Source: Pseudovirgaria hyperparasitica
Taxonomy: Eukaryota
NCBI GenBank assembly: GCA_010093815.1
Contig: ML996575.1
Length of the DNA: 64,000 nucleotides
Reading direction: 5' to 3' (one strand)
The position numbers and the translations under genes are program-made. Shown in pieces: positions 1-64,000 of the stretch. Numbering within the stretch: the stretch's first letter is position 1; the number at the start of each line of letters is the position of its first letter. The notes under the pieces are model-generated. The model searched no databases and was not told the DNA's origin. It was given only the letters and a program-made list of their open reading frames with translations.

Positions 1-3000
1 TCAGATCGCTGAGGACAGAGCTCAGCACGCTTGCCTCGCGCTTGGGTTGCGCGTGCGGAACGGCCAGGGAGGAGGCGTCTGCGGCGTGGGTTGATGGGCT
101 CGGGGGTTCGTCTTCGGGCATGTAGAGGGTGGTGCCGGATGGTGAGAAGGGTGCTGCGTACCAGGGTATGCCGCCGTGGGTGAGGATTCTGAGGTCGTCT
201 GGTTCTGCGTCTGTTTTGTTGTGTGAGGACCCATGGGCGTGAGTAGGAGGACCGGTGGATGTTGAGGGGTGTGTTGAGCCTGAGGCGGATAGGGAGGGTA
301 CAGAGCCGTCTGAGCCAGTCGATGCGGCAGGATCGCCGCCGGCCATGATGGTGTCGAGGTGCTGTTCGGCGGCGATATTGTTGTTGGGGGTCGGGATGGT
401 CTCCTCGGTCTCGCCAAGTTGGAGACGGATTACCGCTTCGTCGGTCGTCTCGTCGTGCTCAGCGTCAGGGTCGTGCATATGACCATTCGCGTGGTTTTTA
501 GAGATCCCGTTGGCGAGAATACCATGTTCGGATCCACGCACACCCTTAGGTTCATGTGCTGCCTCGTTGATTATTTGGTCGACTTCCATCTCTTCACCCT
601 CACTATCAATGTCCATGTCTGCAGCATCATTATTGACCTCGACCGCCACTTCACGAGCGGCTTGTTGCACTTCCGGCGGTCGAGTCATAGCAATCAACGC
701 CGCAAGGTCTGGAAAGTCTTTTCGGTTCCGCACAATGTCTGATTCTTTCCGCGTAACATCGTCCAGCGGCCCCTGGATAGCCTTGATAATGCGCTTGGCC
801 ACGGCCTTTCTCTGCTTTTCCTCCAACGTCAAGGGCCCATCAGCGCCGGGATTGAGTGCGGTGCGGAAGACGTTTGCCAGATCGGGAGTGAAGTCGGCTA
901 CTGTCACGTAGTGACGGCGGTCCATATTCTCCCGGATCTGGTTCAGGCCGTCAGCAAACATGTCTTTACCGTCCATTTGCTGGGCTTTCGCCAAGATAGG
1001 CTCGAGTAAAGGCTGGATGGGGAAGGTTATTAGATCTACCAGTTCCAGTTGCAGTCTCGCATCGAACAGGTTCTTGTCCTCGCGCTCCTTCACTGCCTTC
1101 ACCATCGGTACCAGATGCGCCATGTCTTTCTCGAGAGCTTCAGCAAACTCGATTCGGCGTTGCAGGCGAGGTCCACCGGCTGCGCCCATGCCTGCAAAAT
1201 TTCGCCGTGTGATTTCCATCGAAGAGAACTGCTCCATCTGCAGCTGAAGTCGTTTCAGAAGAGAGGCGCCACGTCGAGCCTCACGTTTCAAGGTCCAGTA
1301 CTTGCAGGCTTCGGCGACAAACTCCTTTCGCCTGCGTGGATTGAAGCGTTGAAGCGCAGTCTCCACGTTATTGAAGACCACTTGGGGTACGACTGGCGCC
1401 CCTGACGGCAGCCGCCACACTTGCTTCTGCGGTACTCCTCGCTTCTTGTTCTGTCCTGTCTCAGGCTCGTCGGCGCCATCATTATGCTGCTGAGTTCGTG
1501 AGGGACCCTGTGCCAGTGCGGCTGCCTGACTGTCTGCCCATCTTCGACCTCTCATCTCCCGGCGATAGAAAGCCACTGCTTCCTCGTAGGCCCATTCAAC
1601 ATCATTGTCTCGTCTCCACTCTGACGTCACGTGTCTGTGACAGAACGCCTTCAACACACTCGCATCCTGTATGCCTGTGCTATGGGCTGACTTCATCTTC
1701 AAGTACAGTCGCGCGCGTCTGGCGCAGGTAACATGAAAGGCTGCGTAACAATTCTTGTTGCCACACTGAATACATGCTCCCATCTTCTGTTGACAGATAT
1801 AACATTGCTACCACGTCATCAGTTTACCGGCACCAGTGAGGAGACATGGACAAGACTCACAAGCTTCCAACGTTGTTTCTGTACCTTCTCAACATCCATG
1901 ACTGGCTCCATGAATGTCGTGTTACCCAGTGAGACTTCTGGTATCCAAATCGCACAGAGAAGATGTGACCATCTCATGTTATTGGTTTGTTTAAACGCGC
2001 CGTCGACATTGGGGCAGAAGATGCAGGTCTAGTGTCTGTTAGCCCCACCACCGGTAGAAACGTGTACATAAATAAGGTTCTTACAGGAGTTGCACGTCCG
2101 ATTAGTTGGCACTTGCGGCAGAGCCACTGTCCTTCCGGTATGAATGGGACGCCGTAACATTCTTGGTGAACGGCGAGGTCACAACCATCGCAGAAGACGA
2201 TTGCGTTGGTGTTTTCGCAGTCGCCGTCGTCACAGATGGCACATTTGGAGTCTTGTTCCTCGCCCTGGCCTGCTATCTCGCCATTGACTGCGGCTGCAGA
2301 ACTAGAGCGTGGACGATGGGTTTGCGGAGGCTTTGGGTTTGGTTTTGGTATTCCTGTTCTCGTTTAGACATACTTCACGTAGTCGGGTCGCTGTTTGACT
2401 TACGCTTCTCCAGCGAATGCCATTCCTTTTCTATTTGCGTCATCGTTATTTCGAAGAGCCAAGGCTTGATGTTTTCGGCTTCTTCTTTTCTTCGCGTCAT
2501 ATTGTGCGCTTCAAGCCATCTTTCGTCCTGCTCATCCATATCGTATTCGACCCGCCCAACTTGTGCAGTCGGACCGTCAATATCGGACTTTGTTGTAACC
2601 GCGAGATCCAGGTCGTCTTCGATTGAACCTTCTGACACGCGTATGAATGTTCGTTCTGGTCGCGCAAATATCTCACTCTCTTGATAGCCGACATGTGCCA
2701 TAGACTTGTCGACATAGTTGACTTGTGCCGCCGGATCCTGCTCGTAGGTAGCGAACGTTTCGACCTGGCGATATACAGGCTTCGGGAGGTTCAAGCGCTC
2801 TTTGGGGTTCTGCGCAGGTATAGGAATTATTCGTGGAGCAGGCGGAGAGCCAAGACCTGTGAGCATATAGTCGGCTCGTCGCGCAGGCCTTCCCGGACGC
2901 CTCTTGTGGGGTGTTCCAGGCGTACCGTTTTTGCCTGCTTGGTACTGGGCGTCGGCATCGTTGTGAAGAGCTTCCTGATGTAGAGTGGGCGATTTCGACA

Positions 3001-3658
3001 GGCTCATCAAGGCAACGTCGACTGCGCCATTTGCTCCATCCTCGTTGAGGCTGTTGTGACCAAAGTTCGGAGCCTTAATCGGAGTACCTGGTTTCGAGAT
3101 GGGCGTGATCAGTCCGTCGACCTCTTCAGCAGTGTACACGGGGAACACAACATCGAGGTCCAGATCAGGATGAAACTCTTCCCATCCGCGCTCCTCGCGC
3201 GGTTTGTATCCGTCGTTCTGAGCCACGGCAGCAGCGGCAGCAGACGCCGAGCTTGACCGAGGCCCATGAGCCAGTTGTTCTTGTTGTTGAGCTAACCTCA
3301 CTTGCCTCTCTCTTTCTCTTCGCGCTCGGTCTCGATCTCGGTCGCGTTGGGTTCTTTCGCGGCGTGGACGGGGGCGAACAGCACTGGCTGTGGGTATGTC
3401 TGAAGTAAGAATGACGCCAGCCTTTTCAGTGTTTGACCTGCCAATCCTCCCTCGTGAGCCGATGTAATTGTATCCACCAGGACCAGTGCCTCCAACAGGT
3501 GTCTCGTTTCCGGTATCTGGATCAAGATACCGGCCGCCGCCACCTGGTCCCCCGGGAACATACTTGAGTTTTTTATTGGGCGGAGCTGTGTCTTCACCAC
3601 CGCGGAGCCGTGTAGGGTTGCGAACGCGTCTTCGAGGCGTGTCTGGAGACGTCGCCAT
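1..3658 (-). CDS. NTO1: NuA3 histone acetyltransferase complex subunit Nto1-like (EPL1 + PHD finger + extended PHD), multi-exon, 3' end beyond the window
   Basis: ATG at 3658. Exon 1 contains the EPL1-type [13 protein letters not shown] motif. After intron 2403-2354 comes the [48 protein letters not shown]. After intron 2084-2029 comes [15 protein letters not shown]...[13 protein letters not shown] and later [14 protein letters not shown]...[10 protein letters not shown] plausible terminal frame ([28 protein letters not shown]) stays open to base 1. Confidence 0.9.
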
Positions 3659-4308
3659 AATTGATCCGTCTGACAACGGCGTCGAATACGATGCGCAGCT
3701 TGCGATTGCGCAGAGGATGTGTCAGATGGGATCTAGGTAGGGGACGCGAAGCTGAAGGCTCTCAGCCGTGGCTAAAGAGCGGACGGGCGCGTCAAGCGTA
3801 TGTAAAGGTGTTCTAGCATCGGTATGCGGTCGGGAGAAGAAGTAATGAAAGACTTTTGCTTCGACATGCAACGCGTATGAATTCTTTCGCACGTCGCGCT
3901 CTCTCAAACTTGACGTCTCCCTTTGCGGTTGCTGCCATATGTGCGCACAGGCCACCTGGCCGCCTCCGATTTGCACTATACCAAGTTCAGAACAAAGGCT
4001 GCAGGGATATTGATGCCTGAGGCAACGAGCGCCATGTCGTCAGCAACGTTGCGAGACATTTCTCACACGACCGTCCTGCGCAACAAGTACAACGACATGT
4101 GATGATGGTCTCAATATGTCAACCTCTTCCATGAGTGCACAATGCAGTTCGAATGTGACCAGCTCTACATCTTGCATATATTTACAATCCGTTGCGCTCT
4201 CCGACCGGCTTCCCTCTCTGTCGGACTGCGTAGTTGAGGTCCGATAAAGGTTCTATCGCCCTGTCATCTTGATATACCAGGCGCACGACACAAGTCCACA
4301 AGGTCACG

Positions 4309-5241
4309 ATGTCAGACTCGGAATTAAGACTGTTTGCACAAGCAGTGTCGCGTGTCCTGGGATGGATCTACTTTGTGTCGTGGAGCTTCAGCTTCTATCC
4401 TCAACCAATACTCAACTGGCAACGCAAGACGACGAGCGGGTTCGCCATAGACTATCCCACGCTCAATATACTAGGATTTACGTCTTACACGATATCCACA
4501 GCGTCGTTTCTGTACAATCCCACGATTCGACAGCAGTATGCATACAGGAACCCGCTGGAGCCGATACCGACAGTGCGATTCAACGATTTTCTCTTCGCGC
4601 TGCATGGGGCGATAATGTGCTTGGTTGCATACAGTCAGTTTTTTCCACGGCTGTGGGGATTCAAGGAGAGTGACCGGCAAAAGGCGAGTCGTGTGGCAGT
4701 GGGCATCGTGATCGGATGCCTTGCTGGCGTGGGCATAGTCATCGCAATTGTGTTGATCAAGGGCAAGGACTTCGGCGAAGACCCGAGCGGCTGGGCGTGG
4801 ATTGAGGTGGTTAGTATAGTAGATGCGCAGCCAAACATAGTGCATGTTGCTGACGGCGCACCAGATGTATGCGATATCGTATGTGAAACTGATTGCGACA
4901 GTGGTCAAATACGTGGTAAGTGTTGAATGCATGCAAGATTCCAGACATGGCTAAGCGTCACGAAGCCGCAGTGCTATATGAATTTCCGTCGCAAGTCTAC
5001 CGTGGGCTTCCACATGGCCGGAATATGGGCGGACTTTATTGGTGGTGTTCTCTCAATCGGACAACTGCTGATCGATGCCTCTCTGGAGTCGGATTGGAGT
5101 GGCATCACCGGGAATCCGGCCAAATTTCTACTGGCCAACATCACAATCGTGTTTGACTTGGTATTTCTTGTCCAGCACCTTGTGTTGTATCATGGTGCCA
5201 GTCCTATGGTGGAGGAAGAGCGAGAGCAACTGCTTGCGTGA
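4309..5241 (+). CDS. ERS1: Cystinosin/ERS1-like lysosomal-vacuolar PQ-loop transporter
   Basis: LGWIYFVSWSFSFYPQPILNWQRKTTSG is the first PQ loop. Model join(4309..4809,4865..4915,4966..5241) restores the second PQ loop KYVPQCYMNFRRKSTVG. Several hydrophobic helices and a C-terminal acidic dileucine EEEREQLL. Confidence 0.9.
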
Positions 5242-7317
5242 ATCTTTCAGACAATTAGAGCACAGCAAATTGAGAGGGGACAGCCAATGGTGGAGAATTT
5301 GTTGAGTTCCCCGCGCCACTCTCGGATGAGACGTTTACCGTCAGCCATATTTGGTGAGTGGTACGTGAAGATGGCAATCCGGGCGAATCGAGAAATCGAC
5401 GGCAGAGTTGCAGCAGTGAATGAATGGAACCCTAACGCGGAGAAGGGATGCGGGATGTGGTTGTGGGGCCCAGTATGGACAAGCGCATTGAAAGAGTGTA
5501 GCGCGACGCAGATGAGTAAAATAGAGGCATCATAGACGAGACAACAAACACGAAAACGATGTGCGCCAAATTCTCGAGATAGTCAGTCGAAGCGAACGCA
5601 GCTCCATATGCGCGCGACAGTGCCTGAAAGCTTCTCCGAGTCACATATTTGTCCTACGAAGTCGAAAAGTGTCGTGATGTAGTAATATACATACAGTACA
5701 GTATAGAGATATGCCGGTCCGCTATAGCGCCAAACAGACAGGGATAATTCCGGTTGGGGGCCAACAAATCGCCAGCGGGATACAGATTGTGGTTGGTCGG
5801 ACTGATAATTAAATGAATTATTTCTCCTCTCTCCACCTGTCAGAGGAGACGGATGTAATGGCTAGCAATAGCCAAAGCGACCTGGACGCTGAGCTTATAC
5901 GTTGGGCTGCTTGGCTGTCGATTTGAAGTTAGATATCAGCCTCTCGAGCTCGACTCGCCTAGTCAAAGACACGACGATGTTGAGTGTCAGACATGATAGA
6001 CTACAGGCAAAGAAGCAAGTCGCAAGTGGTCGTCGGCAACAATGATGGCGAGACATCAGCTGCTACATTCGAGATGAAACCAGTCTTGTATGCAGGCACA
6101 GACACTGATACGCACACGAGAGTCACGACTTCACGGCTTTCCCAATTCATCGACGACTGAAGTCTACTGTCATAATTTCGAGCTCGTAACTCGTAACTCG
6201 TAAGAATACAGAGGTGGTGCGCACTCCTGCAGCGCCCTTGCTGAGGATTCACGACGATTTGAGGCTTGTTCCCTGCAACACGGCACAGACGAGTCTTGCA
6301 GAGCAGAGGGAGTCGGGGCTGTTGTTGATGATCAACGGCACCACCATATCGATGCCGACATTACCTGCGTCTGAAACATGGACTCGTCCCTCGTGGAGAA
6401 GAGGTCGACTAGCTACTACTCCTATCGCTCGTCGTCATCGACATCGACATCGTACTGTACTCGCAATTAGCTTTTGACAGATGACAGCGCCAGCGCCAGC
6501 GCCGTCTGCCGTGATACAGGTACTGTAGTCACTGTGGCTTAATTAGGACATACAGTGGTACTGACTCGTGAAGCAAAGAACCCAATGACACGGTAGAGGG
6601 AATGATAGCTGGACTAAAGAGTGGATCTGGCCCACCGGGAGGAAGAATAGGCCCCTACTATTACACTCAGGCTGTTGGCTGCCCTGACTGCCCGCCGCCC
6701 CCGAAGTGCCTGATAGTTAGTTGACTATTAGTGAGAACTCCCTGCCCCGGTGGCTTCTTTGCTGCCATGGCTCGTCGTCGCCTGGGGCGCTCAATCACAA
6801 TCCATAGTAATAAAACATCACGGCGTCAAACCACCGTTGCCCCTGTCCCCGTCCCTGTCCCTGTCCCTGCTCTGGCCGTGTCTCTCGTAACATATTATTA
6901 TTATGTGTAGATTGTGGCTCGTGGGCAGCGGTGGGTGGAAGAAAGGGAAAAGCAGACGGTACCTGCGTCCATTCCCGGTCCGATTCACACTTCCATCAGT
7001 AATTAGACTTCGTGATGGCCGCAGCAGCACTTCTCTCCCTTCACATCCTTCTCGGGGACCTCTGTCGATAGCGTCGCCTTCCCGTGCGCCGAACGCTGGA
7101 TGCTGAAAGCTGGATGCCAAATGCTAATTGATTGCTGTTGCTGGATGCTGAATGCCGATTGCTGACTGCCGACGACGGCTCATCCGGTAGAGGCCCGCCA
7201 CCGTCCTTCTCCGTCCTATCGTGAGCTTCATTCGAACCGCCAGCCTTCTGGCCTTTTGGCTTTTTGGCTTTCTGCCACTCCGACGTCAGCTTCTCCCTTT
7301 TTTGTTCGCCGCCTTCG

Positions 7318-10300
7318 ATGGATGTGGACTTGGACGCGGATGTAGACGGGGACCATGACTATCATGGCGATCCCTTCACCACCGACGCCATTTTCTCCGA
7401 AAGCAGGGCAGCCGGCGAGCAAGATCTACTAAGTCGTCGCATTGCAAAGCTTATTGCCTCTCGCACTGCGCCTGCTGAGCATTATCTTCGCCCACGGCCG
7501 AATGATATCATTCCCGACTGTCCGGGCTCTTCTGCTCTATACCAGCACCAGCCTCGTCGTCGCTCGCAAATTCATCCCTCTTGGCGGCCCCGATTCACAG
7601 ACGACACCGAGTCTTTGACCAGCTCATTTCGCCCGTCTTCAAGCATCATCACAAACAGTCTATCCAGGTCCCGGTCTGTTAGCCAGGCCTTGGCTTCACA
7701 GTCTAGACCAGGCATACGCTGTGATGAGAGCCCGCATTTCAAGTCGACGCTGAGCCTGCGCACCACACAACAACAATTATCATTACTCCACCCAGACCAG
7801 CCGAGACTTGATAGTTCCACGGTACGTTAAAACTAAAGCCCGACCCCCGCTCTATTCTCCTTGTGGTAATCCTGAATGCACCTCCCTATCCTTGGCTTCC
7901 ACCCTCTATCCCCCTTCGCCTGCACTTCAACGCCCTACCAGTCCATGCAGTTCAACTACTGCAGCGCCTCCACCTGCCTCCACAGTACTGCCTTGCCGTC
8001 TGTAACACTAGGCTTAGTCTGGTATTGTGACCCACTGGGGCTTCATCCTACTCTAGCTCTCGCTCTAGCATCGCCATCTCCATCTTCTCTCACCACAGTT
8101 ATTTGGGCTCTACCCCTAGGCGTCAATTTGACAGCTACTGACACTGGCGATCCCCCCATCAATCGCGATGCGCTGTTGTGTAGTAATCACATGTTGAGCC
8201 ATCGTATCCGCTTCTACCAATAACTTGTACCGTTCCTGGACTTCTGCATCATTATACCAATAACGTCGGCGGTTTGACTTTAGCTCTCACTAACCCTCCT
8301 CACAGACCATGCTCCCAACTATGGTTGAGAGAAAATCACCCATTGGCCGTGGCCGTGACGTAAATACTTCCGGTGTGGACCTTTCTCCTCGTGGTATTCA
8401 TATACCCTCTAGGACCAGGTAACTTTCATTCCTTTTTGACAATCTTCACACTTTTCGCAATGGCTGACGATCAACAACATAGCTCCAGGCCGTACAGGCC
8501 TCACCGCCGCATCGCATCTCCATCGCGCCAGCGACGGGATCTGAGTCCATCCGTGGGAGGTTCTACAGAAGATCGTGCCGTGGCGAGCTCTGCTGCTTCT
8601 ATGGCTTCGTACGACTCACCACCTTCCTCAGTCGAGCCTGGTGCCCTCTATGACAGGGGGCCCTCTGAAGCTCATGAGAAGCTTCACCCTCTCACCGAGG
8701 ACAACCCAGATTCGTTCGACCTGCTGTCTCCTGATGCGAACTTGAGAAGCAGCAAGTCGTACTCGCTCGAGGAACGATCCGAGTTGATGTTCTCGAGAAA
8801 GCATCTGCAAGCCATCTTCCAGGATCCCCATCAACTTCACCGGTTCACGGCTTTTCTCACCTCCTCACGTCCAAAGTCGATCCCGTTGCTGATATATTAT
8901 CTGGATGCCCTCAAGGCACTGCGCGCCATCAATTATGCCAATGCTGTTGCAGAAGCTCTTGATCCCATAGAGAATCTTGCCTTTACCGAGCATGCCGCCC
9001 GTCCAACGATGAATGGTGTGTTGGAGGAGAAGGCATCAGCTGCTTTTGACGTACTAGTCTGTGAAGACTTGCCTGCTTTCATTACTCATGTATATATCAA
9101 GATCGCGAGCCGAGCCATCACCCAGAGAGTTACTGGTAATCTACCAAAAGGCTCACAAGAGGCCGAGGGTCTGGCGGAAGTGTTCTGCTTCACTGACGTC
9201 TCGCGCCCTGACAATCCCATCATCTTTGCTTCTGAGGGTACGTACTCGATCCGGCATGAGATAAGATGCTCAGACACATGCTAACATGCCTAGAATTCCA
9301 TCGCACCACGCAGTATGGGGTAAATTATGCAATTGGTCGCAACTGCCGCTTCTTGCAAGGTCCTTGCACCAACCGCGACAGTATTCGTCGAGTTCGCACC
9401 GCTGTTGAGACCGGACAGGAAATCAGCGAGGTTTTCCTAAATTACCGCCGGGATGGCTCTCCGTTCATGAACATGCTCATGATGGCGCCACTGTACGATA
9501 GTCGTGGTACTCTCCGGTATTTCATAGGCGCCCAAATCGACATCAGTGGCCTAGTCAAGGAATGTGTCGACCTCGAAGCGCTCCAGAAGATTGTCGCCAC
9601 GAAAGACAAAGACGCTCCACCCCAGGATCCAGAGCCGACGAAAGACGAGTTCCAGGAGCTGGCTGAAATGCTCAACTATGCAGAGCTCGATTGTGTCCGC
9701 AAGCACGGCGGTCGAATGCACCGTGATGACGAGTATGAATCAGAGAATGAGACTCGCCATCGCATCGGTCGCGATAGACGCCCTCGCATGCATCTCCGCG
9801 ACTCTGCCGACTCCGCCGACGAAAGGACGAAGGCGGAGTCTATTCCCAAAACTATCAATGGTCGTCTCCAAGGCGTATACCAGCACTACCTTCTCCTCCG
9901 TCCTGCTCCCTCACTCCGCATCCTCTTCACCTCGCCTTCTCTACGCATCCCCGGCATTCTACAATCCCCATTCGTCGATCGGATAGGCGGCAGCGCCCGC
10001 GTGCGCGCCGGTCTCACCGCAGCCCTATCCGAGGGCCAAGGCGTAACCGCGAAAGTGAAATGGCTAACCAACCCACGAAACTCAGACGAAGAGGGCCGCA
10101 CGCGCTGGATCCACGCGACGCCCTTGCTCGACGCGAACGGCAAAGTAGGCGTGTGGATGGTGCTGCTTGTCGACGAAGCAACCGAGCAATACGTCCAGCG
10201 CAGAAAGTTCCGCGTCGCCCCGCCCGTCGAGCAATTCTCCTCCCAGTCCTATCACCACGAGGACGTGGAAACCACAGCGCGCCCGAGCACACGGAACGTG

Positions 10301-10849
10301 CCGGAGACAGATTCGATCGTCATGCGCAGCGTGCCGACAAGCGGCCGCCACAGCACCGATGACGAGGGCCCGCATGGCAAGTTCCTGGAAGACGACGAGT
10401 ATGACAGCGCGCCGGGCCCGCAAGTCCGGAACGTTGCGCGCAAACAGCCACGCGTCATTATGAATAGCATATCCGGGGGTCCAGGACCAGGTTCGTACCA
10501 GCAGCGGCAGCAGCAACACCACTACCAGAACGGCCTCAACTCACACCCGACCCCATCCCGTCCATCATCAAGGAACTCACGCCAAGACCGTTCTCGAGCC
10601 AATTCCTCACTCCCTCCACCGTCGCCCGCCGTGAACCACGTCCGCATCTCGAGCCCGGCCATAACGCCGCCGCAATCGCCCAAGGATAAGCGCAACTTTA
10701 TCAAGCTCGGCATGTCTCAGGCCGCGAATATGATTGGTCGACGCAGCAATGGGCAGGCGAATGGGCATGATGCGCGCGATAGTCACGATAGTCACGATGT
10801 CAGTGGGAACGCGATTGGCAATGGGAGTGTCGACAGCGTTGCTTTGTAA
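7318..10849 (+). CDS. RGS-LOV-PAS-like blue-light photoreceptor (BcLOV4-like architecture)
   Basis: LOV signature AEVFCFTDVSRPDNPIIFASE|EFHRTTQYGVNYAIGRNCRFLQGP...NYRRDGSPFMNML...YFIGAQID across intron 9238-9293, with photoactive Cys and Gln intact. A helical RGS-like region precedes it and a PAS-like region (RWIHATPLLDANGKVGVWMVLL) follows. Core 8483-10849 is secure; upstream exons 7318-7821 and 8306-8418 are inferred; ATG 8460 or 8309 are alternative starts. Confidence 0.85.
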
Positions 10850-11826
10850 GATCTGATTTTGGGAGCCTTCTTGGGTCGTCGTTGTTGGAGCAGAGCTTTG
10901 ATACACGATCTGCGGTCTCGAGGGACGTGGTGGAACGCATCAGGAAAGCAAGAATTGTCTCCTACAAACACACATACATACATACATTTAAGCGAGCATA
11001 TACGAAACGCGGCACGGCACGGGACTGGAGGCGCATGTACGAATGGACACAGAGACGGCAGCGGGCGGCATTTTCCTTTATTTGTACGACTAGACGTGGA
11101 CTCGGCGCTTTTCCTGGCCCCTTTTCTTTGTCTTTGTTTTTGTTTCTTTGGTTCTTTACTTTTTTCTGTACGTTTACGATATCCATCCATCATCCCATGT
11201 GTTGGTGGCTGGCTGGGTGGCTGGCTAACTGGCTAGCTGGCTGGACTCGGCTATTTGGCTGGTTGGCTGGACGGCTGGATACACAAAAAGAGAGGATGAA
11301 GGATGTGAATATATATTATGTCGCTTCTGGATAGAGACGTGATAGTGCTTGTGCTCGCTCTGCATTGTCTGTGAAATTGGCATTGAATCTAGGACGCTAG
11401 TGTGTAGCTTGTGCGCGTTAACACTCGCTATATATATATTAAACACCTCCACATCGTATCTACTATGTATATGTATGTATATGTATATGTATATGTATAT
11501 ACATCTAATCCTCCTTTCCAATTCTACTCTCCGTAGTTCTACCTTCCATTGAATGAACTATCGGCCTATAGACTATGGGCTACTCTACCGCTCTACTTTT
11601 GAGCTTACTAGCATGCTATTCTTACTTTTCTAATGATCTACATCGCGACACGTTCTGATCCGTCCGATATCTTTGAGACTCCTCGTGTGTATGTCTTGTT
11701 CTTCAACGAAGAAGGACAATAAAATGGAGTGTTGTTCTTAGAATATATGGTAGGAGTGAACGTGATGGGTTGGTAATTTGTTGTCTTATTTATTTTATTC
11801 TATCTGGTGATGTTTGTCGTTTTCGG

Positions 11827-11952
11827 TCTCTTCCTTCTCTTCCTTCTCTTCCTTCTCTTCCTTCTCTTCCTTCTCTTCCTTCTCNNNNNNNNNNTCTCTT
11901 CCTTCTCTTCCTTCTCTTCCTTCTCTTCCTTCTCTTCCTTCTCTTCCTTCTC
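11827..11952. repeat. (TCTCTTCCT)n 9-bp microsatellite containing an assembly gap (N at 11885-11894)
   Basis: Perfect 9-mer array on both sides of 10 Ns. Confidence 0.95.
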
Positions 11953-12629
11953 ATAGTATCCGTCTTTTTCATTTGAATAGCCGTTGGTTCATAGGATAAT
12001 ATCCGATGTCGTCCTGAGGCACGAGGAGGGTGCGTGATTCGTGTGGTTCGCGTGTTTGATGCTTGACGAGCTGGCAAGGTTTGTGAGGCTTGAGGGCTAT
12101 AATAAGCGCATCAGTATGGATATATAACCGCCTTCTCCATGTTTTCCTCTTACGTTCTACCATTATGATCTCTCGTACGAGTCTGTGTGTTATCCTGGCC
12201 TCTAATTCTCACTTCTCATGTCTTGCTGCGGCTTGCTGTGGTATGTTGGAATGCGGAATAGGTGTATGATATGTGCTTCACGGGTGTGAGGGACCTGTGA
12301 GAACTGTAGTGGTGCGTGACTTCGTTCATACAGCTTCTCTCCATTGAGGGAGTTGTGGTACTCTTCTTCTTCCGTCTCTTCTCCTTCTCTTCCATCCCCT
12401 CCTCATGACCCCGTAATCACATAGAGTGTTATATATCCCAACACAAACCTCCTAGCCTCCGAAGCGCACGGCTCGTAATCTCCCTAGCTCATAGCTTCTG
12501 ACTCGTCTTTGTACCACGCGGCCGATGTGCTGTTTGTATCTGTATATGCTAATCTTAGCGTTGTCGACAGGTCGTATACGTTTTGAGAGGTAGGGTCGAA
12601 GAGTCCAGGAGGTCTGGCGGTACTGGATT

Positions 12630-12728
12630 CGAAGGCTTGGAGGTTTGAAGGCTTGAAGGTTTGGAGGCTTGGAGCTTTGTAGCTTTGGAGGCTTGGAGCT
12701 TTGTAGCTTTGGAGGCTTGGAGCTTTGT
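12630..12728. repeat. Short degenerate tandem repeat (GGCTTGGA/GGTTTGAA 8-mers and a longer GGAGGCTTGGAGCTTTGTAGCTTT unit)
   Basis: Directly visible tandem units. Confidence 0.8.
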
Positions 12729-13677
12729 GCTGTGTTTGTGTCTGGAGTTTGCGTCAGCGTGATGTTCTGCTTATCCTTGGGCCATCATTAGGGATGGAGG
12801 CTCTTGTGCCCGTGAAATCGATGCTGTTCTGCGCTCCCGAGCATCTACGGCTCTTTCTGTCAAGTGATGTATGTGAGGCTCAGTGATTCAGAGGGAGCGT
12901 ATAGGTTTGATAGGGACGGCGGAGCTCCCATTTTGTCATGATTGGTTTGTAGGCTTAGAGTATCGAATTGCGGAGTATTAAGAGCGTTTCAGGGAGTGTG
13001 GGTTTGTAAGGGAGGCCAACTAAGTAACAAAGTGTGGGATGGTGTTTTTTTGTCCATGACACCTCATGATTCCTTTGGTCCTAGACGGATCTGTGAGCTT
13101 GAGGCTTCGTTTCAGGGAGTATTGAGATTGGTTCATGGATTATCAAGATTGTTTCAAGGAGTGTTGGTTCGTTAGGGAGAGGAGAGTGTGGGACAGTGTT
13201 TGCTTCCGGCCATGACGTATTTCGTTGTGGACGTGACTAAGGTTGTCACTTTAGTTTGAGGAGAGTGTCGGATGGTGTTTGTTCTCGGCGATGACTTCCT
13301 TCATTCTAGACAGTTTGTGAGCTCAAGATCTTGACAAGCGTGTAAGGGAGGTCGTTATAAGGGATCTGGATCTTCAAGTTCCAGTTATTGGACGCGTGTT
13401 AGGCGCCAAGGTTTGTATTAGGAGTTGTATAGGTTCGAGATGCTGCGGTGGCGAAGCTACGCTCTGGTCCTAGGCTGATCTATGAGCTTGAGGCTTCTTT
13501 CCATCTCTTAGATAGAGTCTGGGTAGTCCCAATCTACCCGTCCCACGTACTTCGGAGTTGTAACCTCGGAATGGCTAGATATTGGGGTAAGGGGTGCTGG
13601 GATGAACATGGAAAGGAGCGCTTGGGAGGGTATTAGATCTTACGTGTGGTAGTTTGTGATATGTACACTGCTTCAAC

Positions 13678-14082
13678 TTGTTTCGTCCTGCTTCGAGCCA
13701 TGCTATGCCACTCAATCAATTTGTCCTACTCGAGGGATCTTGTCCCGCTTGGGCTATCTTGTACTGCTCAAAAGATCTTGTCCTGCTCAAAGGATTTTGT
13801 CCTGCTCGAGCCATTGTGTCTGCTCGAGACACATTGTTCTGCTTCGAGCTGTCTGATTCTGCTTGAGGCAGCTTCTCCTGCTCAAGATATGCTATTTTGC
13901 TCCAGGGGTTTTGTCCTGCTGGAGGTATTATGTCCCTCTCAAGCCACCTTACCCTGATTTGATCTGCTTCGGCATAGCTTGTTCTGCTTGAGGGATCCAA
14001 TCCTGCTTCTAGGTATCTTGTCTTGCTCACAGTAGCTTATCCTGCTCTACCCAGTTTATCCTGCTCGAGTCATCTTGTCCTA
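13678..14082. repeat. Degenerate ~18-20 bp tandem array, core TTGTCCTGCTC(G/A)AG
   Basis: About 20 imperfect copies of (T)TGTCCTGCT-like cores. Stop-poor frames on both strands have no protein-like character. Confidence 0.8.
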
Positions 14083-14858
14083 TTAGGCATTTTTGGGCGT
14101 GATAGGGGGCGTTGCATAGATGATATAGGATATCCTACCAGGCAGATAAGGGTCAGTATATGGGATGTAGCATCGATTTGGCCCGTTGGAACTTGGAGAT
14201 ACCCAGACCTCATCTTGATAAAGCTTCTCTATGATAAATAGAGCACTGCCGTTTATTGTTCCACTCACTATCGAACGAATTACCTTGACTCTACAAGTCG
14301 ATCTCTCCCTTCTAAGTATGCTGAAGGACTTCCGTGCACATCCCTGATCTCAAGCTCCACAAAATCCCGCTAGCACAATCCCCTGCGTGTTTGCCTATTG
14401 TTTACCCTCCCACTTAACCCGCAGCTTACCCGGCATCGCGCACAGGATTTTAAGTTCTTCTGTGAGCTTCATCTACAGATCTCTCCACCTTTGTCTCAAC
14501 ATCCCCTTGCAACGCCAGATCTTTTCCCAACGTACTTCTTTAGCAAGCAACTTAAGTATCACCCTTCTCATACGTAGCTCTAGCATCTTTTCTGTTCAGA
14601 GACTGTCTCCTACCCTCGGTGGTCTCTCATCTCTATCGACTTTCGAAGGTATGTTCCCTGATCTGCTTCTTCATCAACCAGCTTGATAAACACGCAGCTC
14701 ATCGTCAAGATTTTCATTATTTCTTTGCTCAAGACTCACATCTTGTTGTCTTTTAGTCTTTTGTCTCTGCCGTCTATCAGAAAATATCTCCTTATCGCAG
14801 CTCTTTGCCAATCTAGACTCTCGCCACCTATCCTCAAAAACCTTTACAAGCTTTCAAA

Positions 14859-16138
14859 ATGAACTCTACTGGATCCGACCTTAATCTGGGACCTGACCAA
14901 CCCATTATAGACCTTATAGACCCGTACAGCCTCGTTCCCAGCTACGAATGGCGCAATGGAGAGCCTCAATCATCAGAGGTGTGGTACCATGATAGAGTCT
15001 ATAACCGCATAGTTGGCTACAATAGACTAGGCTCCTTTGCAGAGCTCATTAGAGGCTTCAACCTCTATCCTCACCTCTACTGGATCATCACCATGAACAT
15101 CCGCCAGTACATCCTCGACCACAACCTCTGGGATCTGGACCTCGGCCAGCAAGCAGACAAAGATCAAGCCCTCGCCAGCATGGAAGTCATCAGAAGGCGC
15201 TTCGCCATCGAGCTCGGCCCCGGCGCCCCTGCCAGCAAAAATATCGCCTCTCCCTCCGAAGCCTGGCGTGCCAAAGCCCTCCAGGGCTGGTTCCAGCGCG
15301 AGCGAGATTACGTGCGTAAAAACCACACCTCCTGGAAGCTCACCGGCCTCTCCCCTGTCTGCCCAGTATACCCGCACAACAACCTCGACCTGTCTGCCTC
15401 CACCAACCGCTCCAACCCGCACCGCCCGAACTTCCAGCCCCAGGCCATCATCATCGCCTTCCCCAACCACCCAATCATCACCCAGCACGACCTGATGCTG
15501 GTGCCGCTGGATGAGCTCCGCAAAGACATGACGGCGCCGCTACGCGATCTCATCCCGGCTCCCCACGTAGATACGAACCCGCGCTTCCCCAGCCGTCCGG
15601 TACGATACTCCGGCTTTGACCTCACCAAGCTGGTCTGCGCCATCCAGGCCCGGCTGAATCGCCCCAACGTGCTCAAAAATGGCGCCATCTACTACCACCA
15701 TGACGGGGTGCGTGTCTTTATCAAGACCAGCGACGACGTCGGTGCCTTCTTGGTGGCCAAGCGCGCTGAGACCTGGACGAAGCCGTTCTACGAGCTTCGA
15801 GTGGTACGTTTTCAGAATACACCCCTCTTCCGCCCTACCCCTTTTCTCTAGGGAGTTGAAACTAATAGTTACTATAGCGGAGTGTGCTGAGCGGTAAGGG
15901 CCAGGAGGTCATCGACAAGGAGGATTTCGTCTGGGCGTTCGACGGCGAGTATGTCCCGCCACAATGGTCCGAGAGGGTCATCGGGACCGGGCGACTCGCC
16001 GAGTCGCAGGAGGTGAAGCGCCTGGAGATAGTTGCGCGGAGGGCGGAGAGGGAGAGGGAATGGCTCCGCCTTGCGGAAGCAAGGTCGCACTTGAAGAGGT
16101 GCTTCAAGGATAGCATGAAACCTCGCACTATGTATTAA
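14859..16138 (+). CDS. Hypothetical protein, ~401 aa, no recognised domain
   Basis: join(14859..15803,15878..16138): donor GTACGT at 15804, branch ACTAAT at 15861, acceptor TAG at 15877, frames join in phase 0. C-rich third codon positions; CAAAATG start context. Confidence 0.7.
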
Positions 16139-16603
16139 TTAGACCCGGCACTGTAGTAATAGAAATCGTTTAAACAAGTACTATCAAGTGTAACCTTAGA
16201 TTATGCTTCTAGTGAATGATATATACACCACGTAGTATATCTAACATCACCTAGTATAGACTTAGCTATAGTACTATCTAGTAGAACTTCTAATTACTAT
16301 CTTATTAAAATTCTATCTTTCTTTATATATAACTTAGAGCTCTATGAAATTATATATACTATAGAATAGAGTAAGTCTCTATCTATATCTAATTCTTATA
16401 TAATATAGATAGTAAAAGGCTTTCTTTAGACTACATCTAGTAGAGTCTTAGAAAGTTATCTTCTACTTCTTATCTATATATTCTAATAGAGAATCTAAGA
16501 GATTATAACTCTATTAAGATAAAACTCTATTATAAAGTCTATCTTCTATAACTTTTAAGAGCTATTTACTACTTAATATCTCTTATATATTTTATAATAC
16601 TAG

Positions 16604-16841
16604 TGTAAAGAGTAAAGACGTAGGATAGTAGTCTAACAGTTTATAGAGAGACATAGGAATGTATTTATAGGGTAGTCTCACTCTCATACGAGGTTAATTC
16701 CTAACGAGCAGGAGTCGGTTTATACGGTCCACTTATATAGTAACCTCGCTTAACTTAGCTAACTCGACCCAGCTCTAGCCACTACGTGGCTACATGGATT
16801 AGAATAGTCTATATAGGTCCGTTATAGTTCCCGTCCTAATA
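16604..16841 (-). repeat. 3' LTR of element A
   Basis: Starts TGTAAAG, ends CCTAATA (RIP of ...AACA); matches 24412-24649. Confidence 0.95.
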
Positions 16842-17320
16842 ATATCCTTCTTCTTTTTATGCTTCGCCCCGAAGCACTTAAGTATATATAATCCTAAGTC
16901 TCTATAATCTATCGTGTACCTATATATCCGTGACTAAGTTTCTATAACGTTATAACTATCCTTAATATAGGTGAACTCGAGATTCTAGTTTACTTTTACT
17001 AGTTTATACACGCGCTTATTCCTTACTTCGTGGCTACTACCTAGGATATATAATTACTACTCTAGTCGAGTATATATTTAGCTTCGCTCGCCTTTGATTT
17101 TATTCTCTAGTATATCTACCTCGCTCTTAAGGTAAGTCGTTAATTCATATACTATCTTCCCTAGTTTAGGTTTAGAAGGGTCTATTATAGTCCATTCTTA
17201 TTAGAACCGGTCCTATATGACCTATTCGCGTTATTACGGTTACTAATTTAGCTTTATTAATTACCGTTAAGGGTGGACGAATATTCCTTCCTTAGATCTT
17301 TAGCTAACGTGTGTATATAG

Positions 17321-18636
17321 ATATCTAATACTAGTCCTATCTCTAAGCCTATCTCCTCCTCTCGTAAGACTCGCTCTAAAGGTATTACCTCCTCCCCGGC
17401 TACGCCGGCTAAGAAGCCTACCTATCGCGGTAGTACGAAGGCGCGCTCTAAGTTAGAGAAGAGAGTAGCTAGGGCTACTACTACTACTTCTGCCTCTACT
17501 ACTAATGTAGCTACTAGTCGCTCTAATCTAGGTGATTCTAGTACTAAATTTATGGATGAAGCGGTCGTAAGTTCTCCCCTCGCTCTAACGCGCACGCCGT
17601 CTACTCTATCTCCTCTAGAGGATGAAGAAGATCTCGTTATAGATAATAATTATAAGCCCTCGCGCTTACCCACGCCGCCGCCTCGCCGCTCTTCCTTCCG
17701 GTCTAATATAGACCGATTTAGTTACTCTAGGTCCTTTTAGAACCTTAATATCCGCTCTAAACCCTAGCCTACTAATAATAAGGCCTGGGTCGCCGAGGAT
17801 ACTAAACGTGGTCGCGGTTTACGCTATAGGAAAACGGCGAACTACGGTTCGATATACTATAAGTATATTAAGGGCTATATAGCCGGCTCTAAATATCTCT
17901 TTCGCTCTAACTCTAGTATTAGCTGCTACTCTACTAACCGCGACGGGCCTATACACCCTATCTTTACTCTACCTACCCGCTACTACCGCTATACCGTGAC
18001 TAGTAAGACTTATCTATAGGTGAGTATAATGGGCTATCTTAGTCTAGTGTAATCTAAAGTTATCCGCGCTAATACATTCTTAGGTTCCTATGCGTATATA
18101 AGATATATATAACGACCTTCGCGTCCGTGAGACCCTCGGGGGTCCTTATAGCTACCTATCTACTATATAGAGGGAGTTTAGGGAGCGCTATAAGCTCTTT
18201 CTAGAGGTTATTAAAGTGTAAGTTACGAACACGTTAATTATTTTTAACATCTATTAATATTTCTAGCCGCCGCGAGATCCCTAGCGCCTAGGCTACCTAT
18301 TCTAGGGAGTCTATTCTAGCTATAGAGGCCGTAGAGAGGATTCGCTCTATCCCCCTCTATCCGTCTTACGCTACTAACGGATCTTATAAGAGGTCTACTA
18401 TTTCTCCCTCTAAGTCGCCTCGTAAGAGGGTATATATTCCCTTCTAGATTATTCTAGATCGTATTAGCTAACTTTAGACCTAGTCGCTGCGCTCTAGTGC
18501 TTAAGGCTCTTCCCTCTAGGCTCTAACGGATTAAGTTATTACTCTAGAGGCTAAGGTCGTCGTCCTCCGCCGCTATATCGTGCGGTTAGAGAGAACTATA
18601 CTAGAGGTTAGGACGGATAATAAGATGGAGGAGTAG
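17321..18636 (+). pseudogene. Antisense intron-containing cargo gene of element A, de-RIPs to a Cys-rich protein
   Basis: Frame from ATA(ATG) at 17321, broken in the stretches translated only by TAG/TAA codons explicable by RIP. Introns 18020-18083 (GTGAGT..GCTAAT..TAG) and 18218-18266 (GTAAGT..CTAG) keep the frame. Homologous copy in A2. Confidence 0.7.
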
Positions 18637-19129
18637 CTCTATGGTTCTGGCTCTATGGGTTTAGCTCTGTATATTAGCTCTATGTGTTCTAGATCTACTA
18701 TAGGTGGTGCGCGCCGACTCTATTTACCTGGCTTTTATCCGTTTTAGTTCTTTTTAGACCGTTTAGATACCTATCGGCTAGTTCCTAGTAATTTAATTCT
18801 TAACTTAACGATATTATATATGCGCTCGCTTAGCTTATGACTATCGGTTTCTATATTCTAATTTTCCTTAAGTTACCTAAGTGTGGGCACCGCATATTAA
18901 TTAGTTTATCTCTATGAATTCTATTAGAGCACCCGAACTAGTGGCCTAGTGGTTATTAGTTCGGGTACTCTAACCTTTTATGTTTCGTGTTAAGAGTTTA
19001 ATTCTATGGTGGGGTACCTTTTTAGGTTCTTAGTCCCATATTTTTCTCGTGTATAATGGTCCATGTTGGTCCATTCTAGACTCTTCTATGTTATTCTATT
19101 ATGGTATGTCGCGTCGCGTTCCTAAAATG

Positions 19130-22100
19130 GTTATTTACGCTTTCTTCGCGTCTGGTAACCGTGCGACGCTTAAATTATGGGGCTACTATATAGAGTTTTC
19201 CTAGTGCGCGTCTAGATTTCCTGGTTTAGTACTTCGTTCTCTACGGTATCCTTCTTCTTTTTACGACGACCGCGACGTCGCTATACTTACATTAATAATA
19301 CGCTATTCTACACCTTTTACTTATACGCAGCCATTACCGAACTTAAGATATATACTACTGGTTTCTAGGTGTCCTCGTCCTCGGTGTAGTCCTTCTAACG
19401 GATTCTATATTTCTAAATACCGTCTTTATCGATCCCATGTTCGACAATATAGTCCACTTCGAACACGTCTAGTCTATCTTAGGGTATAATAGAGTATAAC
19501 TATACGTTCGTGCGGCCATATACGTTAGGTTAAAATCTTTTAAGTAGTAAGACGTGGAACACGTTATGGATTCTTATGTTACTTCCTAAGTCGAGCTCGT
19601 AGGCTCTTATACCGATACGACGTTTGATTCGGAAGGGACCAGCCATTTTATAATCGAGCTTCTTATTTACTCGCGACGTTCGTATATTACGGATATTAAG
19701 AAGGACCTCGTCGCCCTCCTCGTACGTCTAATCCTTAGCTAACCTATTATAGTACTTCGTATACGAGTCGTTTACTTATTAGATTATAGCGCGATAGTTG
19801 CGTGCGGTTTCGAAGATTTTAATCGCTAATTCCTAAGCGTGGACGTTCACGTCTGTTATTTAATTAAATTAGACCGTCTAAGGCTTAAAACCTATCCTTG
19901 GACTGCGTCCGAGGTTCGCCTAGAAAGGTATAATATCTATCGTACTATAACGACTATTATTATATACGAACTCTACTATACTTAGTAGGGAGGCCTAGTC
20001 GTTCTACTTGAAATTATAGAATGCGCGTAGATAGGCCTCGAGCGTCTAGTTCTATCGCTCTGTCTAGCTATCCGTCTAAGGATAAAATACTATAGATATA
20101 TTTCTATTTATACTTACTATTTCGTAGAATAACGTCTAGAATTTAGACGTGAAGGTACTTCCTCGGTCCGTAACGATCCTTTTTAGTATACTATGGACCT
20201 TAATAATCTCGTTCTAGAACACCTACGCTAGTTCTTTAGATGTAATCATCTTCTATACCGGGATATACCTAGATATCTTTATAAGTCTATCCACGATAAT
20301 AAGAATAGAATTATAACTTATTCTAAGTATCTCGCTTAGAGGTAAGTTAACTATAAAGTCTATAGTAACATCTTCCTATATAAAGAGGGGGACTAAAAGA
20401 GGCTGTAAATTCCTATATAGCTTATATCTAGGGGCCTTCGTTCTTTGATAAATCGGATAAGTAGCTATCTATTCTTTAACGTACTTAGGTATATCTTCCT
20501 AAAAATAGTACTAACGAATTAAGCTTAGGGTACGTACATACCTAAAGTATCCTACTAGGTTAGCGTTATGGTATCGGCTAACTACGTTAAATCGCGCGTT
20601 ATCTATCGGCATATAGCACTTTCTATTATAGTAAAGTAAGCCGTCCACGAAGGTCCACTTATAGTCTACTTTAGTCTATAATAACCTATCTTACTATATT
20701 TTACGCAACTTTAAAACTGTCGGGTCTATCTTCTATAGATCCATAATTAACTAGGCGAGGTTAATTAGATATTTACGCTGGGTATTATCGCCCTTCCCGA
20801 TAGCGCTAATAAACGGCCTACTAGGGACTTTAGTACCGCGTCTTTGGTTACCGGCTTCGGTCTTAGAGATTTAATTACCGGTATTAATGTTAGCATCTCG
20901 CTAATCACCTAATAACTTAAAATCTAACCTCGTCCTTAAGAGTTGGGCCTATAGCTACTCTAGGACCCTATAGCTACTATAATTCTAGGCGCCTTCTTTA
21001 TAGTTAGGTCTTCTTAATATTCTATTAGCTAGGTTTATACTTCTAGGTCGATGGTAGATTATAAAGTAAAAGTTCGTAAGCTACTTAGCCTATTAAACCT
21101 ATTGACGGTTTAAAACCGTCGTGCTTATAAACCCCTTTAAGTTATAGTAATTAGTTAGTAACTCGACGTCATGTATGGTACCTTTAAGATAATATCGCTA
21201 CTATTTAAACGACTCTACTATTACTAGTAGCTCTTAGTTATAGATAGTGTATCTAGTCTTAATATCGACTATTTTACGCGAGAAGAACGTAACTAGATAC
21301 TATTAGACCTTTTTAGACTTAGTTAGTCTAGGCTAGAAGAGAATACCTAAGATTATAAATTCTAACGCGTCGGTTTTAACGCGGATAGGTTTAGTCGGGT
21401 TAAAGTGCACTAGTAATAGGGTAGTTATAAATGCCTCTTTGATTTTCTCGAAGGAGGCCCTTTCGCCTTCTAATAATTCTATAGGCTACGATTTAATATT
21501 ATACTATTTCTGTCTACCGCGGACCGTAATAGACGAATCTATAGTAGTAGTACGCGCGTTAAGCGGTGCTACTAGCCGGGAGAAGTGCTTAACGAATTTT
21601 TAGTAGTAATTAGCGAATCTAATAAAGACACGTATATCTCGAACCGATTTTAGTTTAGGCCAGTCCACGATAGTAGCGACCCTATCCCTTTCTATGGTTA
21701 TACCTTGATTAGTAATAACGAAGCTAAGGAAGTTAACGTGGTCCTAGTGGAACTTATATTTAGATAGCTTAATATATAGCTTATGTTTTTCTAGCCTATC
21801 TAGGACTACGCGTATGTGCTAGATGTGTTCTTCTTCGTTATCCGAGAAGATAAGGATATTATCAAGGTATATAATGCACGTCGTGTTAAGTAGGCCTACC
21901 AGCGTGTTATTAATATACGCTTAGAAGGTCCCTAGCGCGTTAGTTAGTCTAAAAGGGACCACTATGTACTTAAAGTGTCCATAACGGGTCCTAAACGCCG
22001 TTTTCTACTTATCGCCCTTCTTAATACGTAGGCGGTAGTAGGCGTCGTATAGATCGAGCTTAGTAAAGATCTTCGCGCGCCCTAGTCTATTAATAGACTT

Positions 22101-24370
22101 AGAGATAAGAGGTAGTAGGTAACGATTCTTTCGTGTAATATTATTTAGGCTATAGTAGTCGATATATAGACGGAGACTCCTATTCTTCTTCTTTATAAAG
22201 AGGATTAGGGCTCCGGCTAGGGATATACTAGGTCTAATCTATCCTCGCGTAAGGTTCTTTTCAATGTATTCTCGGAGGACCTATAGCTTAGGTTCTAATA
22301 GAGGGTAGATAGGTCCGTGTGGGGGTTATTAACTATTCTCGAGGTTAATAGTAAGATTAGTAGATTGGTGTTAAGGTAATTCGGACGAGTCGATCGCTAA
22401 CGCGATATATTAGTACATTTTATACTAATATAGTAGGTTTTCATCTACTCTAATACTAAGCTCTCTATTTTAAGTAAGTAAGAGGACGTAGATAGTAGAG
22501 ATTGCCTTTTCGTAGTCCTTCTGGAATTATTCGTCGTCGACTAGCTATACTAGGTTCCATTATAGTGGGTGCATATACCAGCCAGCTATTTTCTAGATAA
22601 AGTCTAGTTTCGGGTTATGTTTTTTAAGCCACGGCATACCGAGGATCATGTTAAAGGGGCTATCTACCACGATGAAGGTTAAGTAGTAGGGTTTCCACTT
22701 CCCCCCGCTATCCTAGATACCGTATTTAATGGTATAGGTACCCTACGATTTAATAGGACCATTAATACTATGGAAGGTAGTATCTATTAGTGCTTAAATA
22801 TCGATATTAAGTTCTCGTGCTCATTAAGTCGATATAACGTTAGTGGCTAAACCGCTATTAAGTATTACGGTCTAATGTTATCCACGGGGGACCTTAATGG
22901 GCCTAGCCTATAGTTCGATATACTAGTTAGCTAGTTATCCCTCTATTTTAGTTACGTCTATAAGTCGCGAGGGTTTCTCGTAGGTAGTTAGTTTTTTATA
23001 TTATATACCGGGTAGTTAGGCGCGATATGTCCTAGCTACTAGCACTTATAGCATGTAACTAACTTAGTATCTATATTAGTATTCGGTGGTTTCCTAGAGC
23101 GGTACTCGGGTACTATATGGCCTATCCTACTATAAGTATAGTAGATGACTTTAGGTCGTTTATATGAGTCGTTTCTCGCGTCTCGATATATCGACTAGTG
23201 GAAAGATCCGCGGTATAGGTCTCGTCTTCTCGAGTTCATAGAGTGGTAGCGCCCACGAGGTATTCCGCGCGATCTATTACTAAACCGGTCCTCTTTAGAC
23301 GATTTCGCATCGGGTTAGATTAATAGGGATAGTCGTGCGCCTGTATAACGTTAGTTATTCATTATACGCTAATGTCGTTCTACGAGATTCGCGAGTACCT
23401 AAAGGTTAGTAGAGATAGACGTTATAAGGTTAATACGTTCCTTTACGCTCGGGTTAAGGGACCTTTTAAAGTCGTCGCATTATTAAACCATGCGATCTTC
23501 CTTAGCTTCTCTCTAGAGAGGTCGGAGGTATTTAAGGAGTTATAACGGGGATTATCTTTCTTACTATTAAGTCTTAAAGATATAGCTCTAAGTCTATTCG
23601 CGTCGCTTAGCTCTATCGCTAAAGTATTAAAGGAGGAATTCGGTGAACGTGTCCTAGTTATACGCATCCTTAGGGTGTTCGATTCGATATACCATCTAAC
23701 GTTTAGATAGCGTTAGGTCTAGGTAGTTCTATACGAACCTAATCTTATTACTATCGTTCGTGAATAGGTGGAAGAATCGGCTATACTAGTAAGCCTATTC
23801 GTGAAAGCTCCTCCTGGTTTTACCGTCGAAGTAAGGTGGTTTCTTAGGCCGAGGCAACTAGGATAGTAATAGACTTAGTTAGACTATTTCGGCTTAAGTT
23901 GGTCCATATTAGTATAGGTTAGTTACTACTAGTACTAAAGCGCGTAGTGCGGCTTTAAGTCTAGCGGTTTATCCTCGCGCTTCGTCGAGTTCGCGAAGTT
24001 ACTATTTAAGCTACGCCTAACGCTACCTTTCCGCGTGTAGCCTAGTATACACGTCGTCGTAAGGCGTGGTTAACGTTAGTTAGTTCTAACGAATTAGTTC
24101 GTTAACGTTAATAGGGTCTAGTCTTATAGTAAGGATGGGTCTAGTATAGTATGAACTAGACCGCGATGGAGTATAATGGACTCCTTCCTTATTATCTAGG
24201 TAGTCTTCTACGGTTACACGGAATGCCGTACTAGTTATTAGTATGATAGCTTATAGGGTATACTTATTAGTGGAGGTGGTCGTAGGGAGACTATTCTCCT
24301 CGTTTAGGTTTGGGGAGAGTCTCTTATAGAAGGTCGTGCCACGGGTATTATAGCGTGTAGTAGGAGCCAT
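19130..24370 (-). pseudogene. gag-pol of element A (gag with 2 CCHC; PR-RT-RH-IN-chromodomain)
   Basis: ATG GCT CCT at 24370. De-RIP knuckles CYTCGRMGHIAPEC and CYKCQQLGHIAPNC. Chromodomain DVFEVDxIVEH...YRIRWKxYTEDEDTWEP. 3' end approximate. Confidence 0.9.
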
Positions 24371-24411
24371 CTCTATAAGCTGCCGTCGTGCTATATAGAG
24401 AGGAATTAAAA

Positions 24412-24649
24412 TATAAAGAGTGAAGACATAGGATAGTAGTCTAATAGTTCATAGAGAGACATAGGAATATATTTATAGGGTAGTCTCACTCTTATACGAG
24501 GTTGATTCCTAACGAGTAGGAGTCGGTTTATACGGTCTACTTATATAGTGACCTCGCTTAACTTAGCTGACTCGACCTAGCTCTGGCCACTACGTGGCTA
24601 CATGGATTAGAATAGTCTATATAGGTCCGTTATGGTTCCCGTCCTAATA
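24412..24649 (-). repeat. 5' LTR of element A
   Basis: Direct repeat of 16604-16841. Confidence 0.95.
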
Positions 24650-24654
24650 ACTAG

Positions 24655-25597
24655 GCTTATTATATCTCTATTCTAATAAGAATATATCTTATATACTATC
24701 TAGAAGAGCTCTTATAACCCCTCTCTTATTCTATAACTATTTATTATTCTATACTCTTAAACTTTAAAAAGTTCTCTTTTACTTCTTATCTAATAATTAT
24801 AGTAAAGACTTTAATTAATTAGAATCTAATATAGATAAGAGTCTTCTATTAAGAGTATATAGTAGAGTCGAAAGAAGTTCTCTTATATTCTATATCTTCT
24901 CTATATACTAACTTAAGAAGCTTATTCTATTTTTATCTATATAAAAAGATATCTTAAATACTAGATAGTAGAGCTTTAAGAAGTTCTTTCTTATTCTATA
25001 TCTCTTCTATATATTATCTAGTAAAGCTCTAAGAAGTTCTTTCTTACTTAATATCTCTTATAAATACTATAGTTTCTAATATAATAAGATTCCAATTAAA
25101 CTAGTATTTATTTTTAATTATATATAGTAAAGTAATAAGAAGGTCTATCTTTCTATATATCTTCTCTATATCTTAGATAATTTACCTTTATATACTTTCT
25201 ATTAACTAAGAATCTATCTTAGTCTCTATCTAGTAGAGCTTAGAGAAGTTCTCTTTTATTCTATATTACTTCTATATATTATAATAGTAAGCTTAATAGA
25301 ACTCTATATAGATAAATATCTATCTAGAATTCTATCTAGAATAGTTTTAGAAAGTTTATCTTAAGTCTCAATCTACTATATCTTATATAAGACTAGATAT
25401 AGTATAATTTTATCTAGAGTAGAATTAATCTTAAAATCTATCTAGTAAAATATAAGAAAGTTCTTCTCTAATATATATCTCTTCTAACTATTATAGTTAT
25501 AGACTTAATAGAATTCTATTTAGAGTAGACTCTACTTAAAGGTCTATCTAGTAGCCTCTAAAGAAGTTCTATCTTACTTTATCTATCTCTTATATTC
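24655..25597. repeat. RIP-mutated ~106-bp satellite (also at ~16200-16603 and 52862-53185)
   Basis: Recurrent TTCTA(C/T)TT..GAG...CTATCTAGTAG...GAAGTTCT...CTTA motif. Period 106 measured at 52889, 52995 and 53101. Confidence 0.8.
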
Positions 25598-26299
25598 TAT
25601 TACGGGAATACAACGTATACATAGATATAAGAGTATTTATAGAATATAGTAAGTTTAATAAGGGAGGAAGCTAGAGTCTACTCGGCTTCCTTAAGATAAG
25701 GGATAGAGTATACTATTAAAAAGGGGCTTACTTAGCTTCATTAAGTAAGAAGGGAGTAGTAGCACGGGCGTAGTATACTAGCGTTAAGTATACCTAGAGT
25801 CTACCCTTAATATTACCCCCTCTCTCCGCTCGTTTATCGCTAGAGCCCGCCTAGTTATAGACTACTATAGTGAGCTATCGCCACGTGTGTCCCTTTTATA
25901 AATGGCTATGTTCCTAGTATAGTAGTCGACGACGAACTCACAAGTATCTCTCCTAGGTATTATAAGTTCTCTTTAAACGCACGACTTCTTATTAGTTCTC
26001 TTTTATGATAGGACGGGTCTATATAATACTCTTAATTAATTCTTTAATAGCTAAGCCTAATAATTAATACCTATAGAGGCCCATGAACGTAAGAAAAGGT
26101 TAAATAGTCGAATATTAGTAATGGGGGAAGCGCGCCGAGTAGAATGACCAAGGAAAACGCCCTCCTTAAATATATAATAAAGCCATATAATCGAGCCAGG
26201 GACACATACATATAGGGCTATAGGAGCGGCCTTCCACATATACCTCCCCGGCCTATAGAACTACTACCCTTAGTAGTATAGTAACTGTATAAGAAACCG

Positions 26300-29200
26300 T
26301 GTGAAGAACGTCTAAAAGAAAGACCTTAATACGAATAAAATACGCCCCTAGTAAATCTCTCGGCGCGGGTAAACCTTAGCCCGGATTATTAGTTAAGGGT
26401 AGCCCTTAACTAATAATTAGGTAGGTTTTTAGGCGCCTAATCTTAGTACTTAAGGTCGCGAGCTAGCTCCTAAAGAATCGTATCGCTTATCTTAGAGAGG
26501 TTAGATTCCTCCTCGTTAGATAGTTCGTTAGGCCTCTCCTATCTATAGAAGTTCTCTTCGACGTTATCTAGGCCCGCGTTAGACTCGAATTTCTTAAAAT
26601 TAATTAGCCGCTTAGCGGCGCGCGCCTTATTAAATTCCTTCTAGAACGACCTATCCCTATAGACTAGCCTTTTCTACCTTACTATTTTCTTAAAGGTCTC
26701 TATAAATACCCTCGAGCCCTCCTTAAACCAGGCATCTACCTTAGCTTTAAGTTATTAAGGACTTACGTTAAGCTACGTAGCTGCCTCTTCTTTTATCTTC
26801 TAGCTATTCTATCTTTTACGGCTGACTAATGCGTTACTAATAGCGTTAAAACTCGGGAGTTAAACTACGGCTAGGAAGGCAAAAGGAATCGCGCTATATT
26901 TATTAGAAAATCCCGACGGAGACGTGGGTCCTAGAGTTAAATTCCTATGAGCTACTACGAGTTATTTCTATATACCTATTTTAGGCACTTCCATTATTAT
27001 GTAATTAGGGCTAATCGTGATATACTATAGAAGTATCGTACGTCTTCCACTCTTTACGGGACCCTAGGCGCCGTATATTATTAGTGGGCTAGAGATATAT
27101 ACTTTAAGGGACTAGTAGGGGACCGGGACGAAGGGACTAAATCATTTCTTATCGTCCGTATTATAGATCTTATCGTTAATAGCTATAATTATACTATTTC
27201 GATTAACCCCCTCGCGGAGCTTAGCCTTCAACTACCATTTATTTAAGAACTTATAGGAGCGGGGAACGATTATAGTATAGTCGTTACTTCGTTCGTCGTC
27301 GAGACTAATACTCCCCTAGATTATATTAAACCCGTGTCTATCACTAGGATCGAGGATTCGATTAATGGCATTATCGAGATGCTTAAAACCCGTCTTATCG
27401 CCCCTATCCTAGGACTTCGCATAGTACGGGTACGAGATTAGATAGTAGTTAAGATCAGGCCGAAGAGCGACATAGGTAAGCTAGTAAAGTAGACATTACC
27501 TAATAAACTATTAGATATAGGAGTGGTATATAGTTCGTAGCCAGCCGTAGTTCGATTTCTTATTAAATATACGCTGGTGGTACTTATATATATTAAATTC
27601 ATCCCTCGCGAGTTCTAGGATACTCTTATTAAGTATAGAGGTCGTCTTTTTAAGTAGCTCGAAGAGCCCTTTAATATTAACACTTCCGGTACGTTCCTAC
27701 TCGTCGAAGAGTTACCTATCTATTCTACTATCCTCCTTCTAAATCATAAATGCGATACTAGTAAGGATGGTTTTAATATTAATAACTTGCTTCGGGGTCT
27801 CTAGGGCCTAGTAACGATAGATACCTAATACCTCTATTGGATAAGGTGGCCACGCGTACTTCGTAAACTAGGTATAGCGGTCCTTATAAACTTTAAGAGC
27901 CCCCACGTTATCTCTAAACTTATATACTATTTTAAGTCTCGCTACTAGGTTCAAGTAGGACACGCTAACAAGTATATCATTCTTTCTAGCCACGTCTTAG
28001 TAATGCTTATAGTAGACTTTATACAGAATAGCCATGTTACCTATCTACGCTTTCTAGCGTACTAGTAGGGCCATTCCCTTAATGCTCGTGAAATTCTTCT
28101 TTAATAATATAGCTACCTTAAAAGTCTTTATTACTAAAGGCGTGTATCGACACTTCTTAGGCTCGTTCTCTTCCTCGACCGATACTATTGTCTTAGGGTG
28201 CGAACTAAGAATAACTAGGGATTATCGTGTAGGCGCCCCTAGTAATTACTAAGGGCCGGTAGATAAGGCACGTCCACGAGTAGGTTTTATTAGCGTAGCC
28301 GTAATAGATACTAAAGAGGTTCTTATATAGCCCGGTAAGGGACGTATACTAGTAGTAGTAGGAGGAATACTTACTTCGAACGGATAACTAGCTTTAAAGA
28401 GATGACGTACTACTAAACTAGAAGGCGTGCTTCGTGGAGGGGACTTCACTATAGGCGTTACCTACGCTAGTTTTAGTAACGGTAAGGTCTAAGGCGGAGG
28501 CGATATACTTATCTCTTTAATTTATAGGTAGTGTTCGACGGGCCTATAAACCATTCTACTTATCTATAACTATTAACTGGCGGGGATAATAAGTCCCGTC
28601 TTATTATAGAACGTTAGTTTATTTTATCGGCTAGGGTAGTTCGAGAGTTACTAGAGAGATAGACCGTCCTCGTTACTATCGCTAGCTAGGGCGGTATCGA
28701 TATTAGAGCTCTAAAGATATGCCTTAATTCCCCTTCCCTTCTATCCCTAGCCGATTTAGGATTATAGGGATACGTTTAACTAGTTCCTCGCTCTTACCCA
28801 TGTCCGCATTCGTAAGAGCGCTACTAGCTTTTCTATGAAGTTCTATATTTACTAGAGCTATCCGAGGGCGGATTAGAGTGACTAGCTATTATTATTAGAG
28901 AGGTCTTTTTACTAGTTTTATAGGATTATATTTTTAGCTTTTAGAATGCGGGAGTTAGTATCTCTTCTACGACGAATCATCTCGTGGACTTCTTTTAGAA
29001 TAGAGGAGTTAATCTTTACCTTACTATACCCTATTATGGCTCCTACTTCCTAGAAGAGGTTAACTATACTACTTAAGAGCTATTCTATGAGGCTAGTAAT
29101 ATAAAGGAGATTATTAAACGTATCTAGAATATAGTCCCATCGCTCTTACGGGTCCTAGATAGCGATAATTCGGTTAATAGTAGACTTATTTACTTCCGTA

Positions 29201-29370
29201 GCTTCTATAGCCTATCCGTGCGGAGTAGTAGATGGCCTCGATACCACGATAGCCGTTAATAGCCCTGCTTTAGTACTCACGACTCTTGACTAGGACCGCG
29301 TCTATCTTATTAGTGCTTAATAATCTTATAACTCTTCATGGGTAGGCGTTTTCTTTTTCGGCGGGGCTAT
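26300..29370 (-). pseudogene. Extra sense-strand ORF of element C downstream of pol (about 1000 codons, unknown function)
   Basis: De-RIP start MAPPKKKTPTHEEL at 29370. Sampled segments read as protein with only RIP-type stops. Full continuity and the 3' end were not verified. Confidence 0.55.
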
Positions 29371-30019
29371 TATTATTATTAGTTCTATCGGCGAGTTACG
29401 TTCTAAGGAGAGGTAGTTAAGCGAGGCGGAAGTGGAGGAGAAGGTTTTATTAATTAAGGAGGTATGGAGAGGTGTAAGAGGGAAGAGTTATATACTATCT
29501 TAAGTTCTCTTTTTATACCTCCTCGAATACCGGGTATATAGTGATTTTTATAAATGATCCTTACTAACGGCCGTAGGCCCGTATACGTGTCGAATCTGTG
29601 AATAAATATATACTAGGTATATAGGAAATCTATAAATAAATATGTCTACCGGGTATATGGCGGAATCTATAAATGAATAGATACCGGGTATATTCTTATC
29701 CTTATAAGACTTCCTATAAGTATCTTTTTCTTCTATACCTCCTCCTTCTTTTCTTCCTTATTAGTTCCTAATAGGGTCCGTTCTATAGTAACGAAATAGG
29801 CCTTCGATAGATAGGCTTCGATTACACGACCGGCTTTAATATATAGTAGGTGGAATTCGCGTAAACGCCATTATGTCTTCTTTCGAGCATTTCTTACTTT
29901 AATAATAAGTTTTATTATTTTATAGTAATGATAGGGTTCATTATCCTCTTTCGATAATGGAGTTCATCGTTCTTTTTCGATAATGGAGTTTATTATCATA
30001 AGACTACTTTTATAAGCAT

Positions 30020-33000
30020 CTCTTCCCTCCTTAAAAAAAACTTCTATCCTCTAGAAGGAGATATCGATTCTAGGGAAACGTAAATATTCTTCTCTATTAA
30101 AGTCTTACGGAGTAGAAATTACTACTTCCACCTAGGTTCGTGTGGCGTCGTCGAGGTATTCCGTGAGTTATTTATGATAGTTTTCCTTATCGCTACTCTC
30201 CTTATTTTCCTCGGTAATTCTTCTGATTAGTGGTCGTGAGGGCTCGTCGTGACTCTCGTTACTTATATTTCTTATAAAATATTTCTTTAACCTATGGCTA
30301 GGAAACGTCCCTCTAAGCATGGCTCTATTAAGCTTCGCGAGCTTATAAGTATAATTAAACACGGACTAGATTCTATATGGCCCCCTCTAATACTACCTTA
30401 GCTTCCGCCCTATATCCTTCTATCGCTACGAGTCGTATAGGAGGATAATCGTATTAACTAGTAACGAATCTTAATAAAGGTAATGGTCGTTATTCCATGC
30501 CTCTCTCGATTCCTTACGCGTTCGTGTCGCGTGGGCATGGGCCTCCTTAAGATCCTCGGATCTTCTCTTAAGTTATCTAGCTTAAAGAGCGAGTAAGTCG
30601 GATGTTAATCGCACCTCGTCCTAAGGGAGTATTTAGAGCGACTCGAATTCGACTTTAATAGGCATGATTAGTTTATAGCCGAGCACGAGGTATACGGTAC
30701 TATACCCTATACTAGCACGTGTCGTTATTCTATCTACCTAGACGACCGCATGGAGATAGCCGGGCTAGTTCTTAAATCCGCTATTAGTTATCTTCGCGAG
30801 AGCATTAGCGAGTAGTATAAAACTTCTCTCGATAATCCTATTTACTCGGGGATTATATATAGACATAACCTTCTAATAAATTCTATAGAGTTAGAGGAGC
30901 TCCTCTATGGCACCTATATTTTCTCTACTACTATTATAGGTGATTTTAGGAATGATTCCGTATCTATAGATCACGTTCTTAAAGAGAAACTTTACGATAA
31001 CTATAGACGTGGCCGCCGTACATGCCTCCGCCTTAGTCTATCCGCTTAGCTATTCTCGTATAGATACCACTTTACTATACCCTATAGAAGATAGTAGTAT
31101 CGTTATATCTAAGTATATTCTTTACTAAAGAATAGGCGTTATAACGTGGTAGAGCCCTTTATTAAGACCTCCGAGGAGTTTACTTCGTCGTTAATATTTA
31201 TTATAGGTTTTCACGTGCTATCGCACGTCTCTATATATACCTACCTACTAATACTTATCCTTAATCCTTCCGAGGGTCCCTTCGCTACCTCTATAATCTA
31301 TCTCGTTATAAGTAGCGGTAGTTATACGCGCCCTAGTATTCGGATTCTTAATTACTCGTGTATATTGGCGATACCTATCTTCTCTCCGCTAGAGTATTTA
31401 GTTATATACGAGGAACTTTAGGCAGTTAGTTATAAAGGCCTTATACGCTCGGTTAGTTAGGTCGGTTAGCCTCTCGAGTATAGTAAGGTACTTTATAATT
31501 CTCTACTATTTATCGCTATATTCATCTATTAAGGGAGACTTAATGGCGGTATAGTCGAGTATCTCTATTATATAATCTCTCCCGCTAACGGGCTTAATTA
31601 ACGACGTCTCTAGTACGTCTATATATAGAGCTATATCCACGAACTTATCTAGGTTAAAGGTAGAGACGTCTGGTGGTTCTTCTCCTTTATATATCCGTGA
31701 GATACCGTCGGCGACTATATTACGCTTCCTAGGTACGTATCTAACTATAAAGTTCTATAGCTAAATCTACGCGAGCCACCTAGTAACGAGCGCCCCTAGT
31801 AAGTTAGTTACAGTATGGTTAATTTAAGCGACTAGAGTATTCGCGTCTATTTCTATAATAAAGTACATGCTATAGAGGTATTACTAGAACTTCTATAACG
31901 CGTAGAGGAGGGCTCGGTACTCCAGCTTCACGGTATCGTAGTTTCTCTTAGCTTTTAACTATATTCCTCTATTATACCGCGATAGCTAACGTTTACGATC
32001 CTCGTTCTCCTATATTAATATAGCTCCCTATCTAATATTACTAGAGTCTACTACTAGAATTATATCTCCCGTACCTATCCTATACTATAACGTTATTAGT
32101 GCGGGAGTAGTAGTTAGAGCTATCTTTAGCGCGTCCATCGAGGTCTACTCCTTAGCTATCTACTACTAGGCCGATTCATTCTTTAATAGTATAAATAGCG
32201 GCGATGCGATAATAGCGTACCCGGGGATCTATATCCGGAAATATATATAAACGCCAAGGAAGGCTTATACATTTATCGTGTTTTTATAGGGTTTCTAGTC
32301 CCTAATAGTAGTAACCTTTTTATTACTCGGTCGCCTCCCTTTAATATTATAGACGTATCCTATAACGTTAGCGGCTTTAACATACTACTAAGTCTTCTTA
32401 CTACTTAGGGCGTATCTAGCGCGCTCTATATCCGCGAGAACCTTATCCACGTTAATTAAATGTTCTAGGATATACCTATAAATTCCAGGTAGGGCCTCCT
32501 TAGAGTTATATTTCGTCGTGGGTCCTTTAATGCCTAAGTTATCTAGGAATAGTAGAGCTCTCTCCGGGATATATTCTTATATAATAGTTAATATAATTCT
32601 AACGAACTAAGCTACTAAATTAGTGGCCCCTTAAGGTAATATTATCCCGTATAGTAATCCTAGGGGCGTTATAAACCCCGTTAAGTCTCGGTAATACTCT
32701 ACTAATAGAATCTAATTATATCCTAAGAAGAAGTTAGTAAACGTTAAGACGGCTATCCCCGTAAAGTGCTCCGAGAACTCTTTATACGAGGGCGGCGTGG
32801 CCGTATCACGAATAGTGACTCAGTTAATTTCTATCGCCGAATTAATTAACCTATAATCTCGTTCCTTATTGGCTTCCTTCTTCTTTTCCACGAGAAAATA
32901 GGCGTTTCGATAAGGACTACTATAGGGCTTAAGCCTTCTACTATTAAGACGCTCTTTTAGGATCGTGAGTACCTTCCTATAAAGGGCTCTAGAAATATTA

Positions 33001-36000
33001 AAGTTCTTAGCCTACTATACCTTATATTCTACCGTTCGGATCTCCTACGGAGATACTACCTCTTCATTAAATTTACTAAGGTATAAGAATTCCTATACTA
33101 GTGCTTCCTCACGATATAATAAGATTATATATAGTAACTTAAGTTCCGCGGGACGTAGCTCTATTCTAATCTTTAGCTAACTTATACATAGAGGCGTTAG
33201 ACGTGTTCCTAGCGGGATAGTTACCCGTTAAGGCTCTATTAGCCTATTAAACGCGTTAAGGCCTAGATGGACGGCTAGAAGAAGTACCTACTATGCGATT
33301 ACTCGTTCACGCTAGTCTAGATACCCTAATAGATTCCTAGGAACCTTTCGGTAGGCTTCGGAGTCATCTATAGAGTATACTTTAACTCCCTTTCTTTTAT
33401 ATATGGTGGCTATACTAAATCCCTTTAATACCCTAGATAAATACCGTCTTTAGAGGCTGGTGGAGCCTACTATAAGCCGTTCTATTATCGTGCCTTATTT
33501 ATATATAAAGGTAGCGTACCTTACCGCTATAACTAGAGCGGCTAAGTCATCTTTTCTCGATAACCGAGTAATATTTTTAGGCCGGATTTTCTCGGAAAGT
33601 AACTCTATATAACTTATTTCTATATCCGTATAAAAATATAGCCTATCCCCTTCGTTAGTAGGTTTACCGGACCCTATTTAGTACGGATTATTAGTTAAGG
33701 GTAGCCCTTAACTAATAATCCGGCTTAACTCCGGCTTCCGGTAATATACTCTACTATATAGTTAGTCTCTAGCTATGGAGTTACCCTCCTTCTCTAAGAC
33801 TAGAATATACTTATCCGGACTAGTTTCGAAGGTTATATGTTCTTATCTATATACGGAGTAGACTATTAAGAGTACTTACCTAGAGGCTAACCTCTATACC
33901 GTAAGTAAGGCCTATCTAGTATATAGCTCCCCTAGGATAAGGTTATAATTAAGTTTACTATACACGAATATCGAAGTAGCTATAACGATCCGACCTATAT
34001 AGATAGGGTATTACTATACTATTCCTATGAATAGAGTACTATACTAAGTAGCGCTAACTAAACTCGAGTTCTTTATATATAGTAGAAGCGAAGATATCGC
34101 TAGCCTAAGACGCCTCGTAGCATCTAGTCGAATGCCATTTACCTATACGCTACTATCGAATAGTACTATACTAGTCGCCCTTTTAAGACTAACTTCTACG
34201 GGGTACCTTAGATACTTAGCTACTAGCCTTACTATCCCTTCCTTAAGCTAATTAATATCTTATTACGTGATAGCCGTCCCTATGGCATAGAGAGGTACTA
34301 ATACGTTAAGTTTATTTATCTTAGGAGCCATGGTATAGTCGTTTCTTCCTTTCTTCTCGGCTCTCTCTTCTTAAGCCTCGCGGACCTCTCTAGCTATAAA
34401 GTCGGGGGCGCCCTTCTTAAATACCGTACGACATAAGTCGCTATTAAGGCTTAATAGTTCGCTAATAGTAATGTTTATAGTTATCCCTAGAACGCGTACT
34501 AGCCATGCTTCGCTAGCTTCTATACTTAGCCACTATCCTTCGCGTAGATAGTTATTAAGCTTAACGTCTTAGATACGTGCCTTTTAACTAGGATTTAGGC
34601 TATCCCCTTTATCTATCTTATCCTCTAGCGCCGTTAGCTCTTATTTAGACGTTCCCTAGTCGCTACTCTTCTCGCCGTCCTCCTATTTCTTAATAATCCT
34701 TATATACTACCCTTCACGCATTCCGCGGAGACGGACGATCTTTCTTTTCTTAGTATAATTAGATATACTCTTTGTAATCCCCCTTCTAGATATTACGAGT
34801 ATAGCGGGCTCTTCTAGGGCTATCTCCTCGCGGATATATCTATTACTAGCCACGTCGAAGCGTTCGTAGAATTCTATATATCTATCTTTCTTACTCTTGG
34901 GCGACGTGACTTCTTCTTCCGAATCGCTATCTACTAAGGCCTAGTAGGGACCCTTCGTAGGTTTTATACTAATACTATATACCGGCACTCCCTATAAAGC
35001 GTTAATGTTTACTATAGACGTAGAAACCTTTACTCCTCCTCCGTACTAGCTTAGGCTATTTTAAACTATTACTACGTAGTTCCGGATAGCTTATAGAGTA
35101 GCTTATAGCCCTACCGAGGAGGGTAGTAATAGGATTTCTTCTCTATTCGCCCTAAAACGCCCTCGGAACACTCGTACCCCGTTAATATTTAGTAATCCGT
35201 CTCTAATATATTCTACTATCTCTGGACATCTATATATGGGGTAATCTCCTCCGTATATAATGTACACGATTAGTCTTCGAGGCCTATTCTAGACTATAAC
35301 GCCTCCTTAGAAGTCTCGGGTAGAGACGTATTCTCTATTCTATATATAATTCTATAGATAAACTTATATTAGTTCTATAGGCATGCCTCGTGCTTAGAGA
35401 TGTGCTAAAAGATTTAGCCTTCGCGTCTACTAGTTAATAATAGCCGAAAGTAGCTTAGGTTCGTACTTCTTAAGGGATGGGAATAAGGGATTAGAGATAA
35501 AGTAGGACTTTATCTTAATTAACATAAGGTCTAGTTTACTAAATCTCTCTACCATCTCGTTAAACTTATCCGATTCTAGCGCGACGTGTACTACGACTAG
35601 AGAGGGGTAGTTAAATTCATTAGTTCTTCTTTCTTCATGTGACTACTCTTCTAAGCCGGTCTTCTTACTCCCTATCTTTAATTTATAGTATATAGCTATG
35701 GCTAGCTCTTATACGGCTAAGTACTTATTAATACGAGCTAGTTTCTTAAGTACTCTAGCCTTTCATAATACGAAGCTATAGATAATTACCTAGTCGTAAC
35801 TATGTACTTCTATTATAAGTTAATATTTCTCTATAGCCCGAGCCTTAAGACTATTAGGTAGCCCTTCTAGAAAGAGCTCTGTTCGCGAATACGAGCTTAG
35901 GCTTCCTTTAGCCGTAAGTTTCTCCGTAATAATATAATACCGGGAGTAGTACATGGGGAGAGAGTAGGATGGGTCTACTTTAACCATTTCCACGTATTTT

Positions 36001-36580
36001 CGGATAAAGTAGATGGTGCCTTCCTCGAGGGCAGAGTCAAATAGAGAGAATTCCTTTAATAATTCTTCACGTAGCGTGGCCTACTACTATTTCTAAAACC
36101 TACTTATTCCTTTAATAGTAGGACGGAGATAGTCCTCGTAGTATAATAGTAGGGAGGTTATCTTCTTATTAGGCGGAACTTTATAGTTTATATATATATC
36201 CTCGTACTTCCGAAGGAAGGCCGTAATATTTATTCCTTTAAAGCGCTTGGGGGCTAGGGTAGATAGAGGTACTATCCTTCCTTATCGCGTAAATACTACG
36301 AAGAAGTTAAGCATCTCTCTACGAGTTACTAGGTCGTTATTTTAAGCTCCTATCGCACTATTACTAGTAGTAGATATACTAGTAGAGACGCTGGGGGTAA
36401 GGTTATTAGTCAAGGGATTACCTTAACTAAAGGTTAGCCCAATACGTCTACCTATAACACCTATTATTCCTTCTCCATGTTAACTAATCCCTTTATAAGG
36501 TGAACTATTACTATCGTCTTTATCGATATAAGGTTCACGGTATCCTACTTATGTTATTATCTTCGTGTAAGGCGTTCCTA
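30020..36580 (-). pseudogene. gag-pol of element C
   Basis: RT motif near 32530. RNase H-like and integrase-like segments between about 30400 and 32100. Ends approximate. Confidence 0.85.
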
Positions 36581-37469
36581 AAGTAGTATACTCGTATAGC
36601 CGTGTTTATGAATAACAGCTATAGTAGCACTAAATAGGTTATATTTATCGTTTTTGAACTCTTCTTTACTACTTTATCTAGCCCTATTTTATATTCTATT
36701 CCCCTAAGACATTTTCGAGTCGCGCTATCACCCGTGTTAGCATGCGTATACTTTTTACGGCTACTTTTAAGAGGCTAGCCCCTAGCGACTCCGGACTCCC
36801 TGTTTTCCGGACTCGTGGCTTCGATCTAGTAAGTCTAGACTACCTTATTAGATACACTATATACTTCCCCTAAGCTAGTTTCGGAGTCCTAATCTCCCCC
36901 TATAAGTTTGTAGTCCGGGTACGACCTCTAAAATTATGGTAAGCTATTACCACGTGTGTCTCTTTTATAAATGGCTGTGTTCCTAGTATAGTAGTCGACG
37001 ACGAACTCACAAGTATCTCTCCTAGGTATTATAAGTTCTCTTTAAACGCACGACTTCTTATTAGTTCTCTTTTATGATAGGACGGGTCTATATAATACTC
37101 TTAATTAATTCTTTAATAGCTAAGCCTAATAATTAATACCCATAGAGGCCCATGAATGTAAGGAAAGGTCGAATGGTCGAATATTAGTAATGGGGAAAGC
37201 GCGCCGAGTAGAATGACCAAGGAAAACGCCCTCCTTAAATATACAATGAAGCCATGTAATCGAGCTAGGGATACATACATGTGGGGCTGCAGGAGCGGCC
37301 TTCCACACTACTTATAAGTAAGCGTTATCCGGCTTATTCCCGCCGGCTTCCTAGAAAACCCTTAATAAAGCTACTCTTCTATACCTAGTTATTATAGTAG
37401 TAATTATTATTAGCTTGTAGTAATACTTATTATTATATATAACGCTCCCTAATATAGGTCTTAGCGACT

Positions 37470-38743
37470 AGACTTAATGTCCGCTATTAGACCGTGGCGT
37501 ATATACCTTCTATTAAAAGAATCTACCTATTAAATCTATTATAGGTTATTTATAGAAGATAGTTTAATTTCTACGTTAGTAGCTCCTTTTATATCTATAT
37601 CTTTCTAGTACCGGGTAGATAGCTATCTATCTAAGAATAGCTTTCTAACGTAGTAGTATCTATTATTACTCTAGTAGTAATAATTATTATTATAGGATAG
37701 TAGTAGCTTCTATTACTACTATATATAGTACTCTCTATAAGCTAGACTACTTAGACTTAATATATATATTCGCGTAGTAAGTCTAGCGAAATTCTACTAG
37801 ACTTACCGTCTATATATCTACTTTAATTTAGCCCTATACCTTCTTAGGCCTTAGCCCTATATCTCCTTAGACCTTAGATCTATTATTAAGTATATAGAAG
37901 AAAGGGTTAGTTCTTTAATTAAGGACTATTTTTATATTAATCTATCCCTTACCGGGTACTTCTTAGTTACTAGGGTACCTATTATTATATACGCCGGGAC
38001 TATTTACTTATCTATTAAGAGTATGTAAGTAAGGGTTATTTACGTGTTTTCGGAGTTATATATAAATAGATATTTATATATTATAGGCGTCCTATTCACG
38101 ATATCTTATTTATAAAGGTCTATTTATAATTTCGAGGGTCCTAAGTATAAAGGTATAGTTTTTCTTCTATTTTCCTAGACCTTAATAACCTCGTCCTTCT
38201 CTATTATAAGATTAGATTCTCTCTCCTTATCTAGTTAGAGTCTAGTTACTAACGCTTAGATTCTATAGATAAATAATATTATCTACTACTAGGGCTACGC
38301 CCTAGCTAGTAAAGACTATACTAACTAAGTAGTAAGTATTAGACTCTATATTATTTATATCGGGCTCCGCTAATTTACTTAGTTAAACTAAAGTTACTTC
38401 TATACTTATTATACTCTAAGAAGGGTAAATTATTAGAATCTATAAGCTAACTTAGGAACCCTTATTATAATAACCGCTAACTAAGTGTTTTAGGCCGGAG
38501 ATCGCTTATATTACTTACGTAGTATAGACTTAGTCGGCTAATACTAGGGCGTAAGTTCTTTTCCCTTCTAGTTCTATATTTTAACGCCCGGCTAATAGTT
38601 AGTTTAGACTAGATATCTATAAGGACCTCGCCTAGGTCCTAAAAGCTATAAAGGCTTTATAGCCTTTATAAGTAGCTAGTCTACTTCCTATATAAGACTA
38701 TTTAGACTCCCTAGATAAATAATTACTAACTATACTTTTAGTA
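37470..38743 (+). pseudogene. Probable antisense multi-intron cargo gene of element B, interrupted by A2 (may continue after 46768)
   Basis: Plus-strand splice signals: GTAAGT near 38332 with GCTAAT..TTAG near 38382; GTAAGT 38551 with GCTAAT..TTAG near 38602; TACTAAC..TTTTAG ending 38741. De-RIP C-Q-G-C-A-L-A-G-K-D-C at 38287-38319. Exon structure not resolved. Confidence 0.5.
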
Positions 38744-38748
38744 CCGTC

Positions 38749-41700
38749 TATTAGGGCTAACACTAGGATAGACTTAACTAGACTACTATAGTCTAGTACG
38801 GTCCGTGATAGGTGGACCTAGGTTAAGCTAGCTAGAATAAGCGAGACCACTATATAAGTAGACCGTATATACTTAATTCCTACTCTTTAGAAATTAACCT
38901 TATTAGAAGAGTAGACTACCCTTTTAAATATATTCCCGAATTCTCCTATAATCTATTAGACTACTATTCTACGTCTATAATCCTTATATTTTAATTCCTC
39001 TTTATATAGCACGACGGTAGTTTATAGAAATAGCTCTAACTACTTATTATAACACTTATAGTACCGCCTCTTATAGTAGACCTTCTCCTAACCTAAATAA
39101 GGAGAATAGTCTACCTATAACTACCCCTACTAATAACTATACCTTATAGACTATCGCACTAATAACTCGCACGATATTCCGTATAATTATAGAAGATATT
39201 ATAGAATATAAGGATAGAGTCTATTATACTCTATCTCGGTCTAGTTTAAACTATACTAGACCTAACCTTAATATAAGGCTAGACCTTATTAATGTTAATA
39301 AGTTAATCTATTAGAATCGCCTAACGTTAACTATACCTTATAATAATATATATACTAGACTACACGAAGAGAGATAATAATAGGTTTAACTCGAGTAATA
39401 ACTACGCGAACTCGACGAAGCTCGAGGACGTACTATAAGACTTAAAGCTATATTATACGCTTTAGTTCTAGTAACGACTAATCTATATTTATATAGACCT
39501 ATACTAACTAAAACGATCTATCCTAGTCTACTACTATCCTAATTACCCCGACCTAAGAAACCACCTTACTTTAATAGTAAAAGTAGAAAGAGTTTCCACG
39601 TATAGGCTTACTAATATAGCCGATTCTTCTATCTATTCACGAACGATAGTAATAAAATTAGATTCGTCTAGAACTACCTTAACCCGACGCCTTTAGAACG
39701 TTAGATAGTATACTAAATTAAATATCCTAAGGATACCTATAACTAGGACACGTTCACTAAATTTCTCCTCTAATATTTTAGTAATAGGGCTAAACGACGC
39801 GACTAGGCCTAGGGCTATATCTTCGAGACTTAATAATAAGATAATTAGTTACTATTATAACTTCTTAAATACCTTCGGCCCCTCTAGAGAGAAGCCGAAG
39901 AAGATTATATAATTTAATAGTATAATAACTTTAAACGGTCCCTCGCCCTAAATATAAAGGACCGTCTCGATCTTATAATAATAATCTCTATAGACCTCTA
40001 AGCTCTTATAAACCTTACGGAGCGATACTAGTATATAATAAATAATTAACGCCGCGCTAGTGCACGACTATCCCTAATAATCTAATCTAATATAAAATCG
40101 TCTAACTAAAACCGATTTAGTAATAGATCTCGTGGGACGTTATAAGGCTACTACTACGCCTTAAATTTAAAACTACGCGGATTATATTATAGATCTCCCT
40201 ACTAATTAATATATCGAGATATAAGGACTAACTTATATAAATAACCTAAAGTTACTTACTATACCTATAGTAGAATAGACTATATAGTACCTAAGTACCG
40301 TTTAGGGAAGCTACTAAGTACTAATATAACTAACTAACTAGTTATATACTATAAGTACTAGTAGCTAGGATATATCATGCCTAACTACCTAGTATAGAAT
40401 ATAAAAAACTAATAGCCTATAAGAAACCCTCGCGACTTATAGGCGCGACTATAATAGAGAGGTAATCCGCTAAATAGTATATTAAACTATAGGCTAGATC
40501 TATCGAGGTCCCTCGTGGATAATATTAGACTATAATACTTAATAGTAGGTCGGCTACTAATATTATATCGACCTAATGAGCATAAGAACTTAATACTAAT
40601 ATCTAAGCTCTAATAGATACTATATTCTATAGTATCGACGGTCCTATTAAGTTATATAGTATCTATACTATTAAATATAGTATCTAGGATAGTAGAGGGA
40701 AATAGAAACTCTACTACTTAACCTTTATTATAGTAGATAGTCCCTTTAATATAATTCTAGGTATACCGTAGCTTAAGAAATATAATCTAAAACTAGACTT
40801 TCTTAAGAAGATAGCTAGCTAGTATATAAACCTACCTTAATAGGAACTAGTATAGCTTATCGACGACGAATAATTCTAGAAAGATTATAAGAAGGCGATC
40901 TCTACTATCTACGTACTCTTACTTATATAAAATAGCGAGCTTAGTATTAAAGTAGATAAAAACCTACTATATTAGTATAAAATATACTAATATATTATAT
41001 TAGTAATCGATTCCTCCGAACTACCTTAATACTAATCTACTAACCTTACTATTAATCTTAAAGACGGCTAGTAACCTCTATATAGATCTATCTACCCTCT
41101 TTTAGAACCTAAGTTATAAGCCCTTTAAGAATATATCGAAAAGAACCTTACGCGAGAATAGATTAGGCCTAGTATATCCCTAGCTAGAGCTCTAATCCTC
41201 TTTATAAAGAAGAAGGATAGGAGCCTCTATCTATATATTAACTACCGTAGCCTAAATAATATTATACGAAAGAATTATTATCTACTACCTCTTATCTCCG
41301 AGTCTATTAATAGACTAGAACGTATAAAGATCTTTACTAAGCTTAATCTACGTAATACCTACTATTACCTTTATATTAAGGAAGGCGACGAATAGAAAAC
41401 GGCTTTTAGAACCCGTTATAGATACTTTAAGTATACCGTAGTCCCTTTTAGACTAACTAACGCGCTAGGTACCTTCTAAGCGTATATTAATAACACGCTA
41501 GTAGGCCTACTCGACACGACATATATCGTATATCTAGATAATATCCTTATCTTCTTAGATAATAAGGAGGAGTATATCTAGCACGTACGTGTAGTCCTAG
41601 ATAGGCTAGAAAAGTATAAGCTATATATTAAGCTATCTAAATACGAGTTCTATTAGAACTATATTAACTTTCTTAGCTTCGTTATTACTAATTAAGGTAT

Positions 41701-44700
41701 AACTATAGAGAGAGATAGAGTTACTACTATTATAGACTAGCCTAAACTAAAATCCGTTCGAGATATACGTGTCTTTATTAGCTTTGCTAACTACTACTAA
41801 AAATTTATTAAACACTTCTTCCGTTTAGCCGTACTACTTAATATACGTACTACTACTACTACTAACTCGTCTATTACGGTCCGTAGTAGATAGAAATAGC
41901 GTAATATTAAATTATAACCTATTAAATTAACTAAGGTTAAAAGAATATCCTTTAAGAAGATTAAAGAAGCATTTATAACCGCTCTATTACTAGTATACTT
42001 CGATCTAACTAAACCTATTTATATCGAAACTAATATATTAGAATTTATAATCTCGGGTATACTCTTCTAGCCTAGACTAATAGAGTCTAAAAAGGTCTAA
42101 TAGTATCTAGTTACGTTCTTCTCGCGTAAGATAGCTAACGTTAAGACTAGATATACTATTTATAACTAAGAGCTACTAGTAATAGTAGAGTCGTTTAAGT
42201 AGTAGTAATATTATCTTAAAGGTACTATATATAACGTTAAGTTACTAACTAATTACTATAACTTAAAGGGGTTTATAAGTATAATAGTTTTAAATCATTA
42301 ATAGGTTTAATAGACTAAGTAGCTTATAAATTTCTACTTTATAATCTACTATTAATCTAGAAGTATAAATCTAGCTAATAGAATATTAAGAAGACCTAAC
42401 TATAAAGAAGGCGCCTAGAATTATAGTAGCTATAGGGTTCTAGAGTAGCTATAGGCCTAACTCTTAAGGACGAGGTTAGATAATAAGTTATCTAATAATT
42501 AGCGAGATACTAATACTAATACTAGTAATCGAATTTATAAGACTAAAGCTAGTAACTAAAGACGCGGTACTAAAGTCCCTAGCGAGCTATTTATCGGCGC
42601 TATTAGGGAGGGCGATAGTACCTAGTATATATATTAAGTAGACCTCGCCTAGTTAATCGCGGATCTATAAAAGATAGACCCAATAGTTTTAAAGTTATAT
42701 AAAATATAGTAAGATAGGTTATTATAGACCGAAGTAGACTATAAGTAGACCTTTATAGATAGCTTACTCTACTATAATAGAAAGTACTATATACCGACGG
42801 GTAATATATAATTTACCGTAGTTAGCCGATACTATAACGCTAACCTAGTAGGATATTTCGGGTATATACGCACCCTAAGCTCGATTTATTAGTACTATTT
42901 TTAGGAAGATATACCTAAGTACGTCGAAGAATAGATAGCTACTTATCTAATTTATTAAAGAATAAAGGTACCTAGGCATAAGGTATATAGGAACTTATAG
43001 CCTCTACTAGTCCCCCTCTTTATATAGAAAGATATTACTATAGATTTTATAGTTAACTTACCTCTAAGCGAGATACTTAGAATAAGTTATAATTTAATTC
43101 TTATTATTATAGATAGACTTATAAAGATATCTAGGTACGCCCCTATATAGAAGACGATTATATTAAAAGAACTAGTATAAGTATTCTAGAATAAGATTAT
43201 TAAGGTCTATAGTATACTAAAAAGAATCGTTATAGACCGAGGGAGTATATTCACGTCTAAATTCTAGACGTTATTCTATGAAATGGCCGGTATAAATAGA
43301 AATATATTAATAGTATTCTATCTATAAATAGATAGTTAGATAGAGCGATAGAACTAAACGCTTAAGGCCTACCTTCGTATATTCTATAATTTTAAATAAG
43401 ATAACTAGGCCTCTCTACTAAGTATAGTAGAATTCGCGTATAATAATAGTCGTTATAGTATAATAGGTGTTACGCCCTTCTAGGTGAACCTAGAATATAG
43501 TCTAAGGATAGGTTTCGAACCTTATACGGTCTAGTTTAACTAAACGATAGATGTTAACGTCTATACGTAGGAACTAGTAATTAAAATCTTTAAAACCACA
43601 CGTAACTATTACGTAATAATCTAGTAAGTAAATAAGTTATATATAAAGTACTATAATAGATTAGTTAAAGATTAAGCGTATAAGGAGGGAGACGAAGTCC
43701 TTCTTAATATCTATAATATATAAATATCGCGAGTAAATAAAAAGCTTAATTATAAAATAGCTAGTCCCTTCCGAATTAAACGTTATATTAGTATAAGAGT
43801 CTATAAGCTTAACCTAGGAAACGATATAAAAGTCTATAACGTATTCTATATCTTATTACTTAAAAGGTTTTAATCTAATATATATAAACGTACGAACGTG
43901 TAATTATACTCTATTATACCCTAAGATAGACTAGACGTATATAAAGTAGACTATATTATCGAATATAGGCTCGACGAGAACGGTATCTAAAAGTATTAAA
44001 TTCGTTAGAAGAACTATACCGAGGATAAGAATACCTAGGAACCTATAGTATATATCTTAAGTACCGTGATAGCTATATATAAATAGAGGTTATAGAATAA
44101 CACGTTACTACTATAAACCTAGCGCTATTAGGGCTATTATAAAAAGAAGAAGGATACTATAGAGAATAACGTATTAAATTACGAATCCTAAACGTATACT
44201 AGGAAAACTCTATAAGGTAGCCCTATAATTTAAGCGATGCACGGTTACTAAACGTAAAGAAAATATAAATAACCGTTATAGGCACGCGACGCGATATATT
44301 ATAATAGAATAATATAGAGAAGTCTAGAATAGACTAATATAGACTATTATATATAAGAAGAATATAGGACTAAGAAACTAAAAAGGTACCCTACTACGGA
44401 ATTAAACTCGTAATATATAATATAAAAGGTTAGAGTATCTAAACTAATAACTACTAGGCCACTAGTTTAGGTACTCTAATATAATTTAGAGAGATAAACT
44501 AATTTATATATGATGCCTATACTTAAGTAACTTAAAGGAAATTAGAACCTAAAATTTAATAGTTGTAGAATAAATAAGAACGTATATAATATTATTAAGT
44601 TAAGAATTAAATTACTAGAAAACTAGTAGATAGATATCTAAATAGTCTAAAAAGGACTAAAACGGATAGAAACCAGGTAGATAGAGCTAATATATACTAT

Positions 44701-46762
44701 ATAGAAACCCTAGTAAATAGAGCTATAGAGCTACTCCTCTATCTTATTATTACTCTTAGAGTATAGTAAATAAACTAACTAAGTAATAGAGCGACGGAGG
44801 TTAGAGACCTTATCCTCTAGAGTAACCACGCGCTTAGTTAGAGCCTAGTAAGACGACGACTAAGCGCTAGAGCGGAGCAACTAGACCTAAAGTTAGCTAA
44901 CACGGTCTAGAATAATCTAGAATAGAATATATACCCTCTTATAAGGTAACTTAGAAGGAGAACTAGTAGATCTCTTATAAGACCCGTTAGTAGTACGAGG
45001 TAGATAGAAAGGAATAGTACGAATCTCTTCTATGGCCTTAGTAGCTAAAACTAACTCCCTAGAATAGGTAGCCTAAGTACTAGGAATCTTATAGCGACTA
45101 AAAATTATAAGCTAAGGTTAATAATAATTAATGGTTTCTAAACTTATACTTTAATAACCTCTAGAAAGAGCTTATAGCGCTCCCTAAACTCCCTATATAT
45201 AGAAGCTAGGTAACTACTAGAACTACCGAGAGTCTTACGGACGCGAAGATCGTTATATATATCTTATATATAAATAGAAATCTAAAAACGTATTAGTATA
45301 GATAACTTTAGATTACCCTAGACTAAAATAGCCTAATAGACTTACCTAAAGATAAACTTTACTAAGGATAGTATAGCGGCGGTAGTAGGTAGGGAGCTTA
45401 AAGATTAGGCGTATAGGTCTATTACGGTTAGTAGAGTAGTAGCTAATACTAGAGTTAGAGTGGAAGAGATATTTAGAGCTAGTAGCGTAAGCCTTAATAT
45501 ACTTAAAGTATATTAAACCGTAGTTCGCTATTTTCCTATAGCGTAAACTATAACTACGTTTAGTATCTTCGGCGACCTAGGCCTTATTATTACTAGGGCT
45601 AGGTTTAGAGTAAATATTAAGGTCCTAAAAGAACCTAGAGTAACTAAGTTAGTCTATATTAGACCGAAAAGAGAAACGGCGTTTAGAGCGAGGCGGCGAA
45701 GGCGTAAACTCTTAATTATTATCTATAATAAGATCTTCTTTATTCTCTAAAGGAGGTAGAGTAGATAGACGGCGCGAGTAGGTATAGATAGGCTTTATAG
45801 CCACCTCTTCCGTAATACTAGTACTAGAATTACCTAGATTAGAGCGACTAGTAGCTACGTTAGTAGTAATAGTAGTAGTAGCCTTAGCTATCTTCTTCTC
45901 TAACTTAGAGCGCGTCTTTATACTACTACGATAAGTGGATTTTTTAGCTAGTATAGCTAGAGTAGAGATAATCTCTTTAGAGTAAGTCTTACGAGAGGAG
46001 GAGGTAGACTTAGAAATAGAACTAGTATTAGATATCTATATATATACGTTAGCTAGAGATCTAAGAGTAGAATACTTATTTAGTCTTAAAGGCAATTAAA
46101 GAAGCTAAATTAGTAACCGTAATAACGCGAATAGATTATATAGGACTAGCTCTAATAAAAATAGACTACTCTAGACCCGAACGGATCTAAACTAAAGGAG
46201 ATAGTATATAAATTAATAACTTACCTTAAGAGTAAGGTAGATATACTAGAGAAGAAAATTTAGAATAAGAGAACTAAATATAAGCTTAGTTAATATAGCG
46301 GTTATATAACCCGCGGAGCTATCTCTAAGGTAGTAGCTATAAAGTAAGGGATAAGCGTATATATAAATAAAAGTAAACTAGAGCTTAAGTTTACTAATAT
46401 AAAGGCTATTAATAATATTATATAGATTTAATTAGATACGCGTATAAATATAACGCTTATAGAATTATAGATTTATATATAGCTAAGTACTTTAGGGCGA
46501 AGTATAAAAAGAAGAAGGATATTATTAGGGCTAATACTAGAATAGACTTAACTAGACTACTATAGTCTAGTACGGTCCGTAATAGGTGGACCTAGGTTAA
46601 GCTAGCTAGAATAAGCGAGACTACTATATAAGTAGGCCGTATATACTTAATTCCTACTCTTTAGAAATTAACCTTATTAGGAGAGTAGACTACCCTTTTA
46701 AATATATTTCTAAATCCTTCTATGACCTATTAGACTACTATCCTATATCTATAATCCTTATA
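38749..46762 (+). mobile_element. Ty3/Gypsy chromovirus A2 (same family as A, 8014 bp), nested in B
   Basis: 240-bp LTRs 38749-38988 and 46523-46762. TSD CCGTC at 38744-38748 and 46763-46767. PPT AAAAAGAAGAAGG at about 46506-46518. Internal region is the reverse-complement homolog of A. RT YLD(N)ILIF near 41530. Confidence 0.95.
44731..46035 (-). pseudogene. Antisense cargo gene of A2 (homolog of 17321-18636)
   Basis: Same ATA-TCT-AAT-ACT-AGT start, same GAG-GAG-TAG end, splice donors at equivalent positions. Confidence 0.7.
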
Positions 46763-49700
46763 CCGTCGCCTTCTAGATAACTACCTAGGTAACTAATATA
46801 GTAGCCTAGTAGGGTTAAATATAAGTTTAATCCTAGACTCTAGTCGAATTCTCTTGCTAACCTTCTATTATAGTATAGGCGGTATTCCTCTAGCGTTAGT
46901 ATTAGGACCCCGTTAGGCTAACCCGTAGGCCTATTAGAATATACTAGCCTCTAGACCTTTTTCTTTAGCGTTTAGTTCTCTCTCTCTTTTTTTTTATTCT
47001 TTTCTTTCTATAGAATAAATTTCTTTTCTATTCTCTCTTAAGACCGTATAGTCTTCCTCTTCTTTATCTATATATTCTATAGATTACTAGGCGGATATCT
47101 TCTTTTTCTTTATAGTCTACTACTCTAGTAGACTATTATTTATCTTAGTAGGTCCGAACTTCTATTTAAACTTATCTAATATAGCGGTATCTATTAGGTT
47201 TACTAAGGGTTCCTATATTAGGTTATAGTATCCGGCCTATTTTACTAGGACTTCTCTTCTCTATTCTCGCCCTTTATTTCTAGTATATAGTATCTCTTCG
47301 ACTTACTACTCTTTATATATCTTAATAAGTATAGGGTCCGGTTATTTATTATTAGTCTTCTATCTAGGTAGAGGGTCTTCGCTAGCTAGTCTAAGTAGAT
47401 CTATATAGAATACCGGGTAGATATTACTAGGGAGCCCCCTTAGTCTAATAGATATTAGTAATAGAACTTTATCTATGGTATATTTCGTGTACTTTAAGTC
47501 TAGGTTCTTCTTTAGTTAACTTATTATATAGTTTCTTAAATCGAGCTATACTTTATCTTCTATATAGTATACTAGTACTAGAGTTTACTTTCTATTCGCG
47601 GACTCCTCTTACTTTTAGATAGTCTCTACTATATTCACTCGATATAGCTTAGTAATATTCTTTATCTTTTTTATAAAGGTTTCCGCTCTTTATTTAGTAG
47701 AGAGTAAGGAACTAGAGTCGGCTTCTATCTATAGAGATATAGAGGATAGTAGATTATATCTATAGGTAGCAAAGAATAGACTTATTTCTAGCCCTACTTA
47801 GTAGCGTGCGTTTAGTACTAGTTATATAGTTAGAAGCTAGGTTTTCTAATCGGACTATTTCTAATTAATAAAGTTTCGTAAGTAGCTCTATATCTCCTAG
47901 TTTATTCTCTCCGGGTCTCTATCTATTTAAGGATAGTATATAGAGCTTAGTCTTTAGATTACTCTAGTAAGACTATAAAAGGTCTTCTAGAAATAGCTAG
48001 TCTAGTTTATTCCTTAATTACTTATTATTACTAAGGGTATACCGTAGTATCTTACCTAGTAATCTATAAACGCCTTAGCGTATTCCTCTACCTTTATAGT
48101 AGATATTGCTTATAATACTACGGTCTTACTTAGGCGGTCTTTAATAACCTATAAGTAGTGGTTCTCTTCTAAGCCGGGTAGGTTAGTAATAACGTCTATT
48201 AAGATCTTCTAGAAGAAATAATTAGAGACTAGAAGAGACTTTAGAAGTCTATATTTTTATTCCTACTATACCTTATTCCGCCTATAGTAGTTATAATTTT
48301 ATAGAAACTACCTTATATATCTTACCTATAGCGGCTAGTAGAAGCTTCGTACTAGTATAGAAGTAGTAGAATCTCGGCCTAGATAGCTATAGAGCGGTAA
48401 GTTATATATAGACTAGATAAGCTTAGTCTAAAGGACGTCCCCTTCTAACTTACTAGGCCCTAGTACTTTATACTTAGCTTCTATAATTACCTTTATATCT
48501 AGTATCTATAATTTCCCACGGTAGTTAAGGTAGCCCTCTAAGCTAATACTATAATCTACTACTTAGACTTTTAGCTTTACCTTACTTAGAAATAACTATA
48601 CTCCTTCCGTTACTATACGGAGTATAGTTTAGTATATTAAGTCCTTTTCTACTATTATAGCCTATAGATTATTTAGAAAGTGGTTCTAGAAAGGTTCCGG
48701 GGAAGCCGGCTCTTTATAGGTAGGCTTAGTCCCTAGTAATATATCCTTAAATAGTAAATTAATAGTATAGGCTACTAATAGCCTTACCTTAGGGACTAGC
48801 TAATCTTTTATATTCTTAGGGTCTAGAAACCTACGGAACCTAGACTCTTTATTATCTACTCTAAGCGTATCTTATTCCTATCTTAATAGAGTATTAGGGA
48901 TAACCGCTTTAGATCCCGGTTAGTAAACTAGAGAGGACTAGTACTTAGATAAGGTTTTATACTACTATATTTAGTATTCTAATAGATAACGCTTCGTTAT
49001 AAAGTATTTAAGGTTCTTATAGTCTATCTATATAGTAAAGGGACTATACGCTTTTAACTCGGGGTTCTAGAACTTTAAGTAAGAGATTATAGCGAGTATC
49101 TTCTTATTATAGATATTATAGTTAATCTCCGCTTTATTTAGCTTCTATAAGAAAAACCCGATAGATCTAAGAGTTCCTTTATTTTCCTAAAGTAGTACTC
49201 CTCTAAGCGTAAACCCGCTATAGTCTATCTTAAGGAATATCTTCTAATAAGGGTCCTAGTATATTATAACTAGGGCCTCTAAGAACTTCTCCTTTAGGGC
49301 CTAGAACGACTCTTTCTTATTCTTTCTCTAGAAGAATAGGGTATTCTTACTAGTAAGCGCCGTAAGAGGCCCGGTTAGCTTAGAATAGTTTATAATAAAT
49401 ATCTAGTAGTAGTTATAGAACCTAAGGAACCGTTATACTTCCTTCTAGGTATTTAGCTTCTACTAGTCCTTTATTACTTCTAGCTTCTCTAGATCGGGGC
49501 CTATACCTTTTCTATTAGTATATATAATAAACCTAAGGTACTTAATCTTTTTATAAGTGAACTTACTTTTTCTAGGGTCTAGATAGAGGCCTCTATTCTA
49601 GAGCTTCTAAAGAATAATATATACTTTACTAAAGTAGTCTTCCTTCGACCTATTTAAGTAGATAATTATATTATCTATATAGACTAAAGCGAAGTTATCT

Positions 49701-52700
49701 AGCTATTCTTATAGTAAGGAGTTAATATACTATTAGAAGGTTACTAGAGCCCCTAATAATCTAAACGGGTATACTATCTATTTAAATAACCCTAGCCAAG
49801 TTCTAAACGCTATCTTATATTTATAGCTAGAGGCTATACGGATCTAGTAGAAGGCGGTAATAATATCTACCTTAGTTAACTATTTAGCGTCTATTAGATT
49901 TCGGAGGGTCTCTAGTATTAGTAGTAAGGGGTATTAGTCGGGCTTAGTAATAGTATTTAAGGCGTGGTAGTCGTAATAGAACTAGAGTCCTCTATTAGAC
50001 TTTCTTATAAATAATATAGAGGCTATAGCTTCTAATATAGTATACCGAATTAGCCCTTTCGCTAGAAGATCTCTTAGAAGTTTTACTAGTATAAGGAGCT
50101 TATCCTTTACTATACTAAATAGCCGCTTCTACGGTAAGTCTATCGGTATCCTATCTACTTTCTTATATATCTTAATTTTATAATCGATACCTAATTAGTA
50201 TAGCACGAGTTTATCCGCTTCTCTTTTAGAAAATAGCGGAGCTATATTCTAGAGTTACAGGGGTAGTATCTTCTATATCTATTCTAGTAATAGCTCTTTC
50301 TTCTCCTCTAGCGCCTTATAGATATTCTCTATAGATACCGCGTTTACTATAAGGGCCCCTTTAGAGTTCTTATATTCTCTTATAGGGTCCGCTATAATAA
50401 ATTACTAGCTAGAGCCATAGGGGGATACGTAGACTCTAGTATAAGTAGCGTAAGAAATAGTATAGCACGTAGAAGAGGTACCTATAATACGATAGGTAGC
50501 CTTAGATAGTAATCTAAGGCTAAGATAGACACCTATAGGGAGAGCTAATTATAGGTACTTAGAATAGGTATTCTAAGTAGTCTACTAGGTAATTAAAAAT
50601 AGAATATTAGTATTCTAAGTAATATACTAAATACTTAGAATAAGTATTCTAATTAGAGGACCTTAGTAGAACTATATAGACCCTTTAGACCTAATCTCTA
50701 GAGATAGTTCTATAGTAATTAATTTAAACTTATACTAATATAATTACTACTTCACTTGCCTACTAGCTAGTTACTATTTATACTCTATTAATACTTACTA
50801 TAAATCTACTTATACTCCTCTAAGCCTTCTAAGTACCTTTACCTTTAGAAAAGCTAGGATACTCTATAGAATGGACTACTTTAGGGATAAGCCGCATCCT
50901 TATTAGGGAAGGTTTATTATATCTATCTACTCTTCGGCGGTCCCTAGCTTATAGTAGTTAAGACCTTTATCTACCTATTACTTTACTCGGCTATAGTAGT
51001 ACCGTTACTTATCGGGCGTGGTCCATATCTTATTATATACTTTCTAAGGGTTTCTAAGGATAAGCGGGAAGGCTAAGTTAGGTACTATATAAGCGTAGAT
51101 ATCTTATCTATAATTACCTATCTCTATACGAAACGCGATAACTCTCTAAATTTCGGAGTTATTTATAGCGTCCGTTACTCCCTTAATTATATACTTTATA
51201 TAATTTATATAGGGGAGTCCTAGACCTTCTATTAGGTCTTCTTAAATTATAGTATAGTACTAGTAGCCTTTATTAATAAGTATAAAAGTTCTAATAGCTT
51301 TTTAGAGGACTACGTCTATATATATAAGGTTTCTATTTATTATACTTTAGAACTTAGTCTATCTATCTACTAGTACGTTCTCTACTCTCTACTCTTAACT
51401 TTAAGAGAGAGTTATATATTTTCTAAGTACTTATTACTAGAATCTATAAGATTATCTTTAATCTCTAATAGAGGTATAATTTTAACTTAATTAATCTTTA
51501 TAATTCTTTTAGAGGTTAAGGAGAGGTTAGTATACGGGTAGCCTTCGATCTAGTATTCTAATACCCTATAATAGAAGTAGAGCCCTTCTTTCTAGCGTCT
51601 ATCCCTTTCTACTTAGTTAATCTACTTTATCTTTAGTATCTTCTCTATCTTATAGCGGGATCTAGATTCTTTCTTCTAGTCTCCGCTTATATATATAGAG
51701 CCTATAATAGTATCTCTATTCTTATTCTTTTTAGCCGTAGCGTAATACTTATATAACCTTATAGCTACCGTGCTTTTTATTATAGTAACTATATCCTTTT
51801 TCTACTTCTTATTAGCTGCCTTAAACTACTTAGTATCTTCTAAGTTTATTATAATTCTCTTAATCTCTTCCGCAAAGCTATAGTAGTCTATAATTCTTAG
51901 TATAGAGGCCGTATATATATAAGCGGGGTTTAAGAAGGTATTTTAGAGATAGCTAATTTTTATACTATCTTTCTAGTTATCTCCGCCGGCGCTTAGTAGA
52001 AGTCTATTAAATTTAAGTTAGTATTTATACTAAGGTTAGCTATTTATATATTTAAGTAACGAAAGCTTTTCTAAGGCCTTAGCCTTTTTATTACTATCTA
52101 TAAATATATACTTAAGTTATACGAAGAAGGCTTTAGGGTCCTTATCTTTTATAGAGTCTCCCCTTTTCTAGAAGTATTATATTTAGTTTCTTTCGCGCGC
52201 TAGTAGAGTATTATAGATAGTATCCTAGTAGTAATCTAGGGATAGCTTTAGCTTAAGCGCGGATTATACCTTATAGAAGCTATATAACTATAATAGGTAG
52301 TCTTAGAAGGTAACTACTTTACCGTTCTAGGAGGGCGGTTTCTAGTCCCTAGATCCTAATAGTTCCTAGTTAGTTTATAGGGTTAAGATTATCTTTTTAA
52401 GTAGAGACTTTAGTAGTTTATTCGTGGTAGGGCTTAATTAATTCTAGAAGGCTTAGTTCCTTATAGTAAGAATCTCTTATTTAAGGGCTTACTAGCGTTA
52501 TAGTAGGTTAAAGATTATCTCTTTAGTACTTTATAACTCTATATTTAGACCTAGGTCTTAGCCTAGCTCGCCCCTAGTATTACTCTATATATTATCTCTA
52601 AAGTCTATAGTAAAGTACTCGGAGAGTAAAATAGAATTAAACTTAATATTATAGAAATATAATATATATATAGACGTAAGAGTATTTATAGAATATAGTA

Positions 52701-53939
52701 AGTTTAATAAGGGAGGAAGCTAGAGTCTACTCGGCTTCCTTAAGATAAGGAATAGAGTATACTATTAAAAAGGGGCTTACTTAGCTTTATTAAGCGAGGA
52801 GGGAGTAGTAGCGTAGGCGTAGTACGCCAGCGTTAAGTATACCTAGGGTCTACCCTTAATATATCCTATAGAATTAGACTATATAGAGTTCTACTTAGAG
52901 TGGTATCTACTTATATATCTATCTACTATACTTTATAGAAGTTCTTTCTTACTTTATATATCTCTTATATAATAAAGAATTAAGGTATATATAGTTCTAC
53001 TTCGAGTTATATCTACTTAAACGGCCATCTAGTAGAAGATTACGAGGTTCATTCTTATTTTATCGATCTTTTATATAGTATAGGATTAAGCTATATACAG
53101 TTCTACTTCAAGTAGTATCTACTTAAATAGCTATCTAGTAGAAGATTAAAAGGTTCTTTCTTATTCTATATCTTCTCTATGAACTATGATAGTAAGCTTG
53201 TACTTTATGAAGCATACAGGTTATAGTAGTGATTCAAGCAAGTTAGACACGGTCTACGAAAACTTACATGTAGACAGATGGCCAATGGGTGCAGCAACCT
53301 CGATATCAATGGTTCATACACGGCTTGCTTGCTGGGCCTCTGGAAAAGGTAGTAGCTGTTCGATGACATGGAGAAGCTCAAGGTCCCTAAACGCATCAAT
53401 AGGTGAAAGCAAGAAAGCCGGCGTCCTATACGGGGGGTAGGCGACAAAGGCACAGTCTAGAGAGAGCCTGGAATCGAGAAATCAGAGTCTGGAATGCAAG
53501 CAGAGGAGCAGAAATGTGGTAGTGGCAGACGCCTCTAAGTACATACAAGGGCACAATACAGAGATTAAGAGGAAGTCAAAGGGAGGGAAAGTAGAAGTAT
53601 AGATGGAGTGGCGGAGAGGATGAATACGCACGATGAAGATCGAGGAGTAGCACTGGAAGTCAATGGTGTAATCATATAAGATAGGATAGCGTGTGTACGT
53701 TGTGAAGTGGGAAGGAGTTTCAACCGTGCGAAGAGGATGGTGCAATGACCAGGAGGCAGTCCCATGACAGGGAAGAGCGCTATAATAGCATACGTACCTT
53801 CACTTAGCTTATGCCTCAAGTCTACTACTCATACTATAAAGAACCGTCGAATACTTATGATGTACCGTAGCTATGTAATATAGTATACCTAGTTGGATGC
53901 ATATGCTATGATATGCTATACCTTATTAACCTTCCGCGC

Positions 53940-55670
53940 TTAAAAGTCACCAACACCGACAGCGAGCGGGTTGTAGAAGACCTGGTCAGGATCGACCCTC
54001 ATCTTGATATCAAGCAGTCTTGGGTATATATCTTCACCATAGTACAGGAAATGGGCTTCCTCGGCGGTCAAGTCAGGATCGATGTAGTTTGCGTACGCAC
54101 CAAAGGCTGTTTCAGGCATACTTTCGGTCATGGCGTCGTTGAAATTATCGAGAAAGGGCCTTAGACCCTCGTTGAAGACGTTGCCGGCGGCAACAGAAGC
54201 ATAGTTCTGAACGACCCAGATGCTGTCGCGGTCCTTGTAGGAGCTCCACTCGGCATCGTAGATGTTGATCTGACTATCCGGTCCTCCATACAGGTTGACG
54301 ATGGAGAACCAGCTAGATGGCGCGGCGACTGTTGCGCCTTGAGTAGCAGCATAGGTGAAGTAGTCCGTCATGGCAGCTTCAGTCATAGGGTCGGGGATTG
54401 TCAAGCTTTTGGCGTAGAAGATGTCGTGGGTGTTGTATTGGCCTGGCTCTTCAGGCTGTTGAAGACTATTGATATCTTCGAAACCATAGAAGAGGGCTTG
54501 GCTCTCCAGCCAGCTGACCTCACGAACATCTGTCGCTGCACCAGATCCAGTGCGCGGGGGCGGGAGGCCTTTTAGAAGTTCTGGTGCAATGCGATTGTTC
54601 CATTCGTCCAGAGTACCGAAGAACTTGCCACGCAATAGGAAAGTAGAGGGTCCAAGGAACCAACCCCAGGTGGAACGTCGGTCCTGAAATTCAGGATTGA
54701 GAGCAAAGTCTTGGATTTCCTGGAGAGAAGCCACCGAGGTAGGTACATCGATAAGGATATCGGTGAGATCATAGACCCAGTACACAAGCTTCTCCGGAGC
54801 CAACTGAGTTCTCACATGAAACTTGGTGACAATGCCTATGCTATCTGCTGCACCACGAAGAGCCTAGCGATGTTTAGTTGGGAAGACGAGTGATCAATCG
54901 TCTACTTACCCAGTAGACGTCTTCGTTTTCAGTTGGAGAGACGGTTGAGATTGAGCCATCAGCGAGCACGACTTCCATAGCTATGAGGTGATCAAGTGCC
55001 AAGCCCCACAAACGCGAATCGTATCCGTAACCTCCATGAGTGATGTGACCTGTTTGCTGGACATTAGTAACGCGTAAAGCTCCAATCAAGGCTCTCCTCA
55101 CCCCCGATGCCGATATTAGAGCACGTGCCATGGCTCATAGCACGTTTGCCCTGCGCATAGAGCATATCATCTACATTACCAAGACGAACGCCACCTTCAA
55201 TGATAGCAGTACCATCAGCCTGGTTAACGGTGACTGTATTGAGCGATGCCAAGTCGATCACCAAGCTGCCATTTTGACCACCGGAACTGAAGGATGCGTA
55301 AGAGTGACCACCGGACTTTGCTTGGACCTGGTAAAGACCATGTGAGCATAAGCAGAGCAGCCTCTGACAGTCAAGTCAGTTACGAGATGAGAATGCTTAT
55401 TCCCACCTTGATATGGCAGTTCCTGGCGCAAAGCACACCATGCGAAACATGTTCAGGGTTGTCTGCAGTGACAACTGCAGCTGGAGTGTAGTTGAGACGA
55501 AGATTGAAAGGTTCTATCAAGCTGGCCCACTGAGGACTATCGCTGAAGTAGGATGGGGTTTCGGTAGTGTCTAGACATTTCTTCAAACAAGCTGAATCTG
55601 AAGCAAATACTGAAATGGCGCAGACGAAAGCTGAGACTAGTAACGTGGATGTGAGGCGAGAACAATTCAT
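53940..55670 (-). CDS. Secreted FAD-linked oxidoreductase, BBE-like / CAZy AA7 glucooligosaccharide oxidase-like
   Basis: Signal peptide MNCSRLTSTLLVSAFVCAISVFA. FAD-binding SGGHSYASFS and HGTCSNIGIGG|HITHGGYG (His and Cys of bicovalent FAD). C-terminal BBE motif AYANYIDPDL...YYGEDIYPRLLDIKMRVDPDQVFYNP. Introns near 55345-55404, 55050-55100 and 54855-54909. Confidence 0.9.
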
Positions 55671-57484
55671 GATGGTAAAATTCGAGAAGACAAACGTGTA
55701 TATGAGGCCGGAATAGACTTCGTTAATGTCTGAACTGAGTCAGTTGTTCTAGACAACGAGAAAGCTCTGTAATCTGACAGGACTGTAGAAAATCAAAGCC
55801 CGTTTCAAAGAGCAGAGTCGAAGCTTCATATACTCATCAAAAGAGCAGGGACCGGATTACTGCTTCGAAGCCCAGCAGGCGGAGATGAACTTGGCCGTTC
55901 TTGGTTGTTGCTGCCTCGCGGAGTGGTTCCCGCTGAGATCAGAGTAGAAAGATCTGAGGCACGTGTGGCAAGAGCGATATTAAGCTTCTGCCGTAAATTA
56001 CATAAATTATTGACGCGGCCTCTAACCACCTCGCAGATGTGTATAGCAGTCGTCATGTGTCGAAAGGGGTATAGGCAGTCCAGAAATGGCGAACGCTATA
56101 CGGCAGATCCTGCTAACACAGCATTACGTGGGATCGACCAAAGGAGCGCGTTCCTGGCGGATTGTGAGCACACGACAAGGCAGTCCTGTGCAGAGATTGG
56201 ATTGGTTCCAGAATCCGTAGGATATTCAATATGGGGGCGCAAGCTTATTGGAGTCATCATCTCAAGTGGAGTGGGGACGATTACCAGTCGACCATATACT
56301 GACGGATGACGGATGACGGAAGACGAGGTGCCTCGCCGAGTGAAGGCGTTGATCCGAGAAAAAGAAAGCTCAGCTAGTTGAGTGATGAGGGCGGCACGGA
56401 TTGTACGATGTTGCTCCCGTGCAATGACCATTGACCATCTCATCTACCTGTGCGTCGTTCCCCAGGTAAGTTTATGATCAATCCGGGATTCCAGCCATAT
56501 AGAGTCATATCAAATATGTAGCGTGGAGCATTGCCATCAGTCGTATTACTACACCGTCCGGTCACGGGGACACTTGGATGGAGTGTATGGAGGGTTTGTA
56601 AGACATGGGATGCTTGCGAAATCGACCTCATTCGTACAGCTGCATTTCCCCGCAAAGTCGCGTAGTTGTTTGCCCCATGAAACAAAGGCTGTACTATATA
56701 TTAGTGCGCGCGGTATGAAGGTAAAGAGAATGGATGACTAAATGAATGAATGAAGAGTCTGGGCACGAACGAGCACGAGCATGAATGAGGCTCAAGGAGT
56801 CTTGGAAGAGCCGACGATGACATGTCTCGTGATGAAAGATGCGCGACCGCGTGCCGATCACTGCGCTGCGTTCGTAGGAAGGTTGTCCGCTTTGGATATT
56901 CTGGGTCTTCCGGGTTTGTTCGCTGGGATGGTGGAATCGAAGGATGTAATACAAGTAAGACGCTGACACGAACAAGCGGACACGGCGACTATCACCGGCT
57001 TCAATAGAGCTGAGGCTGCGTTGACGCGCACGTGATTTGTGCTCTGGGCCTCGATACTTCTTGAAGGTGAGGTGTGTGTTGGGTATACAGAGTACTATTT
57101 ATTATTATATATATAGTGGAGGGATGGCCCTGTTATCTGCGCGATTTTACGCCTGAGTTTTATTTTCTCTCCGTTTTCATTAATAGATATAGCCCGTTTC
57201 ATATCAACACCCGGGAAGAAACCAGGAAGATGCCAAGCCCTCCTGCAATTCGCCAAAAACTCTCTCCATCATGGGAGCTGTGCGTACCCTATGTAGTAGA
57301 ATATATACCTCATACCTACCAGTGCCTATGCTATAAAGCCTCAGGCTCTAGCATTTTCTCGCATCTTCCACATTGAAGAAACAAGCACACAAGAGACAGA
57401 CTGCTCCAAGTCCATCTGTACTCATTCAAGTGCTTCCAAACCCATCATTAATTCGCAAAAGAAGCCACTGTACCTTTCAACCGG

Positions 57485-58053
57485 ATGTATGCGCTCAAGA
57501 GCTCTCTCATTTCCCTCTGTACCATAGGCCTTATCTGGCTGCTCTGTTCTCCTGTATCTGCTAGCAAACTGGACAGCATCAGCACCCCCTTTACAATACA
57601 AGTTAACGGCGCACCCATCGCCGCTATCACCGACGATGCTGAGAATGAGACTCAAGTCTCAGTAGGGCCGAAACCAGCAGTCTTCACTTTACATAATGGT
57701 CGTCTTCAGTCAGGTAAATGGCTCTTAGGACGTTCAGCGACGGAAGACCGAAGCCTTCTGCCCAAGAAAGTCCTGTGGTTCAAGCCTGGTGTAACGAATT
57801 CTGCGGGTATACTACCAGTCACAGCCCATCAAGATGAGAAATCGTATCTCTTGAAATTTTCCAGTACGTCTTCTGTGCGATGTGAATATATGGTTCGCTG
57901 CTGACACATGCACAGATGGGTGTCTGGTAGAACAAAACGGCAAAATCTTTGCGGCCTTGATGGGTGGTAAGTAGTTCTCATAGTCGACACAGTTGCATTT
58001 CTTTCTAAACAAACGCAGAATACAACTCAAATTGTGCGGTTATCATACAGTAA
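57485..58053 (+). CDS. Small secreted protein resembling mycospin/I66 serine-protease inhibitors
   Basis: join(57485..57863,57915..57966,58019..58053), about 154 aa. Hydrophobic signal peptide. Motifs LGRSATEDRSLLPKKV and YLLKFSNGCLVEQNGKIFAAL. The gene model is good; the function is inferred. Confidence 0.7.
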
Positions 58054-59737
58054 AGGGATAAGACGAGCAGAGGTAGGACATGTGGAACTGGCAAAGATTG
58101 CAGCGACTTATCCGGCGATGAACTGGACGTCAATTGGGCGATCATGGGCTTAGTGGTATTACCCTCCTGTAAGAGACGTCGAGGGGACTTGGTGATTGGA
58201 ATTGGTTGTATAGAGTGATATATGAGAGTTGCAATGCCCTGCTTCATTCATGAGTGTAAAGTTGAATAGTAATTACCAAGATAAGCATTTATTGCCTGAG
58301 GCGTCAAATCACATGCAGTATAGCCCCTTGCCATCACGTGCATCTGCATCCAGCCACGGTTTCATCTTTCATCTTTCAATTTGCATCTTTCGTCTTTCAT
58401 TCTTCAACTTCCTCTCAAGTCATGTCCGTCACCTCCCTGTCTGTCCCTGTCTCGTTCAACTGGGCCTATAGCGATACCCAACGACATGCAATCACTCAGT
58501 CCTCCAATCCGCTGTCTATTCACACCCTTTCCCACTGGCAGGGTAGGCGATATCCGGAGGCGATAGGTCACGCCAAGCAATGGTGCTTTGTTTCTATGGG
58601 AGACTATCTAGGTAGTGCCACCAGTCACACTCAATATCAGCCATCCCGCAAACAAGCCAACAAAACTGTCGTTATAGGGACATCCAACAGGCATAGGCAT
58701 AGGTACAAACAAAGCATAGACATACCAAGATTGGCACAACATACTTCCGATCGGGCGCAGGGTCCTGAAGTTCATGCATTCGCCAACAGGATCCATCTTG
58801 TCCATTCGTCGAATGTCGAGCATCCCGTCTCCGCCCTATGAACTGCCTATCTGGGCTAAACGTCTCCAGTGCTCAGCATGTCCGCTCGTGTCTAAGGCCT
58901 GTCAACTATTCAGCTATCCTTTCATATACTACCACCACGCGTGCTATCCTCGTCCAACCCGAGACGAGTCCGAGATGATGCTGCATGTCTGGTACCTCTG
59001 GTCTCTACCAAATATGGCAGCTCTGTTCGCTCCTTGGCCAGCTTGTTCCTCATCTTGTTGCCCGAATTTTGGGCCCCTCGCTTCGTCTTCTTGGTTTCGG
59101 CCTTAATGCATAGAGAGATCAACAGATCCCCCACCTGCTTCGGGCCTTTAGTCGATCATCATACCCACCTGTCGCCCAGGGCCTGTTGCTTGATCGTATC
59201 TCGAGCACATGTGCCATGTCACACGGACCATAACCATAAATATTCCCAGACCGTCTTTCTGTGCAACCTGATACTCGAGAAACTGAGACTGCGTATCACA
59301 ATGAATACACAATCAGAGCTTCCACAAGCTTCACAGAGCACGGGAGTGGACCTGACGCAGCAGAGCCTCAGGAACGCTGCTGCATGCCAATGACTAGCAG
59401 CACGCCCATGTTTAGAAGGCGAGCGATGTGAAATAAGACATTTCAGATTAATCCAATACCCTGGAGCAAGGGACGAGATAAGCCAAAGTATCAACTGCCT
59501 GATCGGCGTGCCACTGCAGCAGCTACATCGGCCAGCGCCTATGTTATTGCATGCTCTGGCATATGGCAATGCCATGTCCCCACGCAGCCGTACTTAGCGC
59601 TGTCCTCTTGTCAGTCACTGGTGTCGCAGTCCCACCGTCCGTCTATACGTCCGCATTCGCCAGTCGGAACATTGGCAAACACGTATCTAATCCCGGACCA
59701 AGCAACCTTAGCTATCTGGTTGCCAAGTATTGCTTAG

Positions 59738-60908
<1,171 letters not shown>

Positions 60909-62232
60909 GCGCATTCTTTCCGATCGTCGGAGAAACGGACGTGGCATTGCGGAGATTTATGGTTTAGGGGGTTGGGCACTGGTGATGAGCTGGATGATGA
61001 GTTGGCGGGCTTGACGTTTATGTTTATGTTGATGTTGATGTTGATGCATATGTAGGCGTTTCCATTCTACGTGGCGATAGTTCCGGAGTTTATTCTTCAA
61101 ATCTAGTTACCTTCACACTTTACTTGACCATCTTGTCCGTGCTCATCATCGGTAATCCGAACACATGACCGGATATCCTCCGGCTCCACAAGCACCAGCA
61201 CAAGCTGTCCCAGCACCATCCATCATTCCATTCCCCTCTAGTAACCCTACCTTCCATTAGAAACGCCACGCCACAAAGAAAAGGCAATACGTCAACAATG
61301 AATCCAGTAATTGACACCACTTACCCCTTACGCATGCCACGCCGCGCCACATATCACAATCGCCATCTGAACGCACGACACCATACGCCCATCCCCACCA
61401 CCACGCATCAAACCCATGATTTATGCGTCCTTCCCCGCAGTCTCTATCCATAAATCACAAATCCTATCTAGTCAAACCCTATTCTATCCTATCCTAATCA
61501 CCACTAACGAACCGAATACCTCCCCCCCCCCTAAATGCTAAAAGAAAACACATATATGACAATACTTTGATCTTGCCAAAAAAAAGAAGGACGTACGTAG
61601 ATTGATGAACTAAGTAAAAAAATCTCCAACGCTGCTCTACTATTCCACTGCCCTACTGCCCTCCTACCATACTACTCTACTGGGCGGAATGTCAGCAAGC
61701 ACTCCAGGTTGGAACGTTCACAGAAGATGGCGCACCCCCGTGCGACTGGAATGTTGATGGGGAAATACAGTGCTGTCGAGCTGGGGTTCGTGGTTGGGCG
61801 GTGGCTCTACTGGCTTTTATCAAAACCCCGAGCCTCCGATCGGGGAGGGGATGGGAAGGTGGGGGCTTGGAGATCGGGGATTATATGTTTTGTGTGGGAG
61901 GGTGGGTGTGCGTGTGTGTCTGTGATAGAAAGAGGCGTGGTGTGGCGTGGCGTGGTGTGGGAATGTGGTTAATTGCAGGAATGTGATTGTAAATCTTGGA
62001 TGGGATGGAATGTGTATTGGGAAATTCTTGGATTGGGTAGAATGTACTGTAGATAGTGGATGCGATGGAATGTATTGTGTATACACATCCCCAGCAAAAG
62101 GTATGAGAGAACATGGGGGATGTTAGTTATGTTGGGTCTTTGAGTATGCACATTGTGTATAATGCGCTGACACTTGATTATTGAATGCATAAATTTTGTC
62201 TAAGGTCATGAAATGTCATTAATTAATATGCT

Positions 62233-63630
<1,398 letters not shown>

Positions 63631-64000
63631 TATGGAGACTGAGCCCGAGTATCAAAGTCGACTTGTCTGACGAGCCAGTGCTCTGATCTGGGACCCGGTC
63701 CATTACTTATATCCCACGAGTGTCCAACGCATAACTGCCTCGGTGGAGCATAGCATGCATACAGAGCCGGTTGTTGTCGCTGGTAATGCTGTATATCAAA
63801 CGTCCGCAAGCTGACGCATATCAGGGGGAGGATAAATCCAGCCTTTCGAATAAAGTGTTTGCCCAGAATTGCATGTTGTAGCATCAAAAAAGACATGTAT
63901 CTCGTGTTTCGACTGTGACTTTTCAGAAGATCTCACATCGTTTACTGGCGAAGCGGAGGCAGGATAGGACGGATCGTGCCGTGCCAACCTTGCGCCCCTG

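Follow-up and report, generated by a model that had tools for sequence, protein, structure and literature searches.

Two RIP-degraded chromovirus copies and their extra module

The window, i.e., the whole stretch of 64,000 nucleotides of Pseudovirgaria hyperparasitica DNA that was analysed, contains an AT-rich block of 38 kb at 16 to 54 kb, and this block is flanked by GC-rich DNA with about 50-55% GC. A PAS/PAC gene resides in the flank of the block, and its product shares 99% identity with a protein assigned to the Dothideomycete P. hyperparasitica. The block itself harbours two copies of the same LTR element, A and A2, which are mutually inverted and share 78.4% identity over 8029 nt. There is no third copy in the window. 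Copy A is delimited by a direct repeat, with the 3' LTR (16606-16842, minus strand, 237 nt) at its left end and the 5' LTR (24414-24650, minus strand) at its right end, and the two LTRs are 94% identical. The corresponding LTR pair of A2 (38749-38988 and 46523-46762) is 93% identical, and the LTRs of both copies have a length of 237-240 nt.

The RIP-degraded gag-pol region of A (19264-24413, minus strand) comprises sequences for RT, RNase H, integrase, SH3 and a chromodomain remnant. When stops were read as X, Pfam recognized RVT_1 (1.5e-22), RT_RNaseH_2, RT_RNaseH, Integrase_H2C2 and SH3_Tf2-1, all of them confined to a single minus-strand frame of 16600-24659 and ending near position 19290. 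Where TAA or TAG codons interrupt pol, the aligned homologs have Gln (11 columns) or Trp (10 columns). The proteins most closely related to A pol are chromodomain-bearing Gypsy polyproteins with 33-47% identity, and nearly all of the top pol homologs carry PF00385. In a pairwise alignment, the chromodomain of A matched the Pfam Chromo stretch of one of these homologs, P0009, only weakly (E 0.071), and the stops in the remnant sit opposite both Trp residues of that stretch. By domain order (RT - RNase H - integrase) and its weakly matched C-terminal chromodomain remnant, element A classifies as a chromovirus. The Pfam domains and LTR pairs also bear out a sequence-only reading of the same DNA, which had described a chromovirus with pol on the minus strand and its 3' LTR at the left.

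Judged against the flanks, both elements bear the marks of RIP. The TpA/ApT ratio is 1.78-1.82 in the elements and 0.70 in the flanks, which corresponds to a high RIP index, and the (CpA+TpG)/(ApC+GpT) ratio is correspondingly low (0.08-0.31 as opposed to 1.2). In the comparison of A with A2, C-to-T changes affect 81% of CpA and 61% of CpG. As RIP strikes CpG besides CpA, Arg codons of the CGY type are also turned into Tyr codons (TAY). RIP has come close to saturating TGY and CAY codons. Every copy examined in P. hyperparasitica is inactivated, and no product is expected to be made from them now.

In A, about 2.4 kb (about 2450 nt) separate pol from the 3' LTR. This extra module is bracketed by two exact copies of a 16-nt polypurine motif on the minus strand: the polypurine tract beside the 3' LTR (16844-16859, plus-strand reading ATCCTTCTTCTTTTTA) and a second, internal motif where pol ends (19248-19263). 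In A2, the arrangement is the same, with motifs at 44140-44155 and 46505-46520. Altogether, the window holds four exact copies of the motif, two per element, where 0.01 would be expected by chance; a match with one mismatch is located at 41203-41218, inside A2.

An intron-bearing antisense gene model

Within the module, the strand opposite to gag-pol carries a gene model of 1203 nt, or 401 codons, consisting of a 5'UTR intron and three exons. This confirms the earlier proposal of an intron-containing frame of about 400 codons on the opposite strand between pol and the 3' LTR. All parts of the model lie on the plus strand. A putative promoter and short untranslated first exon (16860-17131) ends with AAG/GTAAGT (the slash marks the exon end) and has no three-base periodicity (p 0.22); similarity between A and A2 is continuous from 17097 onward. 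It is followed by the putative 5'UTR intron (intron 0, 17132-17320), which is 189 nt long in both copies and has the pattern GTAAGT...CTAAC...TAG, kept in A2 at 46224-46036. Exon 1 (17321-18019) comprises 233 codons with three TAG stops and a 9-nt in-frame indel, and its conceptual translation starts with a basic, Ser/Thr/Pro-rich N-terminus that passes into a Tyr/Arg-rich stretch. The start codon at 17321 is ATA in A as well as in A2 and probably represents a RIPped ATG (TpG-to-TpA change). Intron 1 (18020-18083, 64 nt in both copies) begins with GTGAGT in A and GTAAGT in A2, contains a CTAAT branch site and ends with TAG. It sets the frame of exon 2 (18084-18217, 134 nt), which has two stops in 44 codons. 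Intron 2 (18218-18266) measures 49 nt in A and 50 nt in A2 and reads GTAAGT...TTAAC...TAG. Exon 3 (18267-18636) contains nine TAA/TAG codons including the final TAG, shows a 3-nt indel and would encode an amphipathic C-terminal helix. A spacer (18637-19247) separates the gene stop from the end of pol; it is devoid of periodicity (p 0.93) and differs from A2 by indels of 37 nt and 1 nt. The counterpart in A2, mapped by alignment, lies on the minus strand at 44731-46035, exactly where the sequence-only reading had placed it. It shares 66% amino-acid identity with the gene in A. Internal stops number 13 in the frame of A and 14 in that of A2, and each of them is TAA or TAG; the lack of TGA is to be read in the light of its rarity in the DNA of the block, where it is too infrequent to discriminate between frames.

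The plus strand carries three predicted introns with fungal splice signals. GTRAGT occurs four times on the plus strand of the module and not at all on its minus strand, the rate for the block being 0.58 per kb on each strand. Of the four, three stand at the start of a complete intron pattern linking low-stop frames, and in two of these three GTRAGT is kept in A2. The exons end in AAG/GT and TAG/GT. To these data we added short contigs from X1 and X2, two DNA runs made from one sample, aligned to 16600-19400. The first G of intron 2 is A in about 93% of contig depth, a measure that does not equal copy number and comes from contigs that drop rare variants. No contig joint that removes an intron was found among the contigs of the two DNA runs over 16600-19400, and the introns are present in all copies seen, just as the proposal of intron retention had claimed. 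A joint skipping 17677-17986 (CC..TA, 23-nt side) was interpreted as a repeat artefact and not as an intron. The introns are antisense to the genomic RNA; they would thus never be spliced out in retrotransposition and would persist. A search of sequencing runs with the stretch found no RNA run containing the antisense gene.

Several independent measures show that the plus-strand frame was formerly coding. Exon 1 has three stops in 233 codons, compared with a mean of 22.4 for 74,606 six-frame windows drawn from 16000-54000. Three or fewer stops were encountered in 31 of the 74,606 windows, every one of them at the locus of the antisense gene. Windows with up to five stops form five regions, among which are the frame in A2 and the RT region of pol, the latter with five stops. 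The codon periodicity of exon 1 is equally pronounced (chi2 69.6 in A and 66.9 in A2); for comparison, 166 background windows have a median of 12.1 and reach 38.5 at most. Periodicity is also seen in exon 3 (p 0.004 in A and p 0.0004 in A2). No three-base periodicity was detected in intron 0 (p 0.3), the sole intron tested, nor in the sequence ahead of intron 0 or the spacer behind exon 3 (p 0.2-0.9).

Comparison of the copies, which rests on n=2 aligned sequences, A and A2, points in the same direction. The coding sequence has indels of 9 and 3 nt only, and the sole indel in 17321-18636 that is not a multiple of three, a single nucleotide, falls into intron 2. In the non-coding parts of the module, A and A2 differ by indels of 15, 1, 1, 4, 1, 37 and 1 nt. 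Transversions are not produced by RIP. At codon positions 1, 2 and 3 they number 20, 18 and 36 for the gene as a whole, 10, 10 and 19 for exon 1 and 7, 8 and 14 for exon 3. In the frame of exon 3, 20 of 61 changed codons are synonymous as opposed to 10 of 59 and 9 of 57 in the other frames. The share of synonymous changes between A and A2 does not single out the frame of exon 1, and by stop count exons 2 and 3 are no more open than alternative frames. Transversions per 100 nt amount to 2-11 in the antisense gene and 0.7-3.3 in pol, the former being close to the values for gag and LTR. The rate for the gene is well above that for pol, which points to weak constraint or to old subfamilies.

These data also bear on two readings that dispense with a protein. 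In one of them there never was a gene, and a long 3' untranslated region would have given rise to the open frame merely through the biased composition that RIP imposed on it. RIP does skew composition, the reverse-complement frame of exon 1 is itself fairly open (9 stops), and protein searches found no homologs. We nevertheless consider this most improbable, because the exon 1 frame is the extreme among the windows scanned, its periodicity exceeds that of every background window and three plus-strand intron patterns join precisely the best frames. The excess at third positions of the plus frame moreover equals an excess at position 1 in the complementary frame. In the other reading, the unit acts as RNA only: a spliced antisense transcript tunes the element via double-stranded RNA, and the frame is incidental. 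Regulatory antisense transcripts are discussed for LTR elements in passages of a review (PMC7264820), splice signals are kept at the locus, and by stop count alone exons 2 and 3 yield a weak ORF signal. Strong codon periodicity in the exons next to a non-periodic intron 0, indels restricted to multiples of three and the third-position excess of transversions make an RNA-only role a highly improbable explanation.

The zinc-cluster reading and the predicted product

The sequence-only reading had further proposed that the product is a Zn2Cys6-like zinc-cluster regulator, the Cys codons of which were RIPped to Tyr. Zn2Cys6 clusters follow the pattern C-x2-C-x6-C-x5-12-C-x2-C-x6-8-C. In exon 1, we indeed find Y179-x2-Y182...C202...Y221-x2-Y224-x6-Y231, followed by L, a stop and, beyond the intron, V-P. 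The five Tyr residues of this motif are common to A and A2, and as claimed a single one of the six proposed Cys positions is TGC in A (17924-17926). The Tyr pattern thus exists, but the zinc-cluster interpretation is not supported, as Zn2Cys6 spacing is not achieved even if every Tyr is taken as Cys. At residue 189, where a ligand would be due six residues after Y182, copy A has Gly and copy A2 has Ser, and eighteen residues lie between C202 and Y221. The raw reading gave no match to PF00172 at E values up to 10, which is a weak test for a RIPped sequence.

Note that RIP at CpA plus CpG generates Tyr from Arg, Cys and His alike, so that readings which de-RIP in one direction call for caution. 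At the 19 codons where Tyr in one copy faces another residue in the other, the counterpart is Arg (CGY) nine times, Cys once and His never; the corresponding counts for gag-pol are His 28, Arg 24 and Cys 5. The antisense gene is also rich in CGC, with 23 such codons in 400 compared to 19 in 1790 for gag-pol. For codon 220, A has CGC and A2 has TAC. Codon 222 shows the converse, TAC in A as opposed to CGC in A2, with CGC also making up about 77-87% of contig depth (40 of the 165 contig variant places were listed). As judged from these alignments, the Tyr codons at 220 (A2) and 222 (A), which lie beside motif residues, are demonstrably former Arg codons. The TGC at 17924-17926 is TAC in A2 and in all contigs covering the position, 37 from X1 and 22 from X2, and this sole TGC may be a half-mutated CGC.

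There is evidence in favour of hidden Cys residues as well. Among 41 conserved pol columns with Tyr in A, the homologs have Cys in 6, His in 9 and Tyr in 21, and the C-x2-C of the integrase of the same element now reads Y-x2-Y. Given the near saturation of TGY by RIP, the identity of all five motif Tyr residues in both copies and a Tyr density of 16% over residues 171-233, these five Tyr could hide Cys. Set against these points are the deviating spacing, the predominance of Arg among visible Tyr precursors in a CGC-rich gene, the replacement of the sole TGC by TAC elsewhere and, as weak evidence, the lack of a PF00172 match. We judge a zinc-cluster regulator to be very unlikely. The interpretation is weakened and not refuted, and the label should be dropped unless Cys residues are restored by a genome-wide consensus. 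As a further possibility, the Tyr-rich core may conceal a novel type of metal-binding module with Cys/His ligands.

Other properties of the product were derived from a two-copy reading in which C or G was preferred. In this reading, Arg and Lys account for 17.7% and Asp and Glu for 8.5% of the residues, Ser, Thr and Pro make up 45% of the first 130 residues, and 12 of 20 heptad a/d positions are hydrophobic in the last 69 residues. The product was probably basic and ended in a coiled coil, as far as can be told from the sequence. It would have been largely disordered, rich in Ser/Thr/Pro and Arg, with an amphipathic, coiled-coil-like helix at its C-terminus. AF2 models of exon 3 (pLDDT 46) and exon 1 (pLDDT 36) are too poor for use; their only repeated feature is a low-confidence helix at residues 91-119 of exon 3.

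Homology searches were negative throughout. Pfam assigned no family to the three exons and returned one sub-threshold DUF match only. A word-index protein search with exon 1, a weak query owing to RIP, yielded nothing at E <=0.1. An exhaustive HMMER search of 1.84 billion representatives produced a single match, P0001 (E 5e-6, 28% identity), a Tyr-rich protein with a four-fold repeat, and we judge this match to be compositional and spurious. Scanning of metagenomes with the A/A2 alignment of exon 1 gave 370 pattern matches, none of which was confirmed. With tblastn, the raw A, raw A2 and two-copy C/G-preferring readings attained a best E value of 0.55 against 80 related loci, and profile searches of the PDB returned zero matches in one case and two chance matches at E 0.07 in the other.

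Acquisition, proposed role and known antisense genes

The module is present throughout a high-copy, very abundant family. Contigs of X1 (8576) and X2 (3196) that are 80-100% alike cover 30 of 30 bins of 16600-19400, and their differences are almost all transitions, many contigs being well diverged from copy A. Run X3 contributed one contig of 193 nt, on 18617-18683, and run X4 none. The claim that the gene belongs to the element is borne out by its occurrence in both copies of the window and by contigs of X1 and X2 that cover its full length.

For comparison, we collected 80 related chromovirus loci from metagenome contigs (1.33 Mb), 45 of which have recognizable LTR pairs. In 43 of these 45, only 283-565 nt separate the pol match from the 3' LTR, as compared to the about 2450 nt found here. 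As 43 of 45 related chromoviruses are without such a module, it must have been acquired by the present lineage. Two relatives with long gaps, L042 and L061, were discarded as carriers of the module because they contain nested fragments or have no antisense ORF. The module would have entered as genomic DNA in the ancestor of both subfamilies.

Such an origin leads to the question of whether the module was of any use. A host gene or gene fragment, captured once together with its introns and upstream region, could have been copied along as a passenger without benefit to the element. Its three introns and own upstream region do resemble those of an ordinary fungal gene, the 16-nt direct repeat brackets it, most related elements are without it, and it evolves faster than pol. 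Mere carriage, on the other hand, does not readily account for indels in multiples of three only and a third-position excess in two subfamilies differing by 22%, nor for maintenance of the module throughout a very abundant family, and none of the protein searches turned up a homolog among host genes, albeit with a RIPped and hence weak query. We regard a useless passenger as unlikely, though it deserves to be taken more seriously than the readings without a protein.

Additional ORFs that lie antisense between pol and the 3' LTR have been termed aORF-3R, a class treated in a review (PMC7264820). We favour, with moderate confidence, the interpretation that the locus is the RIP-killed remnant of an antisense accessory gene of the aORF-3R type in a high-copy fungal chromovirus. 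The gene is located between the end of pol and the 3' LTR, is antisense to gag-pol and occurs in most family copies, as judged by two of two copies in the window and the contigs of one sample. Besides two introns in its coding part and one in its 5'UTR, such a gene would have possessed an upstream region of its own beside the 3' LTR. Its product may have influenced the cycle of the element in trans, working in the nucleus or on nucleic acid, in line with what the sections consulted of the review propose for Grande GENE23 and other aORF-3R proteins.

The premise of the sequence-only reading, that the element departs from all known Ty3/Gypsy elements, was overstated since brtn of Boty and several plant families precede it. 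[quoted passage not shown] In our full-text literature search for antisense extra genes in fungi, brtn was the only case found. According to these descriptions, both systems involve a fungal chromodomain-bearing Gypsy element whose region between pol and the 3' LTR harbours an additional antisense gene absent from the standard genome annotation. They differ in that the host of Boty belongs to another class, the host here being a Dothideomycete, and in that the copies described here are RIP-dead.

In plants, examples named in the passages on aORF-3R of PMC7264820 are Grande gene23, RIRE2, Wallabi, Gran3, Retand ORF4 and PvRetro13 ORF2, and the fungal Boty is listed alongside. The encoded proteins are characterized there as having no resemblance to known proteins and no known function, and some of them are nuclear. 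Grande GENE23 has its own promoter and its nuclear localization has been shown, a regulatory role being proposed and unproven (PMC7264820). As far as these descriptions go, the gene in P. hyperparasitica resembles the plant aORF-3R genes in position, antisense orientation, presence in most copies and lack of database similarity. In contrast to it, the plant genes mostly occur in non-chromovirus lineages (Tat/Retand), and three antisense introns are predicted here, a feature that the review names as still to be sought (PMC7264820).

LTR retrotransposons have repeatedly been found to carry extra genes in antisense, none of them with a known function. The present gene is a second, apparently independent fungal case, which adds clear intron signals and bracketing repeats. 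Its acquisition can be dated because relatives without the module exist, and these features together suggest that such modules are gained repeatedly. The case also offers a concrete route to intact, expressible relatives. As a bolder proposal, which we put forward tentatively and consider doubtful, the gene may represent an undescribed family of accessory genes of Dothideomycete chromoviruses, unrelated to brtn, that was taken up as intron-bearing antisense genomic DNA and encodes a basic coiled-coil product needed in trans for the burst through which the element came to rank among the most abundant repeats in the genome.

A parallel beyond retrotransposons is provided by HBZ of HTLV-1, an antisense gene of a complex retrovirus which is transcribed from the 3' end, is spliced and encodes a basic protein with a C-terminal zipper-like helix. 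A gene on the opposite strand at the 3' end, splicing and a basic product with a zipper-like C-terminal helix are likewise predicted here. The present element is a fungal retrotransposon, in contrast, and there is no sequence relationship. Furthermore, the 3' LTR of HTLV holds an antisense promoter, as mentioned in the review (PMC7264820), whereas the upstream region of the gene described here lies inside the element beside the LTR and not demonstrably within it. If the bolder proposal of a product needed in trans proves true, the gene would be a fungal counterpart of retroviral antisense regulators.

RIP changes and the stretch behind the antisense gene

In the chromovirus copy A and its inverted second copy A2, each taken as a whole, RIP had changed 81% of CpA and 61% of CpG, so that CpG is hit nearly as frequently as CpA in this genome. 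RIP strikes CpG besides CpA and, therefore, Arg CGY codons become Tyr in two steps. Immediately past the stop codon of the RIP-degraded antisense gene in A, a GCTCTATG-like motif occurs three or four times (18637-18697), and 37 nt of this stretch are missing from A2. The sequencing run X3, which stems from a second study labelled with this species and is of unspecified run type, yielded one 193-nt contig at 18617-18683, the flanks of which agree with the A2 version of this region.

A large LTR element between A and A2

A second LTR element, larger than A, sits between A and A2. Its 300-nt repeats (25866-26165 and 36935-37234) are 96% alike and lie 11,069 nt apart, and Pfam matches place its RNase H near 31700-32150 on the minus strand. 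The length of the element suggests additional content. Two further frames in the AT-rich RIP block, 30672-31418 (plus strand) and 53224-53922 (minus strand), each contain at most five stops in 233 codons, and a Pfam search of both gave no match. The former runs antisense to the pol region of the large element. Both edges of the inner block carry arrays of a tandem unit of about 106 nt (24803-25595 and 52867-53182), present in nine copies with a mutual likeness of 62-81%. These arrays are adjoined by 216-nt repeats (25598-25813 and 52647-52862) that are 90% alike.

A flanking PAS gene

The flanking plus-strand open reading frame at 9266-10849 encodes a PAS_9 domain and matches, at 99% identity, a protein that carries the name of Pseudovirgaria hyperparasitica. 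Its relatives bear names referring to a PAC domain or describing them as white collar or phototropin-like.
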